Virus record (IMG/VR): IMGVR_UViG_2713896799_000015
Span: 1-41,227 of that record
DNA: 41,227 nucleotides
Reading direction: 5' to 3' (one strand)
DNA from: a virus
Lineage: Duplodnaviria; Heunggongvirae; Uroviricota; Caudoviricetes
In this document: one piece after another, positions 1 to 41,227 of the stretch
How positions within the stretch are numbered: the first letter of the stretch is position 1
Layout: every line of letters begins with the position of its first letter
Made by a program: the position numbers and the translations under genes
Notes under the pieces: generated by a model
Seen by the model: only the letters and a program-made list of their open reading frames with translations
Told to the model about the DNA's origin: nothing
Database searches by the model: none

Positions 1-516
1 ATGAAATTTAAAAAATGTCTTCTGCCTGTGGCAATGTTAGCGTCATTCACTCTGGCAGGATGCCAGTCAAATGCTGACGATCATGCTGCCGATGTTTATC
101 AAACCGATCAACTGAATACCAAACAAGAAACTAAAACCGTTAATATTATTTCCATTCTTCCCGCAAAAGTTGCCGTAGACAACTCCCAAAATAAACGGAA
201 CGCACAAGCCTTCGGCGCGCTTATTGGCGCAGTCGCTGGCGGTGTTATCGGCCACAACGTCGGGTCTGGCAGCAATTCCGGAACGACGGCAGGTGCAGTT
301 GGCGGCGGAGCTGTAGGCGCGGCAGCGGGTTCTATGGTGAATGATAAAACCTTAGTGGAAGGTGTTTCTTTAACCTATAAGGAAGGCACCAAAGTGTATA
401 CCTCTACCCAGGTGGGTAAAGAGTGCCAGTTTACGACAGGTTTAGCCGTTGTTATTACCACGACGTATAACGAAACGCGTATTCAGCCAAATACCAAATG
501 TCCTGAAAAGAGCTAA
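1..516 (+). CDS. yfgH: Outer-membrane lipoprotein with glycine-zipper region; host flank, probably YfgH
   Basis: Signal peptide with lipobox LAGC, Gly/Ala-rich zipper (GALIGAVAGGVIGH...GAVGGGAVGAAAGS). Size (171 aa) and position next to a 179-aa gene fit E. coli yfgH-yfgI; symbol is from recollection of the locus, not sequence identity. Confidence 0.5.
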   Translation: MKFKKCLLPVAMLASFTLAGCQSNADDHAADVYQTDQLNTKQETKTVNIISILPAKVAVDNSQNKRNAQAFGALIGAVAGGVIGHNVGSGSNSGTTAGAVGGGAVGAAAGSMVNDKTLVEGVSLTYKEGTKVYTSTQVGKECQFTTGLAVVITTTYNETRIQPNTKCPEKS

Positions 517-531
517 TAATCAGGAGGAGTC

Positions 532-1071
532 ATGAAGAAAGTTTTTCTTTGCGCCATCTTAGCCTCCTTAAGCTATCCGGCTATCGCCTCATCATTGCAG
601 GATCAACTCTCTGCTGTCGCAGAAGCGGAACAGCAAGGTAAAAATGAAGAGCAAAGGCAGCATGACGAATGGGTCGCGGAGCGCAACAGGGAAATCCAGC
701 AAGAGAAGCAACGTCGCGCAAATGCCCAGGCCGCCGCTAACAAAAGAGCGGCAACGGCAGCGGCAAATAAGAAAGCTCGTCAGGATAAACTGGACGCCGA
801 AGCCTCTGCGGACAAAAAACGCGATCAAAGTTATGAAGATGAGCTACGCAGCTTAGAGATTCAGAAACAAAAACTGGCGCTGGCGAAAGAAGAAGCCCGC
901 GTTAAGCGAGAAAACGAATTTATCGATCAGGAACTGAAGCACAAAGCTGCGCAAACCGATGTGGTGCAATCTGAAGCTGACGCCAACAGAAATATGACTG
1001 AAGGCGGTCGCGATCTGATGAAAAGCGTGGGCAAAGCAGAAGAGAACAAATCGGACAGCTGGTTTAATTAA
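532..1071 (+). CDS. yfgI: Secreted Lys/Glu/Ala-rich coiled-coil protein; host flank, probably YfgI
   Basis: AGGAGG RBS 8 nt upstream, N-terminal signal peptide, 179 aa as in E. coli YfgI; followed by a strong terminator. Confidence 0.5.
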   Translation: MKKVFLCAILASLSYPAIASSLQDQLSAVAEAEQQGKNEEQRQHDEWVAERNREIQQEKQRRANAQAAANKRAATAAANKKARQDKLDAEASADKKRDQSYEDELRSLEIQKQKLALAKEEARVKRENEFIDQELKHKAAQTDVVQSEADANRNMTEGGRDLMKSVGKAEENKSDSWFN

Positions 1072-1110
1072 TCGATGTTAGTAACTTCAATCCTATAATT
1101 CTTGAAGATA

Positions 1111-1142
1111 AAAAACCCTCTGTAGTAACAGAGGGTTTTGTT
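1111..1142. terminator. Rho-independent terminator (bidirectional look) ending the host operon
   Basis: A-run, stem CCCTCTG (1116-1122), loop TAGTAA, stem CAGAGGG (1129-1135), then TTTTGTT. Confidence 0.7.
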
Positions 1143-1288
1143 CATTCATAGTGCAGGGTCAAATCATTCCCACTCAATTATTTACGACATGAATAACCAA
1201 TTGACTGATAACAACTTTCTGCAACCTGATTTTCACCGTACCGTTTTATATACCGTCACCGGAAATCAGTACCATGAAAAATGCCATG

Positions 1289-1771
1289 CTATCTGGTCAG
1301 GGTGTCGTACTGTTTTTCACAGACTCTTCCGGCTTCGGCTGCCCGGTCAGCATACTCTGCCAGTTGTCTGTTTCTCTCGAGAGATTTGCTGAGCACGTTG
1401 GCAAGCAAAACTCCGGTGTCTGCGGCTGACGTCCCAGCGCCGATAATGGCGTTATACTGCCTGAGCTGCTCACGGATGGCAACGAGCTGTTGCTGCAACC
1501 GGCCAGCGCGAGCGGCAGCATCAAGAGCATCATTGCGCGCCTGGTCGATCCTCTGCTGCGCTTCACGTTCATTGATCGATTTCTCCTGTTCGTAGTGCTG
1601 ACGAACTCTCTCATCTTCGGTTTTGCGGTCTTCTTTCGCCTGCGCATACCCGGCGTCGTACTGACGACTGCCGTGTGCATTCCAGGCGACAACTCCTGAT
1701 ATGACCAGAACAGCAAGCATCGCCATGATAACCAACTGTTTCCAGTATGCTTTTGCGAATGCCCAGATCAT
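1289..1771 (-). CDS. Rz-like i-spanin
   Basis: N-terminal TM helix then charged coiled-coil region; directly downstream of endolysin with 4-nt overlap. Confidence 0.6.
1297..1533 (-). CDS. Rz1-like o-spanin lipoprotein, embedded in Rz in another frame
   Basis: Internal Met followed by [11 protein letters not shown] lipobox and a Pro/Ser-rich 78-aa body, fully inside the Rz ORF. Confidence 0.5.
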   Translation of the reverse strand: MMLLMLPLALAGCSNSSLPSVSSSGSITPLSALGRQPQTPEFCLPTCSANLSRETDNWQSMLTGQPKPEESVKNSTTP

Positions 1772-2397
1772 ACCGCCAGCACCTTACTGGCAGTGATGTA
1801 TCGCGCGCGCCGGTCATCAATGCCGTTCCGACCACCATTGATAAGCAGAGTTACACGTGCAATATCTCCGGTATACTTCATGCAGCCTTTGCTGGAGAAG
1901 AACCACGCCGCGCTACGAGCCGCGTATTCGTCCTGCGCCAGCAGTTCAGGACTCTCCAGCAGGTCAACCTTAAGACCGTTTCCACAGTCACGATAGTTAT
2001 TCAAACCGGTAATCTGGATAAGTCCGCGCCCACGGTAGTTCCAGCCGTCACCATGGGCATTGTTACCCATGCGTTTGCTGTACACCAGATTTGCGATCGC
2101 ACGCTGGCGCTCGAGTGGTAATGGCGGTTCACCAGCACGGCGACCCAGTGCGTTGGCTTGTCCCTGAGTGAGACGACCGGCACGAACGAAGTTAGCCAGT
2201 CCGGTGACGCTGTAGTTGAAATTTTCCTGCAACCGGATGAAGCCTCCAGACTCATGCCCAACCTGAGCAATAAACATTGCCTGATCTTCTGGTTTGCTGA
2301 TACCAAACTCTTTCATCGCAGAAGTTATATGCGAGAACCAGCGTGCGGCCAGCGCCTCGCTAATACCAGCAGCTCGCTGGAATTGTTTAATCTCCAT
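1768..2397 (-). CDS. Endolysin, GH19 (chitinase-like) lysozyme type
   Basis: Motifs [12 protein letters not shown] and [15 protein letters not shown]; start taken at internal MEIKQ (ATG at 2397) rather than the longer ORF. Confidence 0.75.
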
Positions 2398-2695
2398 GTT
2401 TAGACCTCGATATTTTGAAAATCTGAACAACGTTACCGCGTGTTTTAATAACCGCGGCAAGCATGACAGCGTTGATAATGACCTCAGATAAATCCACAGC
2501 CATTGGCGTGCGTAACCAGATTGCATAGACGACACGAACAGGAATACTGGCAGCAGCAACAATAAGGAAATAAGCAAGCCACCCTCCCCATCTTCGATGT
2601 TGAGAGCCGTTACGCCGGAATGTGACAACGCGAATTGCTATGCCAGTACAAATAACTGCATTGGTGATAAGCAAAAAAAACTCATGCGTTACCAT
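2387..2695 (-). CDS. Holin/antiholin-like small membrane protein
   Basis: 102 aa with 2-3 hydrophobic helices, immediately upstream of endolysin. Confidence 0.45.
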
Positions 2696-3095
2696 CGTCT
2701 TTTCTCCCCGGAATTAAATCGCGTGGATTGTCTGAACGGTGGTAGAGCCATATACCAATACGCACAGCGACAATTGCTGACACGAATGCGCCAGCAGAGA
2801 AAACAATCCCTTTTTCAAAAGAGTCCTGCGTGATGGTAGGGATCAGGCTGGCTATGCCGATAAGAATTGATGCTGCTGGTTTGTAGAAAAGAAGTCCGCA
2901 GAGAAAGCTAAGCATCGATAAGAGTACGCGACGATGAATTGGGTACTCTACCGCAGAGGTAACAAAAATTACCGCACCAGCCAAAGACCCTAAAGCAACC
3001 TCAGGAGGAACTCCTGCTATAACCGCAGCAAGAGAACTCATACTAAGCCATTGATTTAAAGATTCGCTGGTTAGCTGAACTGACATAAAGACCAC
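2682..3095 (-). CDS. Holin-like membrane protein
   Basis: 137 aa, several TM segments, charged C-terminus; first gene of lysis cassette. Confidence 0.45.
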   Translation of the reverse strand: MVFMSVQLTSESLNQWLSMSSLAAVIAGVPPEVALGSLAGAVIFVTSAVEYPIHRRVLLSMLSFLCGLLFYKPAASILIGIASLIPTITQDSFEKGIVFSAGAFVSAIVAVRIGIWLYHRSDNPRDLIPGRKDDGNA

Positions 3096-3189
3096 CGTTT
3101 AATGTGCATGAAGCCCCACTTAGTTAGTGAAATAACACACATATTAAACCATATATGAATCACATTTAAACGGATAACTCTTCACGAAA

Positions 3190-3204
3190 TTACCCTATAG
3201 GTGA
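3190..3204. promoter_or_regulatory. Operator-like site TTACC-CTATA-GGTGA (imperfect) upstream of acyltransferase gene
   Basis: Matches the TTACC-N5-GGTAA family with one mismatch in the right half; 37 bp upstream of the 3241 start. Confidence 0.4.
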
Positions 3205-3240
3205 TATCATTGGGTTATCCTATTCAAAACGATAGCAATT

Positions 3241-5181
3241 ATGTCTTATTTAAAATACAGAACAGATATTGATGGGCTGCGAGCTATTGCGGTTTTGCTG
3301 GTCGTGCTGTACCACGCAAACTTTCCTATTCATGGTGGTTTTATTGGTGTAGATGTTTTTTTCGTCATATCAGGATATCTCATTACCAACATCATATATA
3401 AAGAGACTAAAAGAAATATTTTTTCATTCCTTAATTTTTACAAACGTCGAATAAAGAGATTGCTCCCAGCTTTTGCTTTTCTTCTTTTATTTTTATTTGT
3501 TTACTGCAAATTATATTTGATGCCAGATGAACTTATATCATTCTCTAAAAGTGCGGTATACGCTCTTCTTGGCATAAGCAATTTCTATTTTTTTAGTAGC
3601 ACAGGTTACTTTAACTCAACCTCTTATGAACCGCTTTTACACACATGGTCGCTTTCCGTTGAAGAGCAGTTCTACATTGTATGGCCTTTCATCGTTTTCA
3701 TGCTCGCTCGGAACTCAGGGACAAAAAAAGCAATAATAATATCCTCATTACTATTTATTGTATTCCTTGGTATTTCACAGTATGGAGCGGTTAATTATAA
3801 AACAGCAGCGTATCTCCTACTGCCTTTTAGGTTCTTTGAGTTGCTCTCAGGTGCCCTACTTGCTATCTATAAAGATTCAATAACAAAACATCTGCGCCAC
3901 GGTTCTGTAATTTCACTGGTCGGCGTAATGCTGATTGTGTTGAGTTCATTATTTATAAATTCTAACACGCCATTTCCTGGGTTCACTGTTTTGCCTACAT
4001 GTTTAGGCGCTGTAATGCTTATTGCTGCAGGTGACTCATCCAAAAACTTCATTTCTAAAGTGCTGTCTTTAACTCCAGTTGTTTATGTAGGAAGAATTTC
4101 CTACTCTCTTTATTTATGGCACTGGCCTGTACTGATTCTTGCTGAATATAGGGGGATCGATCTTACGGCCTTAAATGCGACGGCGCTCATACTTATCGCA
4201 TTCATCATGGCAAGCATAAGCTATCACTTCGTTGAAAAGCCATTTAGGAAGGATTCGCTGCAATATTTCAGGACTGCATTTATAACCATCTACCTGATAC
4301 CATTAATAGTATCCGCTGCCTATGCAGCGTACATTTTAAAAAATGATGGTTTTCGCGCCAAAAGTTCAGAGTTAGTATCTGAATTAGAAGAGAGAAATGC
4401 GACAAATATTATGCGCCCACAGTGTATTGATAAATTATTTATCGGTAATGTAAATGACTGTCATCTTGGCGTTAATAAAGGCGAAGTAGATGGCGTGCTT
4501 CTTGGTGACTCCTTTGGTAATGCATATGCTTACTTTATTGATGAACTTGCGAAAGATGCTGGAATATCAATAACAGATACTACATATAGCTCAACACCTG
4601 TAATATCAGGAATTTATGTGCAGGATATCAGGAATAAGATATCTGACATAGATGCTAACCTGATAATGACATATACAAAAAACAGGCTGGAGTATGCAGC
4701 AAAACAAAAGTTCGCGATAATTTCCGTTTTTTGGGATCAGTACGGGCCACAAAATAATTACTTCCGTATCTTCGATAAAAACGGTGACGTATCGGAGAAT
4801 GCTTACCAGTTGCAATCTGAAGCAATAAAATATCTGCTGTCCAATGGCGTGAAAGTTTACATCATTGCAAGACCTTACCAGTCTATTGGCCCTGCTGCGA
4901 TAAACAAACTGCGCCAAATTAAGCTGCGGCATGGGGATGTAACAACTGAAAAATATGAATACGGCGTAAAGAAAGATGATCGGATAGAATACAAGTTAAA
5001 GCAGGAGTTCCCTCAGATAACGCTAATCGATCCTAACGATGTACTTTGCCACAAAGGGGAATGTGATGCCATCGTGGATGGAAAGATCATTTTCAGAACT
5101 GATGGTTCACACCTGAATGCTGTTGGAGCAAAAAAAATCGGGGAAGAGTATTTGAAAAACTACGCAAACCCATTTCGATAA
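3241..5181 (+). CDS. O-antigen acetyltransferase, OafA/Oac-like (acyltransferase-3 membrane domain plus C-terminal SGNH-type domain)
   Basis: N-terminal RTDIDGLRAIAVLLVVLYHA...GVDVFFVISGYLIT motif, about 10 TM segments, 646 aa; AT-rich and opposite in strand to neighbours (moron). Confidence 0.8.
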   Translation: MSYLKYRTDIDGLRAIAVLLVVLYHANFPIHGGFIGVDVFFVISGYLITNIIYKETKRNIFSFLNFYKRRIKRLLPAFAFLLLFLFVYCKLYLMPDELISFSKSAVYALLGISNFYFFSSTGYFNSTSYEPLLHTWSLSVEEQFYIVWPFIVFMLARNSGTKKAIIISSLLFIVFLGISQYGAVNYKTAAYLLLPFRFFELLSGALLAIYKDSITKHLRHGSVISLVGVMLIVLSSLFINSNTPFPGFTVLPTCLGAVMLIAAGDSSKNFISKVLSLTPVVYVGRISYSLYLWHWPVLILAEYRGIDLTALNATALILIAFIMASISYHFVEKPFRKDSLQYFRTAFITIYLIPLIVSAAYAAYILKNDGFRAKSSELVSELEERNATNIMRPQCIDKLFIGNVNDCHLGVNKGEVDGVLLGDSFGNAYAYFIDELAKDAGISITDTTYSSTPVISGIYVQDIRNKISDIDANLIMTYTKNRLEYAAKQKFAIISVFWDQYGPQNNYFRIFDKNGDVSENAYQLQSEAIKYLLSNGVKVYIIARPYQSIGPAAINKLRQIKLRHGDVTTEKYEYGVKKDDRIEYKLKQEFPQITLIDPNDVLCHKGECDAIVDGKIIFRTDGSHLNAVGAKKIGEEYLKNYANPFR

Positions 5182-5185
5182 GGAG

Positions 5186-5203
5186 TGCGCCTCGCGGCGC
5201 ACA
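5186..5203. terminator. Hairpin between convergent acyltransferase and tailspike genes
   Basis: GTGCGCC-TCGC-GGCGCAC palindrome between two stop codons. Confidence 0.5.
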
Positions 5204-5211
5204 TGCCTAAA

Positions 5212-7443
5212 TTAAGACTTCTTAATGTACGACCATGTAACAGTGGTCGTACCGCTGCTGGTAATAGATATATTCCTTTCTGATGCGCTTGCTGTGAGGA
5301 ACGCCGCAGTCTTCAGCGTCTGGATCATTGCTGTCGTACCATCATAAATTACCAGGAATGAAATCGCGTAGTTTGCACCTCCGCCAGAAACCCACACGTT
5401 AACATCATAAACTCCCTCAGAGTTTGGCAAAGTAAATAGCACGGACGCTACGTTAGCGTTGACCGATTTAGTACCCTTGTCGGTATAGACCGTGGGCACC
5501 TGAAGCCCATTGGCATTTTTATTTTCTACATACCCACCAGCAATAACGCCTGACGTGATGCAGTTCGTGTAGTTAACGTTGCCGGTGCTCACAGTAGAGA
5601 TGGTTGGAGTTCCTCCGGCCGGAGCCTGGAACCGGCAGTTATCTGCATCAACCTGCGAGGTTACATCTGCGTGGATGAATGATGGATAGCCGGCCATTCC
5701 TTCAAAAGCGATCGGCGTACCATCGAAGCTATCTTTGCAGTTCAGCATCTTCACGCGAGATCCATTCATCGCGCGGTAAAAATCAACGATACCATTAGAA
5801 CCACCGAAAGATGTTTTCAACTTGTTGCCAGAACCAACTGCCCCGACTATCGAAACGGTTGAATTATCGAATGTCATAAACGCCACCTCAAGTGCTGAGT
5901 TGTTGTTTATAACGTTCGCCTCACCATCAAAACCGGAGATAAGAAATCCGTGACAATTCGAAAGGTAAATAGCAGACTGACCGATAGACGCGTTGGAGTT
6001 TACTGTCATCTTATCTGCTGCGCAGTTCGTCATCTGCCCTGAAAGGAGGTTTGTTAAATACCACGCGCATACACCCCCCATTACATAGCAGGACTCATAA
6101 TGGATCGTCGTGCCGGTGTTTTTGTAGAAACCACCGCGACTGCGACGCACCCATACATGCTCAAGCCTAGACATATAATTTCCAGAGTCGTCATATACTC
6201 CCCACCATGCCCCATCTATATCGACGTTTTTAATCCTTATCAAACCCGGCGATGTCTCACCACCATTTATAAGAATGCCAATTTTACCGTCGTTTGTGGC
6301 AGCATCTGTTGGATAGTCAATTCCATTCTGATCATAGAAAATATATAAATTCTCAATATTTCCTGAAGCAAAAGACTCTCCATAATGGAAGCACGCTTTA
6401 TTTCCAATTACGGAAATAAAAGTCCCTGATCTGTTTATTATGTTATTACACTCACCGTATACAGTTGCAGATGTATTCATCTTAATAATGTCATTAACAA
6501 AATATGCATTTCCACCTGGAATAAACACATTTCGTCCAGTGTTAATAGCTGCCTGTATTCCTGCGTAGTCAAAAGACTGGGTAAGCGATGTCACAAATGG
6601 ATATACCATTTGTGCTGCTGTCAATGTTGAAAACACTTCGCTTAACTGATGAAGTTTTCCATCGCCTGTAGCACCAAAATCTTTTGCACTAATAAAATCG
6701 CTGTTTTTATCATGCTGTGTACGAATAAATGAACTAATGAAAGGTTGCTTCACCGAGATCAGAGCATCGCCTTTCCCGTCCTCGCCGCTGGCCAACTGGT
6801 TGAATACGTCAGCCGCCGTTCCTGAAGGCACAGGGAACGGAACGGGCTTACCGTTGGCGATGCCGATTATGCTTCCTTCAAGTTGAGCGAGAGGTGGCAG
6901 CGGATCGATATAAGAATCAGGAACACGGATTGTATGGTCGATATTCGATAAAACTGTACTGTCCACATAATTCTTTGTGGATGCATCCTGCGGGTTTACC
7001 GGGTCTTTCAGGTTTCGAATATAGTTGTTCAGCGCGTTATAATAATTTGCCACGAATGACGGCTTGCGCAGCGCCAAGCTAAACCAACTTCGAACCTGCT
7101 GGATCAGCATCGTTAGCTTATCAAAAGCATCCTCATGCACTTCTGCAAAGAACTTACCCTGATTACGCAAATCAGTTTCCTGCGTAACCGGGAGCTCTCG
7201 TGATATAGAAATCTGGTAACCGTTAGCTAACGCCTTCGACAGAATTACATTACCGCCGTTATATCCACCAGCCCCAGTGACAGTGTAATCAGTATCAAGA
7301 GCCAGCACAGCGATATTTTCGTCAAGGTCAACCACCTGCACTACCAGATCAGATTCCTTGAAAACCCTAAAGGTATAAGGGAATGAAGTCGTAACGCCAT
7401 TGCCTGTGTATTCGTTGTGGTCAACTTCGGTTGAGACCGTCAT
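5212..7443 (-). CDS. Tailspike / tail fiber protein
   Basis: N-terminus (YTGNGVTTSFPYTFRVF...) resembles the T7 gp17-type adaptor domain; long Gly/Asn-rich beta-helix-like body; last gene of the T7-like structural order. Confidence 0.7.
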   Translation of the reverse strand: MTVSTEVDHNEYTGNGVTTSFPYTFRVFKESDLVVQVVDLDENIAVLALDTDYTVTGAGGYNGGNVILSKALANGYQISISRELPVTQETDLRNQGKFFAEVHEDAFDKLTMLIQQVRSWFSLALRKPSFVANYYNALNNYIRNLKDPVNPQDASTKNYVDSTVLSNIDHTIRVPDSYIDPLPPLAQLEGSIIGIANGKPVPFPVPSGTAADVFNQLASGEDGKGDALISVKQPFISSFIRTQHDKNSDFISAKDFGATGDGKLHQLSEVFSTLTAAQMVYPFVTSLTQSFDYAGIQAAINTGRNVFIPGGNAYFVNDIIKMNTSATVYGECNNIINRSGTFISVIGNKACFHYGESFASGNIENLYIFYDQNGIDYPTDAATNDGKIGILINGGETSPGLIRIKNVDIDGAWWGVYDDSGNYMSRLEHVWVRRSRGGFYKNTGTTIHYESCYVMGGVCAWYLTNLLSGQMTNCAADKMTVNSNASIGQSAIYLSNCHGFLISGFDGEANVINNNSALEVAFMTFDNSTVSIVGAVGSGNKLKTSFGGSNGIVDFYRAMNGSRVKMLNCKDSFDGTPIAFEGMAGYPSFIHADVTSQVDADNCRFQAPAGGTPTISTVSTGNVNYTNCITSGVIAGGYVENKNANGLQVPTVYTDKGTKSVNANVASVLFTLPNSEGVYDVNVWVSGGGANYAISFLVIYDGTTAMIQTLKTAAFLTASASERNISITSSGTTTVTWSYIKKS

Positions 7444-7547
7444 GTTAAATCTCCAGATAGTCGCAGCACCCGTTGCGCCGCATATCTGGTTATTCTATTA
7501 CCTGAAAAACCATATATGGATAGAAAGGCTGTAAATACGAATAGATA

Positions 7548-7562
7548 TTACCTTTCAGGTAA
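7548..7562. promoter_or_regulatory. Operator TTACCTTTCAGGTAA (perfect)
   Basis: 15-bp palindrome; the 16-mer ATTACCTTTCAGGTAA is identical to the copy at 25375-25390. Confidence 0.6.
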
Positions 7563-7599
7563 TTTGCAAAACGTGCTGGATAGCAAACAAATTATTTGC

Positions 7600-7619
7600 T
7601 ACTGTATAAATATACAGTT
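7600..7619. promoter_or_regulatory. LexA (SOS) box
   Basis: TACTGTATAAATATACAGTT matches consensus TACTGTATATATATACAGTA at 18 of 20 positions; 20 bp upstream of the 7640 ATG. Confidence 0.75.
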
Positions 7620-7639
7620 ATTGCATGGAGAAGATTAAG

Positions 7640-7897
7640 ATGCAGCAGTATCACTATCCACTGGAAGACGGATTTACCGAAAGGATTCACACGCCGGGAG
7701 GCGTCAGGTCACTGGTGGAGGGATCGCACTTGATGAAATTACTCCGGGATCTCGATAAGGATGGATTTAATGTCGATGGCCCACTTGCCGAACTGACTGC
7801 ACTGATTAACTACGTCACCAGCTCACAGATGTCTATGCGGGATCTGCAAACACATCTCGACTATTGTGCCGAACAATTACGAAAACAAACCCGGTAA
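7640..7897 (+). CDS. Small antirepressor-like protein (stand-alone homolog of Ant C-terminal domain)
   Basis: GGAG 9 nt upstream of ATG; aligns with the last ~85 residues of the 312-aa Ant (shared YxYPL, IHxPxGV, LMKLL, DG, AELT, RDxQTH). Confidence 0.55.
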   Translation: MQQYHYPLEDGFTERIHTPGGVRSLVEGSHLMKLLRDLDKDGFNVDGPLAELTALINYVTSSQMSMRDLQTHLDYCAEQLRKQTR

Positions 7898-7904
7898 ATT
7901 TAAA

Positions 7905-7920
7905 GGCCGCAAGAGCGGCC
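7905..7920. terminator. Hairpin GGCCGC-AAGA-GCGGCC downstream of ant (minus) and of the small gene (plus)
   Basis: On the minus strand the stem is followed by TTTAAATTT. Confidence 0.45.
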
Positions 7921-7921
7921 T

Positions 7922-7933
7922 GTGACATGTCAC
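7922..7933. repeat. Palindrome GTGACATGTCAC, copy 1 of 3
   Basis: Perfect 12-bp palindrome 1 nt from the hairpin; same 12-mer at 26364 and 28628. Confidence 0.7.
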
Positions 7934-7971
7934 GCTAGTTTCGTTTTGCACGTCCCTGTGCCGCCGTTCTG

Positions 7972-8910
7972 TCAGAAGAACCCTGCCTTGTCGTTGATGT
8001 ATTCCGCGTGCGTCTGGATATCACGCAGGCATTTGCTCACACCGACGATGTAGCAGAACATGGTGGTCAGCTCCGCCGCCGCGCCCGATACATCGTGCCC
8101 GTCTTCCTGTAACTGGTTCAGCAGTTTCATCAGCAGTGAGTTCTCCGTCAGGCCGAGAACACCCGACGGCGAATGAATCAGACTGCGGTAGCCTGGCTTC
8201 AATGGATAACCATAACATTTTGTCTGTGTTTTAATTGCCTCACGAAGCGCATCTAACATCTTGACTGCCACTTCATCATTCTCTGATGCAGATCCAGCAG
8301 GGAGATACTCCCCTTCAAGCGGAACCCGAGCAACAAGAGACAACGCTTCGGCAAATTGATCTTCACCAATTTCTTTGTACGAACAGCCAAAATGAGATTT
8401 CAGTGACGACCACATGGTGATCATCGCCTTAGCCTGTTTTTCTTTTGGCAGAGACTGACCGCGACTCATGACGAGTTGTTTAATGGCTTCCTGCTGTTCA
8501 GTTGTTATTTTACCCGGCAACGCCTTTTTAGCTTTGCGTGGGTTAACCACATGGCCTTTAGTCCAGTACTCGTAGAGCACATCGTCACACTCTTCCTGAT
8601 ACTGGATTACCTTGTCGCGGATTTCAGGGCGGACTTTGTTAGGGCTGATGCTGTTCAACCAAGCTGCCAATTTTCGTAAAGCCATACAAATCATGGCTTG
8701 CACCCCACCGGCAGAAGGTATGGTGATTTCCACCATACCCTTCGAGAAGCGTTGAGAAATCTTCTTATGTTGAGATTTCCAGTCTAGCCCCATTCCCTCA
8801 ACGATAGGTTTCATTGGGGTATACGGTTCGCCGTTGTGATTGACAACATAAAGCTCTGCGCCGTGGAATGGCACGTTGATAGTAGATACTGCTGTTGCTA
8901 TACTCGTCAT
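7972..8910 (-). CDS. Antirepressor Ant
   Basis: 312 aa, directly downstream of an Arc-like gene as in P22 immI; C-terminal domain shared with the small LexA-linked gene. Confidence 0.65.
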   Translation of the reverse strand: MTSIATAVSTINVPFHGAELYVVNHNGEPYTPMKPIVEGMGLDWKSQHKKISQRFSKGMVEITIPSAGGVQAMICMALRKLAAWLNSISPNKVRPEIRDKVIQYQEECDDVLYEYWTKGHVVNPRKAKKALPGKITTEQQEAIKQLVMSRGQSLPKEKQAKAMITMWSSLKSHFGCSYKEIGEDQFAEALSLVARVPLEGEYLPAGSASENDEVAVKMLDALREAIKTQTKCYGYPLKPGYRSLIHSPSGVLGLTENSLLMKLLNQLQEDGHDVSGAAAELTTMFCYIVGVSKCLRDIQTHAEYINDKAGFF

Positions 8911-8958
8911 GTCGTTAATTCCTATACGTAGTTTTACGATACTGAAGCCCTGACGGTC

Positions 8959-8973
8959 TGGCCACCGTGGGGC
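8959..8973. promoter_or_regulatory. Mnt/Arc-type operator-like site (core CCACCGTGGGGC)
   Basis: Shares 12 bp with the 9165-9179 palindrome; lies between arc and ant. Confidence 0.4.
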
Positions 8974-8982
8974 TTCGCTGTT

Positions 8983-9150
8983 TTATGCCACGCTATTCTT
9001 CTCACCAGTGAGTCCATACACTTTCCTCAGCTGATAGATAATCTCTGTATTGAACTTTCGGCATTCTTTTTCGCCATTTCTTTCAATAGCTAACTTCACA
9101 TCGTCCGGAAAACGAACTCGTCGTTGACACATCTCTTTTGCTTTTTGCAT
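8983..9150 (-). CDS. Arc-like ribbon-helix-helix repressor
   Basis: 55 aa from ATG at 9150 with AAGGAG RBS; RVRFPDDVKLAIERNGEKECRKFNTEIIYQL resembles the P22 Arc fold signature. Confidence 0.55.
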   Translation of the reverse strand: MQKAKEMCQRRVRFPDDVKLAIERNGEKECRKFNTEIIYQLRKVYGLTGEKNSVA

Positions 9151-9164
9151 TTCATATCTCCTTA

Positions 9165-9179
9165 GCCCCACCGTGGGGC
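9165..9179. promoter_or_regulatory. Perfect 15-bp palindrome GCCCCACCGTGGGGC (Mnt-operator-like)
   Basis: In the divergent arc/mnt control region; central CACCGTG recalls the P22 Omnt core (from memory). Confidence 0.5.
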
Positions 9180-9270
9180 AAAATAATTGTCACACCGTGC
9201 GTCATTGATGTCAAGCACACGGTGAGGCATACTTCAATCATTGCAAGTAACTCAATATTTGGTGAAGAAC

Positions 9271-9702
9271 ATGAGCAGAGAAGATCCACAACTAAGGATC
9301 AGACTTCCCGTCGAAGTAAAAGAAAAAATAGAAATTTCTGCAAAAGCCAATAAGCGATCAATGAACGCTGAAATAGTACAACGTCTTGACACCAGCTTTC
9401 TGAAAGATATTCATGAAGATGACGTAATTTCTGCTTATGAAGCAAAAATCATTGCAAACAATGCACGACATGAAATATCAAATATTATTTTCAAAAGAAC
9501 CTTTAATGAAATTAATAAGAAAATAACACTTGGACATACAAGTTTTTATATAAACCTTAATGACCTTGAACTGGAATCACTTGCAGATAATGATTACCAG
9601 ATCATCTTTGAAAAAACATTTAATAAGCTCAATGAACTAGGTTACATCATCTGTGAAAACTCATGGGATGCAGATGGTTTTGGAATTGAAATACCTGAAT
9701 AG
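9271..9702 (+). CDS. Mnt-like RHH repressor with ~70-aa AT-rich C-terminal extension
   Basis: N-terminus MSREDPQLRIRLPVEVKEKIEISAKANKRSMNAEIVQRL parallels P22 Mnt; protein is 143 aa versus 82 for Mnt. Confidence 0.5.
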   Translation: MSREDPQLRIRLPVEVKEKIEISAKANKRSMNAEIVQRLDTSFLKDIHEDDVISAYEAKIIANNARHEISNIIFKRTFNEINKKITLGHTSFYINLNDLELESLADNDYQIIFEKTFNKLNELGYIICENSWDADGFGIEIPE

Positions 9703-9744
9703 GAAGAACAAAAGGCGTGTACATATTACACGTCTTTAATACAA

Positions 9745-10356
9745 TTGAAAAACGCCACATTACTGATGTATGTTACAACAAGGAGCGATATTTTGAAAAC
9801 CATATCTATATTAAAGGTTGCATTAGGCGTCGCTATTATTTTGACTCTCTCAATATTGTTTTATTTTTACCACAAACAAACTGCTATTGCTCTTGATAGT
9901 CACGCGGCAAACTCATTTTTCTCAGAGTACATAGTGCCGCTATCAGGAAGCGGTATAACAAATAAATATACTGACTATGACATCAAATATGGAATTGATG
10001 ATGGGGAGACTATTGTATTACATGTAATCATTAAAAACCTAATGACAGTAAATAAAAATACAGACTTCAACGATAAAAATACAATACATCACAACAACAG
10101 CAAAACATTAATTTCTTATAGTAGCAACATCTATACGGATAAATACCTAAAATACATATCAGAAGATACAATAAAAGAAACCCGCGAAAAGTTAAAAAAC
10201 ATATATTGTGCATCCGGCAGTTTTCACAAATTATCGCCGCAAGAGCGTTTATTCTACGAAGCAAGAAAACAACGTAAGTCAATAATATTACATTATTATG
10301 CTGATTCAGGGGAGACACTCATATTTAATATTGGGGTTTCCCCTGAATCATGCTAA
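9745..10356 (+). CDS. Membrane-anchored protein of unknown function (candidate superinfection-exclusion protein)
   Basis: Single N-terminal TM helix, Asn/Lys/Tyr-rich body, very AT-rich; occupies the position of sieA next to mnt in P22. Confidence 0.4.
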   Translation: MKNATLLMYVTTRSDILKTISILKVALGVAIILTLSILFYFYHKQTAIALDSHAANSFFSEYIVPLSGSGITNKYTDYDIKYGIDDGETIVLHVIIKNLMTVNKNTDFNDKNTIHHNNSKTLISYSSNIYTDKYLKYISEDTIKETREKLKNIYCASGSFHKLSPQERLFYEARKQRKSIILHYYADSGETLIFNIGVSPESC

Positions 10357-10367
10357 AGGTGTTTAAC

Positions 10368-13300
10368 TCACCGCATCACCGGATCCACCTGGTTTATTAG
10401 TGGCGCAATCCAGAACAGGTTATTGCCGGGTATCAGGGTTCGGACATTATGCACAATACGATCACCGGCATCACCATTAAACACTCCTGCGGTCACATCA
10501 ATGATGCTATCCGCAAGACCAAATGACGGTCCGAATAGAGATCCTACGAATCCACGACTGGCATACCTAGACTGTGTGCCAGTGCCAAATAAAGCCCCCA
10601 GCCCAACAGCACCACCAGTAGCCTTTTCAGCCATATTGTTATATTCCATCAATGGCCCAAGAATACCGGATCTATCTATACCCTCAAGCACCAGCTTCTC
10701 TGGTGACCAGTCAACATTTTTCCCTTTCGATGCTTCTTTAAGCGCATAGACCAGTGAGCCAAGAGCAATCTGAAATGCAGTGCCATAATAAAATTGCGCA
10801 GTTCCTTCCTGTAACCCACCAAGTAGCGCACGGTTGTATGAAGCCGTTGTGAATGATTTAAACTGAAATATCGTTCGCCCCATTGGAGTACTCGCCCATA
10901 AAGGTGTGTCACCAATACCGGGGGTGATGATAGTGTTATTAACGTCTTTCAGAACCGCTGACTGGAATACTCCGGCAACGTACTGATCGTCCCATTTATC
11001 AAAGTTACCAATGTGCCATCCATCAATTACCTCACCATGTTTCTCGAACTCACTGCGAATACGCGCAGCCATATTGTCGTTGATACCGAGTTTTGCCATG
11101 CGACGTGCAGAAAACGCACCAGACAAAATACCGTCTGACGTGAGCATTCCGTTCATGGATTTGTTTATGTCATTAAATCGATCCATGAGTGTCAGCTTGC
11201 CGAAGGCATCAGTAATTCGCTCCATTCCTGCTTCGACTGCTGTTGTCCTGGAAGAACTGTCAACAAGATCACCAATTGCACGAGAACGTGAATGTAGTAC
11301 AGTTTCCAATCCAATCCCCATCTTCAACATCTCTTCTTTGCTGGCCTTAAATGCCGGTGATTGGGATATCTGAGAAGCATAGCCTTTCATGGAGTTACGG
11401 AAACCATTAACCATAACCCCTCTGGCCAGATCTGGAATAGCTGATACTGTCATTCCACCGAGTTTGGTCGTGAAGTTCACATCCCGCAGAAAAGCGCCAG
11501 CACGAACAAAAAACGAAGACGGGTCATCAGGCATACCATATGTACCAACAAGACGATCGCGTAATGCTGTTATGTCTCTGAGATCATTTGCTCTTGATTT
11601 TGAAAGTCTGGACTGTTCTTTCCGTAATTCCTTTTCGTACTTTCGCATTAATGAATCGAGTTTACCCTGAGGAACAACTTCACCATTGCTCTCATAACGT
11701 GCTTTCAGATTTGCCACACTTTCGTCATATTTCGCCTTTATTTTTTCAGGCACTTCCCGTAACAGACTGTCATATTCGTCCTCAATTAATTGCAGACGCT
11801 CTGTCATAGTTCGTTTGCCAAATGTTCTCGTCAACTCAATTTCTGCTGCCGCTTCACGGATATGACGTTGTAGAACGTAATTCACATCACTTTCGAGATA
11901 ATCCCTGATAAGACTATCAGGCACATTTAATGTTCTTTCTTTCGTACTACCTGCGGCTTTTACAGAAAATACGCTGACAAAATCCTGTGGAACCTTAGCA
12001 CCAGTAATTTTATTAATTACGATATCCGCTGCAATTTCAGCATCCTCAGGATCCAGTGTTTTATTGCCTCTCGACCACCAGTCAACCAAAATACGTCGAA
12101 ATTTATCGCGTTCACTGATTATTTTTCCAACTTTATATATACGTGGGAAATAGCTTGCCTGGCCTAATGCTTTCAGTTCTTCATCTGGCGGCAATAAACC
12201 AAGCTTTTGCATTTCAACCTTCACCCGATTTAATACAGTTCGCATCGCCTGCGCCGTTTCCTGAACAACAGGATTAGCATGCACATCACCGCTTCGCATA
12301 GCATTCCCAACCTGCTGACGAAATGAATCAAAACTCATGTCACCACCATCAGCTTTATACTTTGCGTATGCCTGTTTATTTCCGACAACAACAGCAGCTT
12401 CTTCACGCTGCCATCCACGTGTACGGGTTTCTACAGCTACCGGTGTTTCAATCCCCCTTTCATTTCCTTTAAGGGTGAAATTATTTTCGGCTAACTCCAG
12501 CGTTGTTTTTCGCACTGTCTTGGACGGAGACTCCATTAACCTTGTCAAAGGAGTAAGATAGCTCCCTGCTTTCCATGCAGCCTTTCCAACCACCCCACCG
12601 GAAACAGGGGTTAAATCATCCAGAGTCGCTGTATCAATTTTCATAGCACCAACACTACCACCATCAGAAAGCGAAGCGGCAGCCCTGTCAGTCGCTGATG
12701 TAATGCTCATATTATCAAGAGCATCAGCAACCTCACGCGTGGCTGCAGCCCGGACGGATGGCGAAAGCGCAACACCAGCACTGGCAAACACGCCGCTCAT
12801 CATCGCACCCGCTGCAATGTGAGCGGTACTTTCACCCCATGAGCGTGTTATTTGCTGATTATTCAGCACAACCTCGCTTAATGCTGTACCGGCTGCACCA
12901 ATCGCAATCTGTGAGCCAATACGCGCCAGTGCCCCTCCTTGAGCACCGGGGATAAACATTGACGCAACAGTAACCGGATCCATTCCCGCAGCAATACTGG
13001 CAAGGGTTCCAACTACGCCAGCATCAGACAATAAACGTCTGTCTTCATTTTCATCATCTATCTGCTGCTTAATCCACGCCGTTTCCTCTGGCGATCGGGA
13101 ATCTGCAAATTTCGCCCCCCAGTATTCATAACCGTGCAACTCATTTTTATCAGCATATGGGTTATAACCTTCGACCGGTTCAAACTGTCTGGCTGGTCGG
13201 AAAAAACCAGCCAGAATATTGTTCTGTCGCATTGCAGCCCCCCATACGGAAGGCTCCGGTGGCAATGGCTCAGGATTAGCCCCTTCCGGAAGGGCAACAT

Positions 13301-13382
13301 CAAACCCAGTTTGTTCCGGCAAAACATTACCTGACGGGATCAGTCCGTTATTAAGATCTTCAGCTTGTGCATAAACTGGCAT
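10368..13382 (-). CDS. Internal virion (ejection) protein, large
   Basis: 1004 aa, last of the core-protein run before the tailspike (T7 gp16-like position); start overlaps upstream stop as TAATG. Confidence 0.55.
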   Translation of the reverse strand: MPVYAQAEDLNNGLIPSGNVLPEQTGFDVALPEGANPEPLPPEPSVWGAAMRQNNILAGFFRPARQFEPVEGYNPYADKNELHGYEYWGAKFADSRSPEETAWIKQQIDDENEDRRLLSDAGVVGTLASIAAGMDPVTVASMFIPGAQGGALARIGSQIAIGAAGTALSEVVLNNQQITRSWGESTAHIAAGAMMSGVFASAGVALSPSVRAAATREVADALDNMSITSATDRAAASLSDGGSVGAMKIDTATLDDLTPVSGGVVGKAAWKAGSYLTPLTRLMESPSKTVRKTTLELAENNFTLKGNERGIETPVAVETRTRGWQREEAAVVVGNKQAYAKYKADGGDMSFDSFRQQVGNAMRSGDVHANPVVQETAQAMRTVLNRVKVEMQKLGLLPPDEELKALGQASYFPRIYKVGKIISERDKFRRILVDWWSRGNKTLDPEDAEIAADIVINKITGAKVPQDFVSVFSVKAAGSTKERTLNVPDSLIRDYLESDVNYVLQRHIREAAAEIELTRTFGKRTMTERLQLIEDEYDSLLREVPEKIKAKYDESVANLKARYESNGEVVPQGKLDSLMRKYEKELRKEQSRLSKSRANDLRDITALRDRLVGTYGMPDDPSSFFVRAGAFLRDVNFTTKLGGMTVSAIPDLARGVMVNGFRNSMKGYASQISQSPAFKASKEEMLKMGIGLETVLHSRSRAIGDLVDSSSRTTAVEAGMERITDAFGKLTLMDRFNDINKSMNGMLTSDGILSGAFSARRMAKLGINDNMAARIRSEFEKHGEVIDGWHIGNFDKWDDQYVAGVFQSAVLKDVNNTIITPGIGDTPLWASTPMGRTIFQFKSFTTASYNRALLGGLQEGTAQFYYGTAFQIALGSLVYALKEASKGKNVDWSPEKLVLEGIDRSGILGPLMEYNNMAEKATGGAVGLGALFGTGTQSRYASRGFVGSLFGPSFGLADSIIDVTAGVFNGDAGDRIVHNVRTLIPGNNLFWIAPLINQVDPVMR

Positions 13383-16099
13383 TATTTAGATCCCCACGAA
13401 AAGTAATCTTTAAATTTGTCCATACGTTCGTTATGCAGGCGCTGATACTGCTCATCCAGAGCGCGATGCTTGTCTTTGAAGTTTCGTATAGCCTGTCCAC
13501 GCATAATTTCTTCCTGCTCGTACTGCTCCCGTTCCTGCTGCATTTTCTTATAAGGTTCCCAATCTTCTAGTGATGGTTCCCAACGCATAGGACGCCCATG
13601 TTTGTTATAAAACGGCTGGACCCGATCGATGCCATTTTCATCCTTAGTTCTTACCATAATGGCGTAATCACCATTACGAGGTGTTAACACGTCAGGGGTT
13701 ATGAATAATTCTCCATTAATACGACTCTCAGGGGTTTTTGTCTCAACTACAGGAGCATTACCTGACGTGATCCCAAGCAACGTCGGACTGGTTGTTATAA
13801 TCTCTTTGCGCTCACCGTACATCAGCCGTTCTTTTTCAGCTTTCCACTGCGCCGCCTGCCAGCCTGACGGCCCATATTGATAAAGCGCCTCCGGTGCATA
13901 TTTCATAAACTGCGCTTCTCCGTTAACCTCGCTGATACTCCAGGTGCGGGCTATCTGCTGGTTGGTCATTTGCTTCGCTACGTCAGCGTTACCACCAGCA
14001 ACGCGGTAGTTAATGTCATACAGCGTCTGATAGTCATTACGGAATCTAGCTGCTTCCGGCGTCTGGTCATCCGCAGACGGATCCCAACGGAACCACTGCG
14101 CCATATTGCTGACAGCAGAATTCATCGCCTTGCTGCGATTATTTTTGTACTCTTTTGAACTCTGCGTTGATGCCAATTGAGCTTTAAGAGCATCGGTCTG
14201 GTTGTACGTCAGGTTCTGCGCCTGCTCGATAGCCGCATCAGCAGACATGCCAGAATCTGTTAGTTGCTTAACAGTCAGATAAAAACCCTGCATATCCTTC
14301 GGCATATTTCCAATAGATGCATTGTCTGTTTCATATAACCGACTAAACAAATTCGCTGCATTTTTAACCACTTCCTGATTGCTGGATCTGGATACTGCTG
14401 AAAGCTGCGTGATGACCTGCGAAGGCATGATGCCAGTCTGAGCCACAAGCCGAACAACCCCATCATGAGTGGAGGCATCATTAATACGAAAGTTCTGCGC
14501 CATTTCTGTGTAATCAGCAGCTTTCTGCATTGATTTGTTGCTTGGGTCTAATTTTTCACCTATTGTCAGCGCCTCATTGAATCTGCGTGAATCACGTTGC
14601 GCCTGAATTGCTTCATTTGATCGCTGAAGCAATGCAGACAATTTTCCGTAAGCATCGAGTTTTAACGCATAGTGAGGATCGTTAACCTCAGGCTTCACTT
14701 TCTGCATTTCTTCTTGCTGCTGAGAAGGAGGTAAATACTGAATTGCCTGGAATATTCTCGCGTTATCAATCGCTATATCCAGTTGATTGATTATTTTATC
14801 TGCATTTTTTCCATACCCCCTGATGATAGTCTCCTGAGCCGGTATATAATCTGGAACCTCACCGTTATATAGCTGGGCCATGGTGTTATTAATAGCTGGC
14901 TCAAGCTGTTCTAATATTAACTTCCTTTGCTTTTCTATCTGACTATTAGCAAGGTTATCTATTTGATAAATAGTCAGCGGATCCATTCCAGTTTTATTTT
15001 TTCTATATCGGGAAAGCCACCCTTGTGTTTCTGATGGAAGATTTCGGATAAATTCTTCTTCTGATATTTCACCTTTACGTGGATCACCGACTTTGGCGAT
15101 CAGTTTATCCACGTTACCCATCCCCCAGTTATATGCTGCTCCGGTCAATATTTCGGAGCCGTACTTACCATACAGTTGATTTACATAGTCACTGGCGAGC
15201 ATTTCATGCTGTTGTTCGTCCGTAGGGTTGTATTTAACGCCACGCTTGGCCGCCAGTTCTTTCCCTGTGCCCGGCATTAACTGGTATTTCCCCTGGGCTC
15301 TCTCTCCAGAAGATGTTATCGGTCCTTCAAGAAGACTACCATCAGGATTAAAATGTCGATCACCTGATTCAACAAGGCGTATGGCACGCATGTCCATGCC
15401 TCCAGAATCATTTTTCTGAAACAGACCATTTAGCCATCCTTCTGGATTGGCAGCGGCATAATTCTTCGCCCGCATTTCTGTGGCACGGCGATCATCACTT
15501 TCTATTTCTTCCAGAATGCGTTCTTGTGACCATCCCCTGGCAGCTCCATATCTGGCAATGGCTACCATTCTGGAATTTCTGGCTAAAGTGGCAGTTTGCG
15601 GGTCATTCCAGGCATCCGCTTCATTTTGTATCCATAATTTTCTCGTTGCCTGATATTGCTCATCTTCATAGGCATTTGTCTGCCCTATCTCGTGCCGCCC
15701 TGCCTGCGTAGTGAACTGAATGCGCTGCTGCTGCGCCTGCTGCATGAAAGCATTACGAGCCTGTTCATCCGGCAGCGACATAGCCAGTTGTTCGACCTGA
15801 GCATCAAACTGCTGCGTATACTCATGGCCTTTTCCAATAGCATTTTTCCCTTTCAGGTTAAGCAAACCTGTTTCAGGGTTATTCAGCAGATCACTGCTTA
15901 TCTGACTGAGGTTAAGAGATGCCTCCTGAGCCAGAGCGATATTGGCACGCTGTTTTGCCTGCCCCAAAACATCAATTGCCTCTGTCCCTGCCCGAACAAA
16001 AGCATCACCAATACCTGGCTGAGAAAACGTCTGCAAGCCTGCTGACTGAACTCCACGGCTCTCAACCTGGCGTCCGGATACTGTTGGTACGACTGGCAT
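13382..16099 (-). CDS. Internal virion protein with lytic transglycosylase (SLT) domain
   Basis: ESGDRHFNPDGS...SSGERAQGKYQLMPGT...AAYNWG fits the SLT motif; start taken at MPVVPTV (ATG 16099), overlapping upstream stop as TAATG. Confidence 0.6.
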   Translation of the reverse strand: MPVVPTVSGRQVESRGVQSAGLQTFSQPGIGDAFVRAGTEAIDVLGQAKQRANIALAQEASLNLSQISSDLLNNPETGLLNLKGKNAIGKGHEYTQQFDAQVEQLAMSLPDEQARNAFMQQAQQQRIQFTTQAGRHEIGQTNAYEDEQYQATRKLWIQNEADAWNDPQTATLARNSRMVAIARYGAARGWSQERILEEIESDDRRATEMRAKNYAAANPEGWLNGLFQKNDSGGMDMRAIRLVESGDRHFNPDGSLLEGPITSSGERAQGKYQLMPGTGKELAAKRGVKYNPTDEQQHEMLASDYVNQLYGKYGSEILTGAAYNWGMGNVDKLIAKVGDPRKGEISEEEFIRNLPSETQGWLSRYRKNKTGMDPLTIYQIDNLANSQIEKQRKLILEQLEPAINNTMAQLYNGEVPDYIPAQETIIRGYGKNADKIINQLDIAIDNARIFQAIQYLPPSQQQEEMQKVKPEVNDPHYALKLDAYGKLSALLQRSNEAIQAQRDSRRFNEALTIGEKLDPSNKSMQKAADYTEMAQNFRINDASTHDGVVRLVAQTGIMPSQVITQLSAVSRSSNQEVVKNAANLFSRLYETDNASIGNMPKDMQGFYLTVKQLTDSGMSADAAIEQAQNLTYNQTDALKAQLASTQSSKEYKNNRSKAMNSAVSNMAQWFRWDPSADDQTPEAARFRNDYQTLYDINYRVAGGNADVAKQMTNQQIARTWSISEVNGEAQFMKYAPEALYQYGPSGWQAAQWKAEKERLMYGERKEIITTSPTLLGITSGNAPVVETKTPESRINGELFITPDVLTPRNGDYAIMVRTKDENGIDRVQPFYNKHGRPMRWEPSLEDWEPYKKMQQEREQYEQEEIMRGQAIRNFKDKHRALDEQYQRLHNERMDKFKDYFSWGSK

Positions 16100-16644
16100 T
16101 ATAATCCTCCGGGTAATCTGGTTCCTGCTGCTGCCCCGATTGGCGCAGGGGTGCTTTGAGTAAACGGACTCCACGTCCCACCAAACATCTGGTACGCACC
16201 GTATGCCTTCAGAGGCGCAGTGAGCAATGTTGTTGCTGCTCCCACATTCCCCTGTTTACGGGCTGAACTGGCTTCTGCTTTATAGTTGGCAGCCTGAACC
16301 TGATAACCGTAAGCCTCGCGTTGCGCGTTATTCACCGTCGTCAGCGAATCAAGAGCGCCAAACTGGGCAGTGTCGCCAAATATATCCAGCGCGTTACCTG
16401 TAGATAAATCAGCGCCGGTAGCCCCCATTGTCGCTGCCTGTGTACCAAGCCGCTGTCGGGTCTCTCTGCGCCGTTGCTCAGCTTCAGCGTTACCCCTGTT
16501 TATTGCATCATTTGCCTGAGCTGTGGCTATATCTGCGTTCGCTTCTGCAACCTTCGAGGCATACTTTCCCTGTTGGTACTGGGTGTATGCCTGAATGCCA
16601 CTCATGGCGAGCATTGCGCCACCAGCAATAACCGGATCGCACAT
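16099..16644 (-). CDS. Internal virion protein (T7 gp14-like position)
   Basis: 181 aa, Ala/Gly/Gln-rich, in synteny. Confidence 0.4.
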   Translation of the reverse strand: MCDPVIAGGAMLAMSGIQAYTQYQQGKYASKVAEANADIATAQANDAINRGNAEAEQRRRETRQRLGTQAATMGATGADLSTGNALDIFGDTAQFGALDSLTTVNNAQREAYGYQVQAANYKAEASSARKQGNVGAATTLLTAPLKAYGAYQMFGGTWSPFTQSTPAPIGAAAGTRLPGGL

Positions 16645-17108
16645 TATTTTCTCTCCATGTGAAATCTGTGGAAATTAAGACCAAGAGCACCATAAGGCGC
16701 GGCTTCTTCAAGCCTGAATCCAAGCCAGTGGAGCCATGCTTTGGCAACATGGTTTCGCTCGTCGACGTAGTTTTCCAGGCGCGGATAAACTGCCAGCATC
16801 TGCCGCAATACAGGGCGGCAGTGGCGCAGAAATGTCTTCTGATATTTTTCAATACGGCTGGTTCCTACCAGCCAGGGCGTACCATTGCCACCGATCATTG
16901 ACGCCGGAGATACACCAAACATGGTTACCAGTTCTCCGTTCGCGAACCCTGACCAGGCCATAGTCGCAGTGCGAAGACCAACGCGCAGCGCATCTTCGGT
17001 AGTCATCAGCGATACCGCATACAGTTCGTCAATATCAGCCTGACGAACATCCGGCAAAATCATCTGAAGATGCTCTTCGGTAGCGGGAATAATTTGAACA
17101 TCAATCAT
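16644..17108 (-). CDS. Internal virion protein (T7 gp13-like position)
   Basis: 154 aa between tail tubular B and core proteins. Confidence 0.4.
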   Translation of the reverse strand: MIDVQIIPATEEHLQMILPDVRQADIDELYAVSLMTTEDALRVGLRTATMAWSGFANGELVTMFGVSPASMIGGNGTPWLVGTSRIEKYQKTFLRHCRPVLRQMLAVYPRLENYVDERNHVAKAWLHWLGFRLEEAAPYGALGLNFHRFHMERK

Positions 17109-19579
17109 CAGAATCCCCCAACAGTAAGGCGAGGAATAACGGCAAGAACAGACAGCGGCAACGGGTCAAGCTGACGGATTTTTACACGCCCGTTTTTGCC
17201 CCAGTTACTGTCCAGTTTCACTTCTACTTTTCCGGTAGCATCATCAACAGGATCATCGTAGAACTCGAATTCACGCTGTGGATATTCGTACCATTTACCG
17301 CCGGGCGTAGTCGCCCAGATGCCGCGACTGGCATTCACAACCAGAGTAACGGACGGGATCACCTGTTTTTTGTCCAGCAGCGTTTCCTGTCCGTTAATGT
17401 TGATATCCAGTGTTTCGAATTCAGCAGTTATTGGCAGGCCGATGTGCACTACAGCCCCCGGAGATTCCAGCGTGACGGCACCTCCGGAAACCACTTTCTG
17501 TGGTTCCACGTTCGCATCAGAGAGGATGTTTACGGTCTGACCTTCAAGATGAGACAAGCCGCCAAATGCCCGGCGCGCCATCTGCCAGTTCGTGGTGGCC
17601 ACATTCCTGAGGGATGGCGGGACGTTCCTGTTAGCACGAACCACTACAGCGGTGTTGCTGGTTACAGAAATAATGTCGCAACGTAATTCTTTTGACACTT
17701 CATCGCCAGTATCGGGAACAGTTCCGGTATAAGGGAACTGTAGTTGCGCACCGACATCACTACTGGTGAAGTACGCACCACCAGAAACACTGATTGTATA
17801 TTCCGCGCGGTAATCCCATTCGCCAGAACCACCAGTGATTGTCATCGTTCTGTCAGACGTATTTCTTCCATCATAGCTAAGGCCAGAATCAACAAAGAAA
17901 GCGTCTTCATCGCTGGTAAATAAACGGCTGGACAGCCGTTCGATGTATCTCACTGTTTGCCCGTTAACGGTTCGGTTAACGACGAAATACACCGCATCTT
18001 CATTGCCTTCGCTGATACTGCATGTGCTTTCATATTTTCCGGTACTGGATTGTGGTGCCCATGCAAAAACCTGCTGATCACGCAAATAGGTCATCACCAG
18101 TAATTTACCGTCATCACGAATGCAGAAGGCACTGGAGTAAGGGACAATCGAGAAGCACCAGTCAACAATGCTGTGCTTCTGAAAAAGATGATTGGCAAGG
18201 ATGGTCAGGTCGTTCCCCTGATAGCCGTCAACATCGAATGAGTAGGCCAGATCACGGACAACGCTGCCTTTCTCCTGGACGAACAGAGCAATATTCGCCA
18301 CAGCAATTGGTGGGACGTTGCTTGAGCCATTTGATCCCTGAGAGCTGAATGCAAATGATGATGGGGTTAACACTTTGTTCTGGTCGCCAGTGATGACGTA
18401 CTCACCTCCGGAAGTCAGCGCCACCAGCGAACCAACATCAATCAGGTGGCGGATCTCATTAACCTGACGCCCGGCATAGGTGTAGATAATTCTGTCGTCA
18501 TCCTGCGTAGGATTGCTTTTGCCAAAATCCTTATAATCCCCGGTACGGCTGGCCCAGATAGTCTGAGGGAACGCGGTCGATGCGGCGAAGTAAAGACGTT
18601 GTTGATAATAAACAACAGTGCCAGGATAACCATTAACACTGTTCCAGGCATATTTAGCCCATTTATAGCTGGCATTATCCTCGCCAACTACCTGCGAAGG
18701 GATATAGGAAATCACCTCAGCAGTTGCAGTAGTGCCATTTGCAGCAGTGATACGGGCAATGCCAAAACCACTGTGCAGATATTCCCACTCAATGCCAGTA
18801 TCATCATCACCGGATCCGCCCCAGCCATCCCATGATGTGCCTTCTGTATGCGAAGGGCGCAAAGTACCTGTTTTGCCTGCTGTAACGGCGCGATAGTAGT
18901 TACTGTCTGCACGGCGAATATCGCCAATCGACGTACTCTTACTGGTTTCCCATACCGGTACTGAATCCACTGCAGGCTGTTCCAGATAGAACAATTTGCC
19001 TACCTGCTCCGCGCCAAAAATAGAGGCGCTTGCCGTTAACGTAATTGTCCCGGTGCTGGCGCTGGCATAAACCGTCACTGACTCATCAATATTGATATCT
19101 TCAAATGGCCCGTTCTTCGTTACCACATCAACCAGTTGCCAGTTGTCATGCGCATAGCGGCGCAGCTCTTTCGGCGGGTATGCCGGATGAACCAGCGTAA
19201 GCACGTCGGCGCTTTGCGTGAATTTAATTCGGAACAGATCGGCTTCAGTATATGGCGTGGCAATTTCATAAATAACATTGCTGCTGTTCAGCACCAACGC
19301 ACCATCTTTGATAACGCGCATGTACTGGTGTCCGAACTCCAGAGCGTAGGTCTGAACCGTCGAGAACTGGAACGGGATCAGGCGGCATTTCCGATTTGGG
19401 TACTTGGCGGCACCGACAAAACGCGTACCAGGTCGATTCTCAACGCCGCCATACTGCCGCACGATAAAGTTATCGCACTTGCGCAATGCCACCTGGTACT
19501 TCGCCATGTCGATACGACCGTACAACGACGGTCCAATCTCACCACCGGCAAAGCTGGGCTGGATCCAACTGATAGCCAT
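17108..19579 (-). CDS. Tail tubular protein B (nozzle)
   Basis: 823 aa, size and position match T7 gp12. Confidence 0.55.
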   Translation of the reverse strand: MAISWIQPSFAGGEIGPSLYGRIDMAKYQVALRKCDNFIVRQYGGVENRPGTRFVGAAKYPNRKCRLIPFQFSTVQTYALEFGHQYMRVIKDGALVLNSSNVIYEIATPYTEADLFRIKFTQSADVLTLVHPAYPPKELRRYAHDNWQLVDVVTKNGPFEDINIDESVTVYASASTGTITLTASASIFGAEQVGKLFYLEQPAVDSVPVWETSKSTSIGDIRRADSNYYRAVTAGKTGTLRPSHTEGTSWDGWGGSGDDDTGIEWEYLHSGFGIARITAANGTTATAEVISYIPSQVVGEDNASYKWAKYAWNSVNGYPGTVVYYQQRLYFAASTAFPQTIWASRTGDYKDFGKSNPTQDDDRIIYTYAGRQVNEIRHLIDVGSLVALTSGGEYVITGDQNKVLTPSSFAFSSQGSNGSSNVPPIAVANIALFVQEKGSVVRDLAYSFDVDGYQGNDLTILANHLFQKHSIVDWCFSIVPYSSAFCIRDDGKLLVMTYLRDQQVFAWAPQSSTGKYESTCSISEGNEDAVYFVVNRTVNGQTVRYIERLSSRLFTSDEDAFFVDSGLSYDGRNTSDRTMTITGGSGEWDYRAEYTISVSGGAYFTSSDVGAQLQFPYTGTVPDTGDEVSKELRCDIISVTSNTAVVVRANRNVPPSLRNVATTNWQMARRAFGGLSHLEGQTVNILSDANVEPQKVVSGGAVTLESPGAVVHIGLPITAEFETLDININGQETLLDKKQVIPSVTLVVNASRGIWATTPGGKWYEYPQREFEFYDDPVDDATGKVEVKLDSNWGKNGRVKIRQLDPLPLSVLAVIPRLTVGGF

Positions 19580-20184
19580 CAGGACAACCTCGCAATGGTA
19601 AACTCGTCAACCGGTGGCTGTGGTTCCTGTGATTCATTCTGGCTATGCGAGCCAGCACTAAGAATCACGCGATTGTACATATTGAGAGCAAATGTACCGA
19701 GATCCGCATTCCCAGTCAGCGCCATGTTAATGGCTGCCGCAAGACGCCAGGCCAACGCCTCCATAAAAATGGCATCAAACATGTTCACATCTGAAACGCG
19801 AGAGACATACTTGAGCCATGCCTGCGGCTGGTCTGTGTAGATCAACTTTCCTGTTCCGTCGGTGTCTGCACCAACTTCGTACTGAACGCGCATTGCTGCT
19901 GTTGGATTGCGTACACCAGGAAGCATAATTTCAGTAATGCGCAGACAATCGGACGGGTACTGGTACGCATATTCCCAGTCAGGCGGTGGATTGCTCGTAT
20001 CTGCAAGCGCCACGCGTTTGGTAGCAAAGTTCCAGTCAAAATCAGAAAGCACAGCATCACGGCAGGCCTCAAAGTGCAGCGAACATTCCCCCGCTTCCTT
20101 GCTGGCTTCCGTCAGGCTGTTAATGCTGCGGCTATTGCCAATATTGGACAGCGCACGATTGCAGATCTCTACTACAGAGGCCAT
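19579..20184 (-). CDS. Tail tubular protein A (gatekeeper)
   Basis: 201 aa, size and position match T7 gp11. Confidence 0.5.
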   Translation of the reverse strand: MASVVEICNRALSNIGNSRSINSLTEASKEAGECSLHFEACRDAVLSDFDWNFATKRVALADTSNPPPDWEYAYQYPSDCLRITEIMLPGVRNPTAAMRVQYEVGADTDGTGKLIYTDQPQAWLKYVSRVSDVNMFDAIFMEALAWRLAAAINMALTGNADLGTFALNMYNRVILSAGSHSQNESQEPQPPVDEFTIARLS

Positions 20185-20513
20185 TACTCACCCCCATTGC
20201 CGTACAGGGTTTCAGCCGCTGATTTTTCTACATCCCCGGAAACAGGAGCGATCGCCATATCAGTGATCTGCAGATCGGCGCTGCGATTAGCACCATCGTC
20301 AGTTTCTCTGGCAGACAGGCCTCGAATAACAGCCTTTGCAGTTATCATCACTTCTGTTCCGACGCCCTGAGGTTGCGCCTTCAGCTTATTCAATGTGTCG
20401 TTATTAAGAGTGATGCACAGCCCCCACGGGTATTCATCGCGAGTTCTGGTTTCTCCGCTCTCATCCTGGTAGCTGTCAGTGCCGGTTTTGAGGTTTACGA
20501 GTTCCATATACAC
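20184..20513 (-). CDS. Hypothetical virion protein
   Basis: 109-aa ORF in synteny between capsid and tail genes. Confidence 0.35.
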   Translation of the reverse strand: MYMELVNLKTGTDSYQDESGETRTRDEYPWGLCITLNNDTLNKLKAQPQGVGTEVMITAKAVIRGLSARETDDGANRSADLQITDMAIAPVSGDVEKSAAETLYGNGGE

Positions 20514-20557
20514 TCCTGCAATAAAGGGGCCGAAGCCCCTTGTCTGATCCGCGAGGC

Positions 20558-20902
20558 TTACACGCCAAGTTCTTTACGCTTATCTGCGATCTTCTCGCGG
20601 AGCGTTTCGGCTTTGGCGTTATGGTGTGGCTTCTCGTTAAAGAGCAATTCGTACTCTTCACGGAGCTTATCCAGTTCACCATCATCTGACACATCATTGA
20701 TGATTTTGGTGCTGGTTGCTGCCATTGACACCTTTCCTGCAACTTTTGCTTTTGCCTGTCTGGCTGCATCGTTAACAGGTTCCAGTGCGCTACCAGGCTC
20801 ACCTTCGTATTCGATTTCTGCCCCCTCCGGCCACAGTGTGTTATGGATATGAGAGAGGCGCAGAACGCGGTATCTTGGTTTCTCACCTGACATCGAAATC
20901 AC
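20558..20902 (-). CDS. Hypothetical virion protein
   Basis: 114 aa; preferred over the overlapping 20476-20886 frame because of fit to neighbours. Confidence 0.35.
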   Translation of the reverse strand: MISMSGEKPRYRVLRLSHIHNTLWPEGAEIEYEGEPGSALEPVNDAARQAKAKVAGKVSMAATSTKIINDVSDDGELDKLREEYELLFNEKPHHNAKAETLREKIADKRKELGV

Positions 20903-20903
20903 C

Positions 20904-21341
20904 TTAACCAGTTACTTTTGAGCGGATCGGGTACGGTGTATTGGCATCAACATCCAGACTAATACTCGCAGTGAATTTGCCGGCCGTTAGTGGGCCAGTT
21001 GCGACGGAGTAGTTAACACGCAGATATCGCTGAACACCGGCAGGCACCTTTGCAGAAACAACTCGTTTACCTGCTGTCAGGGTAGCCTTTGCCAGTGCGC
21101 CACTATCATAAATAGTGGACCATGAGCTGTTATTCTCACTCGTCTGCAACTGGATGTTTACAGTTGCCTCACCACTTGCCTTGGCGGCTTCGTTAACCAG
21201 CACCCAAAACTCAAGCGGGTAACCTACACCGATATCGCGACGGTTTCCGTCAATTGGACCGAGATCGATTACGTCAGTTGAAGCCGCGGTATCAGTTACC
21301 GCCTGTGCTTCGGAGAACATCAACAGTTTGTCGGTGATCAT
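20904..21341 (-). CDS. Hypothetical capsid-associated protein
   Basis: 145 aa beta-rich ORF immediately after major capsid gene. Confidence 0.35.
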   Translation of the reverse strand: MITDKLLMFSEAQAVTDTAASTDVIDLGPIDGNRRDIGVGYPLEFWVLVNEAAKASGEATVNIQLQTSENNSSWSTIYDSGALAKATLTAGKRVVSAKVPAGVQRYLRVNYSVATGPLTAGKFTASISLDVDANTPYPIRSKVTG

Positions 21342-21392
21342 CTTCTTTCTCCATTAGTGGGTCTGTTACGACCCACTGGTTAATAACAGGCG

Positions 21393-22385
21393 TTACACCA
21401 CACGGGCTTCTGTTTCCAGAAGCGCATCAGTTTCACGGATTGGTACACCACGGAATGAAGTCCACCACTCGCCTTCTGTCTCTTTTACGCTGATCGCCAG
21501 AGATGTTTTCTCCAGAGATTGCAGATCAAGAGCCTGGCCTACAGTGCGGTTCATGTAGAACACCGGGCGACCCATTCCACGGTTTGGAATGCGATGCAGT
21601 GCTTTAACCATCAACTTCGCAATATTTGCGGCAGAGGAAGGTTCTGAAAGATTGCTGACATCGATGTTTGCAATGCGAACAACATAACGCCAGTCACGCA
21701 GAGCAAGTCCGTTGTCCCATTTGTAATGGGTGCGATAGCCTTCGTACTTGCCGCCATTAGCATCTTCCAGTGTCACCTGGCCTTTATCTTCCATCTGGAT
21801 GCCAGCCTTCTGCCCTTTCGGGAAGATGCCATGCACGGTGTTTTCGCCCCACACCACTAACCAGATTGAGGTGTTATCTGTACCCGTGCCACCAGCATCA
21901 ATGATGTTCTGAGCATTACCCGCAGACAGGCTGGAATAGCGGGAGGACAGTCCCATAAACTGCTGAGGGTTAACGCTGGAATCACCATAAAACAGCGTCT
22001 GCGCCATCTGCTGATTCATCGCTTCAATAAATGCGCGGTCTTCAGACAGGCGGAATTCGGCGGTATTGCCGTTCAGATCAGCCAGTGACTTATCGACTTC
22101 AGCATAGGTTTCCAGCATGCCCACGGAATCGGTTACCTGCACTGTGGTTGATTTGCTTGGCTGTACGCCATAGTTCAGCAAACGCCAGGTAGCTGAAGGT
22201 AAACCAGAACGAATGGTGGTTCGGTGTCCGGTAGGAAGGTTCCCTTCGACAAAAGGCATATCCTGAAGGATCGGGTTAGTTTGACCGAGAAGCTCGATAA
22301 TCTTATCGACTTTCCCGTTTGGATCGACGCGCTTACCCCAGTCAGCCAGCGTTAGCGCAGTTAAGCCTTTAACAGACATTGTCAT
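21393..22385 (-). CDS. Major capsid protein
   Basis: 330 aa, follows the scaffold gene; size fits epsilon15-type capsid proteins. Confidence 0.65.
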   Translation of the reverse strand: MTMSVKGLTALTLADWGKRVDPNGKVDKIIELLGQTNPILQDMPFVEGNLPTGHRTTIRSGLPSATWRLLNYGVQPSKSTTVQVTDSVGMLETYAEVDKSLADLNGNTAEFRLSEDRAFIEAMNQQMAQTLFYGDSSVNPQQFMGLSSRYSSLSAGNAQNIIDAGGTGTDNTSIWLVVWGENTVHGIFPKGQKAGIQMEDKGQVTLEDANGGKYEGYRTHYKWDNGLALRDWRYVVRIANIDVSNLSEPSSAANIAKLMVKALHRIPNRGMGRPVFYMNRTVGQALDLQSLEKTSLAISVKETEGEWWTSFRGVPIRETDALLETEARVV

Positions 22386-22393
22386 TTCCTCTC

Positions 22394-23095
22394 TTATTTG
22401 CCATAGAGCACTTCGGCCGCACTACGCTGGCCTTCATTACCACCGGTGACCATGCCATCTTCAGACATCGCCTTTCCGATTTTCACGAACGTTTTGACCA
22501 GATCAGGGTGATTACCCAGCCCGGTGGTGTTCAGATATTCTTTGAGTTCAGGTGTCCCGAACTGGTCAAGCGCACGCTGTGCGGCGCTAAGGTTAGAAAT
22601 CAACTTGTCGCCACCGATTTCTTTGTCAGCTTTTACATCCGCAGCCCACTGCTCGGTTGTTTTCTGCCAGGCTTCTGCCTGGCGCTGCTGAACACCTGCC
22701 AGAATCTTCGGATAAGCATCAACCAGCTTTTGCGCTTGCTCGTTGGTCAGGTTAAGTTCTCGCGCCACCGGCTCGAATTCCTTCAACGCTTCTGTATCCA
22801 GCTCTACGCCTTCGGCAGCCTGAAACTCGTACTTCTCAGGCGCACCCTCTGGTTTATCGCCGTCCTTTTTTTCATCCTGCTTATCGTTTTCAGGCTTTTT
22901 GTCATCAGCAGGTTTATCGCCATCAGCAACAGGTTGTGGCTTATCACCTTCCTGTTGTGATGGATCACCAACTGGAGCAGGGTTATCACCTGCAGGCGCT
23001 GACGGTTCTGACGCAGCCGGAGCTGCTCCACCATCGACTGGTTGCTCATTGCAAAGACGGCTATACAGCAAACGCTCAAATAAATTCATGATCAC
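22394..23095 (-). CDS. Scaffolding protein
   Basis: Acidic, Pro/Asp/Lys-rich low-complexity N-half; between portal and capsid. Confidence 0.5.
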   Translation of the reverse strand: MIMNLFERLLYSRLCNEQPVDGGAAPAASEPSAPAGDNPAPVGDPSQQEGDKPQPVADGDKPADDKKPENDKQDEKKDGDKPEGAPEKYEFQAAEGVELDTEALKEFEPVARELNLTNEQAQKLVDAYPKILAGVQQRQAEAWQKTTEQWAADVKADKEIGGDKLISNLSAAQRALDQFGTPELKEYLNTTGLGNHPDLVKTFVKIGKAMSEDGMVTGGNEGQRSAAEVLYGK

Positions 23096-23388
23096 TCCTG
23101 TTCACTGGCCTCTTTGGCCATCTTCAAATACTGTTCAGGGCAATGCGCCATAACGCGCTGAAACAGTTCCAGCGCCAGATTGCGTTGCCCCTCATTAAAT
23201 GCCATTGCCATAGCGTCCATCGGTGAGATAGCGGAAAACACACGGCCTTTCTCCAGCACCGACCAGACAACGCGACGCCCATGTTCACTGCTCATGACAA
23301 AGCGAATGTCATCAATTTCACGCTGTGCCATGTCACGTTGCTTACGGGCGTTTTCTTCTTTCAGTTGATCGTCTTCGTAATCTGTCAT
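23092..23388 (-). CDS. Hypothetical small protein between portal and scaffold
   Basis: 98 aa, 4-nt overlaps at both ends. Confidence 0.35.
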   Translation of the reverse strand: MTDYEDDQLKEENARKQRDMAQREIDDIRFVMSSEHGRRVVWSVLEKGRVFSAISPMDAMAMAFNEGQRNLALELFQRVMAHCPEQYLKMAKEASEQE

Positions 23389-25064
23389 TGTGATTGCCCA
23401 CCCTGACCACTAACTGCATTCGCCATAGCTGACAAAACACTCGGATCCGAAGTTTTAGCTTCGCTTAGCGTCTTGGCACCCTGTGCCGCCGCCATCCCCA
23501 TCGCCATCATTTGTTGCTGCTGTTGCTGCTGTGCCCGTTGCTGGCGAGCCTGCTCAACCTGTTCCTGCGGAACAATGACGGTTGGAGACACTCCGGACAT
23601 ATCAGCGAATGCATCGATCGCCTGATCAACGTTGAGTTTGTCGAGAGCTTCTGGTTTCGCTTGCGCAAGTTGACCAATGAAGTTAACCGTGGACGCCAGA
23701 CTGGACAGGCCGATAGACTTCTGCGCCTGAGCCATGACGGAAATGTATTCGACCTTCAGGGGCATGCCTTCCATCGCGTCAGGCGGTGGCGGCAGCATGT
23801 TTTTACGCACCATCATCGAGAAAGCGCGGTCAATGAGAGGATTAAGACATTCGTCGTTCAGACGCTCCAGAACCGGCCCCAACATCAGAAGCTTTTCTTC
23901 TTTCATTTCGATCACCGCTTCAACAGGCATTGAGCGGGTATTGATGTTCTGCAACATCATGAACAGATCGACGAAGTAGGCGCTGTTAATGATTTGACGA
24001 GTGTCCTGAATGTCTGCCACCAAATCTGCTGTACTTGGGTTAACCAGATAAGCAGGCCTGAAGCCATCCTGACCAGTAATCTGATCGATATACGTGATGT
24101 CGCCAGGAAGAAGGGAGGCACGCTGATTCTTGAGGGAAGTCGGAGCAACCATCGGCGGATTGGTGGCTTTATCAATCAACTGCGACTTGCGCTTCTGGAG
24201 AAGCTGCAATGCCTTAACAGGTCCAAGCGCCAGCATACCCGGGCATGATGATCCATAAACATCTTCGCCATTAACTTCCCAGCGCGGAGCCATAATTGGA
24301 AACTCATCGAATCCGGACTCACGCAACAACTTGTCGTTATCGCCACCAACCTCGTAATAAACCGATTTGAATGGCTTGTTCTTGCTATCCAGCTTCGATG
24401 TATCGCGGTCAATGTTCGGGTAAACCGAATGCATCACTTCGATCCACTTCTCGTAGGTGCCGCTTTCCCACATGCTTTTTACGGATTCGCTGACGTTATT
24501 TAGCCCGAACTCCTGAACAAGCTGACGAACAGTCATAGAGAACTTGCGAAAACAGGTGTCAACACTGCCACGAGGTGAGTTAGCCAGGTAGTAACTGCCT
24601 ATCGGGAATGGCATTGTGCGAATGATGTCCTCGTCATCCTCCAGCACCGCCATTGCACCAGTGCTGTATGTGCAGAGGCTTCCGTATAACTGCGGAAGAG
24701 ACTGGTAGAGATTCGACTTATTGAACATATCGTTCATGCGGTTCTGCACCGCCTCGAGCCACAACTTAACAGGACCATAATCCATCATTTCAGGATCTGG
24801 CGTAGCCAGGCGAAACCACGGACGCGCAGGGCTTGTGATGCCTGACATCATGCCGCTGGCGAGAGTGCGCGCCGCCATAGTCCCGGTCGAATCAATAATG
24901 CGTGTATTGCGTCGATCGTTACGGTTGACCTCAGAAGTCAGAAAGCGGGAACCACGCGGGTTGATGTAATCACTCAACTCGCGCCAGTGCGGCTCGAACG
25001 ACTGACGCTCGCTTTCAAGTTGTGCGAACTGTTTGTTCAATCGCTCTTTAGTTGTTTCCGCCAT
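23385..25064 (-). CDS. Portal (head-to-tail connector) protein
   Basis: 559 aa with Gln-rich C-terminus, downstream of terminase as in T7-like modules. Confidence 0.75.
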   Translation of the reverse strand: MAETTKERLNKQFAQLESERQSFEPHWRELSDYINPRGSRFLTSEVNRNDRRNTRIIDSTGTMAARTLASGMMSGITSPARPWFRLATPDPEMMDYGPVKLWLEAVQNRMNDMFNKSNLYQSLPQLYGSLCTYSTGAMAVLEDDEDIIRTMPFPIGSYYLANSPRGSVDTCFRKFSMTVRQLVQEFGLNNVSESVKSMWESGTYEKWIEVMHSVYPNIDRDTSKLDSKNKPFKSVYYEVGGDNDKLLRESGFDEFPIMAPRWEVNGEDVYGSSCPGMLALGPVKALQLLQKRKSQLIDKATNPPMVAPTSLKNQRASLLPGDITYIDQITGQDGFRPAYLVNPSTADLVADIQDTRQIINSAYFVDLFMMLQNINTRSMPVEAVIEMKEEKLLMLGPVLERLNDECLNPLIDRAFSMMVRKNMLPPPPDAMEGMPLKVEYISVMAQAQKSIGLSSLASTVNFIGQLAQAKPEALDKLNVDQAIDAFADMSGVSPTVIVPQEQVEQARQQRAQQQQQQQMMAMGMAAAQGAKTLSEAKTSDPSVLSAMANAVSGQGGQSQ

Positions 25065-25078
25065 TTCAATGACTCCGG

Positions 25079-25285
25079 TTACTGACCAAGCAGCGTTTTA
25101 CCGCTGGTATTAGCGGTTGATGTGTCGCCCTGAGAACCGGTAAGCAGCGTAGAACTACGACCAGCAGCAGCGCGACGGCGACGTGTTTCTTCGTCGCGGG
25201 CATCAACAACGGCGGCATCCTGCTCCTGTGGTGCTGCCTGAACTTCTGGTGTTGCAGGCACTGATGGTGAGCTACCCATGCACAT
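25079..25285 (-). CDS. Possible small protein upstream of portal
   Basis: 68-aa ORF only; low-complexity composition, no other support. Confidence 0.2.
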   Translation of the reverse strand: MCMGSSPSVPATPEVQAAPQEQDAAVVDARDEETRRRRAAAGRSSTLLTGSQGDTSTANTSGKTLLGQ

Positions 25286-25353
25286 ATCAATGACTCCGTA
25301 CGCAATTAAATTATTATCAATTTAACCACATATGATTTATTTATCGTAGAAGG

Positions 25354-25390
25354 TTGACATTTAACGCGTGAATTATTACCTTTCAGGTAA
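25354..25390 (+). promoter_or_regulatory. Promoter-like TTGACA plus operator TTACCTTTCAGGTAA (25376-25390)
   Basis: TTGACA at 25354-25359; perfect operator copy begins 17 bp later, upstream of the tRNA unit. Confidence 0.45.
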
Positions 25391-25712
25391 CTAAAGAGCT
25401 CATTCTGGTTACTAACCTGACTGGCTTGTCGTTAAATTAAACAGGTGGAGTGAGCTTTTATTTTGAGCAGTACGGCGTATGGCACATGCGCCGATAGCGG
25501 TCTGGATACGTTTAAGGGGCACCCTCCCTTGCTCGGGCAAACGAACCAGGTAGCCGGAATGTGCAAGTCGAGCGGTTTTATTCCGCGCACGGGGATTCAC
25601 CATCCCGGCGATTCGGTGTGACGCCTCGGAAGAGACGAGGGTACAACGATGAGAGCATTTATGGAGCCGCGACAAAGTGTGGCGCCTTAACAGGCTAAGT
25701 GCTCTCAGCGTT
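25391..25712 (+). ncRNA. Candidate ~320-nt noncoding leader upstream of the tRNA
   Basis: GC-rich region with several short stems; only ORF here is an Arg-rich antisense frame that looks non-coding. Confidence 0.25.
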
Positions 25713-25789
25713 GTGGCATTAGCTCAGTCGGACAGAGCAACCGCCTTCTAAGCGGTTGGTCGCAGGTTCGAATCCTGCATGCCACGCCA
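25713..25789 (+). tRNA. tRNA-Arg (anticodon UCU)
   Basis: 77-nt cloverleaf: acceptor GTGGCAT/ATGCCAC, anticodon stem ACCGC/GCGGT, loop CTTCTAA, T-arm GCAGG-TTCGAAT-CCTGC, encoded CCA. Confidence 0.85.
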
Positions 25790-25832
25790 GAATCACGCCT
25801 AAGGACCGTGATGCCAGAAGTTCCAGGGGCTT

Positions 25833-25876
25833 GGCGGTGATGGTTTCCCTTGAAGGACTATCACCGCCCTTTTTAC
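25833..25876 (+). terminator. Terminator after the tRNA
   Basis: GGCGGTGAT ... ATCACCGCC stem followed by CTTTTTAC. Confidence 0.5.
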
Positions 25877-25952
25877 AGCAGGACGCCATTGCGATGACTT
25901 CATGCTGTAAACCCGTACAGCCACGGAAGGCATAACTCATTGCTTCCAGTTC

Positions 25953-25977
25953 GCCCGGTTCGCCGGGCATTTTTTTA
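25953..25977 (+). terminator. Terminator hairpin 10 nt upstream of the next start codon
   Basis: GCCCGG-TTCG-CCGGGC followed by seven T. Confidence 0.55.
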
Positions 25978-25987
25978 AGGTGAGATT

Positions 25988-26359
25988 ATGAACGACAAGC
26001 AAATCGAAAAAGAAATCGTTGAGAAAGGCAAAACGGCACCGCGCGTTACGCCAGACCATATCGAAGGAATTATTGCTCAGGAGGCATATTTCACAGCAGA
26101 AGATGGTGCCTTTGGCAAAGCCATAAAAGCGAAACATACTGGCGGAGAGGTAAACTACCAGCCGCACGAATCACTTTCTCTGCTGACGTTCTGCGTCCTG
26201 GTGCTGCGCAACGGCTTCACCGTCACCGGAGAGAGCGCCTGTGCAAGCCCGGAAAACTTTGATGCAGAAATTGGTCGGAAGATTGCCCGGCAGAATGCTG
26301 TAAACAAAATCTGGATGCTCGAAGGTTACTTGCTGAAGCAGAAGCTAAGCGAGCAATAA
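25988..26359 (+). CDS. Small phage protein, possibly Gp49/Sf6-gp66-like family
   Basis: 123 aa, AAGGTGAG RBS; family call is from recalled motif resemblance only. Confidence 0.4.
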   Translation: MNDKQIEKEIVEKGKTAPRVTPDHIEGIIAQEAYFTAEDGAFGKAIKAKHTGGEVNYQPHESLSLLTFCVLVLRNGFTVTGESACASPENFDAEIGRKIARQNAVNKIWMLEGYLLKQKLSEQ

Positions 26360-26363
26360 CACC

Positions 26364-26375
26364 GTGACATGTCAC
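26364..26375. repeat. Palindrome GTGACATGTCAC, copy 2 of 3
   Basis: Perfect 12-mer 5 nt upstream of the 26381-26406 terminator. Confidence 0.7.
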
Positions 26376-26380
26376 AAACA

Positions 26381-26406
26381 GCCAGCCGATGAGCTGGCTT
26401 TGTTTT
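26381..26406 (+). terminator. Rho-independent terminator
   Basis: GCCAGC-CGATGA-GCTGGC followed by TTTGTTTT. Confidence 0.6.
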
Positions 26407-26449
26407 ATCCTCATCAGAGGATATCAACGACATTATCCCCACCAGCGGA

Positions 26450-27925
26450 TTAAGCATAGGGATCGTAATCTGTGATGGCCTTGCCTTGCTGGTTCTGCTG
26501 CCCGGGAATTCGCAGACGCTTCGACACAGGGAACGCAAACGTCAGCAGTAGCGCATCGCCTTTACCAGGCGAACGCCCAAGCCGCTCCTTGATATCTTCC
26601 TTCGGTTCGATAACGATTTTACCGTCCACTCGAACTTTGTACTCTGCCGCCGACAGATCGTCCGCTGTTTCCTGGTCATCCAGCATCCCGCCCAGCCTCA
26701 GCCATGTCTTGCATGAGTTGAACATCTCCCCACGCTTGTTGAGCATCTGCTGGTCAGTAGACGCGCCACCGAACGGAACAAGTTGCCATGTGCGCCCCCA
26801 ACCGTCACCGATTGACTTCAGACCGGTACCGTAACCAAAGTCGATGAACACTGCGTCAGCCTGATACAGGTCTTCAAAGTCAGCGATACGCTTCGCCATA
26901 ATCAGATCGTCGGTAGTCTTGTTGCCAGTCCACAGCACCTTACTGTGTAGCCCCTGCCGCAGGTATATCACCGCGTCATCAACGCCTGAATATGCCGGGT
27001 CAACACCGATTATCACCGGAGCATGCGCCACCTGCGCAGCGGTTACCACCCGTTTCATTGCCTCATCAGTAAGACCGGTAGGGATAAACTGCAATTCAGA
27101 TGCATCAGGGAATATGCCGCGCACACGGATTTTAACGAAGTCGCTGTCTTCCCCGTAGTCATCAACCCATTTCTGCAACTGCTGTTTGTTAGTGCCTTCC
27201 ACCGTCCGGCTGTCAATCTGCGCAGTTTTCCAGCGGTGTTTATATTTGCGGAAACATTCACGGAATCGCCCGGTATTACGCGTCGGGTTTCCGAACGCCA
27301 CCCAGATAATCTCAGTGTCTTCGTCCGTTAGCGCACCTTCGGCAACTTCCCACACCAGATCCGCAATGTTCGACGCTTCATCGAATACCACGATGATGCG
27401 TTTGCGCTCGTTGTGTAGTCCGGCGAATGCCTCAGTGTTGTGCTCAGACCAAGGGATTGCGTCAGCTCGCCACCGCTTGTCGTGCCCAGGATCATTGCTG
27501 TACATCGCGGTAGCGGTACAGGTAAACCAGTCTTTCGTGATAGCAAGGTTCGACCACTTGATAATTTCCGGCCAGGTCTTCGTTCGTAGCTGGTTGTCGG
27601 TGTTGGCGGTCACCACGACCTTACAATCCTCGCAAGTGGACATGCCCCAGTTGATCAGCATTGAGATGAATGCGGATTTACCAATACCGTGACCAGAAGC
27701 GCGTGCCAGCATAAGCGGCTGATAGCGCGTCTCTGGATTCTGCAGGTGATCACGTATCTCTCGGAACGCATCAGCCTGCCACTGACGTGGGCCGGTGGCA
27801 TGTGCCAGTTCAGTCCCCTCTTCCCCCCACGGGAACGCATAGAGGGCATAGCCAAGCGGATCGTGAGTGAACCCTGCAATATCCTCGATCAACTGCTCTT
27901 CAGGAGATAACGCTGTATCTGTCAC
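26450..27925 (-). CDS. Terminase large subunit
   Basis: Walker A GHGIGKS near N-terminus, 491 aa, 4-nt overlap with small subunit gene. Confidence 0.8.
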   Translation of the reverse strand: MTDTALSPEEQLIEDIAGFTHDPLGYALYAFPWGEEGTELAHATGPRQWQADAFREIRDHLQNPETRYQPLMLARASGHGIGKSAFISMLINWGMSTCEDCKVVVTANTDNQLRTKTWPEIIKWSNLAITKDWFTCTATAMYSNDPGHDKRWRADAIPWSEHNTEAFAGLHNERKRIIVVFDEASNIADLVWEVAEGALTDEDTEIIWVAFGNPTRNTGRFRECFRKYKHRWKTAQIDSRTVEGTNKQQLQKWVDDYGEDSDFVKIRVRGIFPDASELQFIPTGLTDEAMKRVVTAAQVAHAPVIIGVDPAYSGVDDAVIYLRQGLHSKVLWTGNKTTDDLIMAKRIADFEDLYQADAVFIDFGYGTGLKSIGDGWGRTWQLVPFGGASTDQQMLNKRGEMFNSCKTWLRLGGMLDDQETADDLSAAEYKVRVDGKIVIEPKEDIKERLGRSPGKGDALLLTFAFPVSKRLRIPGQQNQQGKAITDYDPYA

Positions 27926-28518
27926 TGATTACCATCCTGACGTTCTTTGAGTCGCTTCCTGGCTGCCGCTATGCGATCAGCAATTGTCACATTCACATTA
28001 ACATCCAGGCGTTCTTTGAACGCGTTGACGTCGACGTGCTTACCAATCAGTTCGAGGTTCTTCACCTTGTCAGGCCATTTAATTTTTTTGAGGATTGTCT
28101 CTATCGAATCCTCGTTCATGTTCATGATGGTCGATGACAGATCAAAGCCACTAAGCGTAGTGCGCCAGATTTTCGGCCACTCGCGGATTGGCTTAAGGCT
28201 CCCATCGTCGTTGAGGATGTCGATCACGTCCATCTGGTCGATCTCCACCAGGCGCATGAGAACGTAATCAGCACTGACGCGCATTCGTTTGTTGCGCTCC
28301 TCCATCAACTCGGCAATCCGTTTTTGAATGCGTTCATCGCGCATCATGACACTGGCTTTAACTGCCGCTGTATTTGGGGAGAATCCTGCGTTAATCGCTG
28401 CCTGAGTCTGGTTTTCAGGCGTTTTGATGTATGACTGGCAATAAGCCTCCTGCATTGCTGTTAGTGGCTTAAATTGCGTTGATTTGCGTTTATAGGTTTT
28501 AGGTTCAGCAGGCATCAT
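27922..28518 (-). CDS. Terminase small subunit
   Basis: Start taken at MMPAEPK (28518); the longer ORF's N-terminal extension lies over a DNA repeat region and is unlikely to be translated. Confidence 0.55.
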   Translation of the reverse strand: MMPAEPKTYKRKSTQFKPLTAMQEAYCQSYIKTPENQTQAAINAGFSPNTAAVKASVMMRDERIQKRIAELMEERNKRMRVSADYVLMRLVEIDQMDVIDILNDDGSLKPIREWPKIWRTTLSGFDLSSTIMNMNEDSIETILKKIKWPDKVKNLELIGKHVDVNAFKERLDVNVNVTIADRIAAARKRLKERQDGNQ

Positions 28519-28560
28519 AACCACCGTGGTAATAGTTACCGTTGTGGTAATAGTACCATG

Positions 28561-28587
28561 CAAAATAAAGCCGCCATAGTTGGCGGC
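28561..28587 (-). terminator. Minus-strand terminator just upstream of terminase genes
   Basis: On the minus strand GCCGCCA-ACTA-TGGCGGC followed by TTTATTTTG. Confidence 0.55.
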
Positions 28588-28627
28588 AGTATTCAAAACC
28601 ATCAAATTCATCATGCATAATCTACTC

Positions 28628-28639
28628 GTGACATGTCAC
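28628..28639. repeat. Palindrome GTGACATGTCAC, copy 3 of 3
   Basis: Perfect 12-mer overlapping the stop of the 28636-28977 gene, 41 nt upstream (minus sense) of the terminator. Confidence 0.7.
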
Positions 28640-28977
28640 ACTATTAATTTCGTTTCATGCCAGCCTTTAGTCACCCAGCATTGTGAGTCACCATTACACG
28701 GACATGAATTAACTGGAACTCTCTCGCCGCACTTACCGCAACGTTTTCTAATGATCGATTTTATACGCCCGCGCACGCGTGCATCATCCTGGCGGATCAG
28801 TAACGCTATATACTCACAAAATTCGTAAGGCGCACGCCCGGGGCGACGCGCAGCACAGTTACGCTCAAGCATTTCAATTTCCTGAGCATCAAGCACAATT
28901 TCCAGCTTACGCACACCAGATGCAGCTTGTCTGGCTCTCTGAGCGGCTTTGCGCTCTGCTGCTGATTTAGCCATCAA
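28636..28977 (-). CDS. Small Cys-rich protein (possible zinc-binding regulator)
   Basis: Basic N-terminus, C-terminal CGKCG...CPCNGDSQC cluster; last gene before the terminator preceding terminase. Confidence 0.4.
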   Translation of the reverse strand: MMAKSAAERKAAQRARQAASGVRKLEIVLDAQEIEMLERNCAARRPGRAPYEFCEYIALLIRQDDARVRGRIKSIIRKRCGKCGERVPVNSCPCNGDSQCWVTKGWHETKLIV

Positions 28978-29248
28978 TATTTACCTTTATCGCGTATACC
29001 TTTACCGGTTTATCGCCGAAGTGGGGATGTGTGATTGTCTTGATTTCATATCCGTCATACGGGACGTCAATTCTACGACTGGAGTCGTCGCGCTTCGGAT
29101 ATCCCTTTGTGATAATCAGTCGGTCATAATCCCTGAACATAATTCGCTTATTCCAGTAGTCATTACACAGGCGATACTCTTCCGTTTTCTCTCCGCGAAT
29201 GATGGCATCGAAGTATTCACCTTTAACGGCTAGTTGCAGGTTAGCCAC
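28967..29248 (-). CDS. Hypothetical protein (possibly ASCH-like)
   Basis: 93-aa ORF in operon; fold call is weak. Confidence 0.35.
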   Translation of the reverse strand: MANLQLAVKGEYFDAIIRGEKTEEYRLCNDYWNKRIMFRDYDRLIITKGYPKRDDSSRRIDVPYDGYEIKTITHPHFGDKPVKVYAIKVNIDG

Positions 29249-29912
29249 GATTAACCTCCTGCGGCGGTTCTGGTAGAGGCATCCAGAACAAGGCGTTCCC
29301 TAACCACGATAAAGTGCCGTCGCTCAACTCCACGTATTCCCCTTGTACCTGTCCTGCCATATACTCGCCGTGCTTTGAATAAATTAAAATCCAATCATCT
29401 TGAGGGGGCATTCGCTCACTACAGCTTATCCAACCATCCGGAGTTACCGGAGAGTTGCCTGCCAGTCTACGCAAAACAGCCTTAACAGCCTCAATACGGT
29501 CATCATCGCAATTTTCCAGCGTATCTATGCGGTCGAGCATGATGATGGCGTTATCAATATCAGGATTGCCGGTCCACTCATTACCGCGATTGGATTCGGC
29601 AGCCTGGTTGCGCATAATCTCAGGCGTAAGCTCTTTGTAAGCATAAGCAAGAGGCTCTGATGCATTATCCGGCACAACCGACGCAGGCGCGGCAGCATAA
29701 ACAGGAATAACGTCCGGTTGCTCTTTATTGCTTTCATCCGTTAAAGCCCAGAATAATTTCCCGGCCGGATGTTTGAAAATATAAGCAACTGGTTCTGCTT
29801 CCAGCGATGCCAGCGTAATCCGTGCAAGTTCCATTTGTTCACCACGGGTAAGCCCGTTTTCAAGCGGATTTTTAATGAACAATTCAATACGTTCTTTGGT
29901 AATAGTGGTCAT
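29241..29912 (-). CDS. DUF551-type phage protein
   Basis: C-terminal DGWISCSERMPP...FWMPLPEPP is the characteristic DUF551 signature. Confidence 0.5.
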   Translation of the reverse strand: MTTITKERIELFIKNPLENGLTRGEQMELARITLASLEAEPVAYIFKHPAGKLFWALTDESNKEQPDVIPVYAAAPASVVPDNASEPLAYAYKELTPEIMRNQAAESNRGNEWTGNPDIDNAIIMLDRIDTLENCDDDRIEAVKAVLRRLAGNSPVTPDGWISCSERMPPQDDWILIYSKHGEYMAGQVQGEYVELSDGTLSWLGNALFWMPLPEPPQEVNRG

Positions 29913-29922
29913 TTGTTAGTCC

Positions 29923-30678
29923 TTAAACTGCTAGTTGCAATTGCATTTCAAAGCGGTCGCGTTGTTCACAATACGCAAGAGAACCAGGGCTATTGTGTGC
30001 CTCAATCCGTTCTACCATTAATGCTGCGCGTGTCTCTTTACTTGCAGGTGCATAAGCCCCAGACCAGGCTTTATCAATACCGATGTTTCGAGCGACGTTC
30101 GTACTATCTGCGCTGGCTAAGGGTAATTTTGTGAATATCAGCGGATTTAACATGCGCAATCCATGTAGTTTCGTAACCGGCTGACCATGCTCATCAACAA
30201 TGTGACGAATCAGGTCTTTCATTCTGGCTACCGCAAGAGTTGGGCGCTTTACGTCATAGTCGCCACAACTACCGATAGCCACTCGCGGAAACTCATTGCA
30301 CAAATGAATAAATCGCTCGTCACTTTCATTCATGTGCCACACTGGAACGCCAGCTAGTTTTCCGTGAGGCCACTCATTCAGAAGCGCATCATTTTCCTCC
30401 TCTCCGCCATCAATAACATCCGGGATAATGGCAAAATCGAATCCTGGGTGATTCTTCCAGCGAGCGACAAACTCGTAGTAATCGCTCCAGTCGATTTTGT
30501 TTTTGCCAGCTGCTTTCCAGGCGGTGAATGCACCGTTGTCCAGCGCGAACGACTGACAGTATTCAGCCGCGAGATTGATCTGGCCTGAATGCGCAAAACT
30601 GATAAACGCATGTCGCCCTTTCCATGCTCTCATTGCGCACGTATCAGGAGTAATAGGCCCACCGTGGTAGTGAATCAT
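29923..30678 (-). CDS. Hypothetical protein, 251 aa
   Basis: No clear family; weak resemblance of VAIGSCGDYD to a TGT/DpdA glycine-rich motif. Confidence 0.4.
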   Translation of the reverse strand: MIHYHGGPITPDTCAMRAWKGRHAFISFAHSGQINLAAEYCQSFALDNGAFTAWKAAGKNKIDWSDYYEFVARWKNHPGFDFAIIPDVIDGGEEENDALLNEWPHGKLAGVPVWHMNESDERFIHLCNEFPRVAIGSCGDYDVKRPTLAVARMKDLIRHIVDEHGQPVTKLHGLRMLNPLIFTKLPLASADSTNVARNIGIDKAWSGAYAPASKETRAALMVERIEAHNSPGSLAYCEQRDRFEMQLQLAV

Positions 30679-30679
30679 C

Positions 30680-31093
30680 TCACTCTCCTTTGATGCGAAT
30701 GCCAGTGGCGCGGATTGCAGCGATGACTTCAGAAACTTTGTATGCCATTACCGTTTGGTAATCATCGTGAAAATCTGTTCGATGAAGCATGCTGCTACGT
30801 TCCGGGAGCAGTATTTCCCGCTCCTCCAGTTCTGCTATGCGCTTTTTTGCTGCTTCCAGTTCATCCAGTAATTCCAGCACGGTAGCCGGATTAGCCTTGG
30901 CAACAAAATCCCGGACTGGCTTACAATCAATCTCCGCAATGGGTTGATACGATGTGTAGCCATGCTGTCTTGTATAACTACCGTGACGAATAACGAAAAA
31001 ATCACCGTTTATTTTTTTAGCTTGCCACTTATCTTTACCGGCTTTCACTGCCACATCACGCAGTGCCTGATAGTCAATTGTCATTCTCGCCAT
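30680..31093 (-). CDS. Hypothetical protein with Ea22-like coiled-coil
   Basis: LLDELEAAKKRIAELEERE segment. Confidence 0.4.
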   Translation of the reverse strand: MARMTIDYQALRDVAVKAGKDKWQAKKINGDFFVIRHGSYTRQHGYTSYQPIAEIDCKPVRDFVAKANPATVLELLDELEAAKKRIAELEEREILLPERSSMLHRTDFHDDYQTVMAYKVSEVIAAIRATGIRIKGE

Positions 31094-31725
31094 CCTTCAC
31101 AGTTGTAATCACTACAGCCTTCAAAATCATATGGGCTGTACTGCCAGGAGATTTTTCCGCAATGCGGACAATTCCAACGCACCTTCCCGCTTCGCGACTT
31201 CTTTCTTCTGTTCTGCTCTTTCAACCAGTCAGGCATGACCAAACCTGCGCCCTGAACCATTGTTCTGCGGTTAAAGTTATTGATATTGAACGTCCGGCGC
31301 TTTGCTGCATCAGCAATGGAAAATGGCAACCAAACTATTCCTGGTTCGTTTTTGTTGGCGACGCTAAAGATGGTCGCTTTACTGAAGTCATCTGTTGGCA
31401 ATCCACCGTGTTGAAGCCAGTAAACATCGTTGCCGTTCCAGCTACCTTTTTTGTAGGCCACATACGCAGTGCAATCTGGCTCAATCAGGTTTTCTGTAGG
31501 GATGTACTGGCAATCAACGTGCCACACAGCCATTGCATTCACGCTATCAGCGCAAACAGGCTGATCGATATCTCGACCACAATTCCAGGCTTTTTGGGCT
31601 TCTTCCAGCGTGTAAACATGAGCGCGATCGATATTAGAACTGTAACCATTGCCGTTATGGCAATGGAATGAAGCGTTATTACCCACAGTTTCACGCAAGC
31701 ACATCATGTAAAAGCGGTTATTCAC
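31081..31725 (-). CDS. Hypothetical Cys-rich protein
   Basis: GTG start overlapping upstream stop (GTGA) with AAGGAGG 7 nt upstream; C-terminal CPHCG...CEGW cluster. Confidence 0.45.
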   Translation of the reverse strand: MNNRFYMMCLRETVGNNASFHCHNGNGYSSNIDRAHVYTLEEAQKAWNCGRDIDQPVCADSVNAMAVWHVDCQYIPTENLIEPDCTAYVAYKKGSWNGNDVYWLQHGGLPTDDFSKATIFSVANKNEPGIVWLPFSIADAAKRRTFNINNFNRRTMVQGAGLVMPDWLKEQNRRKKSRSGKVRWNCPHCGKISWQYSPYDFEGCSDYNCEGWRE

Positions 31726-32201
31726 TGGCTGCCTCCTTTGCGAAGCTGCTCCGCACAATGCAGCAGGGCGTCCGTCGCTTCTTTCACCGTAACGATGTCG
31801 CCATCGTCCAGCCCGACAACCGTCGCGTCCTTAACGAACACCGCGCAAAGGTCATTAAACGCCTTAGCCCGTACTTCAGCCAGGAAAGCGTCGGTAGCTG
31901 GGGTTTCGATATCGTTAATTTCAGGAAGAATCTCTTCCCATGTAGCGATATCGCCATTCAAATGCCATCCGGCAATTCCACTGGAGTTATCCGCAACACT
32001 GCGAACGGCTTCAATAGTTTCATGCATTGCCGCATTCTCCGCCACCAGCGCATTAGCACGCACCAGTTGCACTTCCAGTTGCGTTGCCAAATCGCTGAGC
32101 AGCTTTGCCACACTACGCATATCAACGGCACCACATTCAGCTTTCAGTTCCGAAGCCATCTCATGCCCGGCGGCAACTAACCCTTTGATATTACTTTCCA
32201 T
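31722..32201 (-). CDS. Hypothetical protein
   Basis: 159-aa acidic ORF in operon. Confidence 0.45.
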   Translation of the reverse strand: MESNIKGLVAAGHEMASELKAECGAVDMRSVAKLLSDLATQLEVQLVRANALVAENAAMHETIEAVRSVADNSSGIAGWHLNGDIATWEEILPEINDIETPATDAFLAEVRAKAFNDLCAVFVKDATVVGLDDGDIVTVKEATDALLHCAEQLRKGGSQ

Positions 32202-32262
32202 CTTTACCCTCGCTTATCCACATAACTTATTGATTACATTGATAACTAAAAAGATCGTCGAT

Positions 32263-32607
32263 TCAGAACTTTTCGATGTTCCAGCCACCACCTGCTTTCT
32301 TTGGTTTAACCGTTACCCCGATGATTCGGAACGGATACTGATCTGCGGCGACTTTGGTTTTCACCCTGGCGTCGTCGGTCCAGAAACCTTTCACTTCGTG
32401 CAGTTCCATCTCGCCGGTGGCGAGCATCACAGCAAAATCGGGCGTATAGAACGTGTTGTCAGCTAACCGCAACTTGATACCCTCAAATCGATACCAGACG
32501 ATTTCTCCTGCACGTTTACGCAGCTCAAGGTGCTGGCAATACGCAGATTCTGTTTTGTTCATCTGGCCTGTTTTGAGTCGACCAAGAGCCTGTATCTGTT
32601 TTCTCAT
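32263..32607 (-). CDS. DUF1064-type phage protein
   Basis: 114 aa, common small protein of lambdoid replication regions (family call by recollection). Confidence 0.45.
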   Translation of the reverse strand: MRKQIQALGRLKTGQMNKTESAYCQHLELRKRAGEIVWYRFEGIKLRLADNTFYTPDFAVMLATGEMELHEVKGFWTDDARVKTKVAADQYPFRIIGVTVKPKKAGGGWNIEKF

Positions 32608-32610
32608 GAT

Positions 32611-32688
32611 TTACCCCTTAGGTAATTAAAAACCACATAAGACATGAAATCAATAGAAATTAGAACATTTTATTACCTACAAGGTAAT
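32611..32688. promoter_or_regulatory. Two perfect operators (TTACCCCTTAGGTAA 32611-32625; TTACCTACAAGGTAA 32674-32688)
   Basis: First copy starts 4 bp from the ATG of the 32607 gene and covers its RBS; both lie in a 117-bp gap between same-strand genes. Confidence 0.55.
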
Positions 32689-32724
32689 CATATAGGCGTA
32701 AAAAAATGCGCTATCGCGCTGGTA

Positions 32725-33525
32725 TTACTTGATAAATCCTGCCGCCTTTCCCCGCCTGTATTCCTCCATCAGCCACTGCGCCGGTGTTATTCCCCCAAGG
32801 GTGGCGGCGTTAGGCATGCACCCGAAACTTCGCCCTGGTGGATGGTAAACGTCTCTCCCTGTGTCCGGAGGTGTACTCATGGGCTCTGGCTTTGCCTGTA
32901 TGCTGATCACCGGATCGGGTATCTGCTGTCCGGAAGCCACCTTTTTCGCCCAATCATCGAGCAGCCTGCGCGCGTGTTTCTCAACCTCAATCTCGCTAAG
33001 CTGGCGCTGATACATTGCACGGCGGGTATCACATACGACCCAGTACATAACCGGATGTCGCCACGGGAATCTTTCGGGACCACCAGGATATAAACTTTTT
33101 TCCTTGCTGTACCGATGAAACTCCGCCATCACATCGTCAATGGTGACGCCAAGAACCATCTTGCTGTCTTTACACCACTTGATGAATTGCCCTGGCGACG
33201 GCCAGAACGGAGATTCACTGGCGCGGGCGTGGCGCATACCAGCAGAAACCTGTTCACGGGTTCGGATCCCACTTTCAGCAAACGCAGCAATCCACTGCTG
33301 TTTTGCAGCGACTTCCTGCTCTGGCGTCTTCAGGTTGGTTACCACTGCCGCCGGAAACAGTTGTTTCAGCTGTTTAAAAAGGGCATCAACAAGCCTCTCT
33401 GCTGACATGTTCACCACATTGTCATTGTTGACGTACTGATGCTCATAACCTGACATGCGAGAAAGGGCTTCTCCGTCACGGTTTTGTATCGCGGTAAAAA
33501 CGTTGTTCACAAGAAATCCTCCCAT
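32725..33525 (-). CDS. Replication protein, lambda P-like (helicase loader candidate)
   Basis: Follows the initiator gene with overlap; family call by recollection. Confidence 0.45.
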   Translation of the reverse strand: MGGFLVNNVFTAIQNRDGEALSRMSGYEHQYVNNDNVVNMSAERLVDALFKQLKQLFPAAVVTNLKTPEQEVAAKQQWIAAFAESGIRTREQVSAGMRHARASESPFWPSPGQFIKWCKDSKMVLGVTIDDVMAEFHRYSKEKSLYPGGPERFPWRHPVMYWVVCDTRRAMYQRQLSEIEVEKHARRLLDDWAKKVASGQQIPDPVISIQAKPEPMSTPPDTGRDVYHPPGRSFGCMPNAATLGGITPAQWLMEEYRRGKAAGFIK

Positions 33526-34322
33526 GCTTCAGGGCTGTTCCAGTGCGGAACGTTGTTATCAGGTAATGTTGATTGCTTCTGTCTGCTAATCTGCAGCCGC
33601 CTTGCCAGCTTCTGCTCCCACTGTGCCTGATGGTATGCCTTACCCTCAGCCATCCAGTAAATTCTGAACTCTGCAAGTTCCTGTGCCGTTGGCAGACTGT
33701 CCAGGTAGATCCCCTGCAATGAGCTTTTCCGAAGAAAGTCATCTGATGGCTGCCATTGTTCATGCATGACAAATTTGCCTAATTGCCCTGGCCCACCAGG
33801 AGGAACAAAGTTATTCATCACGGCGTTGTTTGCTCCGGGGTCATGAGGCACAGAATCCCCGCTTTTTGTCCTGCTCTCCCTCTCTTGGTTAAATGACTGG
33901 TTATATGACTGGTTCTGGATCCCGTTTTTGGGATCATTCAACATCCCGTTTTTGGGATCATTCAACATCCCGTTTTTGGGTATATTCCCGTTTTCGGTAA
34001 CATTACCGTTTTCGGGTTCATTACCCCCTTCCCGGTTGCCTTTAATGTTCCCGTTTTTGGTTATATTAAGAGAGAAAACCCGCACTCTTTTCGTCGCTCC
34101 CTTTCTCTCTCCGGTATCTGAAATAAGCCCCATTTTCATGAGCGATATAAGCCCGGCCTGCACGGTTTTTTTATTCAGGCAAGTGTCTTTAACGAGGCGT
34201 TCTATGCTGGGGTAGCAGAGGTTATATTCATCGGCTCTGTCAGCCATCGAGAGCAGTATGAGCTTTAATGATGAGCTACCTGGATCTGTCTCCCAGGCCC
34301 AATCTGTTGCATGTCTGCTCAT
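33507..34322 (-). CDS. Replication initiator, lambda O-like, with internal iterons
   Basis: N-terminal winged-helix-like region; central NGxLNDPK peptide repeats encoded by DNA direct repeats. Confidence 0.55.
   Translation of the reverse strand: MSRHATDWAWETDPGSSSLKLILLSMADRADEYNLCYPSIERLVKDTCLNKKTVQAGLISLMKMGLISDTGERKGATKRVRVFSLNITKNGNIKGNREGGNEPENGNVTENGNIPKNGMLNDPKNGMLNDPKNGIQNQSYNQSFNQERESRTKSGDSVPHDPGANNAVMNNFVPPGGPGQLGKFVMHEQWQPSDDFLRKSSLQGIYLDSLPTAQELAEFRIYWMAEGKAYHQAQWEQKLARRLQISRQKQSTLPDNNVPHWNSPEAWEDFL
33919..34060. repeat. Iteron array (probable origin of replication)
   Basis: ATCCCGTTTTTGGGATCATTCAAC twice in tandem (33919-33942, 33943-33966), then four degenerate CCCGTTTT(T/C)GG copies. 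Confidence 0.65.
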
Positions 34323-34337
34323 GATTAATCTCCGCTA

Positions 34338-34538
34338 TCAGCTTGAGTGTTGTGGGGAGGAATTAATCATGATCTGCTTAATCTCTGCCCTGATGCGACG
34401 GTTTGATTCCATGGTGCACTCAACACAGTGTCCGTTGTAAACCCAGCGTTCACTGTCATGTCCGTGCTTACATGGTTTTCCGGTGTAGTAGCGTTTAAGT
34501 CCGCGCTTTGCGGCATCAATACGTGTAATGATTTCCAT
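34338..34538 (-). CDS. Small zinc-ribbon protein (candidate early regulator)
   Basis: Start taken at MEIITR; CKHGH...CVEC motif. Confidence 0.35.
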   Translation of the reverse strand: MEIITRIDAAKRGLKRYYTGKPCKHGHDSERWVYNGHCVECTMESNRRIRAEIKQIMINSSPQHSS

Positions 34539-34618
34539 GGTAAGCCCTGTTATTAGTATTGGGATTACGGTTATTTTGTGCTGACACAAAAAAAAGATCA
34601 ACCATATTTGGTTTTTTA

Positions 34619-34633
34619 TTACCTTTGAGGTAC
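34619..34633. promoter_or_regulatory. Operator-like site TTACCTTTGAGGTAC (one mismatch)
   Basis: Between the cro-like gene and the next downstream gene. Confidence 0.4.
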
Positions 34634-34688
34634 GAATAGATATGAAAAGACCGCCGGATGGCGGTCTACAGAGGGTTGTGGCTGGATA

Positions 34689-34919
34689 TCATGAGTAGAA
34701 GAAGTATGCCAATTCTGCTTTTGAGCGCAGCCATTGTCTTGATTTACAGGCTTTAAAAAGCCCATCCATCAATACCTTACCTGGCATTTTGCGCTTACCT
34801 GTTAAGTGAGTCTGGATATAGTGACTCGTCGTTCCGGCTTCCTGTGCGAAGGCTTCACGCTCATCCGGAGTAAGTGCAAGCCAGTGCTTTTTGAAATCGA
34901 AATGTCCGTTATCGCTCAT
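34689..34919 (-). CDS. Cro-like HTH regulator
   Basis: 76 aa, divergent from the repressor, reads toward replication genes; a hairpin (34649-34666) follows it. Confidence 0.5.
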   Translation of the reverse strand: MSDNGHFDFKKHWLALTPDEREAFAQEAGTTSHYIQTHLTGKRKMPGKVLMDGLFKACKSRQWLRSKAELAYFFYS

Positions 34920-34955
34920 AGCTATTGCCTGATATTTATTTCAGATAATAAATAT

Positions 34956-35019
34956 TCACCTATAAGGTAACAAAAATCAAGGATAGTTACCCATGAGGTG
35001 CATTTACCTGTTGGGTAAT
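34956..35019. promoter_or_regulatory. Operator cluster (OR-like): three sites between cro-like and repressor genes
   Basis: TCACCTATAAGGTAA (34956-34970), TTACCCATGAGGTGC (34987-35001), TTACCTGTTGGGTAA (35005-35019). Confidence 0.6.
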
Positions 35020-35073
35020 ATTGCTTTAAATTGAATCATCTTCTGATTCAGATATGAGGCGATTTTCCAGAAA

Positions 35074-35658
35074 ATGAAAAGTATCCAGGACGTCCGCAGG
35101 CAAAATCTCAACGACTTGATCGACCGTGAATTCAATGGTGTTCAGACGCGGATGGCTGAAAAACTTGGAACTCAGGCAAATCTGGTAAACCGCTGGGCTC
35201 TTGGCAAGAAGGTTATCGGCGACCAGGTTGCGCGAAAAATTGAAGCTGCCGCCAATAAACCCCGTAACTGGCTTGATATCGATCGCTCGCTTTCTCAGGA
35301 AGGTTTTCAGCCTGTCGGACCAAGCGACATTGGTCAACTGGCGGCTCACAACCTGGAACGCTGGATGAGCGAAAGCCGCGACCTTTCAACGCAGGGAAAA
35401 CTTCACCGCGCATCCGGCGTCGCCCAGGTGACAATCAGCCGCCTGTTAAACAATGAGGTCAGCGTTTCCATTTCCACCCTGGAGAATGTTGCATCCGCAT
35501 TCGGGCGTCACGGCTATGAATTACTGATTCACCCGCACGACCCTGCGACTATCAACTATGACCGCTCGCGCTACGCTTTGTTACCCGAAACCGAGAAAGC
35601 AAAGATCGAAAGTTACATTGAATTTGTCATCAACCAGAACGAAAAAAACAAACAATAA
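35074..35658 (+). CDS. Prophage repressor, tandem HTH, no peptidase domain
   Basis: Two XRE-type HTH segments in 194 aa; no S24 Ser/Lys autopeptidase region; flanked by operator clusters. Confidence 0.55.
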   Translation: MKSIQDVRRQNLNDLIDREFNGVQTRMAEKLGTQANLVNRWALGKKVIGDQVARKIEAAANKPRNWLDIDRSLSQEGFQPVGPSDIGQLAAHNLERWMSESRDLSTQGKLHRASGVAQVTISRLLNNEVSVSISTLENVASAFGRHGYELLIHPHDPATINYDRSRYALLPETEKAKIESYIEFVINQNEKNKQ

Positions 35659-35678
35659 AATCATATTTTTCAGTAAGT

Positions 35679-35705
35679 AAGCCGCCTTCTGGCGGCTTTT
35701 TTATT
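35679..35705 (+). terminator. Terminator after repressor gene
   Basis: GCCGCC-TTCT-GGCGGC followed by TTTTTTATT. Confidence 0.65.
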
Positions 35706-35715
35706 GCCTGTTAGA

Positions 35716-35792
35716 TTACCTAACAGGTAATTTTTTTAACTCATATCTATTGACATCAAACCAGATACGCATAATTATTACCTCAACGGTAA
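35716..35792. promoter_or_regulatory. Operator pair (OL-like) with TTGACA promoter element between them
   Basis: TTACCTAACAGGTAA (35716-35730) and TTACCTCAACGGTAA (35778-35792); TTGACA at 35750-35755. Confidence 0.6.
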
Positions 35793-35811
35793 CAAACCGA
35801 GGTAACAAGTT

Positions 35812-35964
35812 ATGCAGTGGAAAATCATCAACGGTTGGTACTGCGTTACTGCATGCGGATTCATGAGCTGGAAGTTCCGCACCTTACAGGAAGGCATTAA
35901 GTGGGCTTTCGTCAGCAAAGAAGCTCGCGATGTGGCCAACGATAACGAGATATGGGAGGGCTGA
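35812..35964 (+). CDS. Small Trp-rich protein, first gene of the rightward early operon
   Basis: 50 codons (below the ORF-track cutoff), GAGG 9 nt upstream of ATG. Confidence 0.3.
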   Translation: MQWKIINGWYCVTACGFMSWKFRTLQEGIKWAFVSKEARDVANDNEIWEG

Positions 35965-35966
35965 TA

Positions 35967-36266
35967 ATGAACGTTAATCAGCAGAAAAATCTTCAAAAAA
36001 TCATGCAGGCATTCGACAAGGACTACCGACTGTCAGAACAGCTATATGACCGACAAGTAGAACTGATTGAGAGTATCCGGCTTCATCAACTGTCCTCAAC
36101 TTTCGACGTTGTAACAGGCAAAGGCGTTCGTCAGGAAGTACTGGAGGCTGCTAAAGACAGCCCTGAGTTCGAAGAACTGATGGATGCCTATCGGCGAGAG
36201 GCAATGGCAATTATCGCCCGCTGGGATCTGGCTGATCAGCTTGATGGACAGAGGGACGCGGCATGA
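35967..36266 (+). CDS. Hypothetical protein
   Basis: Start taken at MNVNQQ with GGGAGG 7 nt upstream. Confidence 0.4.
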   Translation: MNVNQQKNLQKIMQAFDKDYRLSEQLYDRQVELIESIRLHQLSSTFDVVTGKGVRQEVLEAAKDSPEFEELMDAYRREAMAIIARWDLADQLDGQRDAA

Positions 36267-37084
36267 AACCGGGAATTTATTTCGACATCAGCAACGAAGA
36301 CTACCACGCCGGTGACGGCGTGAGTAAGTCGCAACTGGACATGGTTGCCAAGAATCCGGCGCTTCTTAAATGGATTCAGGCAGCACCAGAAGACGAAGAG
36401 AAAAAGTCTGCACTGGATATGGGAACCGCATTGCACTGTCTGCTTCTGGAGCCTGGAGAGTTCGACAAACGCTTCATTGTTTCACCGAAATTCGATCGTC
36501 GGACGAAACAAGGTAAAGCTGACGAAGAGGCATTTCTTCGTGATGTGGCGGATATGGGTATTTCGGTACTTGATGAAGAGCAGTGGCGGAAACTGGAGCT
36601 GATGCGTGATAGCGCAATGGCTCACCCGGCGGCACGCTGGATGTTGGAAGCACCTGGTTACTGCGAAGCGTCAATGTACTGGAACGATGAAGAGACGGGT
36701 GAGTTGTGCCGAATTCGTCCAGACAAATGGCTGAACGAGCACAACGTGATCATCGACGTGAAAAAGGTTGCAGATATGGACCGTTTTGCACGTCACATCG
36801 AGGAATTCCGCTACCACGTGCAGGACGCAATGTACCGCGAAGGCGCAATGAGGGTTACTGGTCAGCCGCATGGTTTTTTCTTTCTTGCCGTGAGCGAAAG
36901 CATTGATTGTGGTCGGTATCCGGTACGCGTGTTCGAGCTGGATGCGCCGGATGTCGATGCCGGGCACGCTCTGTTCCGCCGGGATCTGAATACCTATCAC
37001 GAATGCCGCATCAACGATGAGTGGGGCGGAGTGGAAATTATTAAACGCCCTGACTGGGCACGTAAACAGGATATGTACGTATGA
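36263..37084 (+). CDS. PD-(D/E)XK-type exonuclease (recombination partner)
   Basis: IIDVKK nuclease-like motif; ATGA overlap with both neighbours. Confidence 0.5.
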   Translation: MKPGIYFDISNEDYHAGDGVSKSQLDMVAKNPALLKWIQAAPEDEEKKSALDMGTALHCLLLEPGEFDKRFIVSPKFDRRTKQGKADEEAFLRDVADMGISVLDEEQWRKLELMRDSAMAHPAARWMLEAPGYCEASMYWNDEETGELCRIRPDKWLNEHNVIIDVKKVADMDRFARHIEEFRYHVQDAMYREGAMRVTGQPHGFFFLAVSESIDCGRYPVRVFELDAPDVDAGHALFRRDLNTYHECRINDEWGGVEIIKRPDWARKQDMYV

Positions 37085-37962
37085 GCAATGATATCGCAAT
37101 CACATCACAACCAGGCGCAACTGTAGGCACTGCTGCGGCAATCTTCAGCCCCGAGGGCATGAATCAACTGGTGCGTTTCGCTGAGTTGATGTCACAAAGC
37201 AAAGCGACTGTACCGAAACATCTTGAAGGCAAACCTGCCGATTGCCTGGCGGTGACCATGCAGGCGGCACAGTGGGGAATGAACCCTTTCGCCGTGGCGC
37301 AGAAAACGCATGTGGTAAACGGAACGTTAGGCTACGAAGCACAGTTGGTAAACGCGGTCGTATCCTCTTCCAGCCTGCTGGCGACACGCCTGAATTATCG
37401 CTGGAGCGGTGACTGGTCGAATGTTAACGGCAAAACAGATAAATCACCGAATCTGACGGTAACTGTGTCAGCAGTTCTTAAAGGAGAAGCAGAACCACGT
37501 GAGCTTACCATCAGTATGGCGCAAGCCGGAGTGCGTAACTCTCCATTGTGGGAACAGGATCCGCGCCAGCAGCTTGCCTATCTTTGCACGAAACGATGGG
37601 CTCGCCTGCACGCTCCTGATGTACTTCTCGGTGTTTACACCCCTGACGAATTACAGGAAACGGCACCGCGCGTTGAACGAGACATTACTCCGCAAACAAC
37701 TACTGCTGCGGGAATGAACAGTCTGATCAACGCTAAACCAATGAAAAAGCCTGATGAGCAAACGCGTAAAGCGGATAGCCGTGATCCAGAAGAAATGCTG
37801 ATGGCCTTTACCAGCGCAGCGATGAATTACAGCACTGTCTCCGAACTGGATAAGGCTTACAAATACATTGCACAAAAACTTTCAGATGATGACGAACTGC
37901 TGGCAAAAGCAACCGACGTTTACAGCGTTCGTCGGGAAGAATTAAACGAAACATCTATGTAA
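37081..37962 (+). CDS. RecT-family single-strand annealing protein
   Basis: 293 aa directly coupled to the exonuclease gene; family call by recollection. Confidence 0.55.
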   Translation: MSNDIAITSQPGATVGTAAAIFSPEGMNQLVRFAELMSQSKATVPKHLEGKPADCLAVTMQAAQWGMNPFAVAQKTHVVNGTLGYEAQLVNAVVSSSSLLATRLNYRWSGDWSNVNGKTDKSPNLTVTVSAVLKGEAEPRELTISMAQAGVRNSPLWEQDPRQQLAYLCTKRWARLHAPDVLLGVYTPDELQETAPRVERDITPQTTTAAGMNSLINAKPMKKPDEQTRKADSRDPEEMLMAFTSAAMNYSTVSELDKAYKYIAQKLSDDDELLAKATDVYSVRREELNETSM

Positions 37963-38011
37963 CCACCACCGCGGCGCCACGTGCGCCGCACTGCAACCAA
38001 GAGAGGTATTC

Positions 38012-38260
38012 ATGAAAGGTGCATTAGGTAAGAAAGAACTCCTGGCGGTGGTGCCACTGTCATGGAGCACTATCGACCGTATGGAGCGCGCAGGGGAATT
38101 TCCTAAACGCTGGTATATCACCGATAAACGCTGCGCATGGAACCGTGATGAAGTTGAGCGTTGGCTTGATGAACGTCAGGCAGCAAGCCCGGCAGAGTTC
38201 CAGGGTAAAAAGCCTCCTGTTCAGCAACGTGTATATCGTCCCGTGAGCAACGCTGCATGA
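38012..38260 (+). CDS. AlpA-type excisionase / regulator
   Basis: LSWSTIDRMERAGEFPKRWYITDKRCAWNRDEVERWL fits the AlpA pattern; partners with a P4-type integrase. Confidence 0.5.
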   Translation: MKGALGKKELLAVVPLSWSTIDRMERAGEFPKRWYITDKRCAWNRDEVERWLDERQAASPAEFQGKKPPVQQRVYRPVSNAA

Positions 38261-38369
38261 GTGCGCTGCTAAGGCACTGGAGCAAATGGTCAGGATGGTA
38301 CTTATTCCTGGCCTCTGTTTCAGCATGGCTTTATCTGCTGGCATTAATTTTCAGAGAGGGTTGGATTAA

Positions 38370-38669
38370 GTGAGAAAGTTAAGCCGACTTGAAAAATATC
38401 ACATGAATAAGGTTTCAATGCGCAGTCCGTCAAAGATTGTCGCCGTTACTCCTGCGGCGATAGAGATCGAAAAACGCGCGATTGAAAGAGAGAAAAAAGG
38501 GCAATTCCGCATTGCCGCTCACCTTTGGCTTCAGTGTATGGATGTTGCTTCTGGTGATGTTGAACGTGCAAGGATCGCGGTTCGCAGGGACCAATGTATC
38601 ACAAAAGGTAACGGCCTTCGCCGTGGCGACTATAGCGGCATAGGATGTTGTGGGGTGGTTTATGACTAA
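38370..38669 (+). CDS. Hypothetical protein
   Basis: 99-aa ORF in operon. Confidence 0.35.
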   Translation: MRKLSRLEKYHMNKVSMRSPSKIVAVTPAAIEIEKRAIEREKKGQFRIAAHLWLQCMDVASGDVERARIAVRRDQCITKGNGLRRGDYSGIGCCGVVYD

Positions 38670-39312
38670 GAAATACACACTAATCTATGCAGATCCACCC
38701 TGGGTATACCGGGACAAAGCCGCAGATGGTAATCGCGGTGCCGGTTTTAAATATCCGGTTATGAGTGTGCTGGATATCTGCCGCCTTCCTGTGTGGGATT
38801 TGGCCGATGAAAACTGTCTGTTGGCCATGTGGTGGGTGCCAACACAACCACTCGAAGCACTAAAAGTTGTTGAAGCCTGGGGATTCCGTCTGATGACGAT
38901 GAAGGGCTTCACGTGGATAAAATGTGGTAGTCGACAACCAGATAAACTGGTTATGGGTATGGGACACATGACTCGCGCCAATAGTGAAGATTGCCTGTTT
39001 GCGGTAAAGGGAAAACTACCTACGCGCATTAATGCAGGGATCGTTCAGTCATTTACCGCACCGCGGCTTGAGCATTCAAGAAAGCCAGATATCGTTCGTG
39101 AAAAACTTGTGCAATTATTAGGCGATGTTTCTCGCATTGAACTGTTCGCCCGCCAGACGTCTCATGGCTTCGATGTTTGGGGTAATCAGTGCGAAGACCC
39201 GGCAGTGCAACTACACCCTGGATACGCGTTGGATATCGGCGGATTAACAAATGCATTCAGCAATGCTCCGCTGTCACCAACAGACAACCAGGGGCGGGAG
39301 CGTGCAGCATGA
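38662..39312 (+). CDS. MT-A70-family DNA N6-adenine methyltransferase
   Basis: IYADPPW catalytic motif near the N-terminus; no nearby restriction gene. Confidence 0.65.
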
Positions 39313-39968
39313 ACCTATATCAACGCATCAATGGCGCTGACTGGTGCAATATCTTCGTCGTCGGCGATCTGCATGGGTGCTACACGCTGCTGATGAACGA
39401 ACTCGACAAAGTTTCATTCGACCCGGCGCGCGATTTGCTTATTTCCGTTGGTGACCTTGTTGACCGCGGCGCTGAAAACGTCGAATGCCTGGATTTGATT
39501 ACTATGCCGTGGTTCCGAGCTGTTCGTGGCAACCATGAGCAGATGATGCTGGATGCACTGGTCAACGGCGGAAGTTTCGGACATTGGATGTCAAACGGCG
39601 GTGGATGGTGGCACCAACTTGATTCTGAGCAGGATGTGCAACTCAAATACATTCTGCCAAAGGTTACCAACCTCCCGATGATTATCGAACTGGTTACCGG
39701 CAATAAGAAGGTCGTCATCTGCCACGCAGACTACCCGCACAACGAATACGCATTCGATAAGCCAGTACCGGAAGAAATGGTGATATGGAATCGTGAGCGG
39801 GTTAGCGACGCGCAGGACGGTATTGTCTCGGAGATAACCGGTGCCGATTTGTTCATCTTCGGTCATACGCCAGCACATCACCCACTGGTGTATGCAAACC
39901 AAATGTACATCGACACCGGCGCAGTGTTCTGCGGAAATCTGACGCTTACCAAAGTCCAGGAAGGATAG
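39309..39968 (+). CDS. Ser/Thr protein phosphatase (lambda PPase / PrpA-like)
   Basis: GDLHGC, GDLVDRG, GNHE metallophosphatase motifs; ATGA overlap with methylase gene. Confidence 0.7.
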
Positions 39969-39970
39969 AA

Positions 39971-41227
39971 TTATTTATTACTGTCTTCCATCCACTTCTC
40001 AAACTTCGACGGGGAGAACGGAATCAGATCCGTATGCTCCCCGTCAATCCAGGAATCAATCATATCTGCCCACTGCTGCAACATGTAGGCGCGCTGTCTG
40101 GCGTATTCCGCTTTGTTATATACGGCGCGCACACCTTTCTGCTCATGTGCCAGAGCCTTTTCAATCCAGTCTGAAGGATAACCAGCCTCATGCAATAACG
40201 TACTGGCTGTACGGCGCATATCGTGTACGGTGAAGTCCTGAATATGCTCACCATTTTCATTTATTATTTTCACCGTTCTGTCGATCAGAGAGTTCAGCGC
40301 GGCATTAGATAATGGCTTCCGGAAGTTGTAACGACCAGGAACCAGATATTCACTTCCACCAGCGCACATCTGCAGCCCGACCAATATATCCTGTGCCTGT
40401 TTAGGCAGGTAAATAACGTGCGCCCGGCTTCCCTTCATGCGGTCTGAAGGAATTGTCCATGTCCATTTTTTAAAATCTATTTCGTCCCACGTTGCATTGG
40501 TGAATTCGCCTTTACGAACCATAGTGATAAGCACCAGCTTTAAAGCCATTTTCATAGTGCCCATAGCACCAATGGCATCCAGCGTGCGGAAGAACAGACC
40601 AATTTCTTCTGGTGTCAGTGTTCGCTCTCGTGGTTTAAATATGGCGATAGACGAAGGTTTAATGTCAGCAGCAGGATTAAACAAACCATGACCACGGTCA
40701 TTGGCATGACGGTATACGCTGCTGATGATCTCCCTGGCCTGCACTGCTGTTGCCCGGCCGCCGCGTTCGACAATCCGGTCACACAAATCACGAACCATCG
40801 ATGTGGTAATTTCAGCCATCATTTTGTTACCAAGAACAGGAAGTATGTCACGGTCGATCACCGCCTGCTTCATTGCGCGGGTACTGTCAGCCAGGATGAC
40901 GTGTTTCATATAACTGTCGGTATGTACCGCAAACGTCTCGGCACCACGAATCTTTTTGATACCGTCACGTTTAGCCGCAGCCGGTGACTGGCCTGCTTTA
41001 AGCAGCTTCTTTGCAGCAATCAGTTCTTCTCGCGCTTCTGCCAGGCTGATACCGTCACGCCCATACTGCCCAATTACCAGTGTTTCGCGGCGACCGTTGA
41101 TACGGTAGTCATAGCGAAACGAGACCGTGCCTGACGTAAGCACAGCTACATACAGCCCGTCACGATCGGAGACCTTGTACAGTTTGTCCTGCGGCTTGAG
41201 GTTTTTTAATTTTGTATCGGTAAGCAC
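39971..41227 (-). CDS. Tyrosine integrase, P4-type; 5' end may be truncated by window
   Basis: N-terminal DUF4102-like arm-binding region, HDMRRT (H-x-x-R) and C-terminal Tyr region; ORF runs to the last base. Confidence 0.8.
   Translation of the reverse strand: MLTDTKLKNLKPQDKLYKVSDRDGLYVAVLTSGTVSFRYDYRINGRRETLVIGQYGRDGISLAEAREELIAAKKLLKAGQSPAAAKRDGIKKIRGAETFAVHTDSYMKHVILADSTRAMKQAVIDRDILPVLGNKMMAEITTSMVRDLCDRIVERGGRATAVQAREIISSVYRHANDRGHGLFNPAADIKPSSIAIFKPRERTLTPEEIGLFFRTLDAIGAMGTMKMALKLVLITMVRKGEFTNATWDEIDFKKWTWTIPSDRMKGSRAHVIYLPKQAQDILVGLQMCAGGSEYLVPGRYNFRKPLSNAALNSLIDRTVKIINENGEHIQDFTVHDMRRTASTLLHEAGYPSDWIEKALAHEQKGVRAVYNKAEYARQRAYMLQQWADMIDSWIDGEHTDLIPFSPSKFEKWMEDSNK

What the first reader, a model, noticed from the sequence alone, without database searches (positions are those of the whole stretch)
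9271..10356. AT-rich Mnt-fusion plus membrane protein at the sieA position: candidate exclusion or defence module
The Mnt-like protein carries an extra ~70-aa C-terminal domain of unknown function, and the next gene encodes a single-pass membrane protein with an Asn/Lys/Tyr-rich body. Both are far more AT-rich than the surrounding phage genes, indicating separate acquisition. In P22 this slot holds sieA; the RHH-plus-effector pair could also be a toxin-antitoxin-like or abortive-infection module. No recognisable domain is visible, so it may be uncharacterised.
Basis: inference. Interest (0 to 1): 0.6.

Follow-up and report, generated by a model that had tools for sequence, protein, structure and literature searches.

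The report
Mnt repressor plus periplasmic exclusion candidate
The two AT-rich genes are real but are not a pair: the first is the prophage's Mnt-type repressor of its antirepressor, and the second is an uncharacterised exported protein that always sits against the phage's DNA-ejection genes and probably blocks infection by related phages.

Summary
The window is a TL-2011b-like temperate podovirus prophage of E. coli with T7-type internal core (ejection) proteins. It is not P22, but it carries a P22-type immI cassette.

**Gene A (9271-9702, 143 aa)** is a true Mnt analogue.
- It aligns with all 83 residues of P22 Mnt (E 3e-14).
- It lies divergent from arc-ant.
- It faces a GCCCCACCGTGGGGC palindrome that shares the CCACCGTGG core and the position of the P22 mnt operator.
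- It carries about 57 extra C-terminal residues, conserved in more than 260 enterobacterial protein clusters.
- Homologues in other prophage types keep arc-ant but have no gene B.

**Gene B (true start TTG 9793, 187 aa)** has one N-terminal signal/anchor segment and a periplasmic domain with two invariant cysteines.
- Its family is small (about 18 representatives among 1.8 billion proteins).
- In all 39 contigs examined it abuts, convergently, the last ejection-protein gene, with or without an upstream mnt.
- It is not related to SieA.
- It is AT-rich in every lineage and carries excess nonsynonymous polymorphism.

The toxin-antitoxin or abortive-infection pair idea is rejected. A periplasmic superinfection-exclusion role for B is the best-supported hypothesis, but it is untested.

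The parts
7972..8910 (-). Antirepressor Ant (312 aa), the regulated target of the immI cassette
   Evidence: Pfam P22_AR_N 5.7e-45. PGAP names it 'phage antirepressor N-terminal domain-containing protein'.
8983..9150 (-). Arc-like small RHH repressor (55 aa; ATG at 9150, AAGGAG upstream)
   Evidence: PHROG Arc-like repressor 1.8e-5. PGAP and RefSeq annotate a 55-aa Arc-like repressor. The sequence was read.
9165..9179 (.). Palindromic operator GCCCCACCGTGGGGC, proposed binding site of gene A (equivalent of the P22 mnt operator)
   Evidence: Inverted repeat I6. It has the same CCACCGTGG core and the same place (between the ant promoter -10 and the arc start) as the P22 mnt operator AGGTCCACCGTGGACCT. 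It is conserved in Enterobacter and Yersinia prophages. The motif is enriched in the window: 4 sites against about 0.4 expected.
9186..9229 (-). Ant-type promoter (-35 TTGACA 9214-9209, TG-extended -10 GACAAT 9191-9186). It is bracketed by two further CAC(C/G)GTG operator-like sites (9188-9199 and 9218-9229).
   Evidence: Promoter scan scored 10 of 12 matches. Inverted repeat I4 and direct repeat family D1 have 24-25 nt spacing. The block TGTCACACCGTGCGTCATTG..GTCAA is almost invariant across three prophage types.
9271..9702 (+). Gene A: long-form Mnt repressor (143 aa). Residues 1-46 form the RHH domain, 55-86 a long helix equivalent to the Mnt tetramerisation helix, and 87-143 an extra small alpha/beta domain.
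   Evidence: PDB Mnt, Arc and AmrZ match the N-terminus only; AF2 pLDDT 78; P22 Mnt E 3e-14.
9711..9737 (+). 11-bp hairpin AAAGGCGTGTA-CATAT-TACACGTCTTT between A and B. It is a weak, possibly bidirectional terminator or attenuator after mnt.
   Evidence: RNA fold of 9700-9800. The terminator scan flagged it on the minus strand. P22 has an annotated terminator after mnt-orf59a and a separate sieA promoter.
9718..9774 (+). Two weak sigma-70-like sites upstream of gene B (TGTACA-16-TACAAT and TTGAAA-18-TATGTT). These are candidate promoters for B itself.
   Evidence: Both score 9 of 12, no better than shuffled sequence, so this is a suggestion only.
9793..10356 (+). Gene B: exported or anchored periplasmic protein (187 aa, TTG start, SD AAGGAG 9780-9785). 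Residues 1-27 form the signal/anchor, about 31-187 the AspS/PA3611-like alpha/beta domain, and C139 and C187 are invariant cysteines.
10048..10134 (+). Subfamily-specific Asn/Lys-rich insertion in gene B (residues ~86-114). It is disordered in the model, and one allele has a 7-residue deletion here.
   Evidence: Alignment gap in the 8 short-form family members of alignment A3. pLDDT is below 50 for residues 86-109. The P0001 allele lacks DFNDKNT.
10368..13382 (-). E3: last and largest internal virion (ejection) protein, 1004 aa. Its 3' end lies 11 nt from the gene B stop. It is the constant neighbour of the B family.
   Evidence: PHROG 342 'internal virion protein' 6e-209. Neighbours are a T7 gp14-family core protein and an SLT transglycosylase. 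B-E3 adjacency holds in all 39 contigs.
10378..10393 (+). Small hairpin after the gene B stop, inside the 3' end of E3. It is a weak terminator-like site.

Best explanation
The interval holds two functionally independent genes of a TL-2011b-like temperate podovirus.

Gene A
- Gene A is the maintenance repressor (Mnt analogue) of a mobile immI cassette.
- Its N-terminal ribbon-helix-helix dimer binds the palindrome GCCCCACCGTGGGGC. It probably also binds the two flanking CAC(C/G)GTG sites that bracket the ant promoter.
- In the lysogen this keeps arc-ant, and hence the antirepressor, silent.
- The helix at residues 55-86 corresponds to the Mnt tetramerisation helix.
- By inference, the extra ~57-residue alpha/beta domain adds oligomerisation capacity to bridge the three sites, which lie 24-25 bp apart.

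Gene B
- Gene B is a separate moron-type gene. It is transcribed away from the late operon, by read-through from the mnt promoter and/or from its own weak promoter.
- Its product is inserted or exported by Sec through the N-terminal signal/anchor.
- It folds in the periplasm into a disulfide-stabilised AspS/PA3611-like domain.
- By inference, it binds a periplasm-exposed segment of the T7-type ejection conduit (E2 SLT protein or E3) of a superinfecting related phage.
- This would block DNA delivery, making B a functional analogue, but not a homologue, of P22 SieA or T4 Sp/Imm.

Shown versus inferred
- Shown: gene structures, homologies, operator conservation, independence of A and B, constant B-E3 adjacency, predicted fold, and polymorphism pattern.
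- Inferred: expression in the lysogen, periplasmic location, the disulfide, the binding target, and the exclusion phenotype.
For: Gene A
- Pfam Arc match at E 1e-14.
- 32% identity over all 83 residues of P22 Mnt, E 3e-14.
- PDB matches to Mnt, Arc and AmrZ cover the N-terminus only.
- It is divergent from a 55-aa arc-like gene plus an antirepressor here and in Enterobacter and Yersinia prophages.
- The operator palindrome shares the core and position of the P22 mnt operator and is conserved across prophage types.
- Purifying selection is very strong: 1 nonsynonymous against 7 synonymous segregating sites.

Gene B
- A conserved family with invariant P49, Y138-C139, Y168-Y169, G173 and C187.
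- A single N-terminal hydrophobic segment, with K/R before it in nearly all full-length members and acidic residues after it in most. There is no second transmembrane segment and no lipobox.
- AF2 core pLDDT is 85-95.
- B has the same order of secondary-structure elements as AspS and PA3611. Its cysteines lie at the positions of the AspS disulfide, between helix alpha2 and the C-terminus (PMC3542185).
- In 39 of 39 contigs B lies convergent to an E3 homologue and a few to about 40 nt from its end, with or without mnt.
- It diverges faster than E3: 47% against 69% identity, and 28% against 50%.
- pN/pS is 0.66, against 0.04-0.16 for its neighbours (Fisher p = 0.0013).
- In about 8 E. coli genomes with 95-99% identical E3 DNA, the two inspected carry an unrelated single-pass membrane protein (PHROG 21690) in the same slot. 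This marks a cargo hot-spot.
- The layout parallels P22: mnt, terminator, sieA promoter, sieA, gene 16.
- SieA escape mutations map to ejection proteins (PMC10883804).
- The prophage also carries an O-antigen acetyltransferase. This parallels P22, which has gtrABC plus sieA.
Against: - There is no experimental or transcript evidence that B is expressed in lysogens or excludes any phage.
- The promoter-like sites before B are no better than chance.
- At GC 0.32, the region could be silenced by H-NS (general knowledge of E. coli, not tested here).
- The fold assignment rests on an AF2 model built from only 11 sequences, and the Cys-Cys distance could not be measured.
- Sequence profiles do not link B to the AspS family or to any defence model.
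- Frameshifted B alleles are common in databases (P0002, P0003 with 197 member sequences, P0004). High pN/pS can also mean relaxed constraint.
- Which of Mnt-L or Arc binds which of the three sites is not known.
Confidence: 0.45

Rival explanations
1. B is a lysogenic-conversion or fitness factor that acts on a host envelope machine rather than on incoming phage. For example, it could bind the C-terminal S-domain of a host secretin (T2SS GspD-beta or another secretin) as a non-lipidated, inner-membrane-tethered pilotin mimic. That would change secretion, the surface, or sensitivity to secretin-dependent agents.
For: The closest folds are the T2SS pilotin AspS and its non-lipoprotein periplasmic relative PA3611 (PMC3542185). 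The protein is exported, and it is a prophage cargo gene.
Against: - B shows no sequence-level relation to the pilotin family.
- It has no lipobox and is never found near T2SS genes.
- It is strictly linked to the ejection-protein gene in four host genera. That link is easier to explain by a phage-directed function.
Confidence: 0.18
2. B works for the phage itself during lytic growth or entry. It could be a periplasmic regulator of lysis timing (like T4 RI). It could instead act as a helper or guard that stops progeny from ejecting into already infected or lysed cells.
For: B has a signal-anchor plus a small periplasmic domain, as T4 RI does (general knowledge). It is conserved with the virion module across genera.
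Against: - B is on the strand opposite the late operon.
- It is about 7 kb from the lysis cassette (window ~1289-3095; lysis genes as annotated in the near-identical prophage).
- It is replaced by an unrelated membrane protein in phages with near-identical E3, so it is dispensable for the phage cycle.
Confidence: 0.1
3. B is a decaying or silent passenger with no current function. Its AT-richness, fast evolution and frameshifted alleles would then reflect relaxed selection.
For: pN/pS is 0.66. Truncated or frameshifted alleles exist. The 29-aa low-complexity insertion is disordered.
Against: - The core motifs and both cysteines are invariant from E. coli to Serratia, Providencia and Proteus at 26-34% identity.
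- 36 of 5426 complete E. coli genomes carry the region 9200-10400 at 95-100% nucleotide identity.
- The model folds with high confidence in the conserved core.
Confidence: 0.1
4. This is the first reader's alternative: A and B form a two-gene toxin-antitoxin-like or abortive-infection module, with A as an RHH antitoxin/regulator and B as a membrane effector.
For: RHH proteins are common antitoxins, and there is a weak FitA-like_RHH match at E 8.8e-5, below the Pfam cutoff. The two genes share a strand and are adjacent, and in L002 the B start overlaps the end of a short mnt.
Against: - A homologues occur without B in all 9 inspected Enterobacter and Yersinia places, always with arc-ant.
- B occurs without any mnt in Serratia, Providencia/Proteus and other contigs.
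- A has an operator at the ant promoter, not upstream of itself and B.
- B is an exported globular protein, unlike type II toxins.
- PADLOC has no model for either protein. The only hit is a 15-bit ThsB match.
Confidence: 0.03

Closest known systems
P22 Mnt repressor and the immI region (mnt / arc / ant)
   Same: - The N-terminal ribbon-helix-helix domain matches.
- The alignment covers all 83 Mnt residues, including the C-terminal oligomerisation helix.
- The gene is divergent from arc-ant.
- The palindromic operator has the same CCACCGTGG core at the same place relative to the ant promoter and the arc start.
   Different: - Gene A has about 57 extra C-terminal residues forming a small alpha/beta domain of unknown role.
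- There are three CAC(C/G)GTG sites instead of one mnt operator plus one arc operator.
- The cassette sits in a non-P22 podovirus and also in siphovirus-type prophages.
P22 SieA (inner-membrane superinfection exclusion protein; Leavitt et al. 2024, PMC10883804)
   Same: - The genomic position is the same: downstream of mnt, convergent with and abutting the last ejection-protein gene.
- It is a small envelope protein.
- It is prophage cargo that is not present in all relatives.
- The proposed function is the same: blocking the ejection-protein conduit.
   Different: - There is no sequence similarity.
- SieA has three transmembrane helices and a conserved cytoplasmic FxRYPxEAxxFNK motif. B has one N-terminal segment and a ~155-residue periplasmic globular domain with two cysteines.
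- The phage type and ejection proteins differ (T7-like gp14/15/16 analogues against P22 gp7/20/16).
AspS (GspS-beta) T2SS pilotin and P. aeruginosa PA3611 (PDB 4FTF, 5ZDH, 3NPD)
   Same: - The order of elements is alpha1, beta1-3, alpha2, alpha3, beta4-5, alpha4, with the extra helix after beta3 also seen in PA3611.
- A cysteine pair links the end of alpha2 to the C-terminus, as in AspS Cys74-Cys111.
- It is periplasmic. Like PA3611, it is not a lipoprotein.
   Different: - Sequence identity is 11-15%, with no profile-level match.
- It has an N-terminal anchor or signal without a lipobox.
- It is phage-encoded, next to ejection-protein genes rather than secretin genes.
- It has a 29-aa insertion in the beta3 region.
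T4 Spackle (Sp) and Imm, periplasmic or membrane superinfection-exclusion proteins (general knowledge, not tested here)
   Same: These are small exported proteins that act in the periplasm or at the inner membrane against the entry apparatus of a superinfecting phage. Sp inhibits the tail lysozyme. The phage here has an SLT-domain ejection protein.
   Different: No sequence or fold relation was detected. The T4 proteins are made by a lytic phage early in infection, not by a prophage.

Membership tests
Arc/Mnt ribbon-helix-helix repressors (Pfam PF03869); P22 Mnt-type immI maintenance repressor | N-terminal RHH domain matching the family model above its threshold | tested here: met
   PF03869 scores 54.5 bits against a cutoff of 20.4, E 1.1e-14. 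The PDB profile search hits Mnt, Arc and AmrZ.
Arc/Mnt ribbon-helix-helix repressors (Pfam PF03869); P22 Mnt-type immI maintenance repressor | Similarity to Mnt beyond the RHH, covering the C-terminal oligomerisation helix | tested here: met
   BLASTP to P22 Mnt covers Mnt residues 1-83, E 3e-14. The model has a long helix at 55-86.
Arc/Mnt ribbon-helix-helix repressors (Pfam PF03869); P22 Mnt-type immI maintenance repressor | Divergent arrangement with arc and an antirepressor gene | tested here: met
   This holds in the window and in all 9 inspected places of homologues.
Arc/Mnt ribbon-helix-helix repressors (Pfam PF03869); P22 Mnt-type immI maintenance repressor | Palindromic operator between the ant promoter and arc | tested here: met
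   GCCCCACCGTGGGGC at 9165-9179 compares with the P22 mnt operator AGGTCCACCGTGGACCT. Actual binding was not tested.
Arc/Mnt ribbon-helix-helix repressors (Pfam PF03869); P22 Mnt-type immI maintenance repressor | Represses ant and is needed to maintain lysogeny | not testable with these tools
   This needs EMSA or footprinting and a deletion in a lysogen.
P22 SieA family | Detectable sequence similarity to SieA types A-C | tested here: not met
   BLASTP of B against P22 SieA gives E 0.25 over 42 residues of hydrophobic segment. Only type A was tested.
P22 SieA family | Three or four transmembrane helices and the conserved cytoplasmic FxRYPxEAxxFNK motif (PMC10883804) | tested here: not met
   B has one hydrophobic segment only, and the motif is absent from the B sequence.
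P22 SieA family | Location between the last ejection-protein gene and mnt / the tailspike | tested here: met
P22 SieA family | Blocks DNA injection of related phages | not testable with these tools
   This needs plating, adsorption and DNA-entry assays.
AspS/GspS-beta pilotin and PA3611-like periplasmic domain | alpha/beta fold with a 5-stranded sheet and 4 helices | tested here: met
   [not shown]
AspS/GspS-beta pilotin and PA3611-like periplasmic domain | Conserved disulfide between helix alpha2 and the C-terminal helix | tested here: inconclusive
   The invariant C139 (end of helix 124-138) and C187 (C-terminus) are at the equivalent positions.
AspS/GspS-beta pilotin and PA3611-like periplasmic domain | Lipoprotein signal (lipobox) for outer-membrane targeting (pilotins proper) | tested here: not met
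   No [LVI][ASTVI][GAS]C lipobox motif was seen on reading the N-termini printed; no pattern search was run.
AspS/GspS-beta pilotin and PA3611-like periplasmic domain | Sequence-profile membership, or a genomic link to a secretin | tested here: not met
   No Pfam family matches at E up to 1. The PDB profile search does not find AspS or PA3611. The neighbours are phage genes.
Type II toxin-antitoxin pair with RHH antitoxin | The two genes co-occur as a unit | tested here: not met
   A occurs without B, and B occurs without A.
Type II toxin-antitoxin pair with RHH antitoxin | Cytoplasmic toxin of a known fold | tested here: not met
   B has an export signal/anchor and matches no toxin family.
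Moron (independently transcribed prophage cargo gene) | Deviant base composition, orientation opposite to the flanking operon, and variable presence at a fixed slot | tested here: met
   B GC is 0.32-0.37 against 0.39-0.53 for E3 in five lineages. B is convergent with E3. An alternative cargo, PHROG 21690, occupies the same slot.
Moron (independently transcribed prophage cargo gene) | Own promoter and terminator, and expression in the lysogen | tested here: inconclusive
   Only weak consensus matches and weak hairpins were found. No transcript data are available.

The most novel reading that the evidence does not exclude
Gene B defines a previously undescribed family of periplasmic superinfection-exclusion proteins. 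In this reading, a pilotin-like (AspS/PA3611-fold) domain tethered to the inner membrane captures a segment of the T7-type ejection conduit (E3 or the SLT-bearing E2) of incoming related podoviruses and stops DNA delivery. The family would co-evolve with the adjacent ejection-protein gene.

Separately, the extra domain of the long Mnt could be a new oligomerisation or signal-sensing module controlling antirepressor release.
Probability: 0.3. Interest if true: 0.65.

Novelty: new variant of a known kind. Interest (0 to 1): 0.42.

Why it matters
If B is an exclusion protein, it would be a second, structurally unrelated solution to the problem P22 SieA solves. It would sit at the same genomic address but work from the periplasmic side, against T7-type ejection proteins. 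It would also give a handle on how these conduits assemble in the envelope, for example through escape mutants in E2 or E3.

It would add a first phage-linked role for the AspS/PA3611 fold.

The long Mnt family (more than 260 clusters across Enterobacterales, including Yersinia pestis prophages) is a widespread but unstudied variant of a textbook repressor. Its conserved three-site control region is directly testable.

If B has no phenotype, the locus is an ordinary immI cassette plus an orphan cargo gene.

Tried and rejected
- **Wrong lineage assumption.** I first assumed the phage was epsilon15/phiV10-like. tblastn with the 1004-aa protein shows relatives in Klebsiella phage ST512-KPC3phi13.3, Escherichia phage EC.W1-9 and Vibrio podophages instead. 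PGAP names the neighbours a T7 gp14-family core protein and an SLT transglycosylase. The assumption was dropped.
- **PADLOC.** The only hit is ThsB/TIR for B at E 0.0053 and 15 bits, which I treat as spurious. P0005 and gene A have no hits.
- **NCBIfam.** Nothing for B, and only weak RHH-type hits for A.
- **PDB sequence-profile searches.** A matches in the RHH only. B matches nothing meaningful; the iota-carbonic anhydrase hit at E 0.29 was rejected.
- **Foldseek of the B model against viral structures (BFVD).** No match at E up to 0.001.
- **afdb50 library.** Not available.
- **Locus searches.** The search for related loci with the full family alignment failed for lack of a conserved block. 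The genome-contig scan with a narrower alignment found only one locus, in Proteus cibi.
- **P0141.** This 1163-aa hit at E 2.6e-5 is probably a low-complexity artefact.
- **Promoter search upstream of B in relatives.** No conserved promoter emerged.
- **Literature.** No paper on this gene, and none linking pilotin-like proteins to exclusion.
- **Prediction limits.** No signal-peptide or TM predictor was available, so topology rests on hydropathy and charge bias.
Full report
**What the window is**

The region 8900-10450 is 99.6% identical to Escherichia phage TL-2011b. The 9200-10400 segment is present, on chromosomes only, in 36 of 5426 complete E. coli genomes.

PGAP annotation of a prophage that is 100% identical over 9200-10400 (FDAARGOS_1300) gives this gene order:
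- lysis cassette
- tailspike
- small genes
- antirepressor
- 55-aa gene
- 'Arc family DNA-binding protein' (143 aa)
- 'hypothetical protein' (187 aa)
- on the other strand, a 1004-aa protein, an SLT-domain protein, a T7 gp14-family core protein, and the head genes

The 1004-aa protein (E3 here) is related to internal virion proteins of Klebsiella, Escherichia and Vibrio podophages. The phage is therefore a temperate podovirus with a T7-type ejection apparatus that has acquired a P22-type immI cassette. It is not a P22-like phage, and my early epsilon15 assumption was wrong.

**The observation**

Both ORFs are real.
- Gene A is 9271-9702 (143 aa). All homologues start MSREDPQ, so the ATG at 9271 is correct.
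- Gene B starts at TTG 9793, not 9745. There is an AAGGAG seven nt upstream. PHROG 8033 starts at ORF residue 17. PGAP gives 187 aa. Relatives start MK.. at the equivalent position.
- The interval has GC 0.326. The lowest-GC 1086-nt stretch of the window (GC 0.322) starts at 9245 and almost coincides with it (mean 0.480, sd 0.042).

**Gene A is the Mnt of an immI cassette**

- Its N-terminus matches Pfam Arc and the solved Mnt, Arc and AmrZ structures.
- It aligns with the entire P22 Mnt, including the C-terminal helix (32% identity, E 3e-14).
- The AF2 model (pLDDT 78) shows the two RHH helices (14-26, 31-41; the N-terminal strand is not resolved), a long helix at 55-86, and then strand-helix-helix-strand to residue 140. 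About 57 residues are therefore extra relative to Mnt.

The control region supports the assignment:
- On the minus strand there is a strong ant-type promoter: TTGACA, 17 nt, TG-extended GACAAT, at 9214-9186.
- The palindrome GCCCCACCGTGGGGC (9165-9179) lies between that promoter and the arc start. The P22 mnt operator AGGTCCACCGTGGACCT lies at the same place and shares the CCACCGTGG core.
- Two more CAC(C/G)GTG sites, at 24-25 nt spacing, overlap the -10 and flank the -35.
- The whole block is nearly invariant in an Enterobacter siphovirus-type prophage and in a Yersinia pestis lambda-tail prophage.

The family is large: 262 clusters, those listed being nearly all full-length matches at about 58-69% identity. 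In the 9 places inspected, the gene is always divergent from a 55-aa arc-like gene plus a Bro-N/P22_AR antirepressor. It is followed directly by a convergent tail gene, with no gene B. Within the TL-2011b clade it has 7 synonymous and 1 nonsynonymous segregating sites.

I conclude that A represses arc-ant in the lysogen. By inference, the added domain supplies extra oligomerisation to bridge the three sites.

**Gene B is independent of A and tied to the ejection-protein gene**

Searches of 5.8 billion and 1.8 billion proteins found only a small family, with 18 representatives at E up to 1e-3. Named members come from E. coli, Serratia, Providencia and Proteus; most have no organism label. Sequence identity to B is 26-48%.

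Family members share these features:
- one N-terminal hydrophobic segment, with K/R before it in nearly all full-length members and acidic residues after it in most
- the motif LSG..A.FF..Y.VP
- the C-terminal block YC...K.I...YYD..G..L.F.IG.SP.SC, with two invariant cysteines about 48-50 residues apart
- no lipobox
- some members (P0127, P0134) look like cleavable signal peptides

The window subfamily has a 29-residue Asn/Lys-rich insertion.

I collected 39 distinct contigs carrying a family member. In every one, tblastn places the 3' end of an E3 homologue on the opposite strand a few to about 40 nt after the B stop. The upstream side varies:
- the long Mnt is upstream only in the 17 TL-2011b-clade contigs
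- a short 120-aa Mnt overlaps the B start in L002
- the other 21 contigs have no mnt

Two further patterns were seen:
- B diverges in step with E3 but faster: 47% against 69% identity, and 28% against 50%.
- B is AT-rich relative to E3 in every lineage.

B is therefore an old, persistently AT-rich resident of this phage lineage, not a recent import. It is also not a partner of A.

**Not SieA, but the same address**

P22 has gene 16, then sieA (own promoter), orf59a, a terminator, mnt, and arc-ant. This is the same order as here.
- B shows no similarity to SieA.
- SieA has three transmembrane helices and a cytoplasmic FxRYPxEAxxFNK motif (PMC10883804). B has neither.
- Between A and B there is an 11-bp hairpin (9711-9737) and two weak promoter-like sites. 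This layout resembles the P22 terminator plus sieA promoter, but the evidence is only suggestive.

**Fold of gene B**

The AF2 model, built from 11 family sequences, has pTM 0.68. Block means of pLDDT in the conserved core are mostly 81-95. Values are low only in the anchor and the insertion.

- The order of elements is alpha1, beta1-3, an extra helix, alpha2, alpha3, beta4-5, and a short C-terminal helix. This equals AspS and PA3611.
- The invariant C139 (end of alpha2) and C187 (C-terminus) sit where the conserved AspS Cys74-Cys111 disulfide is (PMC3542185).
- I could not measure the distance in the model.
- AspS binds the C-terminal S-domain of a secretin through a hydrophobic groove, so this fold is a periplasmic peptide- or helix-binding module.
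- Sequence profiles do not connect B to that family, and B is not a lipoprotein. This is a resemblance in fold, not membership.

**Population signals**

Within the TL-2011b clade, nucleotide divergence is similar for A, B and E3.

| Gene | Nonsynonymous sites | Synonymous sites | pN/pS |
|---|---|---|---|
| B | 10 | 4 | 0.66 |
| A | 1 | 7 | 0.04 |
| Ant | 5 | 30 | 0.05 |
| E3 | 23 | 44 | 0.16 |

Fisher p is 0.0013 for B against the other three genes combined.

- Frameshifted alleles also exist. The signal fits either an arms race or relaxed constraint.
- 44 E. coli genomes have a near-identical E3 3' part (95-99.9% identity, nearly all 99% or more), and 36 have A plus B.
- In two of the others, the slot holds an unrelated 175-aa protein with an N-terminal transmembrane helix (PHROG 21690, WP_000451652.1). 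It has the same orientation and abuts E3.
- A fixed slot that swaps alternative small membrane proteins is typical of prophage cargo or exclusion hot-spots.

**Conclusion**

The toxin-antitoxin or abortive-infection 'pair' reading is rejected. A is an Mnt-type repressor of known kind with an uncharacterised added domain.

B is an uncharacterised exported protein. Its constant linkage to the ejection genes, periplasmic pilotin-like fold, cargo-slot behaviour and fast evolution make superinfection exclusion at the DNA-delivery step the best hypothesis. I put this at about 0.4-0.45.

The rivals are action on a host envelope machine, a role in the phage's own cycle, or no current function. None of the functional claims for B has been tested, and expression in the lysogen is not shown.

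Noticed in passing
window 3241-5181 (+): A 646-aa AT-rich gene (GC below 0.36) encodes an AT3 acyltransferase fused to an SGNH domain (Pfam 1.8e-37 and 2.7e-27). This is an OafA/Oac-type O-antigen acetyltransferase, a lysogenic-conversion gene next to the tailspike (5212-7443, -). It probably blocks adsorption of phages that use the same O-antigen. It has no PADLOC hit.
   Followed up: partly
window 7625-7897 (+): A 90-aa ORF is a stand-alone paralogue of the C-terminal domain of the adjacent antirepressor (45% identity to Ant residues 224-308, E 3e-22; PHROG 450). It lies on the opposite strand, between ant and the tailspike. It might modulate Ant or its target.
   Followed up: partly
window 9296-9297; L001 (TL-2011b NC_019445) about 6397: The deposited TL-2011b genome has an extra G (GG to GGG) in codon 8/9 of mnt. 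This shifts the frame, and RefSeq annotates a 113-aa protein from an internal ATG that lacks the DNA-binding strand. It is either a homopolymer sequencing error or a real mnt-defective allele in the induced phage. The window and the other 17 full-length viral-contig and genome copies compared are intact.
   Followed up: partly
window 8962-8970, 28521-28529, 30659-30667: There are three further exact copies of the operator core CCACCGTGG (4 sites in the window against about 0.4 expected). One lies in the arc-ant spacer within GGCCACCGTGGGGC, and the other two are far away in the early region. They may be additional Mnt-L binding sites.
   Followed up: no
L065 3448-3975 (E. coli MS8345) and L067 2448-2975 (MS 196-1): In prophages whose matched E3 DNA is 95-99% identical, the slot occupied by A plus B holds instead a 175-aa protein (WP_000451652.1, PHROG 21690, unknown function). 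It has an N-terminal transmembrane helix and sits next to antirepressor pseudogene fragments. It is an alternative cargo worth testing alongside B.
   Followed up: partly
window 10374-10418; e.g. L066 4001-4045 (E. coli MCJCHV-1): At least 26 listed E. coli genomes, mostly human isolates (probably about 36 of the 80 matching genomes), contain only a 45-nt exact match to the last 45 nt of the E3 gene, in unannotated DNA. In the one example inspected (L066) it lies between a 98-aa gene (PHROG 21905) and a 282-aa gene (PHROG 6118) of a related prophage that has a different last core protein. This looks like a recombination scar or a shared terminator at the module boundary.
   Followed up: partly
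L019 14519-14770 (P22 RefSeq record) and PHROG 795 / 2685: P22 mnt is labelled 'partition protein ATPase' in the RefSeq record, and so are the PHROG families that A matches. This is an annotation error that propagates to Mnt homologues in many Salmonella phage records.
   Followed up: no
window 9793-10356, alleles in L028-L055 and proteins P0001-P0004: The B alleles include a 7-residue in-frame deletion inside the Asn/Lys-rich insertion (P0001). Several frameshifted forms lose the C-terminal cysteine (P0002, P0004) or the last third of the protein (P0003, a cluster of 197 member sequences). B is therefore inactivated in part of the natural population.
   Followed up: partly

Follow-up and report, generated by a model that had tools for sequence, protein, structure and literature searches.

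Positions 25354-25976 of the phage DNA analysed here (the window: 41,227 nt, a Caudoviricetes record of IMG/VR, IMGVR_UViG_2713896799_000015) appear to form a single repressor-controlled transcription unit that specifies a modular non-coding RNA cassette, and not a tRNA gene with a spacer. The modules follow in the order structured RNA, tRNA or variable domain, DicF-slot hairpin, second terminator and cargo ORF. The conclusion that this is a modular non-coding RNA cassette is drawn from three observations: homology continues past the tRNA, the slot occupied by the tRNA is swappable among relatives, and dicF of K-12 Qin lies at the slot of the first terminator, T1. The anatomy of the cassette, and the selection that acts on it at the RNA level, can be stated with high confidence. 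A sequence-only reading of this stretch had recognised the tRNA with its operator, leader and terminators; the conserved multi-module cassette, common to lambdoid and P1-like phages, and the placement of T1 in the dicF slot go beyond it. No description of the structured RNA (module A) or of the cassette was found in Rfam, in GenBank/RefSeq annotation or in the full-text literature, of which several older key papers were not covered.

Locus, control region and module A

The region matches the Uetakevirus phages phiV10, typing phages 9 and 10, ZX5, PAS61 and TL-2011b with 94-100% identity, and the neighbours in Uetakevirus records are the head-to-tail connector and the terminase. The RNA unit lies on the + strand (Table 1), opposed to the late genes for portal and terminase, and the tRNA-Arg(UCU) that had been placed between these genes on the opposite strand is found there by both ARAGORN and Rfam.

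Table 1. Features of the cassette and its neighbours, in positions of the window
Feature	Positions	Strand	Evidence or remark
Portal ORF	23385-25064	-	PF12236
-35 hexamer TTGACA of the putative repressor-controlled promoter	25354-25359	+	read from the sequence
Operator palindrome TTACC-N5-GGTAA, TTACCTTTCAGGTAA	25376-25390	.	overlaps the -10 candidate
-10 candidate TACCTT	25377-25382	+	sole candidate at 17 nt spacing; 3/6 consensus match
Long leader hairpin AAGAGCUCAUUCU ... GGAGUGAGCUUUU, then U-rich stretch	25394-25459	+	minimum-free-energy and centroid fold
Module A, conserved pseudoknotted RNA of ~245 nt	25470-25716	+	covariation, alignment A2
Module A helix P1	25473-81/25485-93	+	
Module A helix P2	25498-25504/25547-56	+	
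Near-invariant 19-mer GGTAGCCGGAATGTGCAAG	25549-25567	+	junction between P2 and P3
Module A helix P3	25567-69/25607-09	+	
Module A helix P4	25592-95/25603-06	+	
Module A pseudoknot	25598-601/25615-18	+	
Module A helix P5	25624-28/25636-40	+	
Module A helix P6, closing a variable insert	25642-61/25696-25715	+	
tRNA-Arg, anticodon TCT (UCU), 3' CCA encoded	25713-25789	+	ARAGORN, Rfam
Module C: hairpin, single strand, T1	25790-25875	+	terminator scan; fold z-score -2.6; conservation
Module C first hairpin (H1) AUCACGCC...GGACCGUGAU	25792-25812	+	
Terminator T1, stem and U run	25833-40/25861-68	+	terminator scan
Hairpin H3, reusing the T1 U run	25872-89/25894-25911	+	AU to GC compensatory changes, alignment A4
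Hairpin H4	25925-32/25941-47	+	alignment A4, consensus fold
Terminator T2, GCCCGG/CCGGGC (25953-68) and U run	25953-25976	+	terminator scan
Ribosome-binding site AAGGUGAGAUUAUG and cargo ORF, 123 aa, N4 Gp49 / Sf6 gp66 family	25977-26359	+	PF13876, E 9e-35
Large terminase homologue	26450-27925	-	

The TTGACA noted earlier 5' of the tRNA is a perfect -35 hexamer, and the palindrome overlaps a -10 candidate that agrees with the sigma-70 consensus at only three of six positions. A consensus promoter scan did not call a promoter at 25354-25382 because this -10 candidate is weak, and the promoter is therefore regarded as putative. Conservation is in its favour, given that 17 of 17 distinct Uetakevirus-type upstream regions, whose spacer sequences vary, have TTGACA, the palindrome and the 17-nt spacing in common. 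The palindrome had been described as a perfect operator copy, and it does have one exact twin, at 7548-7562. Copies with up to three mismatches number 17 in the window, against 0.83 expected, and are clustered at the immunity region, where about eight degenerate copies surround the gene of an HTH repressor (35074-35658). The record of epsilon15 has a repressor site annotated at the position homologous to the operator.

The leader, previously put at about 320 nt and called GC-rich, measures 322 nt (25391-25712) with 53% G+C as against 48% for the window; its conserved part reaches 58%. The long hairpin near its start is conserved among Uetakevirus-type loci and confined to that version. In the epsilon15 record the homologous sequence is marked 'RNaseIII', and the hairpin may be an attenuator or a processing site.

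The fold of module A was derived from alignment A2, which holds 28 sequences, each less than 94% identical to any other. RNAalifold predicted 49 pairs, and compensatory changes were seen in 20 of these. To this structure was added a pseudoknot that joins the P4 loop UCACC to a downstream GGUG and in which four sequences switch from C-G to A-U. With the pseudoknot included, 97.1% of the cells of the alignment are paired, compared with 88.7% in shuffles and 32-45% with slid partners, and 21 pairs have changed on both sides; none of 500 shuffles reached any of these measures. Many of the pairs are G-U, which identifies the + strand as the RNA strand. The earlier suggestion that the leader could hold another structured RNA is thus strongly backed by covariation, while the other candidate, a second, degenerate tRNA, is not borne out, ARAGORN and Rfam finding only one tRNA. 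A tRNA-like relationship is seen in the tRNA's own slot, in the form of a variable domain closed by GUGG/CCAC, and not in the leader.

A covariance model of the 5' core, R1, was built on the RNAalifold structure with GCACAU paired to AUGUGC in place of P1, and scores 145 bits at module A of the window. P1 and GCACAU/AUGUGC are alternative pairings, which the invariant bases cannot separate. The 19-mer is invariant within A2 because the sequences of A2 were retrieved by it; in a second scan, performed with a different motif, it was exact in 128 of 141 instances. Rfam 15 gave no match to module A in the region 25250-26050 even at E up to 10, nor in 16 relatives. Across the window at gathering thresholds, and in the region at E up to 10, the only Rfam matches were the tRNA and, elsewhere, sar.

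Indels in the variable regions of module A do not come in multiples of three, and the longest open frame switches strand and frame between family members. For both reasons, the ORFs called across module A in some records are unlikely to be real, and a protein-coding reading of the leader, in which no frame is conserved, was rejected. A likeness to boxA in the 3' strand of P6 (UGCUCUUU in some members), judged by eye, was also rejected, because this strand is base-paired and covarying and is not conserved. Enrichment of GGA/CsrA sites, likewise judged by eye, was not above expectation.

The tRNA slot and the downstream modules

The tRNA belongs to the Rfam tRNA family (RF00005), scoring 73.3 bits against a cut-off of 29, and is already annotated in several records. 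It directly abuts P6, with U at position -1, and conservation extends to GCGUUGUGG and so reaches three bases into the tRNA. In relatives without the tRNA, GUUGUGG pairs with a downstream CCACAAC and encloses a variable domain of 70-290 nt in the tRNA slot, the GUGG/CCAC helix of this domain sitting at the tRNA's own position. Past the slot helix, AUCACGCCUUAGGACCGUGAU resumes, which is the hairpin that follows the tRNA in the window. Two loci, one with the tRNA (L036) and one with the variable domain (L142), are collinear, share the same P6 insert and differ only in the slot. The outer pairs of P6 compete for GUUGUGG with the acceptor stem of the tRNA or with the GUGG/CCAC helix, and in one relative the P6 insert contains a hammerhead ribozyme. 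A flanking tRNA is present in 45 of 130 loci; Uetakevirus-type loci have tRNA-Arg(UCU) right after P6, and P1-type loci have tRNA-Ile2, which ends 16-18 nt before helix P1.

The AGA codon read by this tRNA had been called rare in enterobacteria, and a role in late-gene translation had been suggested. AGA accounts for about 2 per 1,000 codons in E. coli K-12. In the ORFs of the window there are 6.5 AGA and 4.5 AGG per 1,000 codons, and AGA is concentrated in the large tail and ejection proteins (29 AGA in large proteins at 10368-19579) and in some early genes. The suggestion is supported in part: portal, capsid and terminase have no AGA at all, the enrichment is real but modest, and codon supplementation is plausible on a modest scale.

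Both terminators reported 3' of the tRNA were recovered, each with its T run. The terminator scan found three terminators where 1.7 were expected by chance, a count that by itself is not above chance; T1 and T2 are both conserved with compensatory changes in relatives, and they are classed as intrinsic terminators, each a G+C-rich hairpin with a U run behind it. The stems of T1 (GGCGGUG/CACCGCC) are kept across the family, and T2 changes from GC to AU in five sequences and from CG to GC in four. Immediately 3' of T2 comes the ribosome-binding site for the next ORF. In relatives, the same conserved ribosome-binding site precedes unrelated cargo ORFs. The conserved 3' part consists of H1, T1, H3, H4, T2 and the ribosome-binding site.

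The variable domain of cdtI/Stx2c recurs in K-12 Qin, in the stretch from ydfC to dicF, with 89% identity over 123 nt (E 8e-43). A P6-like helix precedes the variable domain in Qin, and Qin and cdtI are collinear, with the 5' core of module A missing from Qin. The dicF gene of Qin aligns with T1 of cdtI, in the first-terminator slot; its homology is one of position, with the terminator hairpin UUGGCGG...CCGCCCUUUUU coming immediately behind the variable domain. The Rfam DicF model (RF00039, seed UUUCUGGUGACG) has no match in 25250-26050 of the window at E up to 10. In relatives other than Qin, the single strand before T1 resembles the 3' part of RprA, or DicF, in sub-threshold Rfam matches; the DicF matches of L062 and L104 are weak, with E of 0.14-0.37. 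From the position of dicF at T1 and these RprA- and DicF-like stretches, T1 is taken to be an sRNA slot. Module C of the window, with its hairpin, single strand and terminator, carries neither the RprA nor the DicF seed; its predicted fold has an sRNA architecture, and it occupies the slot of dicF in K-12 Qin.

Spread and genomic settings

Positions 25472-25712 have 70-83% identity to unannotated DNA of unrelated phages with unrelated flanks. Among them are lambdoid phages (mEp460, cdtI, Ayreon, 2H10, and Stx2c and Stx2a phages), P1, P7, D6, SJ46 and RCS47, along with phages whose recorded hosts are Klebsiella, Enterobacter, Salmonella and Stenotrophomonas; in total, 86 phage records have a match to module A. 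Among 5,426 complete E. coli genomes, 1,840 were matched in a BLAST search with 25470-25712, and 1,473, about a quarter of all, had a near-full copy, the match covering 80% or more of the query. Plasmids account for 554 of the matched places in E. coli, and practically every one of the matches listed has "none" as its annotated feature. The 19-mer occurs in at least 119 IMG/VR contigs. In species-representative genomes it was found at 24 loci, 23 of which are true and one (L140) a chance match; the true loci belong to Enterobacterales, apart from a 1.7-kb contig binned as Bacillota.

Three settings recur among 153 loci. About 50 loci lie between portal and terminase (Uetakevirus type), about 65 lie 3' of a same-strand cI-type repressor gene and 5' of yfdP/yfdQ-like early-left genes, and about 13 are found in P1-like elements, between tciA/trnI and ban. 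Across the 153 loci, module A has no constant association with any one protein gene. In mEp460 the cI stop and the cI terminator are succeeded by two OL operators and a PL-like promoter; the element comes about 45 nt after these, ahead of T1 and the first gene. The operators and the promoter are 45-100 nt upstream of the element, and the OL operators are of the same TTGC-N7-GCAA type as those of OR. No N-like gene or protein was found 3' of the element in the lambdoid relatives, mEp460 included, and module A of these N-less phages is the PL leader. The copy in phage P1 lies inside the C1-repressed ban operon; it retains only the 5' core, without the downstream modules, and no terminator was seen before ban. 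In view of all three settings, the element is expected to give an RNA made from a promoter that is shut by the prophage repressor. There is one copy of module A per phage, on the PL side, and a search with R1 found none within 2 kb on the PR side. CPS-53 of K-12 was considered as a carrier and rejected; the downstream yfdPQR genes are common to it and the element is lost.

Proposed action and known systems

Upon release of the operator by the repressor, a transcript of about 600 nt would be made, comprising module A, tRNA-Arg(UCU), module C, further hairpins and T2, which abuts the ribosome-binding site of the cargo ORF. RNase P would cut at the 5' end of the tRNA (25712/25713, U at -1), thereby releasing module A, and 3' processing of the tRNA would set free module C, about 85 nt long and similar to an sRNA; AGA decoding would be supplemented by the tRNA itself. 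Module A may act on the transcribing RNA polymerase as the put RNA of HK022 does, allowing the polymerase to cross the untranslated stretch and T1/T2 and to reach the cargo ORF in the window, or the early-left operon in lambdoid relatives. We propose this put-like antiterminator leader, processed by RNase P, tentatively, and would give it somewhat less than an even chance.

A put-like action is favoured because module A occupies the position of putL in N-less lambdoid phages, in which T1 lies between PL and the first early-left gene, and because about 600 nt of untranslated sequence and two terminators precede the next gene. It is also favoured because put works untethered and against both terminator types: it has been reported to act without staying tethered to the polymerase and to suppress intrinsic and Rho-dependent terminators (PMC9378689). 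A further reason is that the P1-consensus pattern, CGGCR-N4-14-CATGYGYCG, matches HK022 and HK639 only at putL, with one match in each where 0.04 and 0.18 were expected, although the motif is short and its gap range was chosen after seeing put. Extended by AGCG, the pattern matches HK022 putL only (expected 0.00). Model R1 had no match in HK022 or HK639 at E up to 10, and putR was not located by BLAST. Several observations run counter to antitermination. A conserved T1 fits the end of an RNA gene as well as a hurdle for read-through; read-through past the cargo ORF of the window would run antisense into the terminase; phage P1 has the 5' core with no terminator seen before ban; and module A has no copy on the PR side and a fold much larger than put. 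Nus dependence was the original criterion by which the mEp phages were collected (PMC11893012); this is a lead only, because mEp460 is not named there.

A stable non-coding RNA that acts in trans, cut from the early transcript by tRNA-processing enzymes, is nearly as likely as the put-like antiterminator, that is, possible and yet doubtful. Such an RNA might bind or mimic the host RNA polymerase, an RNA chaperone, a nuclease or a defence protein, or might assemble into higher-order particles as GOLLD and ROOL do, the terminators merely ending RNA genes. Tallying with this, the tRNAs that flank module A on one side or the other in about a third of the loci (45/130) would give it defined ends, the single-stranded blocks are extremely conserved, as in the 128 of 141 exact 19-mers, T1 is conserved as a part of the family, and the 5' core is kept in isolation in phage P1. 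Moreover, module A travels with host-directed RNAs (the DicF slot, the RprA-like seed and tRNAs), and GOLLD and ROOL are likewise large prophage RNAs next to tRNAs (PMC5737381). However, no target or partner can be named, no protein gene accompanies module A throughout, Rfam gave no resemblance to GOLLD, ROOL, 6S or Y RNAs, and the passage of the N-less lambdoid early-left operon past T1 would be left unexplained. The interchange of tRNA and variable domain at one slot would also suit a cassette that is chiefly a scaffold for processing and stability, the precursor being folded so that RNase P, RNase E and RNase III excise the tRNA and the DicF-slot sRNA. The hammerhead ribozyme would then be another processing device, the epsilon15 record has its annotated RNase III site, and Qin dicF lies in the same cassette, maturation of DicF by termination, RNase III and RNase E being published (work cited in PMC12197685). 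Nevertheless, this is improbable: a scaffold does not need near-invariant junctions and a pseudoknot across three phage lineages, Qin matures DicF without the 5' core, and P1 has the 5' core without the downstream modules.

Less probable still is a sensor (riboswitch, thermosensor or tRNA-binding leader) that chooses between termination at T1/T2 and read-through. The complex pseudoknotted fold with invariant junction nucleotides, 5' of two conserved terminators and a ribosome-binding site, would agree with it, as would the competition of the outer P6 pairs for GUUGUGG, but a variable domain of 77-290 nt separates the putative aptamer from the terminators, no alternative pairing was found between the core and the T1/T2 stems, and there was no match in Rfam. 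Given that the cargo genes are mutually unrelated, no common ligand is suggested. The plainest reading, a phage tRNA gene with its own promoter and either a functionless leader or a small protein gene within it, would account for the hypothetical ORFs that GenBank records annotate across the element (mEp460_037 and a phiV10 ORF) and for the long stop-free stretches in the G+C-rich DNA of the leader. Its chance is minimal. It is already contradicted by the covariation, which preserves pairing, + strand-specific G-U pairs included, and by the non-triplet indels and the change of strand and frame of the longest open frame, and the 70-83% identity between unrelated phages with unrelated flanks also stands against it.

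With regard to the put-like antiterminator, its confirmation would resolve the open question on lambdoid phages that have neither N nor put, and would add a new mode of RNA control over RNA polymerase. On a broader and speculative view, which we consider rather unlikely as a whole, module A would be the founder of a new class of large regulatory RNAs in phages. One form of this view makes it the third RNA-only processive antiterminator, after put and EAR, explaining early-left expression in N-less lambdoid phages; the other makes it a new stable RNA or ribozyme whose slot takes up tRNAs, a hammerhead or a domain resembling a tRNA. In addition, dicF would descend from a cassette of which module A is the missing upstream half. 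A strongly covarying, complex RNA lies unannotated in about a quarter of complete E. coli genomes, with Stx2-converting prophages and P1-like plasmids among its carriers, and ORFs are annotated over it in some records. The cassette places the well-studied sRNA dicF inside a larger conserved unit, and points to a module swap at a helix that mimics an acceptor stem as one route by which phages gain tRNAs. One induced transcript is predicted to give three RNA products, each of which can be tested.

Large structured RNAs of prophages are known in GOLLD and ROOL, which often lie beside tRNAs and are of unknown function (PMC5737381, PMC12286853). These are 500-800 nt long, as against ~245 nt for module A, and found mainly in Firmicutes and Actinobacteria; the GOLLD and ROOL models of Rfam had no match in the window at the gathering threshold, nor in the region at E up to 10. 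In C4 of P1 and P7, the CI RNA of P4 and MALAT1-mascRNA, a functional RNA is cut from a longer transcript by RNase P at a tRNA-like structure. In the cassette, unlike these, the substrate of RNase P would be a genuine tRNA or a domain whose helix resembles an acceptor stem. No antisense target was found for module A, and the C4 model of Rfam has no match in the cassette region, with a match elsewhere in mEp460.

Protein factors are not required by put, which suppresses termination through its binding to the zinc-binding domain of beta'. Like module A, the put RNAs of HK022 and HK639 stand at the start of the early-left (PL) transcript in N-less lambdoid phages, and that of HK022 lies, as module A does, just 3' of an early repressor-controlled promoter with terminators downstream. 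Stem I of put and module A have in common the base of the 5' hairpin and a CAUGCGYCG motif; module A is not classed as a homologue of put, only this stem I-like motif being common and R1 giving no match. With its ~70 nt and two stem-loops (PMC9378689), put is three to four times smaller than module A, which has six helices and a pseudoknot in ~245 nt and a different architecture. HK022 has both putL and putR, whereas module A is present in one copy only, and CAUG is base-paired in module A, whereas U28 of put is flipped out.

The dicB operon of Qin differs from the window in that it is without the 5' core and has ydfABC between the promoter and the RNA region, and the T1 of the window differs from Qin dicF in having neither the DicF seed nor an Rfam DicF match. 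As in the cassette, a repressor gene (dicA), an untranslated RNA region and then the downstream genes follow one another in Qin, which also has, like the relatives of the window, a P6-like helix, the variable domain of cdtI/Stx2c, and dicF at the slot of T1.

Possible immI-like region, and RNAs of antirepressor regions

Away from the cassette, the window holds an antirepressor ORF that adjoins a sar antisense RNA, together with a twin of the cassette operator and a half-site (table). The region containing the RNA, the antirepressor ORF and the operator twin looks like an immI-like region that uses the same type of operator as the cassette. In phage mEp460, the Rha/antirepressor region carries a C4 antisense RNA and isrK, each scoring above its Rfam cut-off. 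The annotated ORF mEp460_037 of this phage runs antisense across the structured RNA of the cassette, and is probably mis-called.

Coordinates of features in the window and in related loci
Feature	Location	Strand	Remarks
sar antisense RNA	window 8912-8979	+	Rfam 44.8 bits, cut-off 43
P22-type antirepressor ORF	window 7972-8910	-	PF10547
Exact operator twin	window 7546-63		upstream of ORF 7625-7897
Operator half-site	window 7497-7507		upstream of ORF 7625-7897
Hairpin AGCCAGC/GCTGGCT	window 26380-26405		A-rich and T-rich flanks; between converging cargo ORF and terminase gene
ORF mEp460_037	mEp460 (L002) 2943-3311	-	
Rha/antirepressor-region RNAs	mEp460 (L002) 706-894	-	
Hammerhead ribozyme	L062 384-430		28.7 bits, below cut-off 34; local E 8e-5
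Degenerate remnant of 5' core	epsilon15 (L006) 2047-2169		model R1 (covariance model of the 5' core) 14 bits, E 0.04
Degenerate cassette	K-12 Qin (L159) 2640-2935		
RprA-like stretch	L011 1631-1750		Rfam RprA 50 bits, below cut-off 70
GAUUUUCUGGUGAUGAC	P1 (L005) ~3180-3200		

Variation within and beyond the cassette

In one relative (L062, IMGVR_UViG_3300011242_000058), helix P6 of the structured RNA has a type I hammerhead ribozyme, CUGAAGAG...CGAAAC...GUC, within its variable insert, and this ribozyme appears complete. In the type phage, epsilon15, there is no tRNA, and the 5' core is reduced to a degenerate remnant. Upstream of the element in L136, immediately 5' of helix P1, lies AAGCCGGAGATCAGCGCCGGCCACCACAAC, with which a variable domain ends on its 3' side, and this order of sequences suggests tandem or rearranged cassettes.

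Just past the second terminator, T2, five relatives (L012, L036, L085, L115 and L139) have a further TTACCTTAAAGGTA operator where others have the ribosome-binding site and the cargo ORF. A TATAAT box is fused to this operator, which gives the gene that follows a repressed promoter of its own. In the window, the hairpin at the convergent gene end looks like a two-way terminator, and a terminator is annotated at the matching place in the phiV10 record.

Small-RNA-like sequences around the first terminator

Ahead of the first terminator, T1, L011 carries GCUGUGUGUAGUCUU, which resembles the 3' part of RprA, and such a stretch is also found in L009, L014, L043 and L045. All five could represent sRNAs of phage origin whose seed is similar to that of RprA. 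In the degenerate cassette copy of K-12 Qin, from which the 5' core is absent, the first-terminator slot holds the dicF gene, preceded by a P6-like helix and a cdtI-type variable domain. A separate 'dicF-like region' is annotated in the P1 record, in the same ban operon and 2.3 kb upstream of GAUUUUCUGGUGAUGAC. This P1 sequence, which stands immediately 3' of a truncated 5' core, is itself similar to the DicF seed, UUUCUGGUGACG.

Follow-up and report, generated by a model that had tools for sequence, protein, structure and literature searches.

In phage lambda, the late genes depend on antitermination by Q, and we know of no repressor operators at its structural genes. The dispersed repressor sites of P1 and L5 are asymmetric, and the stoperators of L5 act on elongation and in a single orientation. 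In SPP1, the pac region consists of pacL, pacC, and pacR, arranged around the start of gene 1. For SPC32H, an antirepressor under the control of LexA has reportedly been described. According to PMC9638917, the repressor Rep of SPC32H is a tetramer on palindromic DNA sites, from which it is freed by an antirepressor; mycobacteriophage stoperators are described in a further article (PMC9283540). The closest described arrangement is found in Salmonella phage epsilon15, whose RefSeq record (NC_004775.2) contains seven features labeled "protein_bind: repressor," all of the form ATTACC-N5-GGTAAT, with one of them (12-27) located directly 5′ of terS, which starts at position 47.

Here, a stretch of 41,227 nucleotides (IMG/VR virus record IMGVR_UViG_2713896799_000015, positions 1 to 41,227; in the following called the window) was analyzed with a focus on the interval 28519-28639 ahead of its terminase genes. 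An earlier note, made from the sequence alone, had taken this interval as a dense regulatory region and as a candidate late-operon control point or packaging site. The arrangement of operators at terS is as such already known, since the orthologous sites are annotated in epsilon15.

Genomic Context of the Interval

The window originates from a temperate, phiV10/epsilon15-like phage (Uetakevirus). Around the interval it is 97-99% identical to the Escherichia phages vB_EcoP_ZX5, PAS61, TL-2011b, and phiV10, all of them Uetakeviruses, while epsilon15, also a Uetakevirus, is a more remote relative of this region. In the paper on vB_EcoP_ZX5, four promoters were predicted and the interval ahead of terS is not mentioned. 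The genes flanking the interval lie on the minus strand:

26450..27925, minus strand, terL (from the ORF list)
27922..28515, minus strand, terS, 197 aa, Terminase_2 (Pfam PF03592, E 1.6e-29), starting at the second ATG
28591..28618, minus strand, relic of the 3′ end of a small gene (...YDEFDGL-stop), recognized from the upstream sequences of 80 relatives and from ORF translations of two of them (L011, L071)
28638-28636, minus strand, stop codon TGA of the 113-aa gene
28636..28977, minus strand, gp49-like gene, 113 aa, last gene of the early-right operon (PHROG E 1.6e-53)

All conservation counts given below refer to 80 IMG/VR relatives with a TerS that is 83-100% identical. A protein search with TerS listed 120 matches, every one at least 88% identical, and remoter homologs were therefore taken from tblastn searches against phage records. 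The direct upstream neighbor of terS differs among the relatives: in some it is the 113-aa gene, in others an additional gene (77-85 aa), and in still others a gene resembling UmuD. The small gene, of which only the 3′ end is left in the window, is intact in other relatives and placed there between the gp49-like gene and terS; within the relic, the relatives show a length polymorphism of 1 nt. Since the neighbor varies in this way, the operators described in the next section stay with terS across mosaic junctions.

Predicted Repressor Operators at terS and Across the Genome

Two dyads were found by dyad search directly in front of terS:

28536..28550, operator O1, exact TTACC-ACAAC-GGTAA, first direct repeat
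28518..28532, operator O2, TTACC-ACGGT-GGTTA, one mismatch, second direct repeat; overlaps the terS Shine-Dalgarno sequence and the first ATG

The direct repeats that had been reported for 28525-28557 exist: the window contains two copies of the 11-mer GTGGTAATAGT and no more, one at 28526-28536 and the other 18 nt away at 28544-28554. Taken alone, this is a borderline finding, as by our estimate about 0.2-0.5 cases of an identical 11-mer recurring within 50 nt are expected per window. A replication-region protein (33507..34322, minus strand) contains short tandem peptide repeats NGNIPKNGMLNDPKNGMLNDPKNG, which account for most of the short-range repeats in the DNA of the window; such tandem repeats confound an 11-mer shuffle test. 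The unit that is conserved in the relatives is the dyad TATTACC-N5-GGTAAT rather than the direct repeat. An operator of the form GGTAA-N3-TTACC had also been proposed, and this sequence is present at 28528-28540; its geometry was misparsed, however, as it represents the junction between O1 and O2, and the true dyads read TTACC-N5-GGTAA. The core CCACCGTGG noticed at the terminase ribosome-binding site is likewise present (28521-28529) and corresponds to the spacer of O2, which holds the complement of the Shine-Dalgarno sequence GGTGG.

The lack of conservation of the repeats, which the earlier note had named as speaking against its reading, is not seen, as they are kept in 80/80 relatives. O1 is exact in 80/80, and O2 is found with at most one mismatch in 80/80, at a distance from O1 of 18 nt in 77 and of 20 nt in 3 of them. 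An alignment of the 23 distinct sequences shows invariant half-sites and variable spacers. O2 overlaps a Shine-Dalgarno sequence and a start codon, which could account for its conservation, and in Klebsiella phage ST11-OXA245phi3.2 O2 is degenerate.

In the entire window, TTACC-N5-GGTAA with at most one mismatch occurs at 13 sites versus 0.76 expected, a number that was reached in 0/100 shuffles. Besides the two sites at terS, the dyad is thus present at 11 further positions, the immunity region included:

32611 and 32673 (32611-32687), minus strand, two operators bracketing a promoter before a DUF1064/resolvase-like gene (32263..32607)
34689..34919, minus strand, cro-like gene, divergent from the repressor gene
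34956, 34987, and 35004 (34956-35018; spacings of 31 and 17 nt), three-operator cluster between the repressor gene and the cro-like gene
35074..35658, plus strand, HTH repressor gene (Rep), 194 aa, CI-type
35716 and 35778 (35716-35792), two operators 62 nt apart, flanking a TTGACA promoter (PL-like, leftward) behind the terminator of the repressor gene

The remaining dyads are single sites ahead of accessory genes. The layout of the DUF1064 locus resembles that of terS, with a weak terminator, an operator, the hexamers TTGATT-17-TTTAAT, and a second operator touching the ATG, and this architecture is kept in epsilon15 and BUCT554. At another place, a Rep operator (TATTACCTTTCAGGTAA, 7548-7562) is followed by a perfect LexA box (CTGTATAAATATACAG, 7602-7617) upstream of the gene 7625..7897 on the plus strand, the 90-aa product of which has a weak PHROG match to anti-repressors. 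Together, these elements look like the LexA-controlled antirepressor of SPC32H. A further gene on the plus strand (25988..26359; N4 gp49/Sf6 gp66 family) is placed in antisense orientation between terL and the portal cluster. It is equipped with a Rep operator (25376-25390), identical to the site at 7548 and located beside a TTGACA hexamer, and terminates with a copy of the palindrome described below and a terminator.

Rep of the window matches Rep of SPC32H (PDB 5D50) over its full length (residues 1-190, E 4e-42). Its identity to Rep of epsilon15 is only 43%. The half-sites are common to all Uetakeviruses examined (phiV10, epsilon15, BUCT554), which contain 14-15 dyads each at syntenic positions. 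The "repressor" site at 12-27 of epsilon15 is the orthologue of O1, and a second site with one mismatch at position 30 is the counterpart of O2. In contrast, no dyad is found at terS in phages with a TerS that is 48-60% identical but without this Rep. Aeromonas phage 56 contains a single one-mismatch dyad match in 43.5 kb, and no comparable repressor is annotated in this phage. On the basis of these comparisons, O1 and O2 are predicted to be binding sites for the prophage's own repressor Rep.

Terminator, Probable Promoter, and Start of terS

Between the relic and the start of terS, three further elements were identified:

28562..28587, minus strand, intrinsic terminator (terminator scan, RNA fold)
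28550..28558, minus strand, extended -10 element TGgTACTAT without recognizable -35, probable promoter
28521..28525, minus strand, Shine-Dalgarno sequence GGTGG of terS (read from the sequence; invariant columns in the alignment)

The minus-strand terminator that the earlier note had seen was recovered at 28587-28562. It consists of GCCGCCAACTATGGCGGC (28587-28570) followed by TTTATTTTG, with the stem GCCGCC/GGCGGC, the loop AACTAT, and the tail TTTATTTT, and it folds as a hairpin with seven pairs, six of which are G-C. It is present in 77/80 relatives, and in epsilon15 its orthologue is annotated as a rho-independent terminator (39646-39672) at the end of the record. BUCT554 and OXA245phi3.2, as well as 3/80 relatives, have no terminator before terS, which means that early-right transcription can enter terS in these phages and that a separate promoter is not strictly needed there. 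A search for known RNA families over the interval gave no Rfam family at threshold. The best match, RF01401 (rseX; 28563-28647, minus strand), reached 29.6 bits versus a gathering score of 50 (E ~0.06-0.12); it rests mostly on the terminator hairpin and was taken as chance. Aeromonas phage vB_AsaM-56, with a TerS of 59% identity, likewise has an intrinsic terminator ~90 nt ahead of terS (AGCCCTC-TTCG-GAGGGCT and a T-run, within 18450-18565), which is unrelated to the one in the window; a terminator in this place may be a recurrent design.

Directly behind the terminator, the sequence TGgTACTAT is probably an extended -10 promoter element. Across the alignment of the 23 distinct sequences, TG-n-TA-nn-AT differs at its n positions only, the bases T, G, T, A, A, and T being the same throughout, and TGnTAnnAT is found in register in 80/80 relatives. 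The last base of the -10 hexamer is at the same time the first base of O1, and this register between hexamer and operator is the same as for TTGACA-17-AATTAT at the PL-like promoter (35778) and for TTGATT-17-TTTAAT at the DUF1064 gene (32611). The same is true for the PL-like and DUF1064 orthologues in epsilon15 and BUCT554, that is, in three phages in total. As the hexamer's AT also belongs to the extended operator half-site TATTACC, only TG and TA count as independent evidence for a promoter. A scan for consensus promoters called none at 28550..28558, and at a distance of 16-18 bp the best -35 hexamer has 3/6 matches in the epsilon15 and BUCT554 orthologues and, by our own reading, 1/6 in the window. 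Extended -10 promoters of sigma-70 do not require a -35 hexamer. A transcript from this element would start near 28543, in the center of O1, and have a leader of ~28 nt.

The conserved start of terS is the second ATG at 28515, with GGTGG located 5 nt upstream, and it is also the start used in the RefSeq entries of TL-2011b and epsilon15. The first ATG is absent from epsilon15-type sequences and mutated in one relative (L050). A longer ORF of 230 aa (27922..28614, minus strand) translates the repeats as GTITTTVTITTVV / TITTTVTITTVV. A TerS of 230 aa with an N-terminal TTVTITTV was rejected, as a 1-nt indel near 28600 breaks this frame in most relatives and the start conserved instead is the second ATG. 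As listed in the earlier note, the long terS ORF does extend over the interval as such a repeat translation. A reading frame of 36-37 Tyr-rich amino acids (28505..28618, minus strand) was likewise discarded as a leader peptide or small gene: in relative L063, this frame has a stop and no ATG by our own reading, it begins with what is left of the C-terminus of another gene, and the composition of the repeats alone leaves two of the three frames open.

An overlong terS is a widespread annotation error, which is corrected here. The gene is annotated 25-27 residues too long in the RefSeq CDS of phiV10 (41-715) and in protein clusters of 222-224 aa, one of which (P0001 being an example entry) has 1383 members. 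As judged from the conserved start, the additional N-terminus (28516-28614) is an annotation artifact that would correspond to the untranslated leader with terminator and operators.

The Palindrome and the Upstream phrog_536 Gene

The interval ends within the 3′ end of the upstream gene:

28628..28639, perfect 12-bp palindrome GTGACATGTCAC, overlapping the stop codon of the 113-aa gene

Listed in the earlier note as the third copy of a palindrome, this sequence is indeed an exact copy at 28628-28639, with two others at 26364-26375 and 7922-7933 in the window; an exact 12-mer palindrome is expected ~0.0025 times in 41 kb (own arithmetic). It is not an element of the terS region, however, but travels with the upstream gene. 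Within 200 nt upstream of terS, the palindrome occurs in 50/80 relatives. The 113-aa protein belongs to the epsilon15 gp49/N15 gp46 family (phrog_536, "transcriptional regulator"), and of 66 distinct phrog_536 3′ ends, 47 have GTGAC-NN-GTCAC within -1 to +9 nt of the stop codon, with the TGA inside the palindrome in 43 of these 47. The surveyed sequences include L093-L096 and L097-L176. Such a palindrome at the phrog_536 stop was found in the window, in epsilon15, in the lambdoid phage Chlobot, in ZF40, in Pantoea phage AH07, in a P2-like Yersinia phage, and in N15. It is kept despite protein identities down to 34-44%, and its arms are fixed in nucleotides while the last codon and amino acid vary. 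A subgroup of phrog_536 has CTGAC-N7-GTCAG around the stop codon instead.

The number of GTGAC-NN-GTCAC copies per genome is 1-4 versus ~0.04 expected. The window, epsilon15 (L091; 2142, 19517, and 39612), and N15 (L179; 28550, 33237, and 39269) contain three each, and the extra copies in Uetakeviruses are located just 5′ of intrinsic terminators closing two other transcription units. The phrog_536 protein has a basic N-terminus and a Cys4 C-terminus. Sequence searches with the 113-aa protein yielded no match in Pfam or PDB, Pfam was also empty for six family members, and a structure model was poor (pLDDT 66, pTM 0.37), with Foldseek against PDB returning nothing below E = 4.9.

The distribution of the palindrome indicates that it belongs to the upstream phrog_536 gene rather than to terS. 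It is tempting, if speculative, to regard it as the cognate site of the phrog_536 protein, and thus both as a hitherto undescribed regulator-and-site module at the ends of genes and operons. If so, this module might modulate termination, read-through or how strongly the following gene is expressed, with entry into the terS region among its possible targets. This link between palindrome and phrog_536 is the only part of the present analysis that could bring new biology.

Proposed Control Mechanism and Alternative Explanations

Taking the elements together, the interval is probably where the early-right operon gives way to the terS-terL operon, with a terminator, a Rep-controlled promoter, and the terS leader following each other in this order and forming a control point of the terminase operon. 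Read along the minus strand, the last early gene ends first, with its stop codon inside the palindrome of its own module, followed by ~40 nt of relic sequence and the intrinsic terminator, at which early-right transcripts would be halted. The probable extended -10 promoter comes right after the T-run, with O1 beginning at the last base of its hexamer and O2 lying 18 bp beyond O1, over the Shine-Dalgarno sequence and the first ATG. In the lysogen, one Rep tetramer may bridge O1 and O2 and cover the promoter from -7 to about +26. The terminase operon would then be silent, and any polymerase reading past the terminator would be blocked as well. Upon removal of Rep, for which this phage group uses a LexA-controlled antirepressor, the promoter would be freed and give rise to an mRNA with a leader of ~28 nt. 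The proposal of a late-operon control point made in the earlier note is thus supported by a terminator, two predicted repressor operators, and a probable promoter just before terS. Should the proposed mechanism apply, the immunity repressor of this phage group would act directly at the terminase operon, and the late genes would not be left to a lambda-style cascade. Such knowledge would be useful for annotating and engineering prophages and reporter phages of the phiV10/epsilon15 type and for predicting what a lysogen silences.

A serious alternative, even if we hold it to be rather unlikely, is that the Rep sites are real but accompanied by no promoter, so that terS and terL are transcribed by read-through from the early-right operon and Rep halts elongation in a stoperator-like manner. 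The absence of a -35 element would fit such a pure roadblock, as would the position of the operators, located beyond wherever transcription could start and reaching over the ribosome-binding site, and the terminator-less relatives, in which terS is located directly behind an upstream gene. Nevertheless, the TG and TA of the extended -10 element are invariant amid varying neighbors, and its register to the operator matches that of two canonical promoters in three phages. In addition, a strong terminator precedes the sites in 77/80 relatives, and the terminase genes would remain untranscribed unless it is overcome. Far less probable is the packaging site that had been suggested as the other option for the interval, with the repeats binding the small terminase subunit as do pacL and pacR around the start of terS in SPP1. 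TerS indeed belongs to the SPP1-type Terminase_2 family, the repeats adjoin its gene, and several GenBank records of the group begin in or beside the interval. However, the dyad is spread over the genome, with 11 other loci including the immunity region, is an annotated repressor site in epsilon15, and is missing before terS where TerS is homologous but Rep absent, so that a packaging function is unsupported. The starts of the records track the ends of genes and terminators (in phiV10 after the upstream stop codon, in epsilon15 after the T-run), which suggests to us a convention rather than mapped ends; a search for literature on the packaging ends of this phage group found no paper.

Control at the level of RNA would work by leader hairpins (ACCAC/GUGGU and GGUAA/UUACC) that mask the Shine-Dalgarno sequence, so that terS would be regulated in translation or by attenuation, with a possible link to the 36-37-aa ORF running across terminator and repeats. 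The minimum-energy fold of 28513-28640 (minus strand) does pair these segments and mask GGUGG with a z-score of -4.2, and the short ORF (28505..28618, minus strand) is open in many relatives. Two neighboring palindromic operators, however, will pair in this manner in any case, and the paired positions are all invariant, so that no covariation is seen. The same dyads also occur in promoter regions in both orientations, the proposed start inside O1 would remove the outer stem, and no Rfam family was found at threshold. As for the short ORF, its frame in L063 has, as judged by eye, a TAG just before the repeats and no later ATG, and its upstream part is the 3′ relic of a gene seen in other relatives. 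We thus consider RNA control highly improbable. Just as little credit can be given to a switch resembling lambda Q, for which a promoter at the palindrome would produce a short transcript ending at the terminator, and the 113-aa protein, bound to the palindrome, would permit read-through into terS. Promoter-like hexamers (TTAATA-17-TAGATT and GTGACA-18-CATGAT) flank the palindrome, which is tied to the upstream regulator-like gene and followed by the terminator ~40 nt downstream, and the weak rseX-like match (28563-28647) covers this part. Still, the stretch between palindrome and terminator is a gene relic, which is intact in other relatives and differs among them, the hexamers are by our own reading not conserved in epsilon15, and elsewhere the palindrome leads into the ribosome-binding site of the next gene with no terminator in between. 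The 113-aa protein has no match to Q proteins in Pfam, PDB or fold searches, in N15 and ZF40 a separate Q-like gene exists in addition to the phrog_536 homolog, and the rseX score of 29.6 bits stays well below 50. For these reasons, a Rep-controlled promoter behind a terminator is the explanation we prefer.

Comparison With Known Systems

With epsilon15 and SPC32H, the window shares the dyad ATTACC-N5-GGTAAT at matching syntenic places, including a site 5′ of terS with a terminator just before it, as well as a homologous repressor and a LexA box before an antirepressor-like gene. Compared to the record of epsilon15, in which one site is marked at terS, a weaker second site is present 18 bp further on in both the window and epsilon15, and the record has no feature for the extended -10 element. 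The similarity to OR and OL of lambda comprises dyad sites of 15-19 bp, two to three of which lie adjacent to each other over divergent promoters and between repressor and cro-like genes, and co-operative binding by a repressor oligomer, which for the window is predicted from what PMC9638917 reports on Rep of SPC32H. Unlike in lambda, the operators of the window extend beyond the immunity region to terS, the DUF1064 gene, the antirepressor-like gene, and further accessory genes.

The pac region of SPP1 is similar with regard to repeated short boxes and promoters upstream of or overlapping the start of a terS of the Terminase_2 family, but the boxes in the window are predicted operators of the immunity repressor and not specific to TerS. 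Finally, the C1 operators of P1 and the stoperators of L5 are comparable in that the sites of a single immunity repressor, a dozen or more, are dispersed over the genome, some of them before late or structural genes. In contrast to those, the sites in the window are symmetric and, at three loci, keep a constant spacing to a -10 hexamer, and this combination points to a control of initiation.

Follow-up and report, generated by a model that had tools for sequence, protein, structure and literature searches.

The locus raises the question of how a repressor that appears unable to cleave itself can be taken off its operators. The window, i.e. the whole stretch of 41,227 nucleotides of viral DNA that was analysed, contains an immunity region with a lambda-like gene layout, and the first-pass annotation had proposed that derepression relies on antirepressors. 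Comparison with known phages identifies the window as a phiV10-like Uetakevirus prophage of E. coli, and a common one: 2 kb covering the gp40/gp41 region are 98.4% identical to phiV10 DNA (DQ126339), and 562 of 5426 complete E. coli genomes (about one in ten) contain an immunity region matching that of the window. With a probability of about 0.9, we consider the region to be an immunity switch of the phiV10/epsilon15-like (Uetakevirus) type that works like the Rep-Ant system of Salmonella phage SPC32H (PDB 5D4Z, 5D50; Kim & Ryu 2013, Kim et al. 2016). We note that this system is already known, a point that the first-pass annotation had missed, with mechanism, structures and annotation on record for close relatives, so the finding is the correct call of a widespread prophage type and adds no new biology. 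Three points remain of interest, namely the genome-wide operator set, the terminator/promoter block after cro and a hybrid P22-type antirepressor.

The repressor, Rep, is 100% identical to phiV10 gp40, to ORF21 of ZX5 and to proteins of other phages. Within the coordinates of the immunity region essentially nothing distinguishes the window from phiV10 and ZX5, and the GenBank record of phiV10 already notes the two HTH motifs of gp40 and both terminators; the flanking accessory genes differ from those of phiV10 (a recET fusion annotation, a different antirepressor). Rep is a full-length homologue of SPC32H Rep (5D50_A, residues 1-190, E 4e-42 by phmmer), although only about 42-45% identical to it, and 5D50 and 5D4Z are the best Foldseek matches of its AF2 model. 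All full-length homologues are about 194 aa long (range 190-235), and where Pfam domains are recorded for them these are of the HTH type only.

The lambda-like layout could suggest that Rep, as in lambda, cleaves itself at a cryptic site under stimulation by RecA, with the antirepressors as accessories. We regard this as extremely improbable. Profile searches for an S24 domain, a check that had been suggested for this protein, returned none from Pfam, PHROGs or NCBIfam, and the AF2 model consists of helices only, in contrast to the beta fold of S24; on these grounds a cryptic protease domain was rejected, and the earlier description of a repressor without autopeptidase holds. The Rep sequence contains neither an Ala-Gly nor a Cys-Gly dipeptide. 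The homologue in SPC32H is said, in the 2013 work of Kim & Ryu, to stay uncleaved, and the window itself encodes an Ant behind a LexA box. In the absence of the S24 autopeptidase, RecA could therefore not inactivate Rep directly.

The same protein had been described as a tandem-HTH repressor. Two HTH-type matches are indeed present, i.e. a Cro/YdaS-type HTH at residues 21-61 (E 3e-4, short of the curated cut-off) and, further along the chain, a Pfam HTH_3 domain at residues 106-147 (E 1.2e-9), but this second unit is most likely a dimerisation element rather than a DNA reader. This assignment is drawn from the homologue: the passages of PMC9986798 that concern SPC32H Rep describe an N-terminal DNA-binding domain (DBD), then a dimerisation domain (MDD), then a domain termed CAD, and, summarising the Kim 2016 structure, state that the C-terminal domain tetramerises and binds Ant. 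One could instead imagine a single-chain pseudo-dimer, in which each HTH of one Rep reads one half-site and the monomer is the DNA-binding unit. The two matches in one chain, and the invariance of Q118 and R123 of the second HTH-like domain in the Rep family, would fit such an arrangement, yet it is very improbable. Each operator is a true palindrome built from two identical half-sites and needs two copies of one reading head, whereas the two HTH domains of Rep are dissimilar in sequence; together with the dimerisation role described for the middle domain of the homologue, this led us to reject the notion that each HTH reads one half-site. Moreover, SPC32H Rep binds as a tetramer, which is split by an Ant tetramer, according to the portion of PMC9638917 dealing with the system. 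In the N-terminal recognition helix, N36, R40 and W41 are invariant throughout the Rep family, which fits with the invariance of the operator half-sites.

If Rep is not cleaved, its release would depend on other proteins, and the window encodes two candidates. The small antirepressor closely matches SPC32H Ant (chain 5D50_E, E 1.6e-46) and is 99% identical to a ZX5 protein that carries no annotation. As in SPC32H, its gene, which lies 27 kb from the rep switch, has the tail genes on one side and the tailspike gene on the other, and is preceded by a LexA box, which ends 20 nt before the ATG and is conserved in relatives. A second CTGT-N8-ACAG box (25905-25920) has a G/C-rich centre and was not counted as a LexA site. 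Rep shares only about 42-45% identity with its SPC32H counterpart, whereas the match of Ant is far stronger, so that the small Ant and Rep of the window are a putative rather than an established cognate pair.

The large antirepressor combines a Pfam P22_AR_N domain (E 5.7e-45) with a C-terminal region (residues 231-307) that matches 5D50_E (E 1.4e-14) and is 45% identical to the small Ant; by its sequence, this domain presumably retargets the protein to Rep. ORF4 of ZX5 shares the C-terminal domain and lowers lysogeny when overexpressed; overexpression of ORF21, the identical repressor, abolishes lytic growth (PMC9782041). The gene lies next to a module resembling P22 immI (mnt-arc-sar-ant), with which it shares the P22_AR_N domain, an Arc-like gene upstream, a divergent Mnt-like gene with an Arc domain and the sar RNA match; the Pfam Arc match in the module has E 1.2e-14. 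Unlike in P22, the C-terminal domain is SPC32H-Ant-like, and the Mnt-like protein has 153 aa. SPC32H has neither this module nor the large hybrid antirepressor. The proposal of derepression via antirepressors is thus supported by a small Ant behind a LexA box and by a second antirepressor with an Ant-like domain. The same logic, a LexA-repressed small protein that inactivates a non-cleavable repressor, is described for the Gifsy prophages and for Tum of coliphage 186 (PMC3121763). The protein families involved there are unrelated to those of the window.

The coordinates of the switch and of the related elements are collected in Table 1.

Table 1. Features of the immunity switch, its operators and the antirepressor loci. 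Positions refer to the window; operator mismatches are relative to TTACC-N5-GGTAA.
Feature	Position	Strand	Remarks
Operator-like site, boundary of lysis and O-antigen-modification genes	3190-3204		1 mismatch
Operator in tailspike-ant divergent spacer	7548-7562		perfect
LexA box, near-consensus	7600-7619		TACTGTATAAATATACAGTT, just upstream of ant
Small antirepressor ant	7640-7897	+	85 aa from ATG 7640; ORF opens at 7625
Large antirepressor	7972-8910	-	P22_AR_N domain fused to SPC32H-Ant-like C-terminal domain
P22 immI-like control module	8912-9702		sar antisense RNA, arc-like gene, divergent mnt-like gene
sar antisense RNA	8912-8979	+	Rfam sar, 44.8 bits against gathering score of 43
arc-like gene	8983-9171	-	phrog_228, E 1.8e-5
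mnt-like gene	9241-9702	+	divergent from arc-like gene; product 153 aa
Operator upstream of head-gene cluster	25376-25390		annotated as repressor site in epsilon15
Two tandem operators	28518-28550		18 bp apart; directly 5' of likely terS start
Two-operator promoter cassette after P-like gene	32611-32687	-	geometry as at OL
Conserved block after cro	34573-34611	-	CCAAATATGG palindrome, then promoter-like TTGATC (34601-34596)-17-CAAAAT (34578-34573)
Operator-like site beyond cro terminator	34619-34633		TTACCTTTGAGGTAC, 1 mismatch
Terminator-like hairpin after cro	34640-34667	-	AGACCGCC-ATCC-GGCGGTCT plus TTTTCATAT; stem-loop 34648-34667
cro-like gene	34689-34919	-	76 aa
PR-like promoter for cro	34945-34973	-	TTGTTA-17-TATTAT; consensus scan only; overlapped by cro-proximal operator
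cro-proximal operator	34956-34970		TCACCTATAAGGTAA, 1 mismatch
Middle operator	34987-35001		TTACCCATGAGGTGC, 2 mismatches; read from sequence
rep-proximal operator	35004-35018		TTACCTGTTGGGTAA, perfect; 17 bp from middle operator
rep, repressor gene	35074-35658	+	194 aa; DNA-binding HTH domain at N terminus, HTH_3-like domain in the middle, helix at C terminus
Intrinsic terminator of rep	35679-35706	+	hairpin 35679-35698; terminator annotated in phiV10
Upstream OL operator	35716-35730		perfect
PL-like promoter, recombination/excision operon	35750-35778	+	TTGACA 35750-35755, 17-nt spacer, AATTAT 35773-35778
Downstream OL operator	35778-35792		perfect; overlaps -10 hexamer and +1; starts 62 bp after upstream operator

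The operator motif is strongly over-represented. A scan of the window for TTACC-N5-GGTAA, allowing one mismatch, gives 13 sites where 0.76 are expected, and none of 100 shuffles reached 13; five of the sites lie within 34619-35792. SPC32H has 18 matches against 0.52 expected. Homologies, motifs, motif positions and motif conservation were established directly; a full-text search of the literature gave no match to the motif. The spacings (62, 17 plus 30/31, and 18 bp) and the positional classes of the operators are shared by five genomes, and with SPC32H in particular the window has in common the half-sites, the positions, the 17, 30/31 and 62-bp spacings and the divergent orientation of rep and cro. 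It differs from SPC32H in that its operator spacers are less A/T-rich and its OL has two sites instead of three. The GenBank record of epsilon15 marks seven corresponding positions as repressor-binding sites, among them the tandem pair near terS and the operator in the tailspike-ant spacer, which is conserved in SPC32H, epsilon15 and BUCT711; the three OR sites of epsilon15 carry no such annotation. A one-mismatch site at 2948-2962 lies within a coding ORF and is probably a chance match.

Within the immunity region, the features listed by the first-pass annotation were all present within a few bases. The cro-like and repressor genes are divergent, and three operators between them can be accepted, with the caveat that the middle one has two mismatches; this site aligns column for column with perfect sites of SPC32H, epsilon15 and BUCT711, and is degenerate in phiV10-type immunity. 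The strong terminator claimed after the repressor is a hairpin with an 8-bp stem (6 GC pairs), a TTTTTTATT tail and a folding energy of -21.1 kcal/mol (z -6.2). Two operators, as had been noted, bracket the TTGACA element of the predicted PL, which has 10 of 12 consensus matches and in which TATTGAC is invariant in five genomes. For rep itself the consensus scan gave no convincing sigma-70 promoter, TTACCT-17-TAAATT being a weak candidate. The Cro-like protein has no Pfam match; it belongs to phrog_35 ('transcriptional repressor', E 8.7e-13) and is 79% identical to SPC32H_042. Its AF2 model is a five-helix bundle (pLDDT 87) whose best structural matches are the DNA-binding domains of YdaS-NTD, 434 and P22 c2 (TM about 0.55-0.65, with weak E-values). 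What the region shares with lambda is a repressor gene divergent from cro, an OR of three parts, an OL that guards the recombination/int operon and, where lambda has tR1, a terminator following cro. Unlike lambda, the window has a Rep without the S24 autocleavage domain and with a different oligomerisation architecture, no recognisable N/nut or Q, and operators also at late-gene units.

These elements suggest the following course of events, in which tetramer binding and the action of Ant are taken from papers on homologues, and operator occupancy and promoter assignments are our own deductions. The N-terminal HTH domain of Rep would bind the palindromic operators, while its HTH_3-like middle domain, together with the C-terminal segment, would make Rep a dimer of dimers, so that one tetramer could hold two operators at once. 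Likely pairs are the OR sites 17 and 31 bp apart and the PL-bracketing sites 62 bp apart. Bound in this way, Rep would shut PR, which serves cro and replication, and PL, which serves recombination and excision, and probably also the promoters of other operator-bearing transcription units, while its own synthesis presumably goes on from a weak promoter beside the rep-proximal operators. DNA damage would take LexA off the box before the distant ant gene, and the 85-aa Ant would bind the C-terminal region of Rep, break the tetramer and free the DNA. The large antirepressor, under control of the Arc/Mnt/sar type, would offer an induction route without a LexA box of its own. Cro, an HTH protein, presumably then takes the same operators. 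If LexA-controlled antirepressors and not repressor cleavage drive induction, this bears on the stresses that mobilise O-antigen-modifying prophages.

The region after cro is less clear. The hairpin reported there at 34649-34666 was found at 34648-34667 on the minus strand, with an 8-bp stem (6 GC pairs), a TTTTCATAT tail and a folding energy of -15.3 kcal/mol (z -3.0), and is listed as a putative rho-independent terminator in the phiV10 record; its comparison to a tR1-type terminator is tentative. The position of the hairpin is conserved in relatives, whereas the T-tract occurs only in the phiV10/Tyrion type and is missing from SPC32H, epsilon15 and BUCT711. The hairpin would terminate or attenuate the cro transcript, and transcription of the genes beyond it would come about through read-through or start at the conserved promoter-like block, which by its sequence may be a promoter towards a 66-aa gene and the replication genes. 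The adjacent operator-like site is matched in Tyrion, SPC32H, epsilon15 and BUCT711 by a site with one degenerate half-site.

It is conceivable, at somewhat less than even odds, that the hairpin is an N-independent operon boundary at which the cro transcript stops, rather than a regulated tR1, and that a separate promoter, TTGATC-17-CAAAAT, drives the 66-aa gene together with the replication genes. Within the block TTGATCTTTTTT and AAAAT are invariant in five of five aligned, diverged genomes while the T-tract is not conserved, so that N-type antitermination may be unneeded; the order terminator-operator-promoter is repeated at OL and after the P-like gene; and no N-like or Q-like antiterminator was recognised by family matches among the early genes, which include small proteins without assigned function. 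On the other hand, the -10 hexamer matches at only 4 of 6 positions and the promoter was missed by the consensus scan, the distance from the operator to the -35 element is 25 nt compared with 27 nt in the other modules, and the operator has no downstream partner. The conservation could equally stem from a PRE-like promoter on the plus strand (34581-34608, CTGACA-16-CATATT), which the consensus scan did find. The adjacent operator, and perhaps also a factor that binds CCAAATATGG, might gate such a separate promoter. CCATATWTGG is found at two places only, i.e. in this block and in the ant-tailspike spacer.

Beyond the Rep-Ant switch as such, the spread of the operators suggests, tentatively and against the odds as we see them, that Rep is a master repressor acting on the whole genome, not just a switch of two promoters. 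About eight transcription units carry an operator: terS, the head genes, tailspike/ant, the lysis region, PL, PR, the post-cro unit and the unit after the P-like gene. A frequent cassette consists of a terminator, an operator, 27 nt to the -35 element, a promoter and a second operator, the operators forming a 62-bp pair; after the P-like gene it is made up of a terminator, an operator (32673-32687), TTGATT-17-TTTAAT and an operator (32611-32625). If Rep acts genome-wide, this cassette with its 62-bp operator pair may be sized for one Rep tetramer, and the hairpin, operator and promoter-like block after cro may serve a Rep-gated re-initiation that replaces N-type antitermination. In the secondary literature on the system, no experimental test of the genome-wide sites was found. 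Many of them are predicted in the epsilon15 GenBank record. The operator half-sites do not vary between Rep alleles sharing only 42% identity, so that any heteroimmunity would have to arise from how the spacers are composed (indirect readout) or from the pairing of Rep with Ant.

We found the divergent Cro-like (cro) and repressor (rep) genes as the first-pass annotation had claimed them; the coordinates of the main features are collected in the table below. The operator, a TTACC-N5-GGTAA palindrome, has 13 matches with at most one mismatch in the window, as compared to 0.76 expected, and no shuffle reached 13. Five of these lie within the immunity region (starts 34619, 34956, 35004, 35716 and 35778). 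A further intergenic site (34987-35001) carries 2 mismatches and aligns exactly with perfect operators in phages SPC32H, epsilon15 and BUCT711, therefore the proposed three operators between cro and rep were accepted. The TTGACA element of the rightward promoter is indeed bracketed by two operators (OL), and the hairpin after rep is strong and terminator-like (-21.1 kcal/mol, z -6.2), as had been suggested. The upstream OL operator is located within a longer inverted repeat with 12-bp arms followed by T7 (35703-35731); since the scan also called this repeat terminator-like, it may be a back-up terminator for rep.

Coordinates of the immunity genes and associated regulatory elements in the window
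Feature	Position	Strand	Remark
Repressor ORF (rep)	35074-35658	+	194 aa
Small divergent ORF (cro)	34689-34919	-	76 aa
Rightward promoter TTGACA-17-AATTAT	35750-35778	+	two operators, starts 62 bp apart, on either side
LexA-type box TACTGTATAAATATACAGTT	7600-7619		ends 20 nt before the small Ant ATG
Rep-type operators outside the immunity region	32611-32687, 28518-28550, 25376-25390, 7548-7562, 3190-3204		late and accessory transcription units

The window is identified by sequence as a phiV10-like prophage, because the 2-kb stretch around the immunity region shares 98.4% identity with Escherichia phage phiV10 and several other Uetakevirus genomes, the same region is found in 562 of 5426 complete E. 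coli genomes, nearly always on the chromosome, and guaA adjoins the element in strain GF43. ZX5, phiV10 and epsilon15 are reported to use guaA as their attachment site (PMC9782041).

The repressor (Rep) has the same sequence as phiV10 gp40 and ZX5 ORF21 (100% identity), and overexpression of the ZX5 protein eliminated free phage and lowered lysis-gene transcripts by over 99.9% (PMC9782041). In Pfam, Rep matches HTH_3 (residues 106-147, E 1.2e-9) and, under the cut-off, a Cro/YdaS-type HTH (residues 21-61, E 3e-4); two helix-turn-helix motifs are already recorded for the phiV10 repressor in GenBank. The Pfam search found no S24 peptidase domain in Rep, and the AF2 model is wholly helical, comprising two domains and a long C-terminal helix as well as a disordered linker, i.e. 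the self-cleavage domain that would speak against the first-pass reading was not seen. The full-length homologues recovered are all about 194 aa long (range 190-235), and those with recorded Pfam domains have HTH-type domains only. Residues 1-190 match the Rep of SPC32H (5D50_A) at E 4e-42, and the top structural matches of the model are 5D50 and 5D4Z. A summary of Kim et al. 2016 in PMC9986798 divides SPC32H Rep into an N-terminal domain for DNA binding, a middle one for dimerisation and a C-terminal one responsible for tetramerisation and for binding of the antirepressor Ant; according to PMC9638917, SPC32H Rep is a tetramer on DNA which the Ant tetramer splits into dimers. Since the middle domain is described in this way, the second HTH unit of the window Rep most likely serves dimerisation and not DNA reading, so that two HTH matches without autopeptidase stand, with a probably different role for the second. 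This assignment fits the perfectly symmetric half-sites as well as the N36, R40 and W41 residues that are invariant in the N-terminal recognition helix of the family.

The Cro-like protein has no Pfam match. It is 79% identical to the product of the same-position gene of SPC32H and matches phrog_35 "transcriptional repressor" (E 8.7e-13). Its model is a five-helix bundle (pLDDT 87), and the nearest structures are the DNA-binding domains of YdaS-NTD, 434 repressor and P22 c2 (TM about 0.55-0.65, weak E-values). Given the gene position and the modelled fold, "Cro-like" is a reasonable label for a putative function.

Derepression was proposed to rely on antirepressors, and the genes encoded in the window argue for this reading. 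The small Ant ORF (7640-7897) is a match to the 5D50 Ant chain (E 1.6e-46) and lies behind a LexA-type box, which differs at 2 of 20 positions from the LexA consensus. The box and the operator at 7548-7562 are kept in SPC32H, epsilon15 and BUCT711. Convergent with small Ant is a large antirepressor gene (7972-8910), whose 312-aa product combines a P22_AR_N domain (E 5.7e-45) with a C-terminal domain that shares 45% identity with small Ant. It is preceded by an Arc-like gene and a match to the sar antisense RNA (Rfam, 44.8 bits), and faced by a divergent Arc-domain (mnt-like) gene; 7972-9702 is thus a P22 immI-like module of mnt-like gene, arc-like gene, sar RNA and an Ant with an SPC32H-Ant-like C-terminal domain. 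The same C-terminal domain is found on gp20 of Tyrion and on the Bro-N protein of ZX5, overexpression of which lowered lysogeny (PMC9782041).

Every testable defining feature of the SPC32H-type Rep-Ant switch was found, whereas Rep-Ant binding and the stability of Rep in the SOS response are predictions. The region works like that of lambda in its layout, but Rep is not a cI-family member because it lacks S24. The first-pass observation is thereby confirmed and its interpretation supported. The system itself is already known: the annotations of phiV10 and epsilon15, the genetic and structural work on SPC32H and the overexpression experiments in ZX5 describe it.

The hairpin after cro is terminator-like as claimed (8-bp stem, four-T tail, -15.3 kcal/mol, z -3.0), and the phiV10 GenBank record gives the hairpins after rep and cro as putative terminators. 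A GC-rich hairpin is present here in 5/5 genomes (the window, SPC32H, epsilon15, Tyrion and BUCT711), with a T-tract in the phiV10 and Tyrion types only. Directly downstream, the five genomes share a half-degenerate operator, a CCAWATATGG (= CCATATWTGG) palindrome and an invariant TTGATC-N16/17-(C/A)AAAAT block. Among the early genes, no product could be assigned to an N-like or Q-like family; the first-pass annotation had likewise seen no obvious N-like antiterminator. The restricted T-tract, the invariant downstream block and the lack of a recognised N-like or Q-like protein together make it possible, if somewhat doubtful, that a Rep-gated promoter re-initiates transcription after cro, in place of read-through or antitermination. 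CCATATWTGG has only two copies in the window, after cro (within 34573-34611) and in the ant-tailspike spacer (7510-7519); the former abuts the TTGATC-17-CAAAAT block, whose TTGATC includes a GATC Dam site.

Operators are found at common places in the five Uetakevirus genomes: upstream of terS and of the head genes, in the spacer between ant and tailspike, close to the lysis genes, at OL, between rep and cro (OR), and downstream of cro and of the P-like replication gene. An operator before int, a position outside the window, is also kept in relatives. The spacings are fixed: it is 62 bp both at OL and downstream of the P-like gene, OR has 17 plus 30/31 bp, and terS has 18 bp. The arrangement downstream of the P-like gene is an exact repeat of the OL design, in which a terminator and an operator come first, with the operator centre 27 nt from the -35, and are followed by a 17-nt spacer, the -10 and another operator. 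This set beyond the immunity region is not new, because repressor binding is already annotated at seven such sites in the GenBank record of epsilon15. The half-sites are identical across the five genomes, and their Reps form four groups, 42-100% identical to the window Rep. By hand count, perfect operators of the phiV10 and Tyrion types have a G+C content of about 30-40% in their central 5 bp, as compared to about 4-16% in SPC32H, epsilon15 and BUCT711. As the half-sites are identical, immunity specificity could depend on spacer composition through indirect readout.

Several other elements were seen in the window. The perfect 12-bp palindrome GTGACATGTCAC occurs at 7922-7933, 26364-26375 and 28628-28639, and with 1 mismatch at 23325-23336 (4 matches with at most one mismatch vs 0.11 expected); SPC32H, epsilon15, Tyrion and BUCT711 have 2-3 copies in corresponding positions, namely downstream of ant and of terL and upstream of terS. 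Tandem iterons (33919-34025) lie within the DnaT-like/HTH_36 replication gene (33507-34322, minus strand) and consist of 2.6 copies of the 24-bp unit ATCCCGTTTTTGGGATCATTCAAC followed by 3.1 copies of related 18-bp units, which resembles an origin of the lambda type placed inside the initiator gene. Between the terminase and head genes, an insert on the plus strand carries a tRNA-Arg(TCT) gene (25713-25789), and a CTGT-N8-ACAG box whose centre is G/C-rich (25905-25920) is located upstream of a gp49/Sf6-gp66-family gene (25988-26359).
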